Source: an uncultured delta proteobacterium
GTDB taxonomy: Bacteria > Desulfobacterota > Desulfomonilia > UBA1062
NCBI GenBank assembly: GCA_963798485.1
Contig: CAWCTR010000004.1
Location: forward strand, 128,001 to 192,000
Reading direction: 5' to 3'
Length of the DNA stretch: 64,000 nt
In this document: positions 1 through 64,000 of the stretch, in pieces
Position numbering within the stretch: position 1 is the first letter of the stretch
Layout: every line of letters begins with the position of its first letter
Position numbers and translations under genes: made by a program
The notes under the pieces: generated by a model
What the model saw: only the letters and a program-made list of their open reading frames with translations
What the model was told of the DNA's origin: nothing
Database searches by the model: none

Positions 1-324
1 ACCATCCTTCCTCACGTAAAGGATTCCGCGCCCGGTCCCAACGCCGGGGTCAACTATGGCCAGGTGTATGGTGCCGGCGGAAAAGAACCTGAAACTGGTG
101 GCCAGCAGCCATCCCGCAGATATGATGCCGAAGGCGTCAATATCGTGAGTGATGTCTATGATCCGGGCTTCCGGGGCCTGAGTGAATATGACGGCCTTTA
201 CTTGGGCCACATAGGCATCCTTCAGGCCGAAATCCGAGATGAATGTTATGGTGGGGATCATGCCGCCTATAGTACGCCAAACCGGATGGCGGTCAATATC
301 ATGTTTACCGATCCCTCCCTTTAG
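1..324 (+). CDS. C-terminal part of a hypothetical protein (runs off the left edge)
   Basis: Frame 1 is open from base 1 to TAG at 322-324; no recognisable motif. Confidence 0.5.
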   Translation, partial: TILPHVKDSAPGPNAGVNYGQVYGAGGKEPETGGQQPSRRYDAEGVNIVSDVYDPGFRGLSEYDGLYLGHIGILQAEIRDECYGGDHAAYSTPNRMAVNIMFTDPSL

Positions 325-634
325 CAAAGGGAGGATAGGAGGGATTTGAAATCTCCCTTATGTGTCATAGACCTTGAACAAGAAAACCAAATCTCCCCTG
401 TCCCCTCCTTATAAAGGAGGGGAACCCAGGCAACCATGGAATGAAGCCAATTCATGTTTGATCAGCAAGCCTGTCTATGACACCTGCCAACTTTATTTGG
501 GATATGATGGATCTCAAAGGAAAGTATAAAAGGATTTCATCCTTCGTGTCCTTCGTGGTGCGGAATCCTTTTCATACATCACCTTCATCAGTCATCTCTT
601 GCACCACCGGCAAGCTTGCTTTATATTGGCTAAA

Positions 635-1384
635 ATGATGATCACCGAACAGAGCTGTTTCTATCCTGACAGTTACGTATACTTCGATCCGGCATCGAAG
701 GGTTTCCAAAGGGAAGACATCTTTCTGGATGGCCGCATCCACTGCTGGTTCATCCGCCCCCAACTGCGCAATGCGAAGCAATCCCTGATAGTCCACCTCC
801 ATGGCAATGCCGAGAATATGACCTCCCACATCACAGGCGCCCTGTTCCTCCTGGAGGAGGGCTATCCTATACTGGCCTTTGACTACAGCGGCTACGGCCG
901 GTCCAAGGGCACCCCGACCCTGGCAGGGATACAGGACGACGCCAGAGTAGTCTTTGGCCACATATTCGCAAATCCCGACACGTTCGGCAGCTGTGTCTTC
1001 GGGTTCGGCCAGTCCATGGGGGCGTATACACTGGCGCGGGTCCTGCCGGATTTTCCAGGGCTCAAGGGCGTCATTTTAGAGGCTGGGTTGTATTCATTCC
1101 ATGCATTGTTCTGTGAGGCCTATCCGGCGCTCACGTGCACCGTGCCTGAGAAAGGCTACTCGGCCCTTGATACGCTGCCCAAGAGTGCCGTACCCAAGCT
1201 CTTTATCCACGGGACTGCAGACGGCGTTGTCCCTTATTCCCACTCCATACAAATGCACGAGGTTGCAGCAGAACCGAAAGATATCCTTATCCTGGATGGT
1301 GTCGGCCATATCGAGGCCTTCATCTCCAGACAGGCCATGACCTACCGGGAAAAGATCCGGCAATTTTTGAAGCAGAACAGTTAG
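635..1384 (+). CDS. Alpha/beta hydrolase (YfhR/ABHD-like)
   Basis: HGNAEN, DYSGYGRS, nucleophile elbow GQSMG, HGTADGVVP and GVGH triad motifs; ATG at 635 chosen as start. Confidence 0.9.
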   Translation: MMITEQSCFYPDSYVYFDPASKGFQREDIFLDGRIHCWFIRPQLRNAKQSLIVHLHGNAENMTSHITGALFLLEEGYPILAFDYSGYGRSKGTPTLAGIQDDARVVFGHIFANPDTFGSCVFGFGQSMGAYTLARVLPDFPGLKGVILEAGLYSFHALFCEAYPALTCTVPEKGYSALDTLPKSAVPKLFIHGTADGVVPYSHSIQMHEVAAEPKDILILDGVGHIEAFISRQAMTYREKIRQFLKQNS

Positions 1385-1612
1385 CAGCCTGCCCTCATGC
1401 TTGGATTAATAACCGCGAGGTGAGCTGAAGGCAACGTTTCATAAGTGGTTGTTTCCTGCGTGCAGTCGTTGCCTGCAGCTCTTCGTGATGCAGTGGCGCC
1501 TCATGATGAAAAACTTAGGGTGTGCGGTCGCAAGTTGTTAATCATGTAAAATGGCGCCTTCGTGGTGCCCCTCGCGGTCAGATGGGAACCTGCGTTCCCT
1601 TGTCTGCCTGAA

Positions 1613-1840
1613 TCAGGTAAATAAGCCGGCCAGGCCTTCCCAGTAGAGCGTCCCCCAGGAGTTTATCCTGGGGTCTGTCTTACAGATAGGGCAGAAGTGG
1701 ACGACTACGATGTGTTTCGGGTCAGAGGTGGTGATCTCCTGGTGTCCGCAGTGCCTACATACCGGAGTCCCGCACCCTGAGCATGACGTTTCGGTATGGA
1801 TGCCGCAGGTGCAAACATCAAGTTTCCGTGCCGGTTGCAT
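1613..1840 (-). CDS. Small Cys-rich (putative Zn-binding) protein, 75 aa
   Basis: RBS GAAAGGGG before ATG 1840; CxC, CxxC, CxxC, CxxC pattern. Confidence 0.65.
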   Translation of the reverse strand: MQPARKLDVCTCGIHTETSCSGCGTPVCRHCGHQEITTSDPKHIVVVHFCPICKTDPRINSWGTLYWEGLAGLFT

Positions 1841-1892
1841 TGAGATACCCCTTTCATGCCTTGTTGGTGCAGCTACCGATATGAAAGGGACT

Positions 1893-1907
1893 GCCATTTC
1901 TATGCCA
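1893..1907 (-). promoter_or_regulatory. Putative sigma54 promoter of the Cys-rich gene
   Basis: TGGCATAGAAATGGC has exact GG-N10-GC spacing, about 50 nt upstream of the ATG. Confidence 0.55.
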
Positions 1908-2034
1908 AACGGGAAGGCTCTCGACAATCAGAGGCCTGAATTAAAAAAATCAAGTTATATTAATAAGCAATAAATTTGCCCGAGATAGTATTCCCATGAA
2001 ACCATAAAATGTGATGGGTCCGCATGCCATAAAT

Positions 2035-5000
2035 TTATGGCGTCTGTGCCATAAGACATATCCGAATCGCCCTTGCGACGGCATTCTTGGTAAAGGGTTT
2101 TTCAATATACTCTTTTATTCCTTGCTCAAGGGCTTCTTTGGGGGTGATGGTTTCACTATAACCGCTCATGAGGATGATGGGCACCCAACGTATCTTGAGG
2201 ATCTCGCAGGCCAGCGCTGATCCGGTCATGCCGGGCATGGTCTGGTCCGTGATGACGAGGTTGAATTTTTCCGGGTCCGACTGGAAGAGGGCCAATGCCT
2301 CGGTGCTTGAAGACAGGCCAATGACCTTATAGCCCAACTGAACCAACATGGGCGTTAAATAATTGAGGATCACCTCCTCATCATCTACCAGCAGGATGTT
2401 CTCCCCGTTTCCCGGTTCCGGGGTTTCTTCAGATTCCTCCAGTTCCTCCGGCTCCCCGGTGAATACAGGGAGATATACATCGAATGTGCTGCCTTTTCCA
2501 ATTGCTGAACTCACGAAGACCGCACCGCCGAGGCTTGTAACGATACCATGGACCGTAGCCAGGCCGAGGCCGGTTCCCTTGCCCTTTTCTTTGGTGGTAA
2601 AGAAGGGGTCGAAAATACGCTTGATTGTCTCGGAGTCCATGCCGCAGCCGGTATCGCTCACCGTGAGCCTCAGATGTTCCCCTTCACAAAGGGGCGGGTG
2701 CTGGGATGAAAAAAGGGCATCGAGGTACATCTGCTCCAGTGATACGGTAAGAGTTCCGCCGTCAGGAAGCATGGCATGGTAGGCATTGGTGCACAGATTC
2801 ATGATTATCTGGTGGATCTGGGTGGAATCTGCAAGGACAAATCCTGTAGAGGGGTTTATGCGATCAGTGATGGTGATGGTGCTTGGTATGGAAGACCTCA
2901 GCAGCTTGAGTGACTCCTTGATGATGTAATGGATTTTAACAGGGCTTCGCTCGGTCTCCACCTGGCGGCTGAAGGTGAGGATCTGCTTGATAAGCTCCTT
3001 AGCTCTGCATCCTGCATTGAAGACCTCCATGACGCTCTCATAGGAAGGGCTGTCTTTCGGAACCTCATCCTGCAACAGTTCGGAATTGCCGATGATGGCG
3101 GACAGGATATTATTAAAGTCGTGTGCAATACCGCCCGCGAGTGTGCCGATGGCCTCCAGCTTCTGGGAGCGCATCAACCGGGCCTCATAGACGCGTCGTT
3201 CCTCGTCGGCCTGCTTTCTCTCCGTGATGTCATCTGCGATGCCGGCAAGGTAGACTACGGAACCCTGTTCATTGCAGATGGCCGAACGCCTGTTTCGTAT
3301 CCACCTTATGGTTCCATCTTTTTTCATATAGCGGAACTCGTATTCATGCTCAATGTCCTGGGTGTTTTCTGCCATCGATAAAACTAACCCGATATCATCA
3401 GGGTGTACAAGTTTGAGCCATAGGCGAGGGTTCTTATAGATCTCTTCGCAGGGTATGCCGGAGATCCTTTCGAAGGCAGGGCTGAGGTAAATCACCTTGG
3501 TCCAGTCGGGCAGTGTGATCCAGAAAATCTCAGGACTTGCCTCTGCCAGCTTTCTGAAGCGCTCTTCGCTCACTCTGAGCTTATCCTCGGCCCTTTTGAG
3601 ATCGGTAATATCATGCACCAGCGAGAAGATATAGGAGGTGCCTTCAACATCTATGAGCGTTGCCGAAAGGAGGACGCCCCGGATATCACCGGATCTGTTT
3701 TTAAGTTGAACCTCCGCATTCTGAATGTTGTTCCCCGCTACCAGCTCATTGATAAACCATGAACGGTCATCCTTGTTCACCCAGACGCCCAGCTCGGCAG
3801 TGGTGCGGTCTATAATCTCTTCCTTAACGTATCCCGACCATGTTACAAAGGCGGTATTGGCATCGATAATCTTCCGGTCTGCAGGGTTTATGATGCACAT
3901 GGGGTCAGGGCCTGAATCGAAGGCAGCCTGGAATTTCTTCTCGGAAAAAGAGACAAGTCCCTCTGCACGCCTATGCTCGGTAACATTGATACCGATACCA
4001 AAGATGAACTCAAGTTCACCATTATCCTTAAAGACCGCCTTTCCCTGCCACTGGACGAAAAGGGTTCTCCCGTCTCTTGTCATTACCCTGTTCTCATGCA
4101 CTATAGGGATCCTTAAGGAGATCATAGAGTCTGTTGCTTTCAGGAACAGGTTATGGTCTTCTTCGGGAACGAATTTTTTGAGATAGTCCTTGCCTACTAC
4201 ATCTGCGAGCTCATAGCCTAAGGCGTTTGTCATGGCTTCGTTCATGAAGATCGTCTTGCCTTGAGGATTCACGGCGTCGTAGAAGGCCGGCGATGTCTGG
4301 ATGATGGAGGTGATGAAATCCCGTTCCTTCTTCAACTCCCGCTGGGTGCGGAGTCTGGCGGTGATGTCCCGGGCTGAGCCCCGGACGGCGATTGCGTTTC
4401 CCTCGGGGCCGGTAACCAGCGAGTTGTGATACTCCAGGACACGTTCAACCCCGTTCTTGTTTATAATAGTAAGGAAGCCTTCGTCAAAGCCTTTGTCCAT
4501 TACGTTTCGCATATAATTCTCAAAGCGGTTTTTGTGCCTTTGGGGCAACAGGTCTTTCACCGAGAGGTTGGTTATCTCGGGCTCCGAGTAACCGGCTTTT
4601 TTCTTGAATGCCATGTTGGTCTCTATGAAATTGCCCTCGAGATCGTGGAGATAGAGATAGTCCGAGACGTTGAGGAAGATATCGCGATATTTAGCCTCAC
4701 TCTTTTTTAAGGCATCCTCGGTCAGCCTGCTGTCGGTTATGTCGCGTAGCGTTTCGATGGCTCCTATGGTCTGTCCGTTTTTATCATAGATCGGACCGGC
4801 CTTGATCCAGAGGCATCTTTTCATGGGCAGCCCTGTTGACTCGGCATAGATGCTGTCCCCTTGCCGGAGGATGGAAGTATAGTTCTTCTCTATTTCATGG
4901 TCACGCTTCAGCACCAGGTCGACGATTACCGGCCTCCGCTCTCCATAAAGCGGCAGGGAGTGCTCATAGTTCGACTTCCCCATCATTTCCTTCGCACTGA

Positions 5001-5142
5001 TCCGGGTGAGCCTCTCCATTGCCCGGTTCCAGATTATCACCCTCCCATCCCTGTCGATTGCAAAGGTGGGGTCAGGCAGAAAATCGACCACCTGTGAGAG
5101 CAGCAAAGTGGACTCGTCAGGGCTGTCTTTGCGCTGCTTCAT
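2035..5142 (-). CDS. Multi-PAS hybrid sensor histidine kinase / response regulator
   Basis: Repeated PAS/PAC units (RDITD, HDITD, DDITE), H-box GGIAHDFNN, NLCTNA, DTGCGM, FFTTK, GTGLGL, and C-terminal REC (LLVDDE, DQTMP, KP); RBS AAGGA before ATG 5142. Confidence 0.95.
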   Translation of the reverse strand: MKQRKDSPDESTLLLSQVVDFLPDPTFAIDRDGRVIIWNRAMERLTRISAKEMMGKSNYEHSLPLYGERRPVIVDLVLKRDHEIEKNYTSILRQGDSIYAESTGLPMKRCLWIKAGPIYDKNGQTIGAIETLRDITDSRLTEDALKKSEAKYRDIFLNVSDYLYLHDLEGNFIETNMAFKKKAGYSEPEITNLSVKDLLPQRHKNRFENYMRNVMDKGFDEGFLTIINKNGVERVLEYHNSLVTGPEGNAIAVRGSARDITARLRTQRELKKERDFITSIIQTSPAFYDAVNPQGKTIFMNEAMTNALGYELADVVGKDYLKKFVPEEDHNLFLKATDSMISLRIPIVHENRVMTRDGRTLFVQWQGKAVFKDNGELEFIFGIGINVTEHRRAEGLVSFSEKKFQAAFDSGPDPMCIINPADRKIIDANTAFVTWSGYVKEEIIDRTTAELGVWVNKDDRSWFINELVAGNNIQNAEVQLKNRSGDIRGVLLSATLIDVEGTSYIFSLVHDITDLKRAEDKLRVSEERFRKLAEASPEIFWITLPDWTKVIYLSPAFERISGIPCEEIYKNPRLWLKLVHPDDIGLVLSMAENTQDIEHEYEFRYMKKDGTIRWIRNRRSAICNEQGSVVYLAGIADDITERKQADEERRVYEARLMRSQKLEAIGTLAGGIAHDFNNILSAIIGNSELLQDEVPKDSPSYESVMEVFNAGCRAKELIKQILTFSRQVETERSPVKIHYIIKESLKLLRSSIPSTITITDRINPSTGFVLADSTQIHQIIMNLCTNAYHAMLPDGGTLTVSLEQMYLDALFSSQHPPLCEGEHLRLTVSDTGCGMDSETIKRIFDPFFTTKEKGKGTGLGLATVHGIVTSLGGAVFVSSAIGKGSTFDVYLPVFTGEPEELEESEETPEPGNGENILLVDDEEVILNYLTPMLVQLGYKVIGLSSSTEALALFQSDPEKFNLVITDQTMPGMTGSALACEILKIRWVPIILMSGYSETITPKEALEQGIKEYIEKPFTKNAVARAIRICLMAQTP

Positions 5143-5265
5143 GGTTGTTTTTATCCTTACCTTGGGTTTTTTGTTGATTCCATCCCTTATATAAATATTG
5201 CCGGAGTGTTTAATGACAAGATCATGAACGGAAAAATGTGAATTGAATATATAAGGCATTCATTC

Positions 5266-7161
5266 TTAAAAGAGCTCCAGGTTCTCCCAGTTATCGTCTC
5301 CGGTGCTCGTTTTCTCAGACCCTGCCTCATCTTGGGGCCCTGACTCAAGGTGTTGCACATGGATGTCACGCTCGCTCTTTGTGGTGTAGAGCCTGTCGAG
5401 GTTAGACATGAGAGATGATGCCGCTGATTCAAACCCGGATGGACAGACGAGACGGGCGTTCTGCGCCGTATCCTCAATGGTCTTCATTACCTTTTTCAGC
5501 ACGCTTTCCACCTTCTCGTGCACCGTGATATCATCCGCTGTATCCTGGAGGTCCCTCAGGAGCGATTCGCCCAAGGTTGTCATTTCATGCAGCATTACAT
5601 GTACGGCGTCATTAATGCTGCGCAGCGACTTGATCAGTTCCCTGAGTTTGTCCACCATAAACCCTATGGTCTTTGATTGCCTTTCCTGCATGAGGAGCAT
5701 GTCTTCCTTGAAGCGCAGCGAGATGTCCACCAGTGTTGCCAGGACCTTGCTTAAGTCTTTTGTGTCTTCACGGGCAGTCTTTGAAAGTTCGTATATGCTT
5801 CCCGAGATTGTATCAAGCATGGCCCCTTCTTTTCCCAAGTGGGCAGCCTTGATCCGTGCGTTCAACGCGATGAGCTGGAGATTCAATCCCAGCGATTCAA
5901 TATCCTTCACGAACACGGACATCTCGGATACCATTTCGCTTGCAGAGTTTACCGTTCCACTTAAGTTTGCATGCTCTTCGGCAATGGCCTTTAAGCACTC
6001 TATGACCGAGGTTATCCCTCTGTCGATGCCCTCCATGAAAGACTGCCCCTTTGTATCAGAGGCCCATGCAACGTCTTGGGTCTCCAGGAGGACATCGCCT
6101 ACATTTTTTGTAATATTCTGGAGGCTTGCAATAACCTTGAACACGGCATTTGCCAACTCCTCATAGGACTGCTTGAGCTGGGCATGCTGCAGGGTCAAGA
6201 CATCCCTTACCATGGCGGCCTTTTCGAGTCTGGTGTAATCATCCTGACCAATTGCCGTACAGAGGTGGTCCAGTACCTCCTTCACATGTTCAAGCTGCTG
6301 ACGGGTGATGTCATGGAACTGCATTGAAATGACGATGTCGCCGATGCTTGAGGCTATGTCCCTGCTTACCTCTTCCACGAGCCTTGCCGACTCTGATGCG
6401 CTTTTAAATTTTTGGGAAAGGGCGTGGTGGTTGGTTACCGCCTTTTCCAGTGTTATGCGGGCGCTTTCGCTCTGGGTTCTCTCAAAGTCGATAATCTTGG
6501 AAAGCGCCAGCGTAACAAAGGACTGCACATTTACCGATACATGGTTGATATGTAATGATTTCTTCTTGATGATATCAGAGAGATTCCTCACATCATCGGT
6601 CAGCGTTGCGAACCCTGTATTCTCGGTGACGATATGTGCATTTTCCACCCGTGTAAGAAAACCCAGCATGGTGAGGTTGAGCACATGCAGTTTGAAGGAC
6701 TCGATGCTCGATGACAGCTTTGAGAGTTCCAAACGATGCTGCTGGAAGACCTTGCTTATCTGTGAGAAGTGACCTTGAGACTCGTTGATATGATCTTTGA
6801 GCTCTTCAAGGATTCCCTGCAACCCATTTGTGGCGGTACCCAGTGCCTCACCGGTCATGATTTGTGCAACCCCGCTCGATTTATCGCACATCTTTTGGGC
6901 GCGCGTGTAGTATTCCTGGAGGTTCTCGGCAATCCTGAGGAAGTCCTTTTCTGACGCCTCGATGAGCCTGTCGAGCAGACTATCCACCTGGTCAATGGAA
7001 TCTGTCCACTGGAACTGAGTTTCCGGTGTAATGGCTAGAGTGCTCCCTTTCCTTTTAATAATGTGCACAGAAAGGCTTTTCACTGTCCCAAGCAGACTCA
7101 TACTATCGGTCCAATCTGAGATGAATGTTTGTGAGCACCGTGTTTCCCCGCATTTTCCCAA
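5266..7161 (-). CDS. Soluble methyl-accepting-chemotaxis-like protein
   Basis: MCP hairpin LIALNARIKAAHLGKEG, a degenerate second hairpin, CheZ-like QFHDITRQQLEHV, and a C-terminal NLELF pentapeptide; no TM segments seen; start codon uncertain. Confidence 0.8.
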   Translation of the reverse strand: MGKCGETRCSQTFISDWTDSMSLLGTVKSLSVHIIKRKGSTLAITPETQFQWTDSIDQVDSLLDRLIEASEKDFLRIAENLQEYYTRAQKMCDKSSGVAQIMTGEALGTATNGLQGILEELKDHINESQGHFSQISKVFQQHRLELSKLSSSIESFKLHVLNLTMLGFLTRVENAHIVTENTGFATLTDDVRNLSDIIKKKSLHINHVSVNVQSFVTLALSKIIDFERTQSESARITLEKAVTNHHALSQKFKSASESARLVEEVSRDIASSIGDIVISMQFHDITRQQLEHVKEVLDHLCTAIGQDDYTRLEKAAMVRDVLTLQHAQLKQSYEELANAVFKVIASLQNITKNVGDVLLETQDVAWASDTKGQSFMEGIDRGITSVIECLKAIAEEHANLSGTVNSASEMVSEMSVFVKDIESLGLNLQLIALNARIKAAHLGKEGAMLDTISGSIYELSKTAREDTKDLSKVLATLVDISLRFKEDMLLMQERQSKTIGFMVDKLRELIKSLRSINDAVHVMLHEMTTLGESLLRDLQDTADDITVHEKVESVLKKVMKTIEDTAQNARLVCPSGFESAASSLMSNLDRLYTTKSERDIHVQHLESGPQDEAGSEKTSTGDDNWENLELF

Positions 7162-7370
7162 TGCCTCTTCCCTTAAATGTTACGGGTGTCCCCGACCTGT
7201 TCATACTGAGAGCCTGTTTTTTTCACAGGGACTGATATATTGATCGGTTGGATGCATGCTTTGACTTTATAATATCTTTATCCTGTTGCCGTCATCGGTT
7301 ACGAGGGAGCCGGCCTCGATGATGCCCTAAGATCCTGGGAAGACAAGGCGAGTGCTTTCAGGGGCGCCGC

Positions 7371-7445
7371 CCCGATACCGGGATACTCGTGCCCACGGTG
7401 CACAAGAACGAAGAATATATGATCGCAAGCCTGAAGGCCGGGGCA
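7371..7445 (+). pseudogene. Short remnant of a NarL-type receiver domain
   Basis: Translates PDTGILVPTVHKNEEYMIASLKAGA, resembling the P-x-x-K-I-L-V-L-T-V-H...E-E-Y...L-K-A-G-A segment of NarL/LuxR regulators; no start and no HTH. Confidence 0.45.
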
Positions 7446-7479
7446 CTGAGCCTCATCCCTCGATCCATTGACCCCCGGC

Positions 7480-9624
<2,145 letters not shown>

Positions 9625-9779
9625 GGCTTCATTCCTTCAATCCGGATGATAGGGAAGGTATACCACAGGATCGTATTCTTTTACATCATGTTTACTTTAA
9701 GGAGGGTGTCGGGGCGCCAAAGTTTCCTCCCCATCAAGGGGAATGTCAGGATACCAAAATTCCCTCCCCTTTGAGGAAA

Positions 9780-9836
9780 GGTCAAGGTACCAAGGTTCCC
9801 TCCCCTTCAAGGGGAGGGACTTAGGTGGGGATGGGG
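9780..9836 (+). repeat. Partial copy of CCCTCCCC-TTCAA-GGGGAGGG composite palindromic repeat
   Basis: ggtaccaaggttccctccccttcaaggggagggacttaggtggggatggg also occurs near 12435, 13945 and 14345, and inverted near 23800. Confidence 0.85.
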
Positions 9837-9839
9837 TTA

Positions 9840-11489
9840 TTATTGAATGGGCCTGATTCCGGAATCGCGGCCCAAACCGTCCAGGACAGCGCTGTCACGG
9901 TTATAGGGGTCTTTCTTGAAATAGACGATGCCGTCTTTGTCCACCTCCACCGTCACGTAGAGCAGCAGTATGGTAACGGGTCTGGGCAAGGTGAGTATCC
10001 GGGTTTTTCCTGATTCGGCCGCCTTCATGATGTTTTCCTGGCTCCACCTGGATGGATCGTCCAGCAGCAGCTCCGAGAGTTCGAAAGGCTTCTCCAGGCG
10101 TATGCATCCCGAGCTGAATGTCCTCTCCTCGCTGGCGAACAGCTCCTTATGCGGGGTGTCATGCATGTACACGGAATAGGGATTGGGGAATATGACCTTG
10201 ATGCGCCCCAGGGCGTTTCCGGCGCCAGGGTTCTGCCTGAGCGTGTAAGGAAAAGGACGCGCAGGGTACAACGACCAGTTGACGGATTTCGGATTCACCT
10301 CGGAGCCCTGATGGTTTAGAATCTTGAGGCCCTTCTTGTCGAGGTAGGAGGGGTCCTTCCGGACAGCCGGCAGGATGTCCTTTTTAAAGATAGTCGGCGG
10401 CACCACCCACGCGGGATTGAGCTCTATATGCGTGATCTTCGATCTGAACACCGGCGTGTCGCGATAGGGCTGCCCCACCTGTGCCCTGCACGACCATATG
10501 ACCTTGTTGTCTTTGTTGAAAGACACGCGGAACCCGGCAATGTCCACGAGGACGAATGGGTTCCCCGTGTCACGGAGCACCCACCTGGCGCGCTCGAGGT
10601 TCACGCGGATCTGGTCGATGCGGTCCTCCACCGGCACATTCAATGCTGCAAGCGTCTCTTTCCCCACCACGCCGTCTTCTTTCAGGCCGTGCCTGCGCTG
10701 AAAATGGATGACTGCCTGCCGGAGCGGCCCATCGAAGGTAAGGGGGTCTGTGGCCGGTTCCTGCAGGGCATCGGTTTTGCCCAGGCGCCTGCGCAGCGAT
10801 GAAACCCTCGGGTCGATCATGCCTTTTTTCAGGGCAGGGCCGGGGGGCACCGCTTCCCAGCCGCCGCTGCCCCTTATTGCGCGATACGCCCCGAGTGCTT
10901 CCTTCAGGCGGGAGTAGGACGGGTGGTTTATCTTCCATGCGTTGATTGTTTGTACAAGCGAGGGTGATGCGATGGTATGCTCGATGAAAGCGACCGGGTC
11001 CGTATCAGCGATCTTCCGGTCGAGGTTCCACTGAGGGTGATAGGTCAAGGGATCTTGCTTGCCGCAGTTGGAGTGGTTGGCGAGAAGGACAAGGGCATCG
11101 GTGAGGAGGAGGTCCAGCGATGCCGCGAGTGACGGGTCAAGGGACGTGCCTGTACGGGTCATGGACCACTGCCGCCGGATCTCTTGAAGGTGATAATCCT
11201 CAGGGTCGAGGCCGTCTTGGTAAGTATTCTCTATGGCACGAACGAGTTGCTCGATTGATTGTGCATTCACCCAGATCGGACGATATTCACGCCGTTTATA
11301 GAGCTCCGGAATGACGGTGAGAGACGAGATCCGGCAGGCTCCCACGCTGAAACCGCCGGTGATCTGTGTGCCGCCAAGCTTCTGTCGGATTATTGCGGCA
11401 ACGGCATCATCGGAGGTCTGGGCAAGGCATGTTCCGGTATAAATGAGCATGAAGCCCAGCAGAAAGGTAATGAGAATTCTCCGTGACAT
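9840..11489 (-). CDS. ycbB: L,D-transpeptidase, YcbB/LdtD family
   Basis: Signal peptide, PG-binding domain (FQRRHGLKEDGVVG), NLERARW, NALGRIK, YMHDTP, SSGCIR catalytic Cys. Confidence 0.93.
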   Translation of the reverse strand: MSRRILITFLLGFMLIYTGTCLAQTSDDAVAAIIRQKLGGTQITGGFSVGACRISSLTVIPELYKRREYRPIWVNAQSIEQLVRAIENTYQDGLDPEDYHLQEIRRQWSMTRTGTSLDPSLAASLDLLLTDALVLLANHSNCGKQDPLTYHPQWNLDRKIADTDPVAFIEHTIASPSLVQTINAWKINHPSYSRLKEALGAYRAIRGSGGWEAVPPGPALKKGMIDPRVSSLRRRLGKTDALQEPATDPLTFDGPLRQAVIHFQRRHGLKEDGVVGKETLAALNVPVEDRIDQIRVNLERARWVLRDTGNPFVLVDIAGFRVSFNKDNKVIWSCRAQVGQPYRDTPVFRSKITHIELNPAWVVPPTIFKKDILPAVRKDPSYLDKKGLKILNHQGSEVNPKSVNWSLYPARPFPYTLRQNPGAGNALGRIKVIFPNPYSVYMHDTPHKELFASEERTFSSGCIRLEKPFELSELLLDDPSRWSQENIMKAAESGKTRILTLPRPVTILLLYVTVEVDKDGIVYFKKDPYNRDSAVLDGLGRDSGIRPIQ

Positions 11490-11527
11490 GGTCCCTCGAC
11501 ATCCCTGCTGAGCGCGTACTGCAGGGC

Positions 11528-12112
11528 TTACCAGTATCGTACGCGTCCCACATCCACGTGGACGAAGTCGGACTCCGGATAGTAACCCACCCCTCCACCC
11601 TTCAGGTCAATTGCTGAGCGCCGCAGTGATGACAGGCTGTATCCCGGCAGACGGATATCCGCCGCTTTCCCCTCCATGTGGAGGCTGTGACCGGCCACCC
11701 CGCGGCTGTTCTCGCGCAGGCGGGCGTTCGTGGCAGGGGAACGGTAGCCGGAGATTATGTGCAGCATCTCGTGAGACCCTGTGTTGTTGTGAAGATCATG
11801 GAGAAGATCGAGAAGGCCGGTGTCGATGGGCAGTATCTCTTCAGTGCGAAAGTCCCTGAGGATATGGTTGATCTCAGAGAGTGCATCAGAAACATATTCG
11901 CCTTTGATCCAGTACGCTGTCTTGAGTGTTTCTCCGGTGTGCAGGTTGTAGAGCGCCAATGTCCGTTCAGGCGATTGCGGTGCCTGTATGGCCCCCAGAA
12001 GGGTGCAAGGGAATAGGCTTGCCCCCAGCGCAAGCGCCCCTGCCTTCAGGAAATTGCGGCGGCATATTTTGTGTTCCAGAGCCTTGTGCACAACCGACGG
12101 ATGTTTATTCAT
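11528..12112 (-). CDS. ycbK: YcbK/MepK (DUF882) M15 peptidase, Tat-exported
   Basis: CRRNFLK Tat motif, NLHTGE, ISGYRSP, SLHMEGKAAD, FVHVDVG; adjacent to ycbB as usual. Confidence 0.92.
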   Translation of the reverse strand: MNKHPSVVHKALEHKICRRNFLKAGALALGASLFPCTLLGAIQAPQSPERTLALYNLHTGETLKTAYWIKGEYVSDALSEINHILRDFRTEEILPIDTGLLDLLHDLHNNTGSHEMLHIISGYRSPATNARLRENSRGVAGHSLHMEGKAADIRLPGYSLSSLRRSAIDLKGGGVGYYPESDFVHVDVGRVRYW

Positions 12113-12430
12113 CGTTCCTCTTACCGGGGATAAATACCAAGCATGCCCATGCCTTGTCAACCCGATCGGCCCCGGTGGGCGCAGGCCCTAAGTTTTCTTA
12201 GATGTTCACCATCCCCATCGTCATCCAACGGCCGGGACTTAAGCCGGCGGATGAACCAAGCATAAGACCGGCATGTGGAGATGCGGGAACAGAGGAGGAG
12301 GTGTGCTTGGTTTCTCACCTCGATTATTCTGCAACACATTCCTTTCGAGCGTAGTATAATGGTACCAAATTACCCTCCCTGTGAATGTGAGAAACAGGGC
12401 ATCAAAGTACCCTCCCGTTAAGGAGAGGTG

Positions 12431-12790
12431 ACAGGGTACCAAAGTACCCTCCCCTTCAAGGGGAGGGACTTAGGTGGGGATGGGCCTAAATCCCGAAGTC
12501 TCTTTGGCTGAGGGACCCGATGAAGGGCACCTGAACCCCTTGGGCCGTTACGGGAGAGAAGCAGAGTGAAGGAAGCTCTAAACCCCCTCGCCCCTTTAGG
12601 GGGAGAGGGCCGGAGTGAGGAGGCATTCAACCCCCTCCCCCCTTGCGGGGGAGGGTTGGGGAGAGGGGGCAGAAATTACATCCCCACTCCAAGACGGAAA
12701 TCGGATTCACATTATTCCCCAGTAAGGATGGAAAATAGAAATGTTATCTTTTCAATTTTTGTTCTCAAAAATAAATCTACCCCCTTTTTC
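12431..12790 (+). repeat. Cluster of CCCCTC...GAGGGG palindromes plus composite repeat end
   Basis: Several ccctcccc/gggagaggg hairpins ending in cacattattccccagtaaggatggaaaatagaaa, shared with the 14050, 14450 and 23700 copies. Confidence 0.8.
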
Positions 12791-12801
12791 CGGAGGCATT
12801 C

Positions 12802-13812
12802 ATGAACAATGACGCACAGGCATTTTATGAACAGGTCAACCATGCCCGGTATCAGGGACTTGCCCAGGGCCACTATGAGAGCTTCTTCCAGCGCGCCAAC
12901 CACCCACAGCGCCCCCTGGCATTCTGGACAAGGTACACGGTCTTCAGCCCCAAGGACCATCCTGAGAACGCCATCGGCGAGCTCTGGGCCGTGTTCTTCA
13001 ATGGCGAGGCCAACTCCCACGTGGCGGTCAAGAAAGAGATGCCGTTTAAAGAGTGCGTCTTCAATACATCTGCCTTCGATTGCCGGATAGGGGATGCACA
13101 TCTCAGTCCTCAGGGCCTCATCGGCGCTGCAGAGAAAGGCACGGACAGCATCTCGTGGGACCTGACCTTTCACGGCGCATCGGCACCGCTCCTGCTGTTT
13201 CCCCTAAGGCTCTATTCCACGAAGCTGCCTGCGGCAAAGAGCCTGGTGTCGCTTCCCCTGGCGCGCTTCAGCGGCATTATGCAGGTGAACGGGGAGACCA
13301 TCGAGGTAACGGACTGGCTCGGGAGCACCAACCACAACTGGGGATTCAAACATACCGACCTCTACGCCTGGGGCCAGGTGGCCGGATTCGACACCGAGCC
13401 TGACAGCTTCCTGGAACTCGCCACGGCAAAACTCAAGATCGGCCCCTTCTGGACACCGGCGCTCACGCCCATCGTATTCCGGCACCGGGGACAAGAGTAT
13501 GCACTAAACGGCCTGCTCCAGACAGTGAAGGCCAATGGCTCGTTCACCTACTTCACCTGGAACTTTTGCTCGGAGACGCCCCGGGTGGAGATCGAGGGCA
13601 CCATCACGGCCCCGCGCAAGTCCTTTGTAGGGCTCACCTATTACAACCCACCGGGCGGCACCAAGACCTGCCTGAACAGCAAGATCGCCTCGTGCACGCT
13701 CCGCTTCAAAGATAAGGTGCATGGGATAACCGATACCCTGCAGGCGCATAACCGCGCCGCATTCGAGATCCTCACCGATGATACGGGCCACGGGGTGCCC
13801 ATAGCGGTATGA
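12802..13812 (+). CDS. Hypothetical protein, possibly tocopherol-cyclase/AttH-like beta-barrel
   Basis: 336-aa ORF with RBS GGAGG; aromatic-rich beta pattern and NHNWG...YAWGQ motif; fold assignment tentative. Confidence 0.7.
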   Translation: MNNDAQAFYEQVNHARYQGLAQGHYESFFQRANHPQRPLAFWTRYTVFSPKDHPENAIGELWAVFFNGEANSHVAVKKEMPFKECVFNTSAFDCRIGDAHLSPQGLIGAAEKGTDSISWDLTFHGASAPLLLFPLRLYSTKLPAAKSLVSLPLARFSGIMQVNGETIEVTDWLGSTNHNWGFKHTDLYAWGQVAGFDTEPDSFLELATAKLKIGPFWTPALTPIVFRHRGQEYALNGLLQTVKANGSFTYFTWNFCSETPRVEIEGTITAPRKSFVGLTYYNPPGGTKTCLNSKIASCTLRFKDKVHGITDTLQAHNRAAFEILTDDTGHGVPIAV

Positions 13813-14498
13813 AGTTTCGAAAAGGCCCGGTCTGATCCGTAGGGTGGGTGGAGCGAAGCGAAACCCACCAAGACTCTGTAGGAGCGGCTTCAGCCGCGAA
13901 TTCATCTTGAAATTGGGGACGGTCACATTCAAGGAGAGAGACAGGGTACCAAAGTCGCCTCCCTTTCAAGGGGAGGGACTTAGGTGGGGATGGGTTTAAA
14001 TCTCCCTTTCTCTTATGGCAGAGGGATTCGGATATTGGGTACTGGTTCAGATTATTCCCCTGATACGATGAAAAATAGAAACGTCCCCTTTTCATTTTTC
14101 TCAGTTTCAAAGATAAGGTGCATGGAATAACCGAGACCCTGCAGGCACATAACCGCGCCGCATTCGAGATCCTGACCGATGATACGGGCCACGGGGTACT
14201 GATGGCGGTATGATGTTTCGAAAAGGCCCGGTCTGATCCGTAGGGTGGGTGGAGCGAAGCGAAACCCACCAAGACTCTGTAGGAGCGGCTTCAGCCGCGA
14301 ATTCATCTTGAAATTGGGGACGGTCACATTCAAGGAGAGAGACAGGGTACCAAGGTCGCCTCCCTTTCAAGGGGAGGGACTTAGGTGGGGATGGGTTTAA
14401 ATCTCCCTTTCTCTTATGGCAGAGGGATTCGGATATTGGGTACTGGTTCAGATTATTCTCCTGTTAGGATGAAAAATAGAAACGTCCCCTTTTCATTT
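13705..14498 (+). repeat. Tandem duplication, period 401 bp (3' end of upstream gene + REP mosaic)
   Basis: 13705-14098 and 14106-14498 are near-identical; both begin ttcaaagataaggtgcatgg. Confidence 0.95.
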
Positions 14499-14640
14499 CC
14501 CTTTTCATTTCAAAACTTCTGGACCCCCGTTTCGCTGGGGTGACACCATTTTTTGAGTTTTGCCATTGCCTCGAATGGCTGTAGTTCAGGTGGATCTTCA
14601 GCATAACTGTAGGAGCGGCTTCAGCCGCGAATTCATCTTG
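13839..14640. repeat. GTAG-type REP palindromes
   Basis: gtagggtgggtggagcgaagcgaaacccacc occurs twice and gtaggagcggcttcagccgcgaattcatcttga three times (near 13878, 14279, 14609). Confidence 0.8.
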
Positions 14641-14820
14641 ATGCCTCGTTCCAGCACTATGCCCATAAACGTAGGAGAACCGAGTACCCCTTTTTGCCGT
14701 TTTTATGGTACAATTAGATTAAGTAAAAAATGACAATGGATTGCGATGAAAGGGGAATGGGCATATTGTCAGTTCCAGAAAACATTCGGGCACTGTTTCT
14801 CCACTTTTTTCATTTAAAAA

Positions 14821-15576
14821 ATGTATTCAACTGTAGTGAGCGATAAGGAATGTAATGTGACTTCTGAACGTATTAGAAACTGGCCCGCAAAAGAACGTCC
14901 GCGCGAACGACTTCTTGCTGAAGGTCCTGATAGGATGACAGATGCCGACCTGCTCGCAATCATCCTTCGGGTTGGATTAGGGACGTTCAAAGTGGGTGTT
15001 CCAGGGAAGAACGCCTACGATTCTGCCCTCTCAATTCTGAGGGAATTCCGAGGGCTCCGCGGGCTTGACCGTGCCCGCATTCATGACCTGCTCAAAGTTC
15101 CCGGCCTTGGGCCTGCGAAAGTCTCGCAAATCAAGGCTGCATTCGAGCTCGGGAAACGTGTGTGTGCCGGAAAACTCACCGCCCCTGCTTTCGAATCCTC
15201 AAAGACTGTTGCCGACCACTTCCGCCCGCGCTTTACTGGAAAACGGCAGGAGATAGTCATTGCTTTGTTTTTGAACGGACAGAACCAGCTCCTTGGTGAG
15301 AAAGACATCACCGAAGGGACTCCGACGCAAGCTACCGTGTATATTCGCCGCATTCTGGAAGAAGCACTCCATGAATCAGCAGCGGCAATCGTCCTTGTCC
15401 ACAATCACCCCTCGGGCAATCCAGAACCCTCAGCCAGTGACGATGAGACGACGCATAGCCTCTTGCGCGCTTGTAAACTGGTGGGTCTGGTCCTGCTTGA
15501 CCACGTGATTGTTGGCGAGTCCGACCATTATAGCTATGCCGAAACCGGTCGGCTCAATGAACTTGAACCAGAATAG
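14821..15576 (+). CDS. radC: RadC/JAB-domain protein
   Basis: ERPRERLL, HhH VPGLGPAK, HNHPSGNPEPSASD, LLDHVIVG. Confidence 0.95.
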   Translation: MYSTVVSDKECNVTSERIRNWPAKERPRERLLAEGPDRMTDADLLAIILRVGLGTFKVGVPGKNAYDSALSILREFRGLRGLDRARIHDLLKVPGLGPAKVSQIKAAFELGKRVCAGKLTAPAFESSKTVADHFRPRFTGKRQEIVIALFLNGQNQLLGEKDITEGTPTQATVYIRRILEEALHESAAAIVLVHNHPSGNPEPSASDDETTHSLLRACKLVGLVLLDHVIVGESDHYSYAETGRLNELEPE

Positions 15577-15587
15577 AAGGGTGCCAT

Positions 15588-17852
15588 ATGTCCAAGAAGA
15601 AAATAGAACCCCAACCTTATGCTAAGCCGGATCAGATCCAGATTCGCGGGAACCAGATTTACAGCCATGTCCGCAAGACATGGGTGCCGTTGACACCCGA
15701 GGAACGCGTCCGGCAGGATTATCTCTTTGTCCTGATTAACGAATACGGATATTCACTGGATCAGATTGATGAAGAGATATCGGTTACCAGCCGTGGCTCC
15801 GCACAGGCCCGCGCAGATTTCCTTATTTGGCGCACACCAGAAGCCAAGAAGCAACAGGAACACGCCCTGATTGTCATTGAATGCAAGGCCGACAACGTAA
15901 CCATCTCCTTGAAAGACTACGTGCAGGGAGCCAATTACGCACAATACGAACATGCACGGTTCTTTGTCACCCATAACCACCGCGAGACCAAGTATTGGAA
16001 AGTGGATGACAAACGGCGGATGCCTAACTACGATGAGATCGCGAACATTCCACATGCAGACGCAACAGACAAGGAAATCGACGAATTACTGGCACGTCTG
16101 AAAGTTTTCAAGGAGGACGAATTTGCTAAGCTGCTCCACGAATGCCACAACGTCATCCGCAATCGCGAAAAGCTCGACCCCGCAGCAGCCTTTGACGAAA
16201 TAGCCAAGATTCTCTTTGTGAAAGTCTATGTTGAACGGGAGCTACGGGCCAAACGCGCGCGGAGGAACCTCTTTAGCGTCGAGTATCTTGACGATCAACT
16301 TGGCAAGTACCCGCTCAACACGCTCTTTGGGCAAACCAAAGAGGCCTATGCGGATGACAAGATCTTTGAGGACGATGAGGAAATACGGCTCAAACCCGCC
16401 ACGGGTAGGGAAATCGTCAAGTTGTTGCAACGCTACAATCTTTCCGAGACCAGCGAGGATATCAAAGGTATTGCCTTTGAGCGATTTCTCGGTCGCACAT
16501 TCCGGGGCGAGATTGGGCAATTCTTTACACCGCGCACCATCGTCGAGTTCATGATTCACATGGTGGAGCCCCATGAGGAGGACGTGATTTGCGACCCCGC
16601 TAGCGGCTCCGGAGGGTTCTTGATTCGCTTCTTTGAGATCGTGCGGCAACAGATTTTGGCAGACGCCGACCGCCAGTACCAGGAATTCAAGACCAAGGTT
16701 CAGGCCGACAATAAGCTCTCACCGGACAAAAAGGCAACCATGCTCCGTGAGAAGTTCGACGCCATCCAGGCAACCCTTGACTCTAACAAACCCGGCTCTC
16801 GCCTGTGGAAGCTGGCCAACCGCTGCATCTTCGGCACCGATGCAAACGACCGCATGGCTCGCACCAGCAAGATGAACATGATTATGCACGGTGACGGCCA
16901 CGGCGGGGTGCATCACCATGACGGATTCCTGAATGTCAACGGTATATTCGAAAGCCGCTTCGACATCGTCCTCACCAATCCGCCCTTCGGAGCCAACGTC
17001 GAGCCTTCCGACGTGGTGCATGAATCTGATGCGACGGTGAGCCGCGAGGCTGAAAAACGCTATGCTGAAGAGTACGGCAAACTCTATGCTGAAGCCTTGG
17101 CTCGTGTACACGCCGCTGTGGGGAACCCCATCGCCAGTCTCTTTGAACTACCCAAAGGCAATGGCACCGAAAAGGAACGCAACAAACGGGTCAAGTCGGC
17201 CAAGATCAAAACTGAAATTCTATTCATTGAACGCTGTCTTTCCCTGTTGAAGCCGGGCGGGCGGCTTGGCATCGTTCTGCCCGAAGGGATCTTCAACAAT
17301 CCCTCACTTGTCTACGTGCGCGAATTCTGTGAAAACCGCGCCTTCATCCGCGCAGTTGTCAGCTTGCCCCAAGAGGCATTCTTTTCCTCTGGCGCAAGCG
17401 TAAAGGCATCATTGCTGTTCCTTCAAAAGTTCACTGAGGAAGAGCAGTCCGATTTCGATACCAAGCAGGCCGAAGCAAACGTCGAGGTGAAGGCGAAGCA
17501 TGCCAAAACCATCGCCACGGAGACCGCACGGCTTGAGGCAGCGATAGCGGTAGCCAAGGAAGCGCGGGATACCGAGAAACGAAAGACACTTCAAAAGGAA
17601 TTGGCCGACTTTGAGAAGCGAATGGCCGAGACCATCGCAAAAGAAACCCGCGCCTTGCTCAAAGAGCGTTTCCCGTATCCCATCTTTCTTTATGAAGCGG
17701 AGAAGGTGGGCATCACTGCCACAGGTGAACAGGACCAAAATGAGCTGGTTCCAAACGATAACCTGCCACAGGGAACTACAAAGACGTGCCTTGAGCTTTA
17801 TCAGGACTTCCGACATGACCCCCAAACCATTCTTTCTCACAGAGGCAACTGA
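15588..17852 (+). CDS. Restriction-modification fusion: N-terminal HsdR_N-type PD-(D/E)xK nuclease + N6-adenine MTase
   Basis: TPEERVRQ, RADFLIW...VIECKAD; GQFFTPR, DPASGSGGFL, LTNPPFG, GIVLPEG. Confidence 0.92.
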   Translation: MSKKKIEPQPYAKPDQIQIRGNQIYSHVRKTWVPLTPEERVRQDYLFVLINEYGYSLDQIDEEISVTSRGSAQARADFLIWRTPEAKKQQEHALIVIECKADNVTISLKDYVQGANYAQYEHARFFVTHNHRETKYWKVDDKRRMPNYDEIANIPHADATDKEIDELLARLKVFKEDEFAKLLHECHNVIRNREKLDPAAAFDEIAKILFVKVYVERELRAKRARRNLFSVEYLDDQLGKYPLNTLFGQTKEAYADDKIFEDDEEIRLKPATGREIVKLLQRYNLSETSEDIKGIAFERFLGRTFRGEIGQFFTPRTIVEFMIHMVEPHEEDVICDPASGSGGFLIRFFEIVRQQILADADRQYQEFKTKVQADNKLSPDKKATMLREKFDAIQATLDSNKPGSRLWKLANRCIFGTDANDRMARTSKMNMIMHGDGHGGVHHHDGFLNVNGIFESRFDIVLTNPPFGANVEPSDVVHESDATVSREAEKRYAEEYGKLYAEALARVHAAVGNPIASLFELPKGNGTEKERNKRVKSAKIKTEILFIERCLSLLKPGGRLGIVLPEGIFNNPSLVYVREFCENRAFIRAVVSLPQEAFFSSGASVKASLLFLQKFTEEEQSDFDTKQAEANVEVKAKHAKTIATETARLEAAIAVAKEARDTEKRKTLQKELADFEKRMAETIAKETRALLKERFPYPIFLYEAEKVGITATGEQDQNELVPNDNLPQGTTKTCLELYQDFRHDPQTILSHRGN

Positions 17853-19238
17853 GTGAAAGCTACAAACCCAATTACACTCCGTGCCTTTGCTGTCTGGTGG
17901 AAGGATTTTGAACGCTGGGACGTAAAGTTTTTTTCGGCACACGTACGCAGCACTTATCCTGTCGTGCGGCTTGCTCCTTTAATTCATGAACACAGCGAAC
18001 GAGTAAAGCCTTTTGATTGCCCAGAAACAACATTTCGCATTTTGGGGGTCACGAACACGGGTGGAATTTTTCACGCCTATGATTCGCTTGGGAAGAAGAT
18101 CAAACAACCATACCAGAAGGTTGATGCCGGCGACTTTGCTTACAATCCTTACCGTGTTAATGTTGGTTCAATCGGCGTTGTTCCGACAGAGCTGGGAGGT
18201 AACTATATCAGCCCCGCCTACGTTGTTTTTGCCACTGACAAGGCAAGGCTACTGCCTGAATATCTTATCTTGATCCTGAAGGCCGATTGGTTCAATCCAA
18301 TGGTCAGGGCTGCGACAGCAGGCTCAGTCCGACAGAACCTAACTTTCGATCTTTTAGGCTCATTAGAGATTCCGCTCCCATCGCTGGCTGAGCAAAAGGC
18401 CATCGTCGCGCGTTGGCGCAAGGCGCAAGACGAAATAGTCGCTGTCCGAGGACGTGTAGTGAGACTGGAAGTGATGTTGCCTCTAATTGTTTATCAGGAG
18501 CTTGGGACACCGCCACCACTTGCAGAAAAGGCGACAGAAAAATACCTCATTATGTGGTGGAAAGATATGGAACGATGGAGCTTCACCTACTTGAGCCGAG
18601 CCAGTCAAGGTTTGTTGGGCTTCGCAAAATCGAAGTTCCCGATTGAACCGTTGGGAAACCATCTGATTGAAACCATGAACGGATATTGCATCAAACCCGT
18701 GGCAGGAACGACCCCGCACAAAATGCTAAAGTTGAACGCGCTCAATCCCGCTGGCCTGGATTTGACTGCAAGCAAATTCATCAAAGTCTCTGATCGTATC
18801 GCAGAACGATTCTCACTTCGTAAGGACGATATTTTGATTTGTCGGAGCAACGCCTACGAGTATGTCGCGAAGTGCGCGTTGGTTCGAGAAGATCAACCAG
18901 CATACTTATTCCCGGATATTATCATTCGGGCACGTGTGAAAACCACCGTCCTTCCTGAGTTTGTAGCCGAAGTCATTCAAACACCGCTGGGACGTTCATA
19001 TTTCCAAATCAACTCCCGCCGTGCGGTTGGTGGAATGTGGAAAATAAGCGCTGACGACATTCTCAATTTTCCTCTGCCAGTACCGCCACTAGCCGTACAA
19101 AAGCTGATAGTGGAACGTATAACGGCAGGCCGCGAAGAAATTACCCGCGAACGTGAAGCTGCCGACCGCCTTGCAAAAGAAATCAATGCAGAAATCGAAT
19201 CATTAATTCTCGGTACTAAAAGCTTACAGGAGTCATAG
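17853..19238 (+). CDS. hsdS: HsdS-type specificity subunit (two TRDs)
   Basis: Two TRD + conserved-helix units (LEIPLPSLAEQKAIV; FPLPVPPLAVQKLIV); GTG directly follows the MTase stop. Confidence 0.9.
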   Translation: MKATNPITLRAFAVWWKDFERWDVKFFSAHVRSTYPVVRLAPLIHEHSERVKPFDCPETTFRILGVTNTGGIFHAYDSLGKKIKQPYQKVDAGDFAYNPYRVNVGSIGVVPTELGGNYISPAYVVFATDKARLLPEYLILILKADWFNPMVRAATAGSVRQNLTFDLLGSLEIPLPSLAEQKAIVARWRKAQDEIVAVRGRVVRLEVMLPLIVYQELGTPPPLAEKATEKYLIMWWKDMERWSFTYLSRASQGLLGFAKSKFPIEPLGNHLIETMNGYCIKPVAGTTPHKMLKLNALNPAGLDLTASKFIKVSDRIAERFSLRKDDILICRSNAYEYVAKCALVREDQPAYLFPDIIIRARVKTTVLPEFVAEVIQTPLGRSYFQINSRRAVGGMWKISADDILNFPLPVPPLAVQKLIVERITAGREEITREREAADRLAKEINAEIESLILGTKSLQES

Positions 19239-19239
19239 T

Positions 19240-20829
19240 ATGGCTCGAAGCATACGTTACCTTACATTTGAAGGTCAGTTTGAAAGCAGCGTACTTGGCA
19301 CGTTCCGCATCATCCGTGGCTTTGCCAATCTCAAAGACCTTGCAGAAGTCTCCGTGCCTTACGAGATGGAAGACAGTGATGGTTGTGATCAAGTCAAAGG
19401 TCAACAACGAAAGCTTGACCCTCAACATGCCGAGCGAATCAAACGATACCTGGAGAGCGGTGAACAGCGCTTCTTGCCTGAGGTAATCCTCTCCGTTCGT
19501 GCCGACTTGACAGAAACCTCGGATGAAAATTTCAAATTGATAGGAGTTGAGAGCAAAGGTACAGAAGATGGCATCACAATTAACCGACGATGGAAAAGTC
19601 ACAATATCCGCGTTCATCGTATGTCGGTTGATCGTAAGAAGCTCTCCGAGATTCGGAGCAAAAAACTCATTCGTCGTGTGGATGGAAACCACCGCCTTGC
19701 ACTTGCCGAAACGCTAAAAGACGATCCGAGCATCCCCACGAAATATCTGGCTCCGTTTTGCCTTGTTCTCTTAGGCCCAACTGGGGAAGCTGCGGATGAC
19801 TATTCCGAGTCGCTGATTTTCCATACCATAAATAGTACCGCACTTCCTCTGGAATCTGAGCATGCACTGAAACTTATTCTTGGACAACACGCAGATTACG
19901 ATATGACGCCGGGAAAAGAATTTGCCTTCAGCCCTGACCTACATTTTACACGTCTTCTTAGAGATGGCCTTTTAAGGCTGCCGGAGCCAGCGCAATCACG
20001 GCTCGGGAATCATCCTTTGACATGCTTGCGCAACGCAGTACGTGGTCTGTTGGAGATGGATAAAAATGTAGCCAAAGATCTCCCCTCACTTCGCGAGTAT
20101 TCGAAGACATTACTTGCAGCCTTGAATGACATTGTGACACGTTTGGAACCTATTCGACCTTCGCTTTGTCAGGCAGACTTTTTTATCGAATTGGCGGCCC
20201 GTGTCTGGAAAGGAACACCGGACAGTGATAAACATTCTAAACGCGTAAATACAACTGTTGCCTACCTGGAACAGTTGGCCGGTTGGCTGGGGCAGGATGG
20301 ATTGGTAGAATTGAATGAAAACCAGTCACTTAGCAAACAGCTGCTTGATATATTCAACGCAGTTAGGATGCGGATTCCTAGAAGGGTTTTCCTCGCTCGT
20401 TGGTATCCCACGGCAAGCGACGGTGAGGAATTCGAGAAGGCTAAACTACGTCTCACGCAGATTCGACAGGCTCTCAAAGAACTAGAGAAGGAGATGGGAG
20501 CTCAGCTCGAACTCGTAGACCTGGGGACGCAAACCGGCACTACTTTTCCAATTCACACCAAGATGTACAATGCTATTGCATCAGCTGACATCATCCTCGT
20601 GGACCTGACCGGGGTACGCCCAAACGTATGCGTGGAAGCTGGTTTCGCACTGCGAAATCACGAAAAGAATCGGCTCATTTTCATCTTTCAGCCAACAAAA
20701 AAATATAAAACTGTTCCCTTCGATTTGAATACATACCGATATGAGTCTTTCAAGGATACGGGAGAAATCCCTGAAAAGATAAAGCCCCATATCACCGCAA
20801 TTCTTAGCAACGCAGCAATAGGTTCTTGA
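19240..20829 (+). CDS. DGQHR(DndB/ParB-like)-domain protein fused to a C-terminal NDT/TIR-like domain
   Basis: QQRKLD...IKRYL, RVDGNHRL, IFHTINS; C-terminal RVFLARW...IASADIILVDLTGVRPNVCVEAGFA...VPFDL. Confidence 0.8.
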   Translation: MARSIRYLTFEGQFESSVLGTFRIIRGFANLKDLAEVSVPYEMEDSDGCDQVKGQQRKLDPQHAERIKRYLESGEQRFLPEVILSVRADLTETSDENFKLIGVESKGTEDGITINRRWKSHNIRVHRMSVDRKKLSEIRSKKLIRRVDGNHRLALAETLKDDPSIPTKYLAPFCLVLLGPTGEAADDYSESLIFHTINSTALPLESEHALKLILGQHADYDMTPGKEFAFSPDLHFTRLLRDGLLRLPEPAQSRLGNHPLTCLRNAVRGLLEMDKNVAKDLPSLREYSKTLLAALNDIVTRLEPIRPSLCQADFFIELAARVWKGTPDSDKHSKRVNTTVAYLEQLAGWLGQDGLVELNENQSLSKQLLDIFNAVRMRIPRRVFLARWYPTASDGEEFEKAKLRLTQIRQALKELEKEMGAQLELVDLGTQTGTTFPIHTKMYNAIASADIILVDLTGVRPNVCVEAGFALRNHEKNRLIFIFQPTKKYKTVPFDLNTYRYESFKDTGEIPEKIKPHITAILSNAAIGS

Positions 20830-20897
20830 TTATTGAGAAAACTATTTAGGATAATCGGATAATCAGGGTCAGAGTCGATTTAACAGCTTATTTATGT

Positions 20898-21443
20898 TTA
20901 TGCAGACCCCTCTTGATATTCGACTAACATTCGGGCTACATCTGCAGCTGCATCTCGTGCCTGTTCAATTGGGATATGTGGCTTGATCTCATTTACGCGC
21001 ACAGCACACTGTTCGGTATTCCGAATCGCTTCTTCCTTGCATACATACAAAGCAGTGGATAGGCGCTCCAATGCCACGACGCCCTTCGCACCGAGGTTTT
21101 CCACAATAAATGCCATGTCGGGATCATACTGCTGAACAGCCCCAAGGTATTGCTGATAAAAACGAATCCCTGCCTCGGAAACGGATAAGTTCGGGCCATA
21201 GGGGTAAGGGTTTATCTCAATGGTGAGATAGCCGTCCGCCCTCATTTCTGTGAGTTCATCCCGTAATTCGAATGAGAAGGGGCCGTGTTTGTATAAGACA
21301 AATTCATAATCCACGGGTGTATTGGTTATTTCCTTGAGAGAAAACATAGCCTTCTGGATATGAGTTTCTCCGCACCAACTGCCTTTATTACGAAGAGACT
21401 TGACCAGATCAAGCAAAATGGCTCTGCGGACAGACTGATCCAT
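20898..21443 (-). CDS. YwgA-like / Panacea(SocA)-like winged-helix protein
   Basis: GETHIQKAMF...YEFVLYKHGPFSFEL motif; ATG 4 nt after the HD gene stop. Confidence 0.7.
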   Translation of the reverse strand: MDQSVRRAILLDLVKSLRNKGSWCGETHIQKAMFSLKEITNTPVDYEFVLYKHGPFSFELRDELTEMRADGYLTIEINPYPYGPNLSVSEAGIRFYQQYLGAVQQYDPDMAFIVENLGAKGVVALERLSTALYVCKEEAIRNTEQCAVRVNEIKPHIPIEQARDAAADVARMLVEYQEGSA

Positions 21444-21447
21444 CTTT

Positions 21448-22785
21448 CTACCCTCCCCCTGATTCAATAATACCACTTCTTTCGCTTTCAAGCCACTGCT
21501 TTGCTTCATACTCCAACTCTCTCTTGATGAAGATGTATTCGGTTTTCACCACAGGGATCTGATTGAGAGTTTGTGATAGAGAGCTGGATGATTCAATTCT
21601 CCCATCTTTCATGAATACCGGGAAATCAATAGATTCACCCTTCTGGGATGGGCTGTCGAACCTGATATTCTCAGGACCATATTTTCTATACGCTGCATCT
21701 TTTATCAATGTTGCCGCCTGTTGGTTCTTTTGAAAGTCGGTTGGATTCCGTTCATACAACCTCTTGTAGTGCTGTCTCTTGATAATCCGTGCAGCATGAA
21801 CTGACCCTGGCATGCCTTCGTCAAAAGCAGCTTTCCTGAGCTCAACTAAAATTTCATGATCAGTGGAGGATAAGTGGCGATCAGGTTCCGTAGGGAATTT
21901 GCCACCAGTAAGCATATCCACAAGATAATCTTTCAGGTGGATATCATAAATCCTTCGGACAGGGTGAAAATATACCTGTGAATACATGAAGTATCTTGCC
22001 AGCAGAAGGGCTTCTGCGGATTGGAGTCCGCCTGCTTCAACCCCAAGAGTAGGTTCTTTTGACTTTTCCTGTTCTCCACCTGAAGGTGGCGGTGTAAGTA
22101 TGCGCATCGTATCTATCAACCGATAATGATCAAATCTGCCGTAAGCAACACCTATGTGATATGAGTCCCTCAACAAATAATCCATCCGATCAACACCGAA
22201 TGCATCACCTACAATGATCTCAGAAAGAATAGTCTCCCAGTCATCAAATGTAAGGTCAGGGGCCTTCTGTTTTCCAATGGCCAGTTTGACGATATCTTCG
22301 GCCCTCAATGGTGGGGTCATCCGTTGCCAGATCTCCTTCAGCTCATCATTCATAATGAGCTCTCGGGTTAATTTCTCATGATCCCAATTCTCAGGAAGCA
22401 ACTCCTTCTCTGCTGCATGGGAAAACGGCAGGTGTCCTATGTCGTGACATAATCCAGCCATTCGAAGTGCTTTCCTCCAGTATGCGCGTACCTCGTCCTT
22501 ATTTAATTGAGGAAAAAGATCCCTTACTTCGGGCAAGAGATGATTCGGATGGGTAACAATATCAAATACCCTTCCGGCAAGTTCCATGACCCCCAGCGAG
22601 TGTTCGAATCTCTTATGAGAAGCGCCTGGATACACAAGATATGTGAGCGCTAACTGATGAATGCATCGTAATCGTTGAAATGGTCTTGAATCAAGGACAT
22701 CCCTTTCTTGATCATCTAACTTGATGAAGGTGTGGATGGGATCCCTGATTTCATGGAAGATCTTTCTCAAATCCTCCTCCATCAT
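21448..22785 (-). CDS. HD-domain dNTP triphosphohydrolase-like protein (SAMHD1/YwfO family)
   Basis: RDPIH, FQRLRCIHQL, HKRFEHSLG, HDIGHLPFSH, DRMDYLLRD, ARYFMYSQVYFH. Confidence 0.9.
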   Translation of the reverse strand: MMEEDLRKIFHEIRDPIHTFIKLDDQERDVLDSRPFQRLRCIHQLALTYLVYPGASHKRFEHSLGVMELAGRVFDIVTHPNHLLPEVRDLFPQLNKDEVRAYWRKALRMAGLCHDIGHLPFSHAAEKELLPENWDHEKLTRELIMNDELKEIWQRMTPPLRAEDIVKLAIGKQKAPDLTFDDWETILSEIIVGDAFGVDRMDYLLRDSYHIGVAYGRFDHYRLIDTMRILTPPPSGGEQEKSKEPTLGVEAGGLQSAEALLLARYFMYSQVYFHPVRRIYDIHLKDYLVDMLTGGKFPTEPDRHLSSTDHEILVELRKAAFDEGMPGSVHAARIIKRQHYKRLYERNPTDFQKNQQAATLIKDAAYRKYGPENIRFDSPSQKGESIDFPVFMKDGRIESSSSLSQTLNQIPVVKTEYIFIKRELEYEAKQWLESERSGIIESGGG

Positions 22786-23024
22786 TTCATCATAATGGTC
22801 ATGGAGTCATTGCAAAGATGATATGACGGAATATAAATCACAGTATTTAAAACACATCAAGTGGTATTCTCCATACAGATTCTGCCCAGAACCATATCAC
22901 CATCTTGATGAAAAATCTTGATGAAAAATTCTTGACTTTTCTAGTGCAGATTACTAACAACTCGATACTGTAATATTTAGCGTCAGTCATAGTGTGATGT
23001 TTTCGATACAATTTGGAGGGGAGT

Positions 23025-23201
23025 ATGAGCAGGAAAAGTAGTGTACTAAGTGTTAATAAAGACAATTTAAAAGCCCTTAAAACGGCGTCTGCCCAGAGAC
23101 GTATCAAAGAAAACAGAGAGCGATCTCAAATCATCCAGGACCAGATTCGTGAAGACCTCCGTGTATCACCCGACAAACTAGAATACTACTTCAATATCTG
23201 A
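23025..23201 (+). CDS. Small hypothetical protein (58 aa)
   Basis: Strong RBS GGAGGGGAG before ATG 23025; no motif. Confidence 0.45.
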   Translation: MSRKSSVLSVNKDNLKALKTASAQRRIKENRERSQIIQDQIREDLRVSPDKLEYYFNI

Positions 23202-23392
23202 TTCGAGCATCACATCGATGCCATCCCTTGAAGTTGTTCCATATAGTATTGATGAACTCCGGAGAATCCTCCAATGAAATTTCTCTAGACGCCAAATTGC
23301 TCGGCAGAAAAGGGGGGGCAATTTTCTGAATACCAGGACCTGACAATATTACTGCTTGATCTAAAAATAGAACAAACCCTTTTCCCTGTCAT

Positions 23393-23626
23393 TTATTCGG
23401 TTTCAATAATAACGCCGCATTGCTCACATTGATAGCGGGTCTTTTCTTGATCGATCGCCTGGACTTCCTCAAAGTCATATTGCTTTTTGCCGTGTACCTC
23501 AAAACATTCCGGGCAATACCCATCCGATAGCTCATCGGCGGTGATGGTCAGATGGCAGTTCCGGCAGCGCAGCCTGCTTTTCTGCTGCGGCAGGAGGACC
23601 AGGTGGAGATGTCTGCATGATGTCAT
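23393..23626 (-). CDS. Small Zn-ribbon-type protein
   Basis: CRH, CRNC, CPEC, CEQC. Confidence 0.65.
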   Translation of the reverse strand: MTSCRHLHLVLLPQQKSRLRCRNCHLTITADELSDGYCPECFEVHGKKQYDFEEVQAIDQEKTRYQCEQCGVIIETE

Positions 23627-23671
23627 ACGACAAGCCTTTAAAGAATTTATCGCAGTGAATCAAGAAAAGAA

Positions 23672-23850
23672 GAAAAGGGGGCGTTTCTCATTTTCATCCT
23701 TACAGGGGTATAATGTGAACCTGCCCGGCCCTTTCCCGTAAGGGGTGAGGGGCATAAGTGTGCCCCACCGAGCCCCTCAGCCATGAGATGCAGAGTATTT
23801 AAACCCATCCCCACCCTGTCCCTCCCCTTGAAGGGGAAGGGACTTTAAGT
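23672..23850 (-). repeat. Inverted copy of the composite palindromic repeat
   Basis: Reverse complement reads aaagtcccttccccttcaaggggagg...ggtggggatgggtttaaat...ggttcacattatacccctgtaaggatgaaaatgagaaacgccccctttt, matching the 13950-14090 unit. Confidence 0.85.
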
Positions 23851-24063
23851 AATCAGTGTCAGAGTCGATTTAACATTTTATTTAGGCAGACCCCTCTGAT
23901 ATTCGGCTAATTCTCATTCAAGTCGGACTAGGTTAAGTATATGATATGCCCTTGTTAGATTTTATAAGCAGGTGTTTTCAAGCCTTGGATCCTCTTTTTT
24001 AGCATCGAATGGGTATTATAAATAAGGAAGAGTAGGTTCTATCATCCATAAAAGGAGTTCATC

Positions 24064-24570
24064 ATGAAAAAATGTGATCCCCCGGCCATTTCCGAAGAGG
24101 TGACAACCCGGATTAAAAAAGGCGCTTTCCTGACCGTCAAGGCCGGAGACTCTATGAACACCATGACCATCGGCTGGGGCCTGATTGGATTCATCTGGCA
24201 GCGGAGCGTCTTCATGGTGGCCGTGCGCGACTCGCGTCATACCTTTTCCATCATGGAAAAGGCTTCTGATTTCACTGTCACCGTGCCGACGGGGGACATG
24301 AAAGACGCCCTCATGTTCTGCGGCTCCAAATCCGGACGGGATCTGGACAAGTTCAAGGCCTGTAATCTGATTCCTGTAGCGGCGCGGCACACGGTATCCC
24401 CGATTCTCCAGGTGCCAGGTATCCACCTCGAATGCCGGATCTGTTTCAAAGCGCCCATGGACCCCGTTTATCTCGATGGGGCACTTGAAGATCTTTATCC
24501 GGCAAAGGACTACCATACCCTCTATTTTGGTGAGATCGTGGCCTGTTACGAAACTGATGCACCACTGTAA
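24064..24570 (+). CDS. Flavin reductase family protein
   Basis: NTMTIGWG, VAVRDSRHT, CGSKSGRDLDK, DYHTLYFGEI. Confidence 0.9.
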   Translation: MKKCDPPAISEEVTTRIKKGAFLTVKAGDSMNTMTIGWGLIGFIWQRSVFMVAVRDSRHTFSIMEKASDFTVTVPTGDMKDALMFCGSKSGRDLDKFKACNLIPVAARHTVSPILQVPGIHLECRICFKAPMDPVYLDGALEDLYPAKDYHTLYFGEIVACYETDAPL

Positions 24571-24762
24571 GCGGTGGAATGGGAACTCACCATGAATTTA
24601 GGTGACCTTCGAAAAACGAGTGATTAGGCCTTGGTTTTTGCTTATTGGGCTATGGTATATAAAGGGGATGTGGGGATGTGGAGATGTGGAGGGTCTTGCA
24701 TTATTAGACAATATAGCAAAGCTTAAGAAGCACGTTGCGAAATTGCTCTTTACATCACCGAA

Positions 24763-25629
24763 TCATGACTCATACGGGCGTGTCCCCTTGCACTTGGGGT
24801 ACGTGGAACAGCCGTAAAATTTGTTGCCGGGTGTCGGGCCTTTCTTTGCTATGCGCAGTACCATCTTACTGCCACACAAGGGGCACAGAGGGGGCACGGG
24901 GTTTTCGCTGCGGACAGGTGTCTTCATGACTGCCGGTTTATTTTTAGGGAATAGTAATACCTTGTTTTTGATTTCACCGATCATTGCATGTAGTTCTTTG
25001 CCGTTCACGAGTTCGATGGGGTTGCCCCTGGCAAAATCGAGAGCCTCCTGGGTAAAGGTGCCGGAGGTGATGACGATCCCTCCCGATGCCTTCTTGTCGT
25101 AGACCACTCCAAGCAGTTCCCTGACTATGATTACGCCCACGCTCTCCATCTTCCAGTGCTTGCACTGGACAAAGATGGTTTCGCCGTTTTTGTTCAGCAC
25201 AAGGTCCACCCCGCCATCGGCCCCACCGCCACCGGTCTCGGTGATGGTGTAGCCCTTTCTTCTGTATGCCTCGCCCACGAGCCGCTCGAAATCCTGCCAG
25301 CTCAGTGATCGGAGTGTTTCCCTATTCTTCTGGTTATTGAAGAGAGCGATCCTCTTCTTGCTCCTGAATAAATAATTCAAGAAGGAAAGGGCGGCCATGG
25401 AGAGGAAAAAGAGCAAGGCCGAGTTGGCCAGGTATGGGCTTACCTGTGCCAGGCTGTTGAGGAAAAGATTGGGTGGAATGCCATTGGAACCTGGTGCTGC
25501 ATGTTGATTACCCCATATTGCCGGAATCGCAAACTTCAATAATCCATAACTGAAAATAGCAAGGATGACGCTGACCCACCACGAAGCATCGATCAGGTCA
25601 TCAGCCAATGAGGTGTTTCTTCGAGCCAT
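24763..25629 (-). CDS. Mrr-type restriction endonuclease with N-terminal TM helices and C-terminal topoisomerase Zn-ribbon
   Basis: WQDFERLVGEAY, GADGGVD, VQCKHW, ITSGTFT; C-terminal CPLCG...FYGCSTYPKC. Confidence 0.88.
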   Translation of the reverse strand: MARRNTSLADDLIDASWWVSVILAIFSYGLLKFAIPAIWGNQHAAPGSNGIPPNLFLNSLAQVSPYLANSALLFFLSMAALSFLNYLFRSKKRIALFNNQKNRETLRSLSWQDFERLVGEAYRRKGYTITETGGGGADGGVDLVLNKNGETIFVQCKHWKMESVGVIIVRELLGVVYDKKASGGIVITSGTFTQEALDFARGNPIELVNGKELHAMIGEIKNKVLLFPKNKPAVMKTPVRSENPVPPLCPLCGSKMVLRIAKKGPTPGNKFYGCSTYPKCKGTRPYES

Positions 25630-25928
25630 GTTCGAATCCTTTCCTTTTCCTCTTAACTACAATAACTATATCGAATTATTTTATGATTTTAGTTAAGCCA
25701 AGTGATACTCCAGCAAAAGAGGTCGCAAAAATGAATGCATATCTCATCTGTTATTTCTTTATGCCATTTCATGCCCCTTAACACACGTTTCATTCAATCC
25801 CTTTGAACATTTCATTGAATGAATCATGGTTTTTCAAGAGTTGTTAACTGCCATCTATGAGCTGCAATTCAGTTAATAATAAATATTAACAATACACTAT
25901 GCGATTATTTTCGATCATTCCGTAAAGT

Positions 25929-25943
25929 TGGCACAATGTATGC
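25929..25943 (+). promoter_or_regulatory. Sigma54 promoter (operon A)
   Basis: TGGCACAATGTATGC has GG-N10-GC spacing and is followed by CTTATA, as in operon B. Confidence 0.75.
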
Positions 25944-25985
25944 CTTATAGAGGGCATCAAGTAAACATGAAGGAGGGCAATTAAA

Positions 25986-26261
25986 ATGAAAAGGACAATC
26001 CAGACAATAATCGTAGCAATGTTCGTGGTAATGATCACCGGTACGTTTGCCTTTGCAGCCGCAGCAACCTCAGGCGGAAACAGCTTCCCCTATTTCCACC
26101 TTGGCTGCCTGATCATGGGCGGGCTTACCATCATCTCTGTGAAGTATCGTTATGAGAGGATGTATCTCAGCGAGGCAGTGGGATCTTTCGCACTCTATGC
26201 AGTGCTGGTTGCCCTGTTCACCGCACCGGTCATCGAGGCAGTAAAAGGCCTGGTGAGCTGA
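25986..26261 (+). CDS. Small membrane protein (signal peptide + 2-helix hairpin), paralog of 27184-27360
   Basis: RBS GAAGGAGGGCAA; AFA-A signal cleavage pattern; hydrophobic hairpin. Confidence 0.8.
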   Translation: MKRTIQTIIVAMFVVMITGTFAFAAAATSGGNSFPYFHLGCLIMGGLTIISVKYRYERMYLSEAVGSFALYAVLVALFTAPVIEAVKGLVS

Positions 26262-26333
26262 GAAGATTATAAACAAACACCGACCCGCCCTCGAGACCTG
26301 GGGGCGGGGATAGCCTAAAAAGGAGGAGAGGCC

Positions 26334-26597
26334 ATGAAAAGGGTAAGAAGAAACAAACTCCAGACCAAGACCTTGAATCAGATCATCCTGCTGAGTGCAT
26401 GGAGCTTCACCCTGGTCATCTCCTCATTCCTGTTCCTGTTCGCCGGCCGGTGGATCGATGTGAAGTTCAATACGGAACCAACCTTCATGCTTGGACTGTT
26501 CGTGTTGGGCATCGGGTTATGCATTGGCCGGATGTACACGGACTACACAAAGGCCAAAGATGCGTTGAACAACCGAAGGATCAGGTACCAGTCTTAG
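26334..26597 (+). CDS. AtpZ/AtpI (ATPase gene-1)-like membrane protein
   Basis: Basic N-terminus, TM, GRWID..FNTEP.F...LG pattern typical of the family. Confidence 0.8.
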   Translation: MKRVRRNKLQTKTLNQIILLSAWSFTLVISSFLFLFAGRWIDVKFNTEPTFMLGLFVLGIGLCIGRMYTDYTKAKDALNNRRIRYQS

Positions 26598-26646
26598 TCG
26601 ATACTCAAGAAGGCCGGGTAACTTTCCGGCTCCCTGCATCACGAAA

Positions 26647-26680
26647 GCGGGCCGCCCTCTTCGGCGGCCCGTTGCTTTTC
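26647..26680 (+). terminator. Rho-independent terminator between the convergent operons
   Basis: gcgggccgcc-ctcttc-ggcggcccgt followed by tgctttt. Confidence 0.7.
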
Positions 26681-26793
26681 AGCGAAAGAATCATTGAATA
26701 AAAAAACACGACCCTTTTGGGAGTCTCGTGGTGTGTGATATGGATCGTTTCTGGGGAGGAAGAACGCTGTAGAGAATTAGGTGTCCCGGTTGA

Positions 26794-26898
26794 TTATCGG
26801 CTATGCACTGTCCCGGGAGCGTGTCCTGCGCGTTTCATGAACCTTACCGTCAGGGCCAGGAATGCTGTGAAGCCGATGGTGACAAAGATGATTGTCAT
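26794..26898 (-). CDS. Putative 34-aa single-TM microprotein
   Basis: ATG 2 nt after the AtpZ-like stop, AAGAGGG upstream; MTIIFVTIGFTAFLALTVRFMKRAG; below the ORF-track cutoff. Confidence 0.45.
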   Translation of the reverse strand: MTIIFVTIGFTAFLALTVRFMKRAGHAPGTVHSR

Positions 26899-26900
26899 GG

Positions 26901-27143
26901 CTAAGCCCTCTTTACCCTTCTCTCGATCACGACCTCTTCGATGAACCCCTTGAAGCCCAGTGCAATACCGGCCACCAGGCCGACCAGCGTGAAGTTTGGG
27001 GCCATGTTCAATGTCTTATCGAGGTACATACCGCCATACATCCCGAGGAAGGTCATCGCAACAAGCACTACGCTGTAGCCGCTGATCCGGCAGAGCCTGT
27101 TGGCCAGTGCCTTTTCGATCTTTTCTTTCTTCATCCGTTTCAT
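26901..27143 (-). CDS. AtpZ/AtpI-like membrane protein (second paralog)
   Basis: GMYLDKTLNMAPNFTLVGLVAG pattern; RBS AAGGAG. Confidence 0.8.
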   Translation of the reverse strand: MKRMKKEKIEKALANRLCRISGYSVVLVAMTFLGMYGGMYLDKTLNMAPNFTLVGLVAGIALGFKGFIEEVVIERRVKRA

Positions 27144-27183
27144 GGCCTTCCTCCTTATCCGCCTTTGCTGTTTAAGTCCTACC

Positions 27184-27360
27184 TTAGAACAGGCTCATGA
27201 GGATCTCACGTGCCGGTCCGGTGTTGATGGTGACTAGTGTCACGACCAAGACGAATACTGCGCTTGCTTCAGCCGGGGTGAGTCCCAATACCTTGTAGGT
27301 GAACCTGATGCCGGTGCCGGTCATGAACAGTGCGCCGATTACGATCCATAATGTCATCAT
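27184..27360 (-). CDS. Small membrane hairpin protein (58 aa)
   Basis: RBS GAAGGAGGGCAA before ATG 27360; aligns by eye with the C-terminal part of 25986-26261. Confidence 0.8.
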   Translation of the reverse strand: MMTLWIVIGALFMTGTGIRFTYKVLGLTPAEASAVFVLVVTLVTINTGPAREILMSLF

Positions 27361-27409
27361 TGTCTTGCCCTCCTTCGGGGTTTGTTTTTTTCTTTCTGTC
27401 TTATATAAG

Positions 27410-27452
27410 GCAAGGGGCGTGCCAGGGACTGTAGATTTATAACTCACTGATA
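27410..27452 (-). promoter_or_regulatory. Sigma54 promoter with IHF site (operon B)
   Basis: TGGCACGCCCCTTGC (27410-27424) is a consensus -24/-12; TATCAGTGAGTTA (27440-27452) fits WATCARNNNNTTR. Confidence 0.85.
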
Positions 27453-27635
27453 ACAGGGAATAATAAGAAGCGCAGTCTTTATGATATTGCCATTTTGGCA
27501 GAAAGGCCTTCAGCCAGGACATGGGCAGGTACAAAATGACAAAATAACCTAAGCAGACATTACCGGAAGTGTCAGAATGACAAAGTCGGTGTTCACACTC
27601 ATGATCCATGCGCGAAGGGATTCTCTAATAAAAAT

Positions 27636-27668
27636 AAAAAAAGGGCCACGATTCTCATCGTAACCCTT
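27636..27668 (-). terminator. Terminator downstream of the tRNA 3' end
   Basis: Minus strand aagggttacgat-gaga-atcgtggccctt-tttt. Confidence 0.75.
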
Positions 27669-27678
27669 TAATGATATT

Positions 27679-27724
27679 TGGTAGTCCCAAGGGGAATTGA
27701 ACCCCTGTTTACGGCGTGAGAGGC
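27679..27724 (-). mobile_element. att site: 3' half of tRNA-Glu(CTC)
   Basis: Minus strand GCCTCTCACGCCGTAAACAGGGGTTCAATTCCCCTTGGGACTACCA = anticodon loop, T-arm and CCA; 5' half absent; 155 bp from the integrase. Confidence 0.9.
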
Positions 27725-27794
27725 GAATGATAGAAAAAATGATCGGCCTGTAAATTGGCTCTCTGAGCAAATTCATGAAGTTGCATTTTTAGAG

Positions 27795-27867
27795 TGGTGT
27801 CCTTTTTGGTGTACCAAGCCGTTTTTGGAGTTAAATTTCATGCCTCGGTACACCACTTGGGACACCA
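27795..27867. repeat. Putative integrase arm-type binding sites
   Basis: TGGTGTCC and TGGTGTACC as a direct pair, then GGTACACCA and GGACACCA as an inverted pair, between att and int. Confidence 0.65.
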
Positions 27868-27879
27868 GCAAAGAGCTCC

Positions 27880-28938
27880 TCATGATGCCTTGACCTCTTC
27901 TTTTTTTAGCTGTTCTTCGGGGGTTTCTGTGCTCAACAATTCCATATACTGTTTTTGGTCGGACACGATATTGTAGACATATCTCTCTGTCGTTGATACC
28001 GCTGCATGACCAAGTACATTCTGGATCACCTGCAGCGGAACATTTTGGACTGCCATATACGAAGCAACATGACGCCTCAAGGCATGAAATCCCATCTCTT
28101 TAATTCCCGCCCTCTTGCACAGTCCAGCTAGAAAGCGACGTCTCATGGTGAATGGCTTTCCATAATGCGGAGATCTATCATCTATCACCACGAACACATA
28201 GGGTGTGTCTTTGACAGGTCTTGCTTTCCACCACCATTCGAGGGATGTCTTCAACTCGCTTGTCATATCCAACCATCGGGCTTTCAATGACTGGTCTCGT
28301 GTCTTTCGTGTCCATAGCCGGAGCTTCCCATTAGGGAAATCGATGTCTTCCCATGTCAATCTGAACAGCTCACTTTTTCGTGCCCCTGTGTGAAGATATG
28401 TCAGGAGCATTGTCCATTCATCGGGCTTGCATACGGCCTTGAGTTTCAAGACATCACTTCTCACGGGTGTGAATTGAGGCTTTCGGTCATGTGCAAACTT
28501 GGGGACCTTTGCAGCAGGACAGTCTTGAACATCTAAATAAGATCTTGCATAGGCCCACATTGCAAGGATGTTTTTTCTGTCAACGTTGGCGGCATTTGCA
28601 CTGCGCGCTTGCTTCTGCTTTGTCAGGTAATCCAGGCACATTTTCGGAGTTATGTGATTGACAGGCTGGTCCTTTCCCCATTCTGCAAGAAGTCGGTTGC
28701 ATAGAGCTAATTTTTCACCAACAGTGCGTGAGGAAAACCGTGCAGAATACTCCATGTACTCAATCGTCAGAGAACCTAAGACCAAGCCGTTTTGCTCGCG
28801 CTGCTTGATCTGTTTCCGCTCTTCGAGCTCCCACTTGACGGCGGACCGGCTCGTGGCGAACCCTCTTTTGGTGGCAACCCTCTTGCCGAGGATCTTTACC
28901 ACAGCTCTCCATGTCCCATCTTTTTCCTGATAAGGCAT
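27880..28938 (-). CDS. int: Tyrosine recombinase / phage-type integrase
   Basis: TGARKSEL (R), RKT (K), FHALRR (HxxR), LGH, TTERY (Y). Confidence 0.95.
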   Translation of the reverse strand: MPYQEKDGTWRAVVKILGKRVATKRGFATSRSAVKWELEERKQIKQREQNGLVLGSLTIEYMEYSARFSSRTVGEKLALCNRLLAEWGKDQPVNHITPKMCLDYLTKQKQARSANAANVDRKNILAMWAYARSYLDVQDCPAAKVPKFAHDRKPQFTPVRSDVLKLKAVCKPDEWTMLLTYLHTGARKSELFRLTWEDIDFPNGKLRLWTRKTRDQSLKARWLDMTSELKTSLEWWWKARPVKDTPYVFVVIDDRSPHYGKPFTMRRRFLAGLCKRAGIKEMGFHALRRHVASYMAVQNVPLQVIQNVLGHAAVSTTERYVYNIVSDQKQYMELLSTETPEEQLKKEEVKAS

Positions 28939-29122
28939 CTTGCACTCCTTGACTTGTGAAGAAGTATGTTCTCCCTATCTTGGTGCCGTTAAGTTCATTG
29001 TAGTGATCTCTCACCCATCGATCACTCATTCCAATATAGTGAGCAACCTCTAGGGATGAGAGTACTTCTTTTGGGATAGGATTAATATTATGTTGCAACA
29101 TAGCCAGCTCGGTCAAGTTCAT
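28760..29122 (-). CDS. Excisionase-like HTH protein
   Basis: VLSSLEVAHYIGMSDRWVR...KIGRTYFF; overlaps the int start. Confidence 0.7.
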   Translation of the reverse strand: MNLTELAMLQHNINPIPKEVLSSLEVAHYIGMSDRWVRDHYNELNGTKIGRTYFFTSQGVQDALSGKRWDMESCGKDPRQEGCHQKRVRHEPVRRQVGARRAETDQAARAKRLGLRFSDD

Positions 29123-29710
29123 AGTAGAATCCAAAAGCTTTTCCTCCCCTGCCCTTAAAAATAAAAAACCAATTTTCCTGCCTTCCCCCTTTCACAAACG
29201 ACTGAAGGGGAAGGGAGGAACGACCGGGAAAAGAACAGCCTGAAAGGCTAACCTTATGTAGTGGTCACAGTTAGTGACCACAGGGAACACCCGAAGCGCT
29301 GCAAGCAACATGACAACAAGTTTCTCTGTTGGCGTGCTGCTTTGTAAGCAAGTGCAGGGGGTCTGCCTTTAGTAGTTTGGCAGTTATAGGTTAATAGTGT
29401 TTCCAAGCGGCCGCGGCACTTGCGCCGCGTCCGCTTGGCCATGTGAATTTAATGCAAGGTATTTACTAAGGAGAGAAATTATTTCTGACCACAAGTGCTT
29501 TCAGCTTTAATGCTGGGAATTAGTAAAACAAATCTAAATTCCATCTTCCTCCTTCACTTGCTTTCGAAGCGTTCTGCCAACGGAGTTGTCATACCGCTTG
29601 CAGCGTTACAGAGGCATGAAAGATTCTCAATGCCCAACAAATGGTGGCTTCGCAGTCTTTTAGTCCATTTTTCTGAAACCCTCAGGGCTTTGTGAAGGGG
29701 TTCAGGAAAA

Positions 29711-30193
29711 ATGTTTTTTGGAAAGATTCTGAAAATGCGGAGCTATCGTATGAACGATTCAATCCTTCGATACAAAGAAAACAGTGAAGACAAACCCCTT
29801 GATCCTTTCGCGGAGTTCTACAGACAGATGGAAGAGAAATATGCGTATATTTTATCGGGCGATGACCCACATGAGTATGCTACGGATATCTCTGGAATAT
29901 ATGATAATATTTTATACTACAACCTTAGTCCTCAGGAGCTTGACGACTACTTGATCGAATTCAATGAGGATGCTGGCAAGACGCTGGTTATATCCGATGT
30001 CAAAGCCGTAATAGCTGATTGCATAGGCGATATGTTAGAAACATATCGTTATGAATCGACAGAAGAAGGCCAGGCTATCGAGGACTACATCGATCAGCTT
30101 CTCGCTATCGTTAAGAAACATGAAATAGAAACACAAAAAAGTGACTTCACAAAGACCTCTTTCTCCTTTCATCAGGCGTGCCTTCGCGTTTGA
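29711..30193 (+). CDS. Acidic hypothetical protein
   Basis: 160-aa ORF; no motif; start uncertain. Confidence 0.55.
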   Translation: MFFGKILKMRSYRMNDSILRYKENSEDKPLDPFAEFYRQMEEKYAYILSGDDPHEYATDISGIYDNILYYNLSPQELDDYLIEFNEDAGKTLVISDVKAVIADCIGDMLETYRYESTEEGQAIEDYIDQLLAIVKKHEIETQKSDFTKTSFSFHQACLRV

Positions 30194-30438
30194 GATCTGT
30201 TCTTCGATCTTGATTTTCTGCAGAAGTTTATTAAACGAGACTTCTTTTTCGGTTGCATTCTACCCACTCAAAAGAATATAAGTACAAATATTGATATGTG
30301 TTAAAGCATGTGAGGTTAGATGTCAAACGAGAGCACCCCAAGGCTTCTTTTTATCTCGGTAGCATATTGGGACAGAACTTAACGGAAGAGGTAACCCCTA
30401 TGCGTGAAAAGACCGAAGGGCCAAAAACTTTACGAAGG

Positions 30439-30476
30439 AAAGGCGCACATACATGTCGCAGGCGACATATGCGCTC
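30439..30476 (-). other. MOBQ-type oriT
   Basis: Minus strand inverted repeat atgtcgc-ct-gcgacat followed by gtatgtgcgccttt, resembling the RSF1010/Ti nic consensus TAAGTGCGCCCT; directly upstream of the relaxase. Confidence 0.7.
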
Positions 30477-30504
30477 AGTGCTTGAGCAAATAACGGGACT
30501 ATAA

Positions 30505-33418
30505 ATGGCGTGTTATCATATCCAGGTTAAAATAATCAGCAGGGGCGGAGGCAAATGCGCCGTTTCCGCCGCTGCATACCGCTCGCGGGATAAGCTCTAT
30601 GATGAACGCCTGGACATGACATTCGACTATACGAAGAAGAAGGACCTCGCCTATGAAGAGATCCTCCTTCCGGAAAATGCACCCGAAAGACTGAAAGACC
30701 GGCAGACTCTCTGGAATGAAGTCGAAAGAGTAGAGAAGCGAAAAGACGCACGCCTCTCCCGGGAAGTCGAGTTAGCTCTTCCCAAGGAACTGAACTTCGA
30801 ACAACAGGTAGCTCTTGTAAAAGAATATGCTCAGTCACAATTCGTGGATAAAGGAATGATAGCCGACATCTGCATCCACAAGAGCGATAAAAATCCTCAT
30901 GTTCATATCATGCTTACAACTAGAGAAGTTACCAGTGATGGCTTTGGTAAAAAAGTAACCGCATGGAATGATAAAGCAGAACTCCTGAAGTGGCGGGAAG
31001 AGTGGGCGAATATCCAGAACAGGAAATTGTTGGAAGCAGGTCACGATATCCAGGTTGACCATAGGAGCTTTGCAGATAGAGGCATTGACCTTGAGCCACA
31101 CATCGAAGATCGGGATAGCAGCAAAATACCTGCCCAAAGGCTACCTCCACTTGCAAGAAACCCGAGGACTTGATCGCCTCGAAGAGTACCAGAGAATATG
31201 CAGAGAGAATGGGGAACGGATTATCAATGATCCGGCAAAAGCCTTGAAGCTCGTTGGACATTACGATGCCGTGTTCAAGCGGGAAGACATCATGGATTTC
31301 GCCTTCCGACACAGCGCTGATGCAGATCAGTTCAACCGTGTTTTCTCTGCCCTTGAGAACTGCCAAGAGCTTGTCAGAGTCGGGAAAAATGAGAAGGGAG
31401 AAGACCTGTTACTCAACTCGTACCATGGTGCTGAGCGAGAGGACCATGCTCAATAATGCGCAGAAAATGAATTCTTCAAATGGCCACCTCTTGGAGCAAA
31501 ATATCATCAATCAGACTGCGAAGAATTACACAATGAGTAAGGAGCAGGAAACAGCATTCAGAAACATAGTGGAGAGTGGAGATATCTCCGTGATGATCGG
31601 TCGTGCTGGAACAGGGAAAAGCTATACGCTTGGTGCAGTAAAAGAAGCATATGAAGCAGGAGGATATCGGGTAAGAGGCTTGCACTTTCGGGTATTGCAG
31701 CAGAAGGCCTTCAGAATGAAAGCGGGATCGAAAGCACAACCATCTTCAGGCAGTTGGAGGACTGGGAAAATGAGAGAAATGTACTCAGCAAAGACCAGAT
31801 CCTGGTGATCGATGAAGCGGGTATGGTCGGTACCAGACAGATGCATAAGATCTTGGAACACGCTCATGAAGCAGGAGCAAAAGTGATCCTGGTGGGAGAC
31901 AACGAACAGCTCCAGTCAATCGAAGCAGGAGGATCATTCCGAGGCATCATCCAGAGGACCGGATACGTAGAACTGGCAGAAGTAAGAAGACAACATGTCG
32001 AGTGGCAGAAACAAGCAACCGTAGAATTCTCCGGCAACAAAGAGCAGGCGGAGAAGGCCCTGGAAATGTACCACGACCATGGACACATCCATGAACTCCA
32101 GACCAGGCAAGACGCCAAGGATCAGATGCTGAAAGAGTGGGCAGAGCAGCAACATCTTTCAAAACAGAAGCACGAGACCAGCCTCATGATGGCCTACACG
32201 AACAAGGACGTTCATGATTTGAACCAGGGGGCGAGACAGTACAGAAAACTCTATGGAGAGCTCCGAGAACCCGAACACACCTTCATGACCGAGAAAGGAG
32301 AACGAAACTTCTGCACCGGAGACCGGATCATCTTTCTCAGAAACGAGCATTCTTTAGGAGTTCGTAATGGTTCCCTTGGTACAGTTAAGAATATCAATCG
32401 GGGAGCCATGACAGTAAAACTCGATAAAGGCGATAGAGTCGCTATCGATACGAGCATGTATAAAGATTTCGACCACGGATATGCAGCAACCGTGCATAAG
32501 ACTCAAGGCTCCACCCTGGATCATACTTTTGTCCTAGGCTCACGGCATTTTGATAAACATACCACCTACGTTGCCATGAGCAGGCATAGAGAAAATGTGG
32601 CCATGTACTACGGAAAGGAAGATTTCAAAAACCTTGAGGACCTGCAGAGAGTCATGGGGAGAGAACGCCCAAAGATTCTGGTTATAGACTATGGATTGCC
32701 TAGAGGCATAGAGCCCGATAACAGAGTTATCGAAGCAGAGAGAGTTCTGACTCACGAAGAAAGACGCATCCAGGAACAAGAATGGCAACGGCCAAGGGAT
32801 GAAGAGAAGTATGTCGAGCAAATGAAAGAGAAGGGAATCCAGGTTGAATTCCCCAAGGATAAAACTGTTGAAGGGTATTATATTGGGATTCAGGAGGTCT
32901 CTGGCAGAAAGTACGCCATGATCGATACCCATGCCGTTACAACACAAGGAACCCGCTACATGGTGCCTTATGACTGTGACAAGCGGAAGGATGAAGTAAT
33001 GAAATTCCGTCGCGTGGAATATGACGGTCAGAGGATTGAAGAGATGTGGAGGAAGGATTTAGAAAAGGAGAGACAGCAAAAGCTCGCTCAACAAAATCGA
33101 GAACCGAAACACGAAAGAGAGCTCAATGCGTCAGAGATCCTCTACTGCCAGCAGATGAAGGACCGGGGCCTCCAAACAGAATTTATAAATGAAAGATCAG
33201 TGGAAGGGTACTTTACCAAAATAGAAACGATTGGCGAGAATAAGTTTGCTGTGATCGAGAATAAAGGAACTCGGTATATGGTGCCCTGCAATAACGAATA
33301 TGATCAAATGCAGATGCACCGCTATGTAGCTTATAACGGACAAAACATGTCTCCTGCCAAACCAAAGACCTCTGACCTTGCTCAAGATATCGGCAAAGGC
33401 CTTGGGCGTGAGAGGTAA
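30505..33418 (+). pseudogene. traA: TraA-like MobA/MobL relaxase-RecD helicase fusion split by three single-base frameshifts
   Basis: MACYH, AAAYRS, ALPKEL, NPHVHIMLTTR; Walker A GRAGTGKS, IDEAGM, GDNEQL, HKTQG, YVAMSRH; frame breaks near 31106, 31406 and 31679. Confidence 0.88.
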
Positions 33419-33596
33419 AATCCATCTGAGACATTATCTTATCTTACAGTCTGGAGAGCATATAATCGTCTAGTGATATATTCAATCCAGGCTGATCTTT
33501 GCTATCCTCACGCTATGTGTACTTCTTGAGAGAATAAACTAGTAGAACAATCGTTGATTTATAGAAGAATCATCACTATGGGCAAACCGTTGCGTA

Positions 33597-33682
33597 TGGT
33601 ATGTAATCTATGGTCTTGCTTGCCCCTCTTTTTCGTATGTTATGAAAAATAATCTATGGTCTGGGATCACCTTTGATCATGG
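33597..33682 (+). repeat. Island-internal dispersed repeat, copy A
   Basis: tggtatgtaatctatggt...ttatgaaaaataatctatggtct matches 54007-54092. Confidence 0.8.
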
Positions 33683-33987
33683 CAAAAATTCAACGGTTTC
33701 TAAGGGTTTGTGAAAGCACCGATTTTATCGCAGAGATCAACGCTTTCATTGTATAAAGAAAAGGAAATGAAATTCAGCCTCATCAAAGAGAGAGAGCAAT
33801 CAACTATCGCATTTACCAAGGAACTCAAGATATGCACTTTTTTTAGAGTATATTCATCAATCGCCATTTGCCAGATGGGTTAACGGGTGAATAATCGAGG
33901 ATGTGATTCGCGGTATAGGATTACTGTAGATTGAGTCTGTCACTTTTTTATGACATGATGGGATAATATTAAATCAAAGGGAATATA

Positions 33988-34524
33988 ATGCCGGAAGAGA
34001 TCGAAGATCCGACCGAAAAATTGCATGAAGCGCTCCAAGAGGAAGCGCGGGAGGCGAGGGAACAGTGGGTGCTTTGGGTGGCTCTCAGCACAGCTATTCT
34101 CGCCGTACTTGCCGCTGTATCTTCCCTCCTGGCGGGCCATCATTCCAACGAAGCCTTGATAGAGCAGATTCAAGCATCGGATCAATGGGCATATTATCAG
34201 TCAAAGGGCGTCAAATCAGTAGTGCTTGAAAGTCGAATCGCAACGCTGGAGGCCCTCGGCAGACAGGCATTTGCCAAAGACCAGGAAAAGGTTGTGGCCT
34301 ATAAGCAGGAACAGCAGCAGATCGAAGAAAAAGCGCACGAGAAAGAGAAAGCCTCATCCCTGCATCTGATGGCGCATAACATGCTAGCCAAAGGGGTCAC
34401 CGCCTTCCAGATTGCCATTGCCATCTCAGCGATTGCCGTTCTGACCAGAAGGAAATGGTTGTGGTATGGTGCCGGCGTTTTGGGACTGATTGGTCTGATC
34501 TATTTGGTGCAGGGGCTGTTGTAA
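33988..34524 (+). CDS. DUF4337-like membrane protein
   Basis: VALSTAILAVLAA, QASDQWAYYQSK, coiled coil, FQIAIAISAI. Confidence 0.8.
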   Translation: MPEEIEDPTEKLHEALQEEAREAREQWVLWVALSTAILAVLAAVSSLLAGHHSNEALIEQIQASDQWAYYQSKGVKSVVLESRIATLEALGRQAFAKDQEKVVAYKQEQQQIEEKAHEKEKASSLHLMAHNMLAKGVTAFQIAIAISAIAVLTRRKWLWYGAGVLGLIGLIYLVQGLL

Positions 34525-34708
34525 GGTCACTCAGGAAAGGGATAGGTCAAGCATAAGTCAACCCTTTCTTCCAATGCTTATTAAACATGAACTGAATGAA
34601 TCATAAATATAGCGTGCCAAAATCGTTATACTTTGAGGTTGGCCCCAGAAAGTATAACTATCATCTCAAGAGTTACACTTTGCCTACACCGAAGATTTGG
34701 AAACAAAA

Positions 34709-35490
34709 GTGTGACACGAATGCCGGGAGGCAATGCTGTGTAGGAGATGAGGGAAGGCCCCTCGGAGCCGCCATGCAGGTGGAGGCTTCAAACCGCCCTA
34801 AGCTGCGATGGTAAAGAGCCATGGTGGTGAGCGTTAGGGAAAAGGCGCAAAGAATGTGTCAGGTGAGTATCGGAGAGACGAGCGAAAGCGAACCAGTCGA
34901 TGAGGCATCGAAACAAATCTATAGACGATGTCAAAACCAGGATCTTTTGTTATCCTGGGAAGAGCTCAGAGGGAGCCTGTTTACTGTCTGAGCGGCATCC
35001 GGTGTAGAGATGGCGTGAATCCGATATGGGCTTCTGCACAGAACGTGTGAACCTGTCGTCCGGATGACAAGGGAGAAATCCAAGGGGGAAGGCCCCCCGA
35101 GGGCGAGAGTACCGATGCCGGGCACAGGGGCGGGACAGCTCGTAGTAGTGATGAAGCTCCTGTAATGGGAGTGGAGCTGAACAGGTCAAGGATTCCATCA
35201 AGAAAAGGTTAGCAGAGTGCAAACTCGAAATGCACCCAGACAAAACCAAGGTCGTATACTGTAAAGACGGCTCGCGGAGGGGGACTCACTCTACTGTCTG
35301 TTTTGATTTCCTTGGTTTCACATTCCAGCCCAGGAAAGCTATTAACAAGAAAGGCCAGAACTTTACAGGATTTCTACCGGCCATCAGTAACAAAGCCCTC
35401 AAGCGAATCGGTGATGTAGTTCGCAGTTGGAAGTTGCGGAGCTGGATCGGGTACGACATTGAGGAATTGGCCACAGCTTTAAATCCGGGA
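34709..35490 (+). mobile_element. Group II intron remnant (5' ribozyme domains + RT C-terminal fragment)
   Basis: Starts GTGTG; typical blocks gagcgaaagcgaacc, gagagtaccgatg, cgtagtagtgatgaagc...gtaatg...ggagc; ORF fragment LEMHPDKTKVVYCKD...FDFLGFTF; no YADD domain and no domain V found. Confidence 0.85.
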
Positions 35491-35670
35491 CGAGTTATAT
35501 TCGCCCGTCTTGACAACCATACCCTGCAGTCCATATAGTGTGCCGGAGATCTACGCATGAATTGAATATAATTGAGAACGTACAAACTCATCTTCCCGGA
35601 TGGACCGAACGGCCTTGAGCTTCGGATGAAGGACTCTTCCTGTCCATCTTTTTTGCAAAAGGATTAGGAA

Positions 35671-37503
35671 ATGAGATTCCTTACAGGCCTGTTGAACGGT
35701 TTCAGCCATATCATAAAGTTCGTTACTGTGGGATTTCTGCTTACCCTCGTATTCCTGGCTTTCTATTTCAGAGGGACCGGGATCCCCCATAATTTTCTTA
35801 CCTGGTTGTATGCTCTGTCCATCCCGGCATATTATTATCTGGCCATTCTGCTGCTGACCTGCCTCCTTGCACCGCTGTACTTCATTCCATACGTGAGATA
35901 TCTCGTTATCGTTCCAAAGATATTCCTGGATTTTTATCTGTTTGTGAATCTATTTGTGTTCAATATCTTCAGGCTGCACATTGATATGATTTATATTAAT
36001 ATCATGCTGCACGACTTTAACGGCATAGGATTACCATTTTACATCATCTGCCTGGCGGCTGGAGCGTTCGTGTGCATTCTCCTGATAAATCTCCTTGCAT
36101 TCCTTGCAGCGGTCCGTTTCGGGAAACGGACTGTCATAACCTCCCTGGCCGTCATCTTTCTGCTTATCTCTGGCCAATTGGTGCACATATGGGGTATCGA
36201 ATACAATCAGAAATACATAACCAGGTATACCACCAATTTTCCCTATTTCTTCCCGACCAAGGCACATGATTTCATAGCCAAGATGGCACGGGCCTATCCG
36301 GCTATAGTACCCGTGCATTCCGATGCCCAGGCATATGCCCTGGACCCCGACACAGACAGATATACCCATCTTCAGTATCCACTTAAAAAGATGGAATGCG
36401 ACACCCCTGTCAGGAGCAGGTACAACATCATCTATTTCATTCTGGAAAGCTGGCGCAGCGACTCGATGAACGAGCACATCACGCCCGTGATGTATCGTTT
36501 CGGACAGAAAAGTTATGTATTCACCAATCATATCAGCGGAGGAAATTGTACACCTACAGGTCTCTTCAGCATCATGTACGGCCTCCATCCCACATACATG
36601 AAATATGCAGCAACCGACCCGGTGGGAAACCCACCGGTGCTGATACGCATGCTGAAGGATAACGGGTACACCATAAAAGCGTACACGTCTTCCAATTTTG
36701 ACGGATTTTCCCTGAAGACCATGTTCTTTCATGGGATCGCCGAGACCGATTATGTGGAGGAACTCAAAGAAGACAGCCTGAAGGATGACCGGACCGTCAT
36801 ATCGAAGCTGAAGGAGTCGATCAAGAGCGAACGGAATGGTCCCCCGTTCTTTAAATTTGTTTTTCTCACATCGTCTCATTATGGGTACGAGTACCCTGAA
36901 AGTCATGAAATATTCCGTCCGATCTCTATGAAAGGCTCATTCCTGTTCAATAAAAACGCCGACCCGACCCCGCTCTTCAACAGGTACAAAAATTCGTTGC
37001 ATTATAATGACGCCCTTTTCGGCGAAGTCCTCTCGACCCTCAAAGAGGCGGGTCTGGAAGAGAAGACAATCATAGTAGTCACATCCGACCACGGTGAAGA
37101 ATTCAATGACAAGGGCGACGGGTATTGGGGACATATGAGCAACTACACACGCTATCAGACCTCAGTCCCCTTGATCCTGTATCTTCCGGAGAACAAGACC
37201 GAGCACGTCATCAACACCCGGTCGTCACACTGCGATATTGCGCCCACCATCCTCAATTATCTGTTTGGCTGCAACGATTTCAGTAGCTACAGCTCCGGGA
37301 CGGACCTGCTGCATCTTCCTGATCACAGGGGCCTCATCGTACAGAGCTATAAGAACAAGGCCTTTATCATTGACAATATAGTGTACTCGGAGGGCATCAC
37401 GCTGGACAGCTATGACCTGAGCGACATTAATAAGAAGAACACCCAATTCGACTATAAGGGCCTGGAGCTGGTGAAGAAATCGGAGAGAACCTTCCTCAGA
37501 TGA
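35671..37503 (+). CDS. YejM/PbgA-like membrane sulfatase-family protein
   Basis: Five N-terminal TMs, NIIYFILESWR, HISGGNCT, VTSDHGEEF, WGH, SHCDIAPT. Confidence 0.88.
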   Translation: MRFLTGLLNGFSHIIKFVTVGFLLTLVFLAFYFRGTGIPHNFLTWLYALSIPAYYYLAILLLTCLLAPLYFIPYVRYLVIVPKIFLDFYLFVNLFVFNIFRLHIDMIYINIMLHDFNGIGLPFYIICLAAGAFVCILLINLLAFLAAVRFGKRTVITSLAVIFLLISGQLVHIWGIEYNQKYITRYTTNFPYFFPTKAHDFIAKMARAYPAIVPVHSDAQAYALDPDTDRYTHLQYPLKKMECDTPVRSRYNIIYFILESWRSDSMNEHITPVMYRFGQKSYVFTNHISGGNCTPTGLFSIMYGLHPTYMKYAATDPVGNPPVLIRMLKDNGYTIKAYTSSNFDGFSLKTMFFHGIAETDYVEELKEDSLKDDRTVISKLKESIKSERNGPPFFKFVFLTSSHYGYEYPESHEIFRPISMKGSFLFNKNADPTPLFNRYKNSLHYNDALFGEVLSTLKEAGLEEKTIIVVTSDHGEEFNDKGDGYWGHMSNYTRYQTSVPLILYLPENKTEHVINTRSSHCDIAPTILNYLFGCNDFSSYSSGTDLLHLPDHRGLIVQSYKNKAFIIDNIVYSEGITLDSYDLSDINKKNTQFDYKGLELVKKSERTFLR

Positions 37504-37720
37504 TATTGATCACCTATGGAATATTCTTCCACTCTGAGCAATGAAAGATTATTACACTTCTATACATCATTCCCTTTATCCAAACAGTTGAAGATCCCTT
37601 GGGGCGGAAGTAGTTTGGGTATGAGGTTTAAGAAAAATGCAATCTCACAATCTGACCCTTCTATGAGTCTTAATAGATTATATCTTCAGTACAAATAAAA
37701 TCATAGGAATCTTATTTATA

Positions 37721-38941
37721 TTACGCCTGGTTATATGATTTATTATGCCTACCCTTATGTATTACCTGAACCACATCCATATCTTTAGAAAAGTATTTCC
37801 TGATGACTAATCTAGAAAGCATATCTGCCTTAATATGGAAATGGTCTTTGAGAACCAGGAGACATCCAATGGTTATTCCTTCACCGGTTTCTTTGTTTTG
37901 AGCAAAGCCCACAAACCAGTTCCTTTTCCCTTTTGGTTGATCTCCATTAATACTTCCACTCTTTGCTCCTATGGCAAGATATTTGAGCACCCTGTCTGAT
38001 GAGATCCTCCTGAAAGATTTTGCGACGGTACCCGATTTGACTGTCCTTTCCATCATGGTACTCAGGTTTTGAGCAGTTTCTTTTTTCATAACCGGTATCT
38101 TTGTAGCATTCGTATTCTGAGTCCGTACAAGCCTGGGAGTAACCATAGTGCCATTATTCGTAACCGCTGTGACTATCTGTGCTGCATGGAGAGGTGACAT
38201 CCGTGTCTCTTTATTGTACCCGCAGGCGAGTTCGGCAAGGTTATAATCATCCTTAGGCATTAACATTGTACTTGGTGTGCTCTCCAATTCCTTCACAGGT
38301 GACTTCCAGAACCCCATTTTCTTGGCTGTGAGTTCAATAGGAGCCTCTCCAAGATAGATTGTTCCGAGTTTGGCAAAAACTATGTTGTTGGAGCGAGCAA
38401 AGGCATCGGCCAGTGATATATCCATGCACCATTTATTCCTCTTATTGGCGAGCTGTCTCTTGTAAAGGGTATGAGCATTGCCGGAGTAAGAGAATTTACT
38501 CTCAGGTGAAAATCTTTTCTGATCCATAGCAGCTGTAGCGGTTACCAGCTTAAAAATGCTTGCAGCAGGCTCTGCATCCAGACCGATACTGCAATCCTCT
38601 CCCGATGTATTTTGTCCATAAAGGGCAAGGACATCTCCGGTATGAGAATCTATAACGACAATGGAACCGTAATACAGTTTATACTTGGCTGCCATTTCAG
38701 CGATGAACTGCTGAATATCCCAGTCAATAGTTAGGTTATGGGTTTTTATGGTGTTCTGATCTATGTGGACAAGATCCTGCTTTTTAAGGGCACTTGTATT
38801 CTCGTTTGCCGGGACAACCTTTGATTGTACAACCTTAGCTGGTACAACCTTTTGAGCAACGACAGGTGTTTTAACGATTTTCGTTCCTGCTCTGTGTTCA
38901 TGAAAAAAGAAAAACGGCATCATGATTAGAATGAGAAGCAC
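37721..38941 (-). CDS. Penicillin-binding transpeptidase-domain protein
   Basis: SxxK (SIFK), SxN (SNN), KSG; N-terminal anchor. A TTG start near 38983 is one base out of frame. Confidence 0.85.
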   Translation of the reverse strand: MLLILIMMPFFFFHEHRAGTKIVKTPVVAQKVVPAKVVQSKVVPANENTSALKKQDLVHIDQNTIKTHNLTIDWDIQQFIAEMAAKYKLYYGSIVVIDSHTGDVLALYGQNTSGEDCSIGLDAEPAASIFKLVTATAAMDQKRFSPESKFSYSGNAHTLYKRQLANKRNKWCMDISLADAFARSNNIVFAKLGTIYLGEAPIELTAKKMGFWKSPVKELESTPSTMLMPKDDYNLAELACGYNKETRMSPLHAAQIVTAVTNNGTMVTPRLVRTQNTNATKIPVMKKETAQNLSTMMERTVKSGTVAKSFRRISSDRVLKYLAIGAKSGSINGDQPKGKRNWFVGFAQNKETGEGITIGCLLVLKDHFHIKADMLSRLVIRKYFSKDMDVVQVIHKGRHNKSYNQA

Positions 38942-39270
38942 AAGGTAGCGAAGACGGAAAACCCTCCGTTTCCGTTTTCTTCAATAACGGGTAAGTATCA
39001 AATAGAAATTGTCTATCCATCAATAAATAATAATCCTGCCCAGTTATTTGTTCAAGTTTTTACATAAGTGGCTAATGGAAGTCAATTCAGATATCCATGG
39101 ATAGAAGCCCATCTGGTTATTATAAAACCTATGTTTACATAGATTGATCAATGACGAGTATAGGTGAGTCAGCCTTTCATTCTGTTCAATGTATATGATA
39201 CTGAACACATAGCCTGATCAAGGATATTTAAGGCTGTTACGAAGGGAGGAATCTTGAAGGAGGTTTTACA

Positions 39271-40143
39271 TTGAATCTTAACTTCATGGTCATGATTCTG
39301 GCGATCATTCAGGGTCTCGCGGAACTGCTGCCTGTATCAAGTTCCGCCCATGTCATCATAGCAGAGAAGCTCCTTGGGTTAGATCCTACCACACCGGAAA
39401 TGACTCTTCTCCTGGTGACGCTGCACACAGGCACGATGCTGGCTGTAATTGTTTACTTCTGGAGATCCTGGAAGCTAGCATATTTTTCTTCATGGAATGA
39501 GACATGGCATTATGCAAAGCTGCTCTTCCTCGCGACTGTACTGACGGGAATAGTAGGGATGTCCATTAAGAACGTCATCGAGAGATATGCATTTCACAAT
39601 GTTCCAAAGGCTGTGATAGAACTTCTGTTTGGGAACCTTTTGTTAATCGCTATAGCGCTGGCAGCTGCAGGAGCCCTCATCGTATACACAGGACTTCGGT
39701 ATCACCGTTGCATTAATAATCAAGAAATCACGGTAAAGACAAATCATGCAGTCTGGATAGGTCTTGTGCAGGGTCTTTGCCTTCCGTTCCGCGGATTTTC
39801 CAGATCCGGTGCTACAATTTCATGTGGTTTATTGACAGGTGCATCAAAGCGACCAGTAGAGGAATTCAGCTTTGCACTGGCTGTCATTCTCACACCACCG
39901 GTTGTTATGCGCGAGGTTATGCGTCTCATCCAATCGCATAAATCTCTCACAGCTCCTGGCACTGATCTATCCATGAGTCTTTTTTTGCCTGGATTGCTGG
40001 GTCTTGTCTGTAGCTTTATAGCTGGTCTCCTGGCCTTGCGATGGTTATCAAGTTGGCTTGAGCGAGGCCGTTGGCATTATTTCGGCTACTACTGCTTATT
40101 TGTATCAGTGGTTGTACTGATATTGTATGTCTTGGGATACTGA
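39271..40143 (+). CDS. uppP: Undecaprenyl-diphosphate phosphatase
   Basis: QGLAELLPVSSSAH, LHTGT, RGFSRSGATI, EFSF. Confidence 0.93.
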   Translation: MNLNFMVMILAIIQGLAELLPVSSSAHVIIAEKLLGLDPTTPEMTLLLVTLHTGTMLAVIVYFWRSWKLAYFSSWNETWHYAKLLFLATVLTGIVGMSIKNVIERYAFHNVPKAVIELLFGNLLLIAIALAAAGALIVYTGLRYHRCINNQEITVKTNHAVWIGLVQGLCLPFRGFSRSGATISCGLLTGASKRPVEEFSFALAVILTPPVVMREVMRLIQSHKSLTAPGTDLSMSLFLPGLLGLVCSFIAGLLALRWLSSWLERGRWHYFGYYCLFVSVVVLILYVLGY

Positions 40144-40325
40144 TAAAATCAAGTCCCCGAACAAATGACCATACTGGCATTGAGGCATGATGATTCATGA
40201 CAATAGTAGACAATACAATGGATACTTGTCTGCAAGGGTAGAGATGAATAAAAGTATTATCAAGATCGTAGTGAGTACTTATGACATTTGATTTGTATGC
40301 CTTGCTCAGCTTTTTTCTCGAATGA

Positions 40326-41426
40326 TCATTCGTGAATAAGTTTTGAAACACGTTCGAGAGTTATCCCTTCAGCTTTGAGCTTCGGCACCTCCCTCTGTAA
40401 TACAGCTATGGTCTCAGGGTGCGGATGGCAGATACCAATAGCGCTCGAATGTTTTACAGCTTTTCTTTTCAGCTCATCAAGCTGGCCCATGATATACGCA
40501 TCATTCTGCTCATCATCAAGGAACACATCACGTTTATTCCATGGAAGGCCGATCTCCTGGGCAACTTTAAATCCCACTGATTTACCGGAGGTAAGGCTAT
40601 CGATGTAGAAGAGCCCCTTATTTTTAAGCTCTGTTTCAACAAGCATCATGATCTCCCGGTCCTGGGTTACTTCAGAGCCCATATGATTGTTCACACCAGA
40701 TATATATGGTACGGCCCTGATATCACCCAGCAGGATAGTTCGGATCTGATCAGGAGCCATGCCCTTGAAGATCGCTCCCTTACCGGGCTCATGACCGGCA
40801 GCACCTTGCATAGGTAGATGTAACATGACCTCATGGCCCTTTGTATGGAGATATTGTGCAACTTCTTGTGAGTGTGGACGCATAGGCATTACAGAGAAGG
40901 TAAGGTCCCCATCGATTGTCGCGAGCTGTTCTGCTGGTTTCATATCCGGTCCCATATCGTCCACTATGATGGCTATATAGCCTGTTGGAAGAGTAGGGAC
41001 GATAAACTTGGGAGGAATCACGGCTGCTGCTCCCTTCTTCGGATAAATGAATTCGATCACCCATGTCTCATCACCAACTTCTATTGTAGCATGCCCGATA
41101 TCCTTGACATTGATGCTGCCATATTTCTCGACTGGTTTGAATGCAAAGGACAACTGATCAGGGGTGAAGTTTTCACGGGACTCCACCTTGATTGTGTGAT
41201 TGTGGGTTGTTGTCTGGTCTTTATGAATTCCGAGATCGAACAGACAGCCCTTGATGATTAATTCCGTTTTCACCAGTTTCTGAGGAACCGAAGGTACTAT
41301 TGGTGCTACCCTTCTGTGCATACCCTTTTCCAGATATACGACTACCCCCGCCAGGACCAGGATGATTGCAAATATGGCAAAGAGAGTAGCTTGATTGAAC
41401 TTGATCTTTTTCTTTCTCTTCCTCAT
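40326..41426 (-). CDS. Divergent polysaccharide deacetylase (YibQ family)
   Basis: IAIIVDDMG, HEVMLHLPM, NNHMGS, DSLT, RDVFLD, AIGICHP. Confidence 0.9.
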   Translation of the reverse strand: MRKRKKKIKFNQATLFAIFAIILVLAGVVVYLEKGMHRRVAPIVPSVPQKLVKTELIIKGCLFDLGIHKDQTTTHNHTIKVESRENFTPDQLSFAFKPVEKYGSINVKDIGHATIEVGDETWVIEFIYPKKGAAAVIPPKFIVPTLPTGYIAIIVDDMGPDMKPAEQLATIDGDLTFSVMPMRPHSQEVAQYLHTKGHEVMLHLPMQGAAGHEPGKGAIFKGMAPDQIRTILLGDIRAVPYISGVNNHMGSEVTQDREIMMLVETELKNKGLFYIDSLTSGKSVGFKVAQEIGLPWNKRDVFLDDEQNDAYIMGQLDELKRKAVKHSSAIGICHPHPETIAVLQREVPKLKAEGITLERVSKLIHE

Positions 41427-42886
41427 TCGTTGGCCGACCCTTTCTTTTTCAGGTTCGAGTGATTACTTCTGATTGCATTCACTGCCTTGTCAGTATCATT
41501 ATTGGCATATGCATTTACGCCATGGATGATGCCGTCAATAATGCTATTCTGGTAAGACTCTTGCTGCAGGATTTTGCATTCGGTAGGGTTGGTGATGAAC
41601 CCAGTCTCGATCAGGATAGCCGGCATTTGCGCACCTACCAGGACATAAAAAAGGGCCTGCTTGACACTATGGTTTTGGCAGGTATGGTCAGATTCCTTGT
41701 TAGATGAGATAATGGAGTTCTGAACATATGTGGCAAACTTTGATGATTCATTTATTTTGCTGTTGAGCTCCAGGTCCTGGATGATGAACTGGAGATCGCT
41801 TATAGATTTTGTAGTTGTCTCATTCTCCTTCGCCGCCACCTTAATGGCATAGTCATCTTTGGTCATATTGAGAAAGTAGGTCTCAACCCCATCTAAAGTT
41901 TTGTTAGGGTTAGAATTCACATGGATAGAAATAAAGAGGTCTGCTTTCTTCTTGTTTGCAAAGGCTGTTCGCTCCTCAAGAGGGATAAATACATCTTCAT
42001 CCCTGGTGAGGAAGACTTCGAAGCCTTCTTCTGTCAGACGTTTTGCAAGCTTCTTACCAATCTCCAAGGTGATATCTTTTTCCTTCTCACCATGTGGTCC
42101 TGTTGCTCCGGGGTCCCTCCCTCCATGGCCTGGATCAATGACGATCTTTGATATTTTGTGAGAGAGCTGCTTTGTTGCAGAAGACTGATCACCCGTTATT
42201 TGTGAAGGTGTATCATCCTTGTTCCCATCGATCACATGCCCAGCCCGGTCAAGCGTCTTATCGGATTGCTTTGCCTCCTTGTGCGTGAGATCGGTCCCTT
42301 CCTGATTATCCACATTGGGAGTCTTCTCTTCACCCCCGCTCTTGTTTTTATTGATGCTGTTAAGAGCCTCTCTCGCCTTCAAAGAAATATCACCTGTTGG
42401 ATACTTCATCACGATCTCATGATATAGTTCAATGGCCTTCTTTTTCTCTCCTAGCCTGACCTCGTAAACTTTGGCCTCCCTGAGAAGGGCATCAGCTGCA
42501 ATCGTAGAATCCGGATATTTATTGATAACTGTTTCATATGCTTCGAGTGAACTCTTAAGGTCATGTTTTTTCGAGAAGTAGCCATAGATCTGCTCGAAGA
42601 GTTTTCCCTCCATGTATAAGGCTTTCGGGGCAAAAGACGATTTAGGGTATCCTGTTGCAACATCATCAAACTTTTGCACCACCTTCAACCAGTTGGCTTT
42701 GTCCTTACGGAGGCTTGCATCTCCTGATAGCTCAATGTATGCCGCATTAGCTTCCCGATATTTTTCTTTTGCACCAGAGGTGGCGGCAAAACCAGTCTTC
42801 TGCATGTCGGGGAGTAAAAGAAGTATACCGATTGTAATGATTACGGGTATGATCCTGGCTATAGTCATATTCATGGTGTTTATCAA
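41423..42886 (-). CDS. N-acetylmuramoyl-L-alanine amidase (Amidase_3) with N-terminal TPR region
   Basis: IDPGHGG, EKDITL, SIHVN, MPAILIETGF; YPKS/YPDS TPR caps. Confidence 0.92.
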   Translation of the reverse strand: MINTMNMTIARIIPVIITIGILLLLPDMQKTGFAATSGAKEKYREANAAYIELSGDASLRKDKANWLKVVQKFDDVATGYPKSSFAPKALYMEGKLFEQIYGYFSKKHDLKSSLEAYETVINKYPDSTIAADALLREAKVYEVRLGEKKKAIELYHEIVMKYPTGDISLKAREALNSINKNKSGGEEKTPNVDNQEGTDLTHKEAKQSDKTLDRAGHVIDGNKDDTPSQITGDQSSATKQLSHKISKIVIDPGHGGRDPGATGPHGEKEKDITLEIGKKLAKRLTEEGFEVFLTRDEDVFIPLEERTAFANKKKADLFISIHVNSNPNKTLDGVETYFLNMTKDDYAIKVAAKENETTTKSISDLQFIIQDLELNSKINESSKFATYVQNSIISSNKESDHTCQNHSVKQALFYVLVGAQMPAILIETGFITNPTECKILQQESYQNSIIDGIIHGVNAYANNDTDKAVNAIRSNHSNLKKKGSANE

Positions 42887-42912
42887 TGCCCCTTGTAAAA
42901 TACTCTTATTGC

Positions 42913-43101
42913 CTATCCGAGAGGAGGGAGCCCTAATTGGGCCGGGGTCCCATGGGGGTGCTTATTCCCTAGGAAGTAATGATAACAGAGTACGAATACC
43001 TTCTGATCTGCTGCGTATGCTTGGTTCGATCCTCCAGCAAGGCAGGGCGCTATCAGAATCACCAGGGCCGGAATATAGGTTAGCAATCTATGTCTGTTCA
43101 T
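42913..43101 (-). pseudogene. N-terminal fragment of a polysaccharide deacetylase
   Basis: Signal peptide then VFVLCYH (the NodB-family first motif), with a stop about 20 codons later. Confidence 0.55.
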
Positions 43102-43188
43102 AGCTCGATCCTTAAGCATGAAGTGGGAAGCAATGCAAGAGATAGGAACTCTTGAAATCCTGACATGCCCAGTATAAGAATTGCTATT

Positions 43189-43848
43189 ATGAAGATATCT
43201 ATGACATTGTACACCGCAATCATAACAATAATCCTTACACTCAATCTTGTTTCCTACGCTTATACCAATAAGAATCAGGTACAAGGGCCTTCGGTCCTGG
43301 TTCAGACTACAGTGAATTATCCACCTGTTTCTGAACAGATGAATGACACTGTATCCCGGGCATTAGTGGAGGACCTCCTCGTGCAAAAAGGGATCGACCG
43401 GGGAAAAATCCACAGTATGATTTATGACCCCAGGATTGTCATCAATCCCCAGTTCATTCTCAGTAGCCTCTTTTACACGACGCCCGGGGTAACGACATCT
43501 AAATCTGACTACATGTATTACAACCCAAGATTCATCCCCAAAGGAAGGGACTTCATCGATGAGAATCGTGTATTGTTCGACCGTATCAAGGAGCATTATA
43601 ATATCTCTCCAGAGATCATTACTTCGATACTCATAATAGAATCCAAGCTTGGCACCTACACCGGTGAGTATCATGCATTTCAGGTGTACACTAACCTCGC
43701 CCTTGCAAATGATCCGTATGTGCTTTCTCTTCTGAAGGTCTCTCAGGGTGCAAAATATCCCGGGTTATACGATACGGAGCTAATCAAGAAGGCGCAGGCA
43801 AAAGGAAAATGGGCACTGGAAGAGCTATATAATCTCGCATACACGTGA
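43189..43848 (+). pseudogene. MltB-like lytic transglycosylase, 3'-truncated
   Basis: YNISPEIITSILIIESKLG motif; ends before the GS.AGA.G..QF motif, at a junction with a copy of the 49269-50513 gene tail. Confidence 0.75.
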
Positions 43849-43964
43849 TCATCTTGACCATGCTCTGGATGCGCTTAAACAGTTCTCAACCGATATGAAA
43901 TACGAACACAGGGTAAAAGGGCAATACAGATAATTATCATATCCTCAGCACCCGTTAAACGGCT

Positions 43965-43989
43965 GGGGCGTGCAGTGTATGCACGCCCC
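43965..43989. terminator. GC-rich hairpin / likely terminator
   Basis: ggggcgtgca-gtgta-tgcacgcccc between convergent genes. Confidence 0.6.
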
Positions 43990-44015
43990 GGTATAAGCCA
44001 AAAGGTATTTAGCTG

Positions 44016-45926
44016 TTAGTTAAGTATTACCTGAAGGGAAGAAGCTGAAAAGGTTACACTTGCGTCATTGAAAGTGCCCCACCCATTAAGGTGCTTTATC
44101 TTCGCACCAGCAGTGCACGCAGTGTTGAGGGCGTTGATGAAGTTAGCATAGGTATCGTATACAGTGGAGACTCCTCCCTGATTAATGCTGAACTTATCAG
44201 TGCTCGCACCATCAGCCTGGACTATAGGGTCTATACCAGGATAATCGAGCACAAAATCAGTTATATCATTTCCCCTGTTCACTCGATGTAATTTCCCGAC
44301 GTTGCCTATGGTGCTCCCATTCAGAATGAGGCCTGTTGATGTTGTCGGCGTACTGGTGAAAACAACACTCTCCAGTCTCCCGGCACCCCATCCTACATTC
44401 AAGAAAGCTTTCGCATCGGAAAGGTTCATGATGGTCTGAGCATCAAAGTCCTCAGGGGCAGCCCCGAATGGTGCCATAAATCCTTTCATCCTGAGTGGCA
44501 TATGATTCGTAATCAGGGCTGAGGTATCAAGGCCTGCCGCAGGTTCTATCGCATAATCCAATATCGTTGCATCATTGGAAGAATTTGTGCCTGTACCTGC
44601 AAAATTGAATGGAGTTGTTGCGTCTACTATCTTTATCCCGTCGATTCTCTGCAGGGACATGGACAACCACCCACTCGACTGTTCGGTGCTAGAGGCAGGA
44701 TAATTCAGTTTCCCCAGGATGGTGGTAATATACATACGAGCATAACCGCTCGTGGCATCCAAGGTAGTGGTGCTGGAATTATAAGTCCCCAATACCCCGA
44801 TGTGCTGTCCTACAGAGATGTCGTTTATCGTGAAGTTATTTTTTGAGAATTGCTTGCTCACCTTGGTCGTGGAGGCAAGTGTGACGGTCATCGTGGGATT
44901 AAACGTGACCGTTCCTGTTGACCTAGTCAGCGTTGCACCTTTGATGGTCAGAGTATCGCCTGAACGACTGAGCACCGTACCACTGGCAGCATCCAAAGTT
45001 CCTCCCGGCACACTCGACCCGGCAAGAACTTCTTTTGCAGTAAAGTTGAGGCTTGAATCGAAAGTACCGTGGGCAATGACCGCTGTGTATGCAGGCTTTG
45101 CTGCGAGCGCCTGGAGTCCTGCGGTTGTGTAGGTTACCCCGTCTATATTAATAGCGGTGTTGCTATCGACATTGACCGTCATGGTGCCGAACGATGTGTC
45201 ATGAGACAGGGCATTGGCAAAGGGTCGCAGGATCATAACGAACGAATTACCGCTCACGTTCACACTCTGTAGCGGCCCTCTGAAGCGTTGGATCTTGTCA
45301 GTATCGGGCTTAAGTGAGGCATTGAGAACTGGAGATACCGCCAACGAAGGTGTATCTCCTGAGAATGTCACAACATTCGTAGAGCCAAGGTTGAAATCAA
45401 GGGCCATATGCACTGGGCCACCAACAGCAACGGTAAGATTGGAGTCAAGATCGACGGTAAGATCAATGGTCGATGTTATCGCAGTCCCATTTTCATCAGT
45501 AATGTTCGCAACGGGTATCGGTATTACATTCCCATTGTTATCATATACTTCGATATCGGCATTGGAATAATCAAGCGTCATGATGACCTTGTCATACGTT
45601 CCGACTCCAACCGTTCCGGATGTCAGGAATTCGGTCATGTTGGTCAATTGAGCGAAGTCGACCATCGTTGTCCCGGTAGTGGGAAGTGCATCGACAAATG
45701 TTCCGTCTTTCTTATAAAGTTTAATGGCTGTTACATTAACCGCATACCGGACGAAATCACCTGGTGCATCCGTAAGACCGATCAGCGCCTGGGCAGAGCT
45801 TGAAGAGCTACTTCCGTCTGAGTTCGATCCTCCTCCTCCACCTCCGCACCCCTGGATGATAAAGATCAGGGATAAAAGCAGGATAAAACTAATTCCCTTC
45901 CTTGCTGTAGATAATCCCTCTTTCAT
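44016..45926 (-). CDS. Surface lipoprotein (DUF4382 + DUF5666-like)
   Basis: Lipobox IQG-C, Gly/Ser linker, GLTDAP and LDFNL motifs, Thr-rich beta repeats. Confidence 0.8.
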   Translation of the reverse strand: MKEGLSTARKGISFILLLSLIFIIQGCGGGGGGSNSDGSSSSSSAQALIGLTDAPGDFVRYAVNVTAIKLYKKDGTFVDALPTTGTTMVDFAQLTNMTEFLTSGTVGVGTYDKVIMTLDYSNADIEVYDNNGNVIPIPVANITDENGTAITSTIDLTVDLDSNLTVAVGGPVHMALDFNLGSTNVVTFSGDTPSLAVSPVLNASLKPDTDKIQRFRGPLQSVNVSGNSFVMILRPFANALSHDTSFGTMTVNVDSNTAINIDGVTYTTAGLQALAAKPAYTAVIAHGTFDSSLNFTAKEVLAGSSVPGGTLDAASGTVLSRSGDTLTIKGATLTRSTGTVTFNPTMTVTLASTTKVSKQFSKNNFTINDISVGQHIGVLGTYNSSTTTLDATSGYARMYITTILGKLNYPASSTEQSSGWLSMSLQRIDGIKIVDATTPFNFAGTGTNSSNDATILDYAIEPAAGLDTSALITNHMPLRMKGFMAPFGAAPEDFDAQTIMNLSDAKAFLNVGWGAGRLESVVFTSTPTTSTGLILNGSTIGNVGKLHRVNRGNDITDFVLDYPGIDPIVQADGASTDKFSINQGGVSTVYDTYANFINALNTACTAGAKIKHLNGWGTFNDASVTFSASSLQVILN

Positions 45927-45992
45927 ACAGATATCCTCCTACTGGTAACTATTTATATTTCTTTTCGTTATGGTTATTTATTAATTGTTCTC

Positions 45993-46019
45993 TTATCGGT
46001 TAACCCACAGGGCTGCTTA
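45993..46019 (-). promoter_or_regulatory. Putative sigma28 promoter
   Basis: TAAG-N15-ACCGATAA versus consensus TAAA-N15-GCCGATAA. Confidence 0.5.
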
Positions 46020-46168
46020 AGCCTAATTACTATTAAGAATTGTTAAGAATTAATTTGCCCTGATTGGATCCATATATGCCCTTGAAAACTGTAATATTGC
46101 GTAAGACGTCTGATGCATGGAATTTGTTTACAGAGACTCTGAATGATGTGAATTCCATTTATCACAAT

Positions 46169-46609
46169 TCATTTAGTCTTGACTCCATTAGTGAATTTAT
46201 TAGCCAACCTCAAGAAATGAAATTTTTCCACATTACTTATGACCACATAGATTCGTATATTATTGCTGTTAGGATCTACAGGTATTAAGAAAAATCCGGG
46301 ACGCTGCGGGTCATAGCCTAACGCAGAGCCTTGAAGCACTTCCCCATCCTTGAAAGTAACTTCTACCCTGCGGCCTTGAGAATGATCACCCTCATTAAAC
46401 AATTTCCGCTCGCTGTATTCCTTATTACCTTCAAGAGTCTTCACAAAGAACAAAGCCTTGAGGTCTACCGTCTTTACCAGAATTGGTTTAGTGCCGGGTG
46501 TCATATCGTTAAGGAGATGGAAATAAGGGTTGGATGGATTGAAATCCTGTACATAGCCTTTGAGAAAAGTGCCATCTATGAAGTGCGCAACGACCTTGAT
46601 CGGCTCCAA
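46169..46609 (-). CDS. Conserved hypothetical protein with internal two-fold repeat (DUF6982-like)
   Basis: KVVAHFIDGTFLKG and RVEVTFKDGEVLQG repeats; LKALFFVK; GFFLIPVDP. Confidence 0.75.
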   Translation of the reverse strand: MEPIKVVAHFIDGTFLKGYVQDFNPSNPYFHLLNDMTPGTKPILVKTVDLKALFFVKTLEGNKEYSERKLFNEGDHSQGRRVEVTFKDGEVLQGSALGYDPQRPGFFLIPVDPNSNNIRIYVVISNVEKFHFLRLANKFTNGVKTK

Positions 46610-46734
46610 CTTTCCCCGGCAGATTATTTTAAACTATACGACGTTTGAAGCACAGCATTTGTTTACAGAGAGGTGGCCCCGGTTGTTTGGACAGGGGATG
46701 GCGTTTTATAAGTGAAGCCTTGCCGCTATTCCCA

Positions 46735-47565
46735 TTAAGCCGCATCGGGCATCTCCTCCCGACAACCAAAATAGACCTCATCCGGTGTTGATCTGTCAAG
46801 CTTCGAGTGTGGCCGTTGATGATTGTAAAAAGTTAGATAGCGTTCCAGCCCGCTTCTGGCTTCACTGACGCTATCATAGGCGTGCAGATAGACCTCCTCA
46901 TATTTGATGCTTTTCCAGAGCCTCTCTACAAATACATTGTCACGCCAGCATCCTCTCCCGTCCACGCTGATGGCAATTCCTTTTCCCTTCAAAAGCGCTG
47001 TAAACTCCATGCCGGTGAACTGGCTGCCCTGGTCGGTATTGAAGATGTCCGGTGTCCCATATAGATCTAGGGCTTCTTGAACCGCCTCGATACAAAAATC
47101 TGTGCTCAGGGTGTTTGACAACCGCCATGAGAGTACCCGCCGTGTTGCCCAGTCCATCACCACGAAGAGATAGACAAAACCTCGCTTCATCGGAATATAG
47201 GTGATGTCTGCTGCCCAGACATGGTTAGGTCTCTCGATCTTCAAATTTCTAAGCAGATAGGGGTAGACCTGATGACTTGGGTGACGCCTGCTGGTATTGG
47301 GCTTGCGGTAGATGGCACCAATCCGCATGCGTCTCATCAGGGTGCTCACATGTCGGCGACCGATCAGATGTCCTTCGCGTCTGAGCAGATCCCTAAGCAT
47401 TCGGGCTCCGGCAAAAGGATAATCAAGATGCAACTTATCTATCCGACGCATCAGCTCAAGATCGGCTGGCAATACCGGTCGTGGCCGGTAATATACGCTC
47501 GAACGCGAAAGCTTCAAGGTGCGGCACTGCCTCGTTATAGGCAGTTTGCGGCTGGGGTTTATCAT
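46735..47565 (-). CDS. IS3 transposase OrfB (DDE)
   Basis: WAADITY, NTDQGSQF, DNVFVERLW, YNHQRPH. Confidence 0.95.
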   Translation of the reverse strand: MINPSRKLPITRQCRTLKLSRSSVYYRPRPVLPADLELMRRIDKLHLDYPFAGARMLRDLLRREGHLIGRRHVSTLMRRMRIGAIYRKPNTSRRHPSHQVYPYLLRNLKIERPNHVWAADITYIPMKRGFVYLFVVMDWATRRVLSWRLSNTLSTDFCIEAVQEALDLYGTPDIFNTDQGSQFTGMEFTALLKGKGIAISVDGRGCWRDNVFVERLWKSIKYEEVYLHAYDSVSEARSGLERYLTFYNHQRPHSKLDRSTPDEVYFGCREEMPDAA

Positions 47566-47858
47566 TTCCTTGCGCTCAGTCGACCCACTTTGATGAGCGC
47601 CTGTTCTAAAAAATCGTTCTCCAGGGTCAGCTCACCGATCTTGGCATGCATCTCCTTCAGGTCCGGCTCCTTGCCCTTCCTGGGGCCGTCAAAGACTGTA
47701 GCGGCACCATCCAACATCTGCTGCTTCCAGTCCGATATCTGGTTGGGGTGTACATCGAACTGCTCAGCTATCTCTGCGAGAGTTCTATCACCCTTGATTG
47801 CTGATAATGCCACTTTCGCCTTAAAACTTGCCGAGTGATTCCGTCTTGTCCTTCTCAT
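47562..47858 (-). CDS. IS3 transposase OrfA (HTH)
   Basis: RRNHSASFKAKVAL, FDVHPNQI; ATGA overlap with orfB. Confidence 0.93.
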   Translation of the reverse strand: MRRTRRNHSASFKAKVALSAIKGDRTLAEIAEQFDVHPNQISDWKQQMLDGAATVFDGPRKGKEPDLKEMHAKIGELTLENDFLEQALIKVGRLSARK

Positions 47859-48125
47859 ACTCTTGCTCCTTTCTTTGACCGTATTCCATCGGTCTCTTTA
47901 GAGCAAGGTTTTCACTTATAGACCTGTCCGAATTTCCGGAGCCACTTCTCAGGGAGGATAATATAATCCTACTCTTGGTGAAATCTCTGAACTTAGGATA
48001 AAACGATTTTTCTATTTGTTTAAGTGCACTAGCTGATTATCCGAGGTTCTCGAAAGAGATCTATACAGAGGCAGGTCTATTTAAGATCTTGCAACATAGT
48101 ATATAGCATTTGAAAAAGCCTTCAA

Positions 48126-48244
48126 CAAAACTATAGAGTTCATGCCAGGTGTCACACTCTGATTACATGTGATTGGTTTCGAATGTTTCAACTCCAGATC
48201 TTCAGTATCTTCAGTTTCCAAGCATCATAAAACCGATATGAAAT
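48126..48244 (-). repeat. Island-internal dispersed repeat, copy B
   Basis: Reverse complement aligns ungapped to 53945-54028 (65/84 by manual count). Confidence 0.75.
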
Positions 48245-48566
48245 CGAAGAGAATCTATAATGTTTGAAAAATCTTTACAGACCACATTTTTTCTTTTCAT
48301 ATACTTATGAACTACATAACCACGAAATATGACCTGGAGCTAAATCCCTTCACATGTCTTTCATCATTGTGCTCTAAAGTAAATTTATGGAAAATCTATA
48401 CGATCAATAATGGATAACACTTGACGGGAAGTGCTGCTGCACCGTACCATCAACTCAATATTCCTTGTGGGTTTGCTTGTTTTGCTGACAAAACAACCTT
48501 ACCCTCCAAGAGGATTTTCACAAAGATTTTCGGTTCATGCTATTTTAAACAAGTGTAGATGGACAT

Positions 48567-49046
48567 ATGAATTTAAGCGAGACTATTAAACTGCTTATCA
48601 ATATCACGACAATGATAACGATAGCTATTGTTATCATTATAAGCTTTTATTTATTTAGGAGGCGGAAAGTCCTAAATGAAAAAGCTGGAGTATCCGTAAA
48701 GACATACTTATGGATAGTAGGAATCGTAGAAGTGATTTATGACGTGGGTATTATTTTAATTCTCTATGCCATGGGAGTGAATGTGCTTCAACATCTTAAA
48801 CATCTTGAGTTTGGTAAGTTTTTTAGTGCCATTGATTCTGTTGATATTTCAAAGATGAAGTATGTTGGCACAATCGGATGGATTGGTTTTTCCATGAATT
48901 GCGCAGTTACATACATTGCTCCTGTTTATCTTTTGATAAAGGGAGGCAAAAAACTCCCCCCATTAATTTATAGTGCTGCTTGGACAGAAATAGGGCTAGA
49001 GACAGTTGTACGGACTCTGGTCTTTATATCTCTTTTCTTGGGATGA
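48567..49046 (+). CDS. Hypothetical membrane protein
   Basis: 159 aa with 3-4 hydrophobic segments. Confidence 0.65.
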   Translation: MNLSETIKLLINITTMITIAIVIIISFYLFRRRKVLNEKAGVSVKTYLWIVGIVEVIYDVGIILILYAMGVNVLQHLKHLEFGKFFSAIDSVDISKMKYVGTIGWIGFSMNCAVTYIAPVYLLIKGGKKLPPLIYSAAWTEIGLETVVRTLVFISLFLG

Positions 49047-49268
49047 ACTAATAATACTAAAACGCTATTCGATGCAATAAATGAAACATCTATGAGGAAT
49101 TGAACAAGAAATGATTATTTGTTAATGCTGTTTACAACTTGAGTCATCCTAGTATAATGAAAATCAAACTCATATCTTTTTGCTGCGAGTCATCGATTAA
49201 TCGGCGGCACAAGTGTATGAAACTTAAGAAGAGGAAAAAATTGTTATATTAATAAATTAGGTGGTTTC

Positions 49269-50513
49269 ATGCAGGAATATAAAGAAATTTACAAATGGTT
49301 TTCTCCTCTTAAAGAGATACTACATACCATCCCCTGTGCCAGTAGCCTTCCATCGCCAACCTTTGTTATTGATGGAAGAGAATATATTTCATTTAGCTCT
49401 AATAACTACCTAGGGCTGGCTTCACACCCACGCATGATAAACAAAGCCAGGGAAGGCCTTGAGAAATATGGCATCGCAAATTGTGAATCAAGACTGCTTG
49501 GCGGCGACATGGATTTATATTTGAACCTGGAGGCAAAGATCGCCCAGCTCAAGCATAAAGAATCGGCAATGCTCTTTGCTACAGGATACCTCACGAATCT
49601 AGGTGTCCTCTCTGCTCTAGTAAACTCAGGAAAGATGGCTCGCTTTTTCGGCCATACCCCCTCAAAGATCTATAGATATACCTATTTCACGGACCAATAT
49701 AATCATGTGAGTATTCGTGAGGGCATCGCATTGTCTGGTATACACAGTGTCAGATACAGGCATTGTGACATGAATGATTTGGAACAGAAGCTCAAAACCT
49801 ATAACGATAATATACCGATTATTGTGAGCGACGGCGTTTTCAGTATGGATGGAGATATAATTCCTCTGCCGGATATGCTTCAACTAGCAGAACGTTACGG
49901 AGGCATGATCTATATCGATGATGCACATGGAACTGGTATTCTTGGAAAAACCGGTGCTGGCACAACGGAACACTTTGATATTGACAGTCCATGCATAATA
50001 TCCATGGGCACTCTGAGTAAGGCATATGGCGCAATAGGGGGCTTTATTGCTGCTGATTCCTGTATTACGGAGTGCTTGCGATTTTCCTGCAAATCATATG
50101 GGTTCACTTCCACCCTTCCGCCGGATCAGGCATATGCTGTATCCGAGGCTATTGATATTGTACATGATGAGCCGGGGTTGCGACAACAGATCTGGGAAAA
50201 TCAACGCTATTTTGTGGCTGGTGTAGAATCGCGAGGTTACAGTGTTATGAGCAAGGAGTGCTGCATAATTCCGGTGGAGATTGGTGATGAGATGCAGTGT
50301 GAGTCGATGGCCCGAATATTAGGAAATGACTATGGTATACATGTTGATTCTATAGTGTTCCCCGCAGTTCCACAAAAACAGGCCAGGTTACGCTTTAGTA
50401 TGAACGCCAAACATACACGTGATCATCTTGACCGTGCTCTAGATGCGCTTAAACAATGCTCGGCTAATATAAATTTCGAAAATAAGCAGAGATTAGTCAT
50501 GGATAATTGTTAG
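49269..50513 (+). CDS. PLP-dependent alpha-oxoamine synthase (BioF/Kbl/SPT family)
   Basis: SNNYLGL, NHVSI, DGVFSMDGD, DDAHG, GTLSKA, RLRFS. Confidence 0.92.
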   Translation: MQEYKEIYKWFSPLKEILHTIPCASSLPSPTFVIDGREYISFSSNNYLGLASHPRMINKAREGLEKYGIANCESRLLGGDMDLYLNLEAKIAQLKHKESAMLFATGYLTNLGVLSALVNSGKMARFFGHTPSKIYRYTYFTDQYNHVSIREGIALSGIHSVRYRHCDMNDLEQKLKTYNDNIPIIVSDGVFSMDGDIIPLPDMLQLAERYGGMIYIDDAHGTGILGKTGAGTTEHFDIDSPCIISMGTLSKAYGAIGGFIAADSCITECLRFSCKSYGFTSTLPPDQAYAVSEAIDIVHDEPGLRQQIWENQRYFVAGVESRGYSVMSKECCIIPVEIGDEMQCESMARILGNDYGIHVDSIVFPAVPQKQARLRFSMNAKHTRDHLDRALDALKQCSANINFENKQRLVMDNC

Positions 50514-50638
50514 TTCTTAGTCTTCGCATCGTCCATGATAGCTTCATGTTCCTTATTAAAGTATAACTTACCTTATTCTTTTTTTGAGGATATTGAATGG
50601 TCACCCGATAACTATATCCTCAAAATGGAGAACTCTGC

Positions 50639-51619
50639 ATGAAATGTTTAGTTACCGGTGCAACCGGCTTTCTAGGTACCAACCTTGTTCATGAACTCAC
50701 AAAAAAAGGATGGGACTCACGGGCGTTACGTCGGCAAGGATCAGAGATAAAATATCTCAAGGAGCTGCCTGTTGAGATAGTTTTCGGTGATGTTACAAGC
50801 CAGGATGATATGGATAAGGCAGTTCAGGGAATGGATGTTGTCTTCCATGTTGCGGGTGATACATCCTGGTGGAAGAAGAACTTTGACAGGCAGAGAAGAA
50901 CTAATGTCGATGGTCCTACGAATGTTGCCCGATCCTGCCTTAAACATGGCGTGAAGAGGCTTATCCACACAAGCACATGTGATACCCTTGGATACAACCC
51001 TTACGGAGTAGCTGATGAGACCTGGGGCCATTACAATTTTCAGGGAATGAACTATAACTATGGTGACACAAAGCGTGAAGGCGAGAACAGGGTGCGTGGA
51101 TTCATAGATAAGGGCCTTGAGTTGATTGTGATCCATCCGGGAGGCATGATAGGGCCATATGATTTCACTCTTCAGTACGGCAGGCTTTTTTTTGATCTCA
51201 GGGATGGAAAGCTTCCCGGCTGTCCTATCGGGGGTGATTCTGTTAATCATGTGTGTGAAGTGGCAAAGGCACATATAGCTGCTGCGGAGAAGGGAAAGCC
51301 CGGAGAAAGTTATATCTGCGCAGGGGTAAACCTTACCCATAGAGAGCTCTTCCAGGCTTTTGCTGAAAAAGTTGGCAAATCCGCTCCTATGCTGAACATC
51401 CCTCGATGGGCGACAGTTGCTTATGGTTATATCATGGAATTTATATCAAACATTACCAATAAACCCCCTGAAATCAACCCTGGTATGGCACGTTATATGT
51501 CGGTCTATTCTTACTACGATTCATCCAAGGCCATCAGGGAGTTGGATTATAAAATCGTTCCCCTCTCAGGGATGATCGATGATGCCTATAATTGGTATAA
51601 GGAGAATGGTTACTTGTAA
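50639..51619 (+). CDS. Extended SDR / dihydroflavonol-reductase(HpnA)-like oxidoreductase
   Basis: TGATGFLG, VFHVAG, HTST, YGDTK (YxxxK). Confidence 0.9.
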   Translation: MKCLVTGATGFLGTNLVHELTKKGWDSRALRRQGSEIKYLKELPVEIVFGDVTSQDDMDKAVQGMDVVFHVAGDTSWWKKNFDRQRRTNVDGPTNVARSCLKHGVKRLIHTSTCDTLGYNPYGVADETWGHYNFQGMNYNYGDTKREGENRVRGFIDKGLELIVIHPGGMIGPYDFTLQYGRLFFDLRDGKLPGCPIGGDSVNHVCEVAKAHIAAAEKGKPGESYICAGVNLTHRELFQAFAEKVGKSAPMLNIPRWATVAYGYIMEFISNITNKPPEINPGMARYMSVYSYYDSSKAIRELDYKIVPLSGMIDDAYNWYKENGYL

Positions 51620-51624
51620 TAGTG

Positions 51625-52539
51625 TTAGGACCCTATATCGAAGTCACAGCCTAAGCCCAGGATGAGGTAGATTTGCCCTTTGGTGTCAGCATCCTGAAGG
51701 TAATACCCAACTCTTATTTCCACTCTCGGCCTATCAAACCCCCAGATAGATCTGAAGGGTACCCAATAAAGTTGTCCACCTATTTTCTGCTGGGTAATCC
51801 TGGCATCAATTGCTCGTTCAACTTCATAATATGGTCCCATGAGCAGGGTCTCTTCATGTAATCCTTTCCAAGATTCGTACATCACCTGTGTAATGTTGGT
51901 TATCAGCCAATCATCGTTTTTCAAGAGGGTGTGATTATCGAGTTCCAGGAAAAAGGGACCTCGGCCAGAAAAGTTATAATGAGCAAAATCCGTCTGGCTC
52001 TGCAGTAAAATTGGACCAATTTTGCCCTGAAGTGTAGGTTGAAACATAAACCGTTGACCATTGGCGACTTCTTCATCATGACGATTTTTTATGGCACGTT
52101 CACTTATCGAAGCATTAGCGGAGTTGAAGGAAAGCAGGCCTTGGTTTACCCCATAATAATGATAGTAATCATATTGTACACGAAGCGGCAGAATAATCCA
52201 GGGCATCCATTCGAAATGTACAGTTGCATTCCCATATGCAGGTGATAAGCCTAGGCCCAAACCAGTCTGCCAGTAAGAACTTTCTGCACCAATATTTTCA
52301 TCATACCTGTAAACATCATGATAATTTATACCACCATAAAGGCCGATACCAAGGGGATTCCGAATACTGATCAGATCTCCATAGAGAAGAAAATGACCGC
52401 CAGTTCTTTCTTCAGCGAGGGCTTTATCTGTCTGCTGTGTTGAAGATCGATCTTGGGCTGGTGCAACAGTAATATTGACAAACAGGATAAATAAACTAAG
52501 AATAAGTACAGCAGGATATAATAATCGATTTTTTTCCAC
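51625..52539 (-). CDS. Exported hypothetical protein, probable outer-membrane beta-barrel
   Basis: Signal peptide (APA-Q), alternating aromatic/Gly strands, C-terminal LGLGCDF. Confidence 0.65.
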   Translation of the reverse strand: MEKNRLLYPAVLILSLFILFVNITVAPAQDRSSTQQTDKALAEERTGGHFLLYGDLISIRNPLGIGLYGGINYHDVYRYDENIGAESSYWQTGLGLGLSPAYGNATVHFEWMPWIILPLRVQYDYYHYYGVNQGLLSFNSANASISERAIKNRHDEEVANGQRFMFQPTLQGKIGPILLQSQTDFAHYNFSGRGPFFLELDNHTLLKNDDWLITNITQVMYESWKGLHEETLLMGPYYEVERAIDARITQQKIGGQLYWVPFRSIWGFDRPRVEIRVGYYLQDADTKGQIYLILGLGCDFDIGS

Positions 52540-52747
52540 TTGCTAATCTCTTATCCCACCATCTTATGATAAATCTAATTTTATTAACATATTAATCTCG
52601 TTTGGGGTTAATTCCCCTTAGCTTGCTACGAAAGGCCGATTCCATATAGAGGCTTTTGATTGTTCAAAAGGATCTATAAAATTGCTTTAACCCTTTTATG
52701 TTCACTGTTCCATTTATGAAAAATCTTATTCCTTGAGGTAATTTCTA

Positions 52748-53854
52748 TACATAGCGTCTTAATATATTGCGTATAGACGACGGAGATCATCGTTCGGTTT
52801 TTTCCAAGCATCAAACTGTTCTTCCACAGTCTCAATTACATCTTCAAGCCTTGGCATATAACGATTGTGGAGACACATTCTCCTTGTCAGTTTCCATACA
52901 CGTTCGCTCGGATTCAGATCAGGGCTGTATGGAGGCAGATACTCGAAGGTGATAAGTTCAGCATGATCGTTTCTCCACTTCTTATGGAGTTTGGCATGAT
53001 GGTATCGTGCGTTGTCAAGGATGACAACCACCTTTCTTTCAGTCTCCATGACCTTCTCCAACAACATCCTAAAGAACTCAAAGGTGGTCAGAGCGTTGAA
53101 TTTTTCATGCTCTCGCGCATAGACGAAAGCCCCGTCATTCAGGCGTACCGCCCCAAAATATCCAACGCCCTTTCGCGTGGGATGATGGAGAAGTACAGGA
53201 TCCTTATCTTCCGGTGGCACCCACATGCGAAGCCGTGATCCATGCTGCTGGAAATGAACCTCATCCATGGCCCACACATCAACATCACCTCGCCCCATAA
53301 TCATCTTCAGTTTTTTTATATCCTGCCTGCTGTTCGGGGTCTGCATGGGCAATTACAGGTCGGGGCTTCCTGAGGCGAAACCCCAATTGACTAAACATCC
53401 GCTGGCATTGCCTCACCCCTAAAGGAATACTATATCGCTTCATAATGTATGCAGAAAGTGTCTTCCCATCCCATATATGACCGCGTAATCCTGCTTCCTT
53501 TGGAGTACCTCGAAGAACAGCACCTATATCTTGCATCTGTTTCTCGCTCAGACGCCTGGGCCGGCCTGGCTTCTCAGCGTCATACAATCCAGCAAATCCT
53601 TCCTTCTCAAACCGCTGAACCCAATACTGCACTGTTCTCTGGGCATCACCAAAAAGCTCGGCTACTTCGGAACACTTCTTCCCCTGCGCAACCATCAACA
53701 GCGTGTGGAGGCGATGATCATATCTCGCTTCCTCCGTTCGCCGTATCTCATCCTGCAATCCCAATATTACTTCTGGCTTCGATAGGGTATGCATCCTCAT
53801 GAACATATGGTATCATATCAGCATATAAAGCGCAATTATTTATGACGCTGTGTA
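52748..53854 (-). mobile_element. IS630-family insertion sequence
   Basis: IRs TACATAGCGTCTTAA / TACACAGCGTCATAA with TA duplicated in a CTAG target; two ORFs joined at an A7 slippery run. Confidence 0.93.
52759..53806 (-). CDS. IS630 transposase (two ORFs, frameshift-joined)
   Basis: HTH ORF 53285-53806; DDE ORF with MDEVHF, LDNARYH, LPPYSPDLNPSERVW. Confidence 0.9.
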
Positions 53855-53907
53855 TAGTTGACACCAAGTGAAGATTTCGTGCCATGATCAATGGTTTGAA
53901 ATTAATG

Positions 53908-54092
53908 AATATTATTCAATTTCATCTTGGTTTTGAAATCTCTGGATACTGATGATCTTGTGCTGAAACATACGAAACTTATCACGTGATATCAGAGCGT
54001 AATATCTGGTATGTAATCTATGGTATTGCATGACCCTATTTTTTGTAGATTATGGAAAATAATCTATGGTCTAGAGTACCTATTAGCCTTGG
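53908..54092 (+). repeat. Island-internal dispersed repeat, copy C (longest)
   Basis: Left part matches copies B and D; right part matches copy A. Confidence 0.8.
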
Positions 54093-54221
54093 TACAGTAA
54101 TCTTCATAAGCAATTATTTAAAAAATATGGGTGGTGAGATGATTGTTTACTGACGTCATAAATACAGAGCCCATGCAATCTTTAAATCTTGAATTACCTA
54201 TCAGATATGTTATAATAGATC

Positions 54222-54530
54222 ATGGCTGAAAGGAAGATCCGTGATGAAAGATATTTCCTCTCCAAAAAGAAGGGAAACGGACAAATACGCCGTGAGGTTT
54301 GGGTTGATGAAAGAGGGAGAGTAACTCGCTATAATCTTGCATACATTAATCACCGGACTTTCCAGGGAGATAATGGCAGAGTTCTTGGATATGACAACAA
54401 GCACGGCAGCCACCACAAACATCTTATGGGAACTACTAATTATATCGATTTTTCATCTCTTGAGGAGTTGGAAGATCAATTCGATAAGGAATGGAACAGA
54501 CTGAGAAAAAGCGGGGCAAAGAGGATATAG
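54222..54530 (+). CDS. DUF6516/TumE-like putative toxin
   Basis: RYNLAY...RVLGYDNKHG.HHKH motif. Confidence 0.75.
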   Translation: MAERKIRDERYFLSKKKGNGQIRREVWVDERGRVTRYNLAYINHRTFQGDNGRVLGYDNKHGSHHKHLMGTTNYIDFSSLEELEDQFDKEWNRLRKSGAKRI

Positions 54531-54533
54531 ACG

Positions 54534-54908
54534 ATGATAAAATTGACGATAACAACCGGAACTCCGGAAGATTTTTTCGCACGAGGCAAAGAGCTTGCCC
54601 GCAAGTTGGACAGGGGTGAACTGGTAGAGCCTGAAAATCTTATCATGTTTGAGGATCCGGGAGACCTTCTTGGGTTGGTAACAACAGCCCGAATTGATTT
54701 ATTTAAGGCTGTCAAGGATGAGCCTGGATCAATTACCGATATCGCAAGGCGTTTACATCGGGATCGGAGTGCAGTAAAGCGCGATGTTGACATTCTGACT
54801 GCTGCAGGTCTCTTACAAGTCGAAGAAAAGCCCTTCCAAGGCCATGGTCGAATGAAATGGGTAAAGGCTTCTGCAAAGAGATTCAATCTCATGGCCCAGG
54901 TTGGGTGA
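54534..54908 (+). CDS. HVO_A0114/MarR-like wHTH putative antitoxin
   Basis: PGSITDIARRLHRDRSAVKRDVDIL, GHGR; coupled to the upstream gene. Confidence 0.78.
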   Translation: MIKLTITTGTPEDFFARGKELARKLDRGELVEPENLIMFEDPGDLLGLVTTARIDLFKAVKDEPGSITDIARRLHRDRSAVKRDVDILTAAGLLQVEEKPFQGHGRMKWVKASAKRFNLMAQVG

Positions 54909-54917
54909 TAGGGTTTT

Positions 54918-55027
54918 AATATTACTTGTATGTCATCACGGTTTTTAATCTCTGAAACTGATGATCTTGGATTGAACCCTATGCAACAATACTCTCCATA
55001 GCAGTGTGTATTAAATGGTATGTTATC
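54918..55027 (+). repeat. Island-internal dispersed repeat, copy D
   Basis: aatctctgaaactgatgatcttg...tggtatgttatc matches 53908-54018. Confidence 0.75.
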
Positions 55028-55835
55028 ATCGCTTTTCGGACAGGGTATTCCGGCACATCAGACAATGAATAGTAGAAGGGTTGAAAGATGTATTGAGGGC
55101 ATGCATATAATCTTCGAAGTTCTCCGATCGGATGAGATAGTCGAGATACCTGCCCACTGGTGAGTTGACCAGGCAGTAGAGGGTATTGAAGACGACCCCA
55201 TGCTCGTTTTCCAGCCTGGTTTTATATTCATGCTCCAGGGCCTGCTGCGCCCCTGGCAGGAAGGTACCCACAGGATTGTAGACCAGATCCAGCACCAGGC
55301 CGCATTTCGGTTTGCCATAGCCCCTCTTATTGAGCAGCCGCATCACTTCCAGGATTCGCTTGAAAACACCTTCCCCCCTCTGTCTGTTGACCCGTTCTTC
55401 GTGGTAATCGGGCAGGGAGGCAATGATCTCAACCTTATTATCTGCATAGAGGTCAATGAGGTGTTCATAGGGCTTCTCAAGGAGGATCACGAGGTTCGAG
55501 CGAACCATCAGTCTGCGCTTCAATCCGGCAGCTTCCTGAATAAACCAGGGAAGCTCAGGGTTCATTTCCGGAGCACCACCGGTAATATCTATGGTGCAGA
55601 TCGGGTGATCTTGGAGCACTTGAAGACACTTCTCGAAAACCTTCCTGCCCATTACCTCTGACCGGTGAGGACCGGCCTCAACATGGCAGTGCCTGCACGA
55701 GAGGTTGCACCGCTTGCCCACATTCACCTGGAGTATGTCGATGGCATCAGCGCATAAGGGTGAGCTGATCCTCTTGTGAAACGATATGTTCAATGGATTG
55801 TTATTGAGCAGTTTGATCTGCTCAGAAGATGTCAT
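55026..55835 (-). pseudogene. ArsS/DUF3641-type radical SAM protein, C-terminally truncated
   Basis: LQVNVGKRCNLSCRHCHVEAGP, DITGGAPEMNP, LVYNP; ends at MCRNTLS, without the family's later YDCDFN and Cys-rich tail. Confidence 0.8.
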
Positions 55836-55836
55836 G

Positions 55837-56170
55837 CTACATTTCCTTCTTCTTGATGATCTTTCTCATCTGGGTGGAATGGGCCAGGACATCACCGGCT
55901 GTCATGGCAGCTCCAACATGTACTGCTTCCATCATCTCATCGCTTGAAACGCCAAGCGAGAGGCACTTATTGGTGTATGCATCAATGCAATAGGGACAAT
56001 GGCGTACGGTTGCCACGGTAAGGGCGATCAATGCCTTTTCCCGTTCGGTCAGTACACCAGACAGTGGCCTGGGTGTAGTACTCAAAGAACTTCTTGCCCT
56101 GTTCCGGCGCATACTCTGTGATGTTCGGGAAGTCCGCCAGATCCTTGGGCTCATAGTAGTTATCCGACAT
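55837..56170 (-). pseudogene. AhpD/CMD-family peroxidase-like protein, frameshifted
   Basis: MSDNYYEPKDL...KFFEYY in one frame, LTEREKALIAL...CPYCIDAY in another; break near 56063. Confidence 0.82.
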
Positions 56171-56344
56171 TCACGTGTCCTCCTTAAAAGGTATATGTTC
56201 CACTGGAAGGCCTCCGCATGAGGCTATTAATCGTTCCCTTCTTCTTATTTCATTTACTATATTCCCCGCTTTAAGATCATCAAAAAAACAAGTGTCGAGG
56301 ACACTATCCCATGGCGTATTAATATTAATCACGAGTGAAGGCTA

Positions 56345-57817
56345 TCAGCCACCAACTTCAGGCAGGCTGCACGCCCTGCCTTTGAGGTTGAAGAGCAGGC
56401 GGAGTACGGTCTTGGTCTTTTCCGAAAAGATCTTCGATGCGAATAGGTCGCCTGCAACGCGCTTGGAGATTTCAGACATGGTAGGGTAGATATGCACTGT
56501 GCCCGCCATGGTTGAAAGTTTAATACCAGCAGCCATGGACACTATCCACTCATGGATGAGCTCTCCCGCATGCGCCCCGATGATTTGACAGCCAAGCAGA
56601 GAGCCTTTCGGGCTCACGAGCATCTTAATCTTGCCCAACGTCTCTCCCTCTGCAAGTGCCCGGTCGTTATCTACAAAGTGCTCTTCGATGACGCGGTACC
56701 CGGTGCCTTCTTTCTGGGCGCGTTTTTCATTGAGCCCGATGCTCGCGACCTCAGGGTCTGTGTAGGTGCACCACCCGATCTTTGAATAGTCCGCCTTCCT
56801 AGGCAGGCGGAGCACGGCGTTGGTGAGAGCGATCCCGCCTTCATAGCCAGCAACGTGGGTGAATGGCATGACCCCGTTGATGTCTCCGCACGCATAGATA
56901 TGGCCGATGTTGGTCTTCAGTCGGTCGTTTGTGAGGATGCCCCTGGAGGTATACTTCACCCCAGCGGCATCGAGATTAAGACCTTCAATATTTGGTTTGC
57001 GTCCAGCTGCCACGAGAATGGCATCCCCTTCGATGACTTGGGTTGGTCCCTCCCCCTTTGAAGGCCCAACAGTCAGTGCAATCATTCCGCCATTTGATTC
57101 TGCTCTGATAGCCTTGGTATCGGTGTGGATTTCCACACCCTCGGCAACAAGTCGCTCTTTCAGGATGTCAGCGAGGTCAGCATCTTCAGGGCCTAGGATC
57201 TGGCCCATGAATTCAACAACGATAACTTTCGCTCCCAGACGTGCAAATGACTGGGCCAGCTCCAGGCCGATAGGTCCACCACCCAGCACGATGAGGCACC
57301 TGGGGAGCTTCCTCTGAGAGAATACGGTCTCGTTGGTCCAGAACGCCACACTACTCAATCCCTCTACCGGAGGCAGGGCAGGGCTCGACCCGGTGGCGAT
57401 GATCCAGCTCTTTGCCGAGATGCGTTCACCATCAAGGTTTATTACATGGTCATCCACAAAGGCAGGGCTCCCGAAGCGGACGAGCGCCCCGAGAGAGCAG
57501 AACCGTTCGGCAGAATCGTGCTGCTGGATCTTCTCGATGACCGCGTATACCCGGTCCATGACTGCACCGAGATCGACAGGGGGAAGCAACAGTTCCGGCA
57601 GACCGAATTCTTTGGATCTTTTTGCCTGTGCCCATACCCGTGCAGTGCGGATGAGTGTCTTTGACGGAACGCAGCCCACATGGAGGCAATCTCCCCCAAG
57701 CTTGTCTGTTTTCTCTATAAGGATGGTCTTTGCCCCGAACTGTGCGCTGCCTGCCGCGGCTGTCAGCCCTGCAGCGCCTCCGCCAATAATCCCGAGATCA
57801 TAATCAAAGTTTGGCAT
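56345..57817 (-). CDS. FAD-dependent pyridine nucleotide-disulfide oxidoreductase (MerA/LpdA-like)
   Basis: GGGAAG, GGDCLHVGCVPSK, GGGPIG, TDPEVA, HIYPT; lacks the MerA C-terminal CC. Confidence 0.92.
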   Translation of the reverse strand: MPNFDYDLGIIGGGAAGLTAAAGSAQFGAKTILIEKTDKLGGDCLHVGCVPSKTLIRTARVWAQAKRSKEFGLPELLLPPVDLGAVMDRVYAVIEKIQQHDSAERFCSLGALVRFGSPAFVDDHVINLDGERISAKSWIIATGSSPALPPVEGLSSVAFWTNETVFSQRKLPRCLIVLGGGPIGLELAQSFARLGAKVIVVEFMGQILGPEDADLADILKERLVAEGVEIHTDTKAIRAESNGGMIALTVGPSKGEGPTQVIEGDAILVAAGRKPNIEGLNLDAAGVKYTSRGILTNDRLKTNIGHIYACGDINGVMPFTHVAGYEGGIALTNAVLRLPRKADYSKIGWCTYTDPEVASIGLNEKRAQKEGTGYRVIEEHFVDNDRALAEGETLGKIKMLVSPKGSLLGCQIIGAHAGELIHEWIVSMAAGIKLSTMAGTVHIYPTMSEISKRVAGDLFASKIFSEKTKTVLRLLFNLKGRACSLPEVGG

Positions 57818-58024
57818 CTTCTGTCCTCCCTAACTCAAGATGATACCGTGTTTATGAAGTTTGTTTTTTGCTTAGGATTTTTTCTCAGCAAATTGGTAGA
57901 TTATGATAGGGAGATATAAGAATTAAACAAGGACTCAGGGGATGATAAAAATATCAACCTCTTTGATTCCTGACATTAGAAGCTTATCATTATACAGAAG
58001 ATAATCCAATCTTGGAGGAAAAAC

Positions 58025-58177
58025 ATGGCCAGGGTGAGTTCAAATGCATTGGATACTGGTGATCAATTCCCTTTATTAAATCTGCAGATGGTAAATGGAG
58101 ATATTTTCAAACTCCCGGATGATCATGATTATTCTGTCTCTCTCAATGGAGAAGAAGCGATAGCGGAGAACCAATGA
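58025..58177 (+). pseudogene. N-terminal fragment of a peroxiredoxin/redoxin-like protein
   Basis: RBS GGAGG; MARVSSNALDTGDQFPLLNLQMVNGDIFKLPDD resembles AhpC/TSA N-termini but stops before any active site. Confidence 0.5.
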
Positions 58178-58875
58178 AAAAGAAGATAGCATTACTCATT
58201 ATCATTGCCCTCGCGATCGGCATATTTTACTATTTGGATCTCGGAAGATACCTCACACTTGAAAGCCTCAAGACAAACAGAGATTACCTCCTTAATTACT
58301 ATTCAAACCACATGCTCATCTTCATAGTGAGCTACATCGCCATCTATACTATGCAGACCGCTTTTTCCCTGCCTGGGGCGGCCATTCTTACTCTGGCTGG
58401 TGGAGCCGTATTCGGGGCGCTAATGGGAACGATATGGGTGAATATAGGGGCCACGATAGGGGCTGTCTTGGCATTTCTCCTGGCTCGCAATCTGCTGCGG
58501 GACTGGGTGGTAAAAAAATTCGGCAAACAAATGGAGGCCCTGGATAAGGGACTCAGTGAAAGTGGGATGTCATACCTTCTTTTTTTGCGACTAGTCCCAC
58601 TCTTTCCGTTTTTCCTCGTCAACCTTGCCTGCGGGATCACGGGCCTGCAGCTGAGGACCTACATCATAGGTACCATGGTGGGGATTCTTCCAGGAAGCTT
58701 CGTCTATGCGAATGCAGGTGCGAGCATTGCATCCATCAATACCATGCGCGATGTTGCGAGCCCCCGTGTTCTCATCTCATTTGCGCTCCTTGGGTTTTTT
58801 GCATTGCTCCCAACAGTCTACAAGAAGATCAAGGCATCCCTTCAAATGAAGGGGCGGTCGGGACCTTCTACTTGA
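58174..58875 (+). CDS. TVP38/TMEM64 (DedA superfamily) membrane protein
   Basis: SLPGAAILTLAGGAVFG, LRLVPLFPFFLVN, GILPG. Confidence 0.92.
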   Translation: MKKKIALLIIIALAIGIFYYLDLGRYLTLESLKTNRDYLLNYYSNHMLIFIVSYIAIYTMQTAFSLPGAAILTLAGGAVFGALMGTIWVNIGATIGAVLAFLLARNLLRDWVVKKFGKQMEALDKGLSESGMSYLLFLRLVPLFPFFLVNLACGITGLQLRTYIIGTMVGILPGSFVYANAGASIASINTMRDVASPRVLISFALLGFFALLPTVYKKIKASLQMKGRSGPST

Positions 58876-58940
58876 GCATATTTGAGTCTCAGGGAATCAA
58901 CCTATGAAAAGAATCATCCAACTTATCAGGGAAATTCATT

Positions 58941-60013
58941 TTATTTTTCAAACAGTTTAAGGTACTGGCCGTATCCCTCCTTTTGCAGGTCTTCCTTGGG
59001 GATGAACCGCAAGGCAGCCGAGTTCATGCAATAGCGCAGTCCCGTAGGAGGTGGGCCATCATTGAATACATGCCCAATATGAGAATCTGCATGTTTGCTC
59101 CTGACCTCTGTCCTTGTCGTGAACAGGGTATTGTCCTGCTTCTCCACGATATTGCCGGGCTCCAGAGGCCGGGTAAAGCTTGGCCAGCCCGTACCTGAAT
59201 CATACTTGTCCTTTGAGCTGAACAGGGGCTCACCTGAGAGATATCAACATAGATCCCTTCATGTTTGTTGTTCCAATATGCATTATCAAAGGCCGGTTCC
59301 GTACCTTTTTTCTGGGTTACCTTGAACTGCATCGGGGTGAGCTTCTTTTTCAGGACCTCTACACTCGGCTTGGTGTACGAACCTGTTTCGGCCTTTGCGG
59401 GCACATATTCCCTGTCTTTCCCCCAGGCCTTGTCAAGGAACTGGTCACGACCTGATCTGTACCGGTAGTACTTATACCGGATGGGGTTTTTCTTATAGTA
59501 ATACTGGTGGTATTCTTCTGCCTTATAGAATGGGCCAGCCTTCACGATCTCGGTGACGATGGGTTTTGTGAACCTGCCGGATTTTGCCAGCCGATCCCTG
59601 GACTCCTCGGCGAGCCTCTTTTGCTCATCGTTATGGTAAAAGATGGCGCTTCTATACTGGTTTCCCCTGTCCACAAACTGCCCTCCGGCATCGGTCGGGT
59701 CTATCTGCCGCCAGAACACCTCCAGCAGGTCTGCATACGATATCTTTGATGGATCATAGGTTATCTGGATGGATTCGGCGTGGCCCGTTGTCCCTGATGA
59801 GTTCTCCTTATAGGTGGGGTTAACGGTATGTCCCCCGGTATATCCCGAGAGAACCTCCTTCACTCCAGGGAGCTTATCAAAAGGATGCACCATGCACCAG
59901 AAACATCCCCCGGCAAAGGTGGCCAGTTCATATTTTGTGTTAGCTGCGTTCCCGGTATATATTGGCAATACAAGCAACATGGCTATAAATCCTTTCATGA
60001 TTTTACTGACCAT
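58941..60013 (-). pseudogene. msrAB: Exported MsrA-MsrB fusion with a one-base frameshift
   Basis: [14 protein letters not shown]; GIYVDI then SGEPLF out of frame near 59240; GHVF, RYCMNS. Confidence 0.9.
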
Positions 60014-60180
60014 CTTTTATTCCTCCTCAATCATTGGAAACTTATATATGTTTATATAAGGTTGCCTTGTGTAAAAAGAAACCCATACCTTAACTATATT
60101 TAACTTTCAGAGATCATAAAACTGAGATGATACGCCCCGGACATTCATTCACCCCATTCCCAGTTTGACAGGAATGATGC

Positions 60181-60489
60181 TCACGGATTTCCTCCCAGTG
60201 TCTTCTTATATGTTCCTGCCTTCTTCAACGCCCTTTCCATTTCGTCAATGGTTACCTTTGTCGGGTCATAGAAAACGGTGTTTATTTCTCGAAAAAAATG
60301 GAATCCTTTTTCAACCCTTTTTACACCTGGAAGCCTCTCCAAGGCCTCTTTGCCTACGTCATATCAAGCCACGACAAATACCACTTTTTTCTCTGCATCA
60401 GAAGCCTGCGCAGTCCAATGTACCCCGCACAGAAGTAAAAGCAGTACCCCAGCGATGGCAAACTTCCTCATAAGAACGTCCTTATTCAT
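60181..60489 (-). CDS. Candidate exported selenoprotein, HMA-like fold (UGA at codon 42)
   Basis: RBS AAGGAG, signal peptide, VVFVVA-UGA-YDVGKEALERLPGVKRV...VFYDPTKVTIDEMERALKKAG open for 60 more codons; hairpin after the UGA. Confidence 0.72.
60330..60348 (-). promoter_or_regulatory. Putative bacterial SECIS
   Basis: GAGGCCU-UGGAG-AGGCUUC 7-bp stem; loop starts 23 nt after the UGA, with G in the second loop position. Confidence 0.6.
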
Positions 60490-60742
60490 GGATCACGCTC
60501 CTTTTGTTCGGGTTTCGGAGTCTCCCTAAAAGAATAATGTTCTTATTTGAAAAAACCAGAGAGAATAAAGACGTCCATTAATATTGCAGGACTTCAGCTA
60601 TACTATTAATTGCAGTTGATGCCTATTCCGTATTTCCCAATTCGCAAAAGGTAATTCTTGTTAATAAAAAAGAGGCAATGATACTAACTATCTGAGGGGT
60701 ATCTTGACAATCAAGAAGTCATCATTAATTTATACTCATTCT

Positions 60743-62067
60743 CACTACTGTCCCAACGTTAATCGAATAAAGTCAATTGGTTGCTGGGTGCTATGTCTGG
60801 AATCATGCAATCTGAATCTGTAAGTGCTTGTATTATAGGAGTCTTCTCGAAAAGAGTGACACTCAGAATCTGTAGAATTGTGTAGAGGCTGCTGTGGATT
60901 TTCAGGGTTTTCTTGACGATCGCTACAAGCACATAAACCGAGATGGCGATCCAGATCTGAGTTTTCACGGCATTCTCTGTAGTACCGTAGAAAGCCTTGA
61001 TCCTGAGATGCTGCTTGATCCATTTGAAAAACAACTCGATCTGCCAGCGACATCGATACAGTTCCGCAATGGTCAATGCCGACAGGGTGAAGTTGTTGGT
61101 CAGAAATACAAGGCGTCTGTTGTTGGCCTTGTCGAAGAAGCGTATCCGACGAAGCTTTCCCGGATAGTCCTTCCGAGCATAAAAATTCTTTGTGGTGATA
61201 ACCTGGTCGCACTGCATCCCGATGGACTTGTCGACGGGTAGAGAATAGAGGCGTCTGAACCGGAAGTTGTCTTTGGCTCTGATGAGAAAGAAGGCCCCAG
61301 ACTGATGAATTGCATGAAGTCTGGTAAAGTCGATATAGCCCCGATCCATGATATAGATGGCTCCTGCTTCGATAAGAAGATGGTCGAGGATGTTCACTTC
61401 GTGAACCTTGCCATGGGTAATAATCACCACTGTAGGTATGCTTCCCCGGAGATCCAGGAGGGTATGGAGCTTTATTGCTCCTTTGTGCTTTCTGAACTCT
61501 GCCCATGGAAAGAGTGACTGGCAGAGGTCTATGACCGTTGCGTCCAGTGCGTACACCGTTTGATCCAGTTCCACACCGAAGGACTCGCCTGTATAGAGCT
61601 TTCTGGCTCTGGCAATCAGAATCTGGGCGAAATCGGCATAGATCCTCCAGTCCCGCACTTGGTTGGCATTGGCCAAGGTATTTCTTGAGACCTTGCTGCG
61701 GATACCCAGGTGATACAGCTTGGTCTGTGCCGCCCGCAAACATGCTTGGATGTCTCGCAGGCTTTCTCGGTAGGTCAACTGAGCAAAGGCCATGCAGAGA
61801 TACTGGTCCCAGCAGGAGAAGCTCTTGATCTTGTAGTTGCCGTTGTAGCGTTTTACGCATTGGCGAAAATCGTGGATAGGCACAAAGTCCATCAATTGGG
61901 AAAACATGGTGCGACCAGAGTTCATCAGCCATCTCCTTCTGCAGGGATGCAGAAGTATGGCCTTCTCCAGAAATTATTTCCAAATCGATTACAATCATTT
62001 CTCCCCGTTAACCTTCTTCATGACTTGATCTACATCCTTTTACCTGTTAAACGTTGGGACAGTAGTG
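60743..62067 (-). mobile_element. IS4-family insertion sequence
   Basis: 18-bp perfect IR CACTACTGTCCCAACGTT; 9-bp target duplication ACTCATTCT (60734-60742, 62068-62076). Confidence 0.96.
60759..61925 (-). CDS. IS4 transposase (DUF4372 + DDE)
   Basis: LDATVID, MDRGY, YRCRWQIELFFKWIKQ. Confidence 0.96.
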   Translation of the reverse strand: MNSGRTMFSQLMDFVPIHDFRQCVKRYNGNYKIKSFSCWDQYLCMAFAQLTYRESLRDIQACLRAAQTKLYHLGIRSKVSRNTLANANQVRDWRIYADFAQILIARARKLYTGESFGVELDQTVYALDATVIDLCQSLFPWAEFRKHKGAIKLHTLLDLRGSIPTVVIITHGKVHEVNILDHLLIEAGAIYIMDRGYIDFTRLHAIHQSGAFFLIRAKDNFRFRRLYSLPVDKSIGMQCDQVITTKNFYARKDYPGKLRRIRFFDKANNRRLVFLTNNFTLSALTIAELYRCRWQIELFFKWIKQHLRIKAFYGTTENAVKTQIWIAISVYVLVAIVKKTLKIHSSLYTILQILSVTLFEKTPIIQALTDSDCMIPDIAPSNQLTLFD

Positions 62068-62112
62068 ACTCATTCTTAATAAATAACTAACCTCAATGAT
62101 TGGACTTGCACA

Positions 62113-62574
62113 GTGAAACGCCAAGGAAAAACATCATCACCTCAGGAAAGATTGGACCAGATGCTCTCAAAGCTCAAGGGCCGTGATTTCCGTATGACAC
62201 CACAGCGAATAGCTGTGCTTACCATTCTGGCCGACAGAGAAGAACATCCCAGTGTAGAGGAGATCTACAAGAAGGTGAGTTCTCAATTTCCTACTACGAG
62301 CCTTGCTACTGTATATAAGACCGTATCTCTACTCAAGGAGCTTAATGAGGTCCTGGAGCTCGGGTTTACTGATGGAAGCAACCGTTATGATGGTAATAAA
62401 CCTTATCCCCACCCTCATGTGATCTGCACGAAGTGCAAGAAGATCATGGACCCTGAGTTTGTCCATCTTGGGGAAATCAGCGAGGAGATGAGCATGAAGA
62501 CAGGGTACAAGATATTCTCCCATCGCCTCGACTTTTTCGGTCTCTGTCCAAAGTGTAATAAGAAGGAAGTGTAA
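62113..62574 (+). CDS. perR: Fur-family peroxide regulator
   Basis: MTPQR, HPSVEEIY, SLATVYKT, HPHVICTKC, CPKC; upstream of katG. Confidence 0.85.
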   Translation: MKRQGKTSSPQERLDQMLSKLKGRDFRMTPQRIAVLTILADREEHPSVEEIYKKVSSQFPTTSLATVYKTVSLLKELNEVLELGFTDGSNRYDGNKPYPHPHVICTKCKKIMDPEFVHLGEISEEMSMKTGYKIFSHRLDFFGLCPKCNKKEV

Positions 62575-62651
62575 AAAGGAGGATTCGGGAAGGTAAAGAA
62601 AAAAGGAAACAAGCTGACAACGGCTTGGCAGCCAAACGCTATTATTCATAG

Positions 62652-64000
<1,349 letters not shown>

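What the first reader, a model, noticed from the sequence alone, without database searches (positions are those of the whole stretch)
25929..27582. Two convergent, paralogous sigma54 operons: small membrane hairpin + orphan AtpZ/AtpI-like protein
Seen: both operons have a -24/-12 promoter ending TGCCTTATA, an identical GAAGGAGGGCAA leader, and a second gene starting after AAGGAG..GGCCATGAAA. The first genes align by eye (G.L.M.G..I...Y........EA...F.L...LV...T.P..E....L). Operon B also has an IHF site and a TGTCA-N3-TGACA palindrome at 27570-27582. Known: AtpZ/AtpI-like genes normally head atp operons (c-ring assembly or cation-uptake roles); no atp genes are here. Inference: a duplicated, enhancer-controlled two-gene membrane module of unknown function, possibly a small channel/ring and its assembly factor, or an inducible ATP-synthase modulator.
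Basis: partly seen in the sequence, partly recalled or inferred. Interest (0 to 1): 0.75.

Follow-up and report, generated by a model that had tools for sequence, protein, structure and literature searches.

The report
Shortened ATP-synthase rotor-like protein regulon
Two switchable operons in an anaerobic bacterium each make a tiny membrane protein that looks like a cut-down ATP synthase rotor subunit, plus a rotor-operon helper protein, and relatives switch them on together with a spare full rotor subunit, hinting at an unknown way of adjusting the cell's energy turbine.

Summary
Observation confirmed and extended. Both sigma54 operons are real. The second genes are PF09527 (AtpZ/AtpQ). The first genes (A1, B1) form one unnamed hairpin family, detectable only by profiles. 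In 77 related loci (51 genomes, mostly Syntrophales/Desulfomonilia-type MAGs), sigma54 sites precede 85 of 87 hairpin genes and AtpZ follows 52 of 76 A copies. A reaches 5-6 near-identical copies per genome.

New findings:
(1) Operon B has a third gene, a 34-aa look-alike of B1 helix 1.
(2) A and B have different conserved enhancers.
(3) Eight loci carry a genuine orphan ATP synthase subunit c gene with a sigma54 promoter, six of them with the A enhancer. One conserved dCache/PAS kinase-activator pair lies near A in 11 loci.
(4) Helix 2 of A/B aligns with the Glu-bearing outer helix and F-x-N-P end of Na+/N-type c subunits. This holds in PDB and two local sets but is below curated cut-offs; helix 1 is not significant.

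Best reading (0.4): an inducible, multi-copy, c-derived hairpin lacking the F1-binding loop, which acts with AtpZ on c-rings. Binding and function are untested.

The parts
25781..25798 (+). A-type enhancer site 1 (consensus TTnAACGTTTCATTCAAT), 148 nt before the sigma54 site
   Evidence: 16.2 bits; matrix trained on A promoters, so the score is circular here; spacing fixed across relatives
25803..25820 (+). A-type enhancer site 2, 126 nt before the sigma54 site
   Evidence: (26.6 bits)
25929..25943 (+). sigma54 -24/-12 promoter of operon A
25986..26261 (+). A1, 91 aa: signal-peptide-like leader (ending A-F-A, read by eye) plus two-helix hairpin; Glu63, Phe78, Pro81 conserved; helix 2 resembles subunit c
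   Evidence: (E63, F78, P81 each 67 of 68)
26334..26597 (+). A2, 87 aa, PF09527 AtpZ/AtpQ-family protein
   Evidence: 37.3 bits
26643..26679 (.). GC-rich hairpin between the convergent operons, probable terminator
   Evidence: by eye; similar hairpin in L006, L018, L029; not reported by the scan
26794..26898 (-). B3, 34 aa single-helix peptide, third gene of operon B; in-register look-alike of B1 helix 1
   Evidence: 5 of 6 B operons; 3 of 4 scored within the top 1% of 1117 decoys, L029 at 10%
26901..27143 (-). B2, 80 aa, PF09527 AtpZ/AtpQ-family protein
   Evidence: 43.7 bits
27184..27360 (-). B1, 58 aa leaderless hairpin; Glu31 and Pro49 invariant in 40 of 40 aligned relatives; helix 2 resembles subunit c
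27410..27424 (-). sigma54 -24/-12 promoter of operon B
27440..27452 (-). IHF-like site (1 mismatch to the recalled consensus), 28 nt before the sigma54 site
   Evidence: 5 of 6 B promoters
27488..27500 (-). B-type enhancer site 3
27529..27541 (-). B-type enhancer site 2 (degenerate)
27570..27582 (-). B-type enhancer site 1 (TGTCA-N3-TGACA palindrome)

Best explanation
An inducible accessory module for the ATP synthase rotor. A dCache/PAS histidine kinase and its NtrC-type sigma54 activator bind the A enhancer and switch on, together, several scattered A-AtpZ operons and a spare full-length subunit c gene. A second activator drives the B operon. A and B are shortened derivatives of subunit c. 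They keep the Glu-bearing outer helix, its periplasmic kink and tail, and probably the ends-out, loop-in topology. They lack the R-[QN]-P loop that docks F1 and the rest of the ion site. With AtpZ as membrane partner they pack c-style with c subunits (inserting in, capping or standing in for rings), giving rotor material that F1 cannot drive, and so throttle or re-gear ATP synthase. SHOWN (sequence level): genes, promoters, pairing, enhancers, the shared enhancer at the orphan c gene, multi-copy state, loss of the loop motif. SUGGESTED: descent from c (about 0.65). INFERRED ONLY: which activator binds which enhancer, topology, binding to c or AtpZ, any effect on ATP synthase.
For: Regulon: A genuine c gene (PF00137 66 bits; TIGR01260 above cut-off) lies in 8 of 77 loci (7 genomes), in both main clades. 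A BLASTP with atp-region ORFs found only c and AtpZ among atp genes in these loci. The c gene has a sigma54 site in 8 of 8 loci and the A enhancer at 12 bits or more in 6 of 8; the matrix was trained without these promoters and gives 164 such sites in 2.43 million positions, most of them before A. One activator orthologue (75-87% identity) lies within 5 kb of A in 11 of 77 loci. Homology: The joint profile gives 11 of 12 PDB hits as subunit c (best E 0.019) and the B profile 5 of 5 (best E 0.015). Among 18,136 non-family ORFs both rank the 8 orphan c at 1-8, and the c profile ranks B/A at 1-6. In 662 ORFs from 12 independent c-containing loci, six Na+/N-type c rank 1-6. Three hhalign runs put Glu on Glu and Pro on the Pro of N-P. 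With helix bounds taken from the AF2 models, the B helix-2 profile scores 10 of 13 c above all 1117 membrane decoy windows. A's Phe78 lies 15 residues after the Glu, as does the periplasmic kink Phe76 of an N-type c-ring (PMC5376962, passage). Dosage: 5 and 6 A copies in two genomes each form a single clade, as expected for a bulk subunit.
Against: No A/B protein matches PF00137; only 2 of 44 touch an NCBIfam c family (E 0.031). PDB E-values are not significant. hhalign probabilities are 3-5%. The full-length A-only profile finds no c among its 4 PDB hits and ranks the orphan c only 22-145. Five other c subunits (Vibrio, Priestia, Paenibacillus, Limosilactobacillus, Paraburkholderia) score at decoy level. 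Helix 1 is not significant once the bounds are fixed independently, and reversed orphan c still scores 22-25 against 31-34 forward, so composition carries part of the signal. The Glu sits at the start of helix 2 in both models, where it may be only a helix cap. 24 of 76 A copies lack AtpZ. 69 of 77 loci, and the window, show no c gene nearby. PF09527 has no shown c-ring chaperone role.
Confidence: 0.4

Rival explanations
1. A/B descend from c but have left ATP synthase. They build their own homo-oligomeric ring or lattice (a gated ion leak or membrane scaffold), assembled or gated by AtpZ, and the spare c gene is merely co-induced.
For: A copies outnumber nearby c genes (up to 6 per genome). 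A alone, without AtpZ, is kept under the same promoter and enhancer. The F1-binding loop is absent. A hairpin this short could not easily keep its Glu mid-membrane in register with c (inference).
Against: The orphan c and A share one locus and one enhancer in both clades. No data on self-assembly.
Confidence: 0.25
2. The c resemblance is convergent (a hydrophobic helix with a capping Glu and a terminal Pro). A/B are an unrelated structural or exported membrane peptide family, for example a pilin-like subunit, sharing a stress regulon with atpZ and atpE.
For: Sub-threshold scores, non-significant helix 1 and high reversed-sequence scores. A has a cleavable-looking leader and high copy number. 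Fold searches are uninformative.
Against: The best-scoring outside family is subunit c in three separate searches, the same family that the gene context points to independently. No pilin family matched, and no secretion or pilus gene was among the 30 recurring neighbour families scanned.
Confidence: 0.2
3. The module is a divalent-cation (Mg2+) uptake or homeostasis unit: AtpZ is the active part and A/B are its accessory subunits.
For: AtpZ aids Mg2+ acquisition in Bacillus pseudofirmus OF4 (PMC4453477, passage). The AtpZ loop Asp is invariant in 48 of 48 aligned copies.
Against: AtpZ is the dispensable gene: missing after 24 of 76 A copies and 1 of 5 B copies. This reading does not explain the co-regulated c gene.
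Confidence: 0.15

Closest known systems
F/N-type ATP synthase subunit c (PF00137), Na+/N-ATPase-type with E-S/T-x-x-I-Y and F-x-N-P
   Same: Two-helix membrane hairpin; conserved Glu, aromatic at +5, Phe at +15 (A), Pro at +18, short tail; the co-regulated orphan c also has a long leader ending A-F-A
   Different: About 30 residues shorter between the helices, no R-[QN]-P loop, no GxGxGxG array, Ser/Thr after Glu replaced by Ala; outside any atp operon; sigma54-controlled; multi-copy
AtpZ/AtpQ (PF09527, ATPase_gene1)
   Same: A2 and B2 are members by score
   Different: Known members lie in atp or N-ATPase operons; here they follow the hairpin gene in stand-alone sigma54 operons
UncI/AtpI (PF03899), c-ring assembly chaperone
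   Same: Possible analogous role for A2/B2
   Different: Different family; no match; PMC2881411 reports no significant similarity between the two families
Heteromeric c-rings (Acetobacterium woodii c1/c2/c3) and small ATP synthase inhibitors (IF1, zeta, cyanobacterial AtpTheta); recalled, not tested, apart from the weak A. woodii c1 hit
   Same: Precedent for mixing unlike c subunits and for small inducible regulators
   Different: As recalled, those c variants keep the loop and lie in the atp operon, and the inhibitors are soluble and act on F1

Membership tests
AtpZ/AtpQ PF09527 (A2, B2) | Score above the Pfam gathering cut-off | tested here: met
   37.3 and 43.7 bits against 26.6
AtpZ/AtpQ PF09527 (A2, B2) | Position in an atp operon | tested here: not met
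   No atpB/F/H/A/D/C match in the window or 77 loci; c is present in 8 loci but in a separate operon
UncI/AtpI PF03899 (A2, B2) | Match to PF03899 | tested here: not met
   No hit at E <= 1
ATP synthase subunit c (A1, B1) | Score above PF00137/TIGR01260 cut-off | tested here: not met
ATP synthase subunit c (A1, B1) | Two-helix membrane hairpin | tested here: met
   AF2 models: B1 pLDDT 88, A1 pLDDT 70
ATP synthase subunit c (A1, B1) | Conserved carboxylate in helix 2, in register with that of c | tested here: met
   E63 in 67 of 68, E31 in 40 of 40; register
ATP synthase subunit c (A1, B1) | Carboxylate at mid-membrane within a complete ion site | tested here: inconclusive
   Glu lies at the start of helix 2 in both models; the S/T after Glu is Ala; no membrane simulation
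ATP synthase subunit c (A1, B1) | R-[QN]-P cytoplasmic loop that docks F1 | tested here: not met
   Absent from the alignments; 7-8 residue link against 38 in the orphan c
ATP synthase subunit c (A1, B1) | GxGxGxG packing motif in helix 1 | tested here: not met
   Only G-x5-G-x-G (B) or G-x4-GG (A); helix-1 similarity not significant
ATP synthase subunit c (A1, B1) | Assembly into a ring, ion translocation with subunit a | not testable with these tools
   Needs biochemistry
sigma54-dependent operon | -24/-12 element at conserved distance | tested here: met
   85 of 87 hairpin promoters against 159 of 20000 random windows
sigma54-dependent operon | Conserved upstream enhancer and a cognate activator | tested here: inconclusive
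   Enhancers conserved; a candidate activator is linked to A; binding untested; no candidate for B

The most novel reading that the evidence does not exclude
Syntrophic-type Desulfobacterota re-gear or clutch their ATP synthase on demand. A two-component sigma54 regulon floods the membrane with loop-less, c-derived hairpins plus a spare c subunit and AtpZ, rebuilding c-rings with a different size or number of active ion sites. [quoted passage not shown]
Probability: 0.2. Interest if true: 0.95.

Novelty: new variant of a known kind. Interest (0 to 1): 0.74.

Why it matters
Ring stoichiometry, and so the ion-to-ATP ratio, is held to be fixed by the c sequence (PMC5376962, passage). A regulated, amplified, c-derived hairpin co-expressed with a spare c gene would challenge that, in mostly uncultured anaerobes whose energy margins are very small. 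Even if it has left ATP synthase, it would be a case of the rotor subunit being cut down and redeployed. It also gives a simple testable client for PF09527, described as of unknown function in N-ATPase operons. Two conserved enhancer motifs and a candidate kinase-activator pair make the regulon directly testable. Nine literature searches listed no paper describing it; the library lacks most subscription journals, and no supplements were read.

Tried and rejected
- BLASTP of A1 against B1 was not significant.
- Pfam, NCBIfam and the ESM Atlas gave no named family for A1/B1.
- Fold searches were uninformative. One c-ring chain appears at rank 43 (Z 5.8, rmsd 3.2, 56 aligned), tied with unrelated helices.
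- Complex prediction (2 c + AtpZ + mature A, all from L011) returned no answer: score 0.00, controls not folded, partner fold uncertain. It is not evidence either way. A-AtpZ alone, A-c alone and A homo-oligomers were not run.
- The search for longer fused forms covered only 260-2000 aa and found none, which is weak evidence. P0260 looks like a B1-AtpZ fusion, but it is a single record and may be an assembly chimera; not used.
- The two-segment score (orphan c 54-60, decoy maximum 31.3) used segment bounds I chose after seeing c. The re-test kept helix 2 and dropped helix 1, so the deletion size (about 30 aa) is an estimate.
- The B enhancer pattern was written by eye from the same six promoters.
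- Mobile cargo was rejected: no A1 match in phages or plasmids and no B2 match in plasmids, no shared flanking genes with most relatives, and tRNA genes near only 11 of 60 loci scanned.
- A structured RNA was rejected: no Rfam hit over the operons.
- One shared activator for A and B was rejected: the A matrix finds 0 of 6 B promoters.
- The kinase ligand could not be inferred.
- Left open: the taxonomy of the distant members (P0267, P0280, P0287 and others); 500+ further genome matches beyond the best 80; whether the window's own genome has the orphan c or the kinase locus; metagenome and viral contig collections.

Full report
1. Observation. The window holds two convergent operons. Operon A (+) is A1 25986-26261 (91 aa) and A2 26334-26597. 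Operon B (-) is B1 27360-27184 (58 aa) and B2 27143-26901. Their -24/-12 sites are 2 of 3 relaxed-pattern matches in 64 kb, and the leader and start-context repeats are real. A2 and B2 pass PF09527. A1 and B1 match no family and do not align by BLASTP. Profiles built from the best 120 of 378 A relatives and the best 120 of 159 B relatives cross-match well above reversed and shuffled controls. hhalign gives E 1.2e-4, and a joint profile retrieves 48 representatives of both types from 1.84 billion proteins. So they are one small family; A has an extra signal-like leader.

2. Missed parts. A third gene, B3 (26898-26794, 34 aa), follows B2 in 5 of 6 B operons. It resembles B1 helix 1 in register; 3 of the 4 copies scored fall in the top 1% of 1117 decoys. 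Operon A has a tandem enhancer 148 and 126 nt before its promoter. A matrix trained on these promoters finds it in 79 of 79 A promoters (circular, but the spacing is fixed), twice in 55, and in 0 of 6 B promoters. B promoters instead carry two or three TG[ACT]CA-N3 palindromic sites about 220, 180 and 139 nt before the start in 6 of 6; this pattern was written by eye, and no A promoter had two matches. An IHF-like site lies 28 nt before the promoter in 5 of 6 B and 40-42 nt before it in 27 of 79 A promoters. Any match occurs in 36 of 79 A promoters against 246 of 1700 shuffles; the window's A promoter has none at one mismatch. A and B therefore answer to different activators.

3. Conservation. 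These are the closest relatives only. A sigma54 site precedes 85 of 87 hairpin genes against 159 of 20000 random windows. AtpZ follows 52 of 76 A copies with room and 4 of 5 B copies; 38 of 47 genomes have at least one A-AtpZ pair. The convergent A-Z/Z-B layout recurs in L006, L018 and L029; L004 has it divergent, and L023 has B without AtpZ. 16 of 51 genomes show two or more A copies. In two genomes 5 and 6 dispersed copies each form one clade (100/96 and 100/100, 91 columns, many forks unresolved), which points to selection for dosage.

4. A master locus links the module to ATP synthase. Recurring neighbours are a dCache/PAS kinase, a sigma54 response regulator, a dCache-only membrane protein and a genuine subunit c gene. 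In L011, L019, L042, L049 and L075 the order is dCache-atpE, then divergently kinase-regulator-A-AtpZ; L065 is the same but cut at the contig end. L012 has atpE divergent directly from A-AtpZ, and L024 has it convergent. That is 8 loci in 7 genomes, in both main clades of the A tree. The regulator is one orthologue (75-87% identity) near A in 11 of 77 loci. The c gene has its own sigma54 site in 8 of 8 loci and the A enhancer at 12 bits or more in 6 of 8, at about the same distance (L049 9.4 and L075 11.0 fall short). No other atp gene was detected in these loci by BLASTP with ORFs of 12 c-containing reference loci. The window itself has neither c nor the regulator pair.

5. A/B resemble subunit c. 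Before the master locus was seen, the joint profile's PDB search returned c in 11 of 12 hits (best E 0.019), and the B profile later gave 5 of 5; the A-only profile gave 0 of 4. Among about 18,000 locus ORFs the joint and B profiles rank the 8 orphan c first, and the c profile ranks B/A 1-6, whereas the A-only profile ranks c 22-145. Among 662 ORFs of the reference loci, six Na+/N-type c rank 1-6, above a, b, I and AtpZ; five other c are not matched. hhalign gives the same Glu/Pro register three times at P 0.008-0.013 and probability 3-5%. With model-defined helices, B helix 2 puts 10 of 13 c above all 1117 decoys, A helix 2 puts them in the top 0-3%, helix 1 is not significant, and reversed orphan c keep much of the B score. 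Curated c families are not matched (2 of 44 weakly). Models show a hairpin with a short basic loop and a kinked tail; fold searches say nothing. I put descent from c at about 0.65. Either way A/B are not members of the c family: the F1-docking loop and the glycine array are absent.

6. Mechanism. Best reading (0.4): a signal-induced, high-dosage, loop-less c derivative that, with AtpZ, packs with c subunits and throttles or re-gears the rotor. Rivals are an independent A/B ring or pore (0.25), convergence with an unrelated structural peptide (0.2), and a cation-uptake unit built on AtpZ (0.15). No binding or activity was shown.

7. Literature. I saw passages only, found by term search, of PMC4453477 (AtpZ and Mg2+), PMC3543383 (atpZI-B-E operon in Pelobacter), PMC2881411 (AtpQ/PF09527 distinct from UncI), PMC4154653 (ectopic duplicates of atp genes are known), PMC12316311 (many enhancer-binding proteins in this phylum, no mention of ATP synthase), bioRxiv 10.64898/2026.10.01.756066 (no such paralogue in the passages) and PMC5376962 (c-ring anatomy, atpQ of unknown function). 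Nine searches listed nothing on this family; supplements were not read. The A. woodii mixed ring, IF1, zeta and AtpTheta comparisons, the IHF and sigma54 consensus patterns and the signal-peptide reading are recalled or read by eye.

8. Verdict. A real, conserved and apparently undescribed sigma54 regulon built from ATP-synthase-related parts around an unnamed hairpin family. Interest 0.74.

Noticed in passing
window 27680-27726 (-) and 27880-28938 (-): What reads by eye as the 3' half of a tRNA-Glu lies next to a tyrosine integrase, followed by a MobA/TraA-like relaxase split over several ORFs (30505-33418). ARAGORN finds no whole tRNA in the window. Probably the end of an integrated element.
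   Followed up: partly
window 62644-64000 vs L018 13126-14482: 85% DNA match; in L018 this stretch lies about 0.5 kb from the B gene, so about 35 kb of the window (27.7-62.6 kb) may be inserted relative to that genome.
   Followed up: no
L011 3348-4646 (-) and 6 other loci: A 433-aa membrane protein with only a dCache domain and an acidic tail follows the orphan c gene; no signalling domain and no BLASTP match to the neighbouring kinase's sensor.
   Followed up: partly
sigma54 sites of A in Syntrophales-type loci (L031-L076): The -12 element is often TTC, TCC or CGC instead of TGC, while -24 stays intact.
   Followed up: no
P0260: B1 helices fused to the C-terminal part of an AtpZ; real fusion or assembly chimera.
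   Followed up: no
P0267, P0287: Leaderless A-type proteins that bridge A and B; their organisms stayed unchecked.
   Followed up: no
L079 2608-3159: A subunit c gene on a Paraburkholderia replicon lies behind an ORF that matches short-chain dehydrogenases rather than atpB, so it may be another orphan c.
   Followed up: no
window 13699-14514: Direct duplication of about 400 nt at 95% identity, and a family of 60-100 nt intergenic repeats at 9747, 12395, 13931, 14332, 20860 and 23768-23910.
   Followed up: no
window 14821-25629: Defence-island-like block: RadC, restriction-modification genes, HD-domain protein, Mrr nuclease.
   Followed up: no
window 34749-34864 (+): Group II intron D1-D4 fragment, 114.6 bits.
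   Followed up: no
L008, L011, L012 (one genome): Three A-AtpZ copies with identical 70-nt leaders and two near-identical dCache-atpE operons, suggesting recent duplication or gene conversion.
   Followed up: partly
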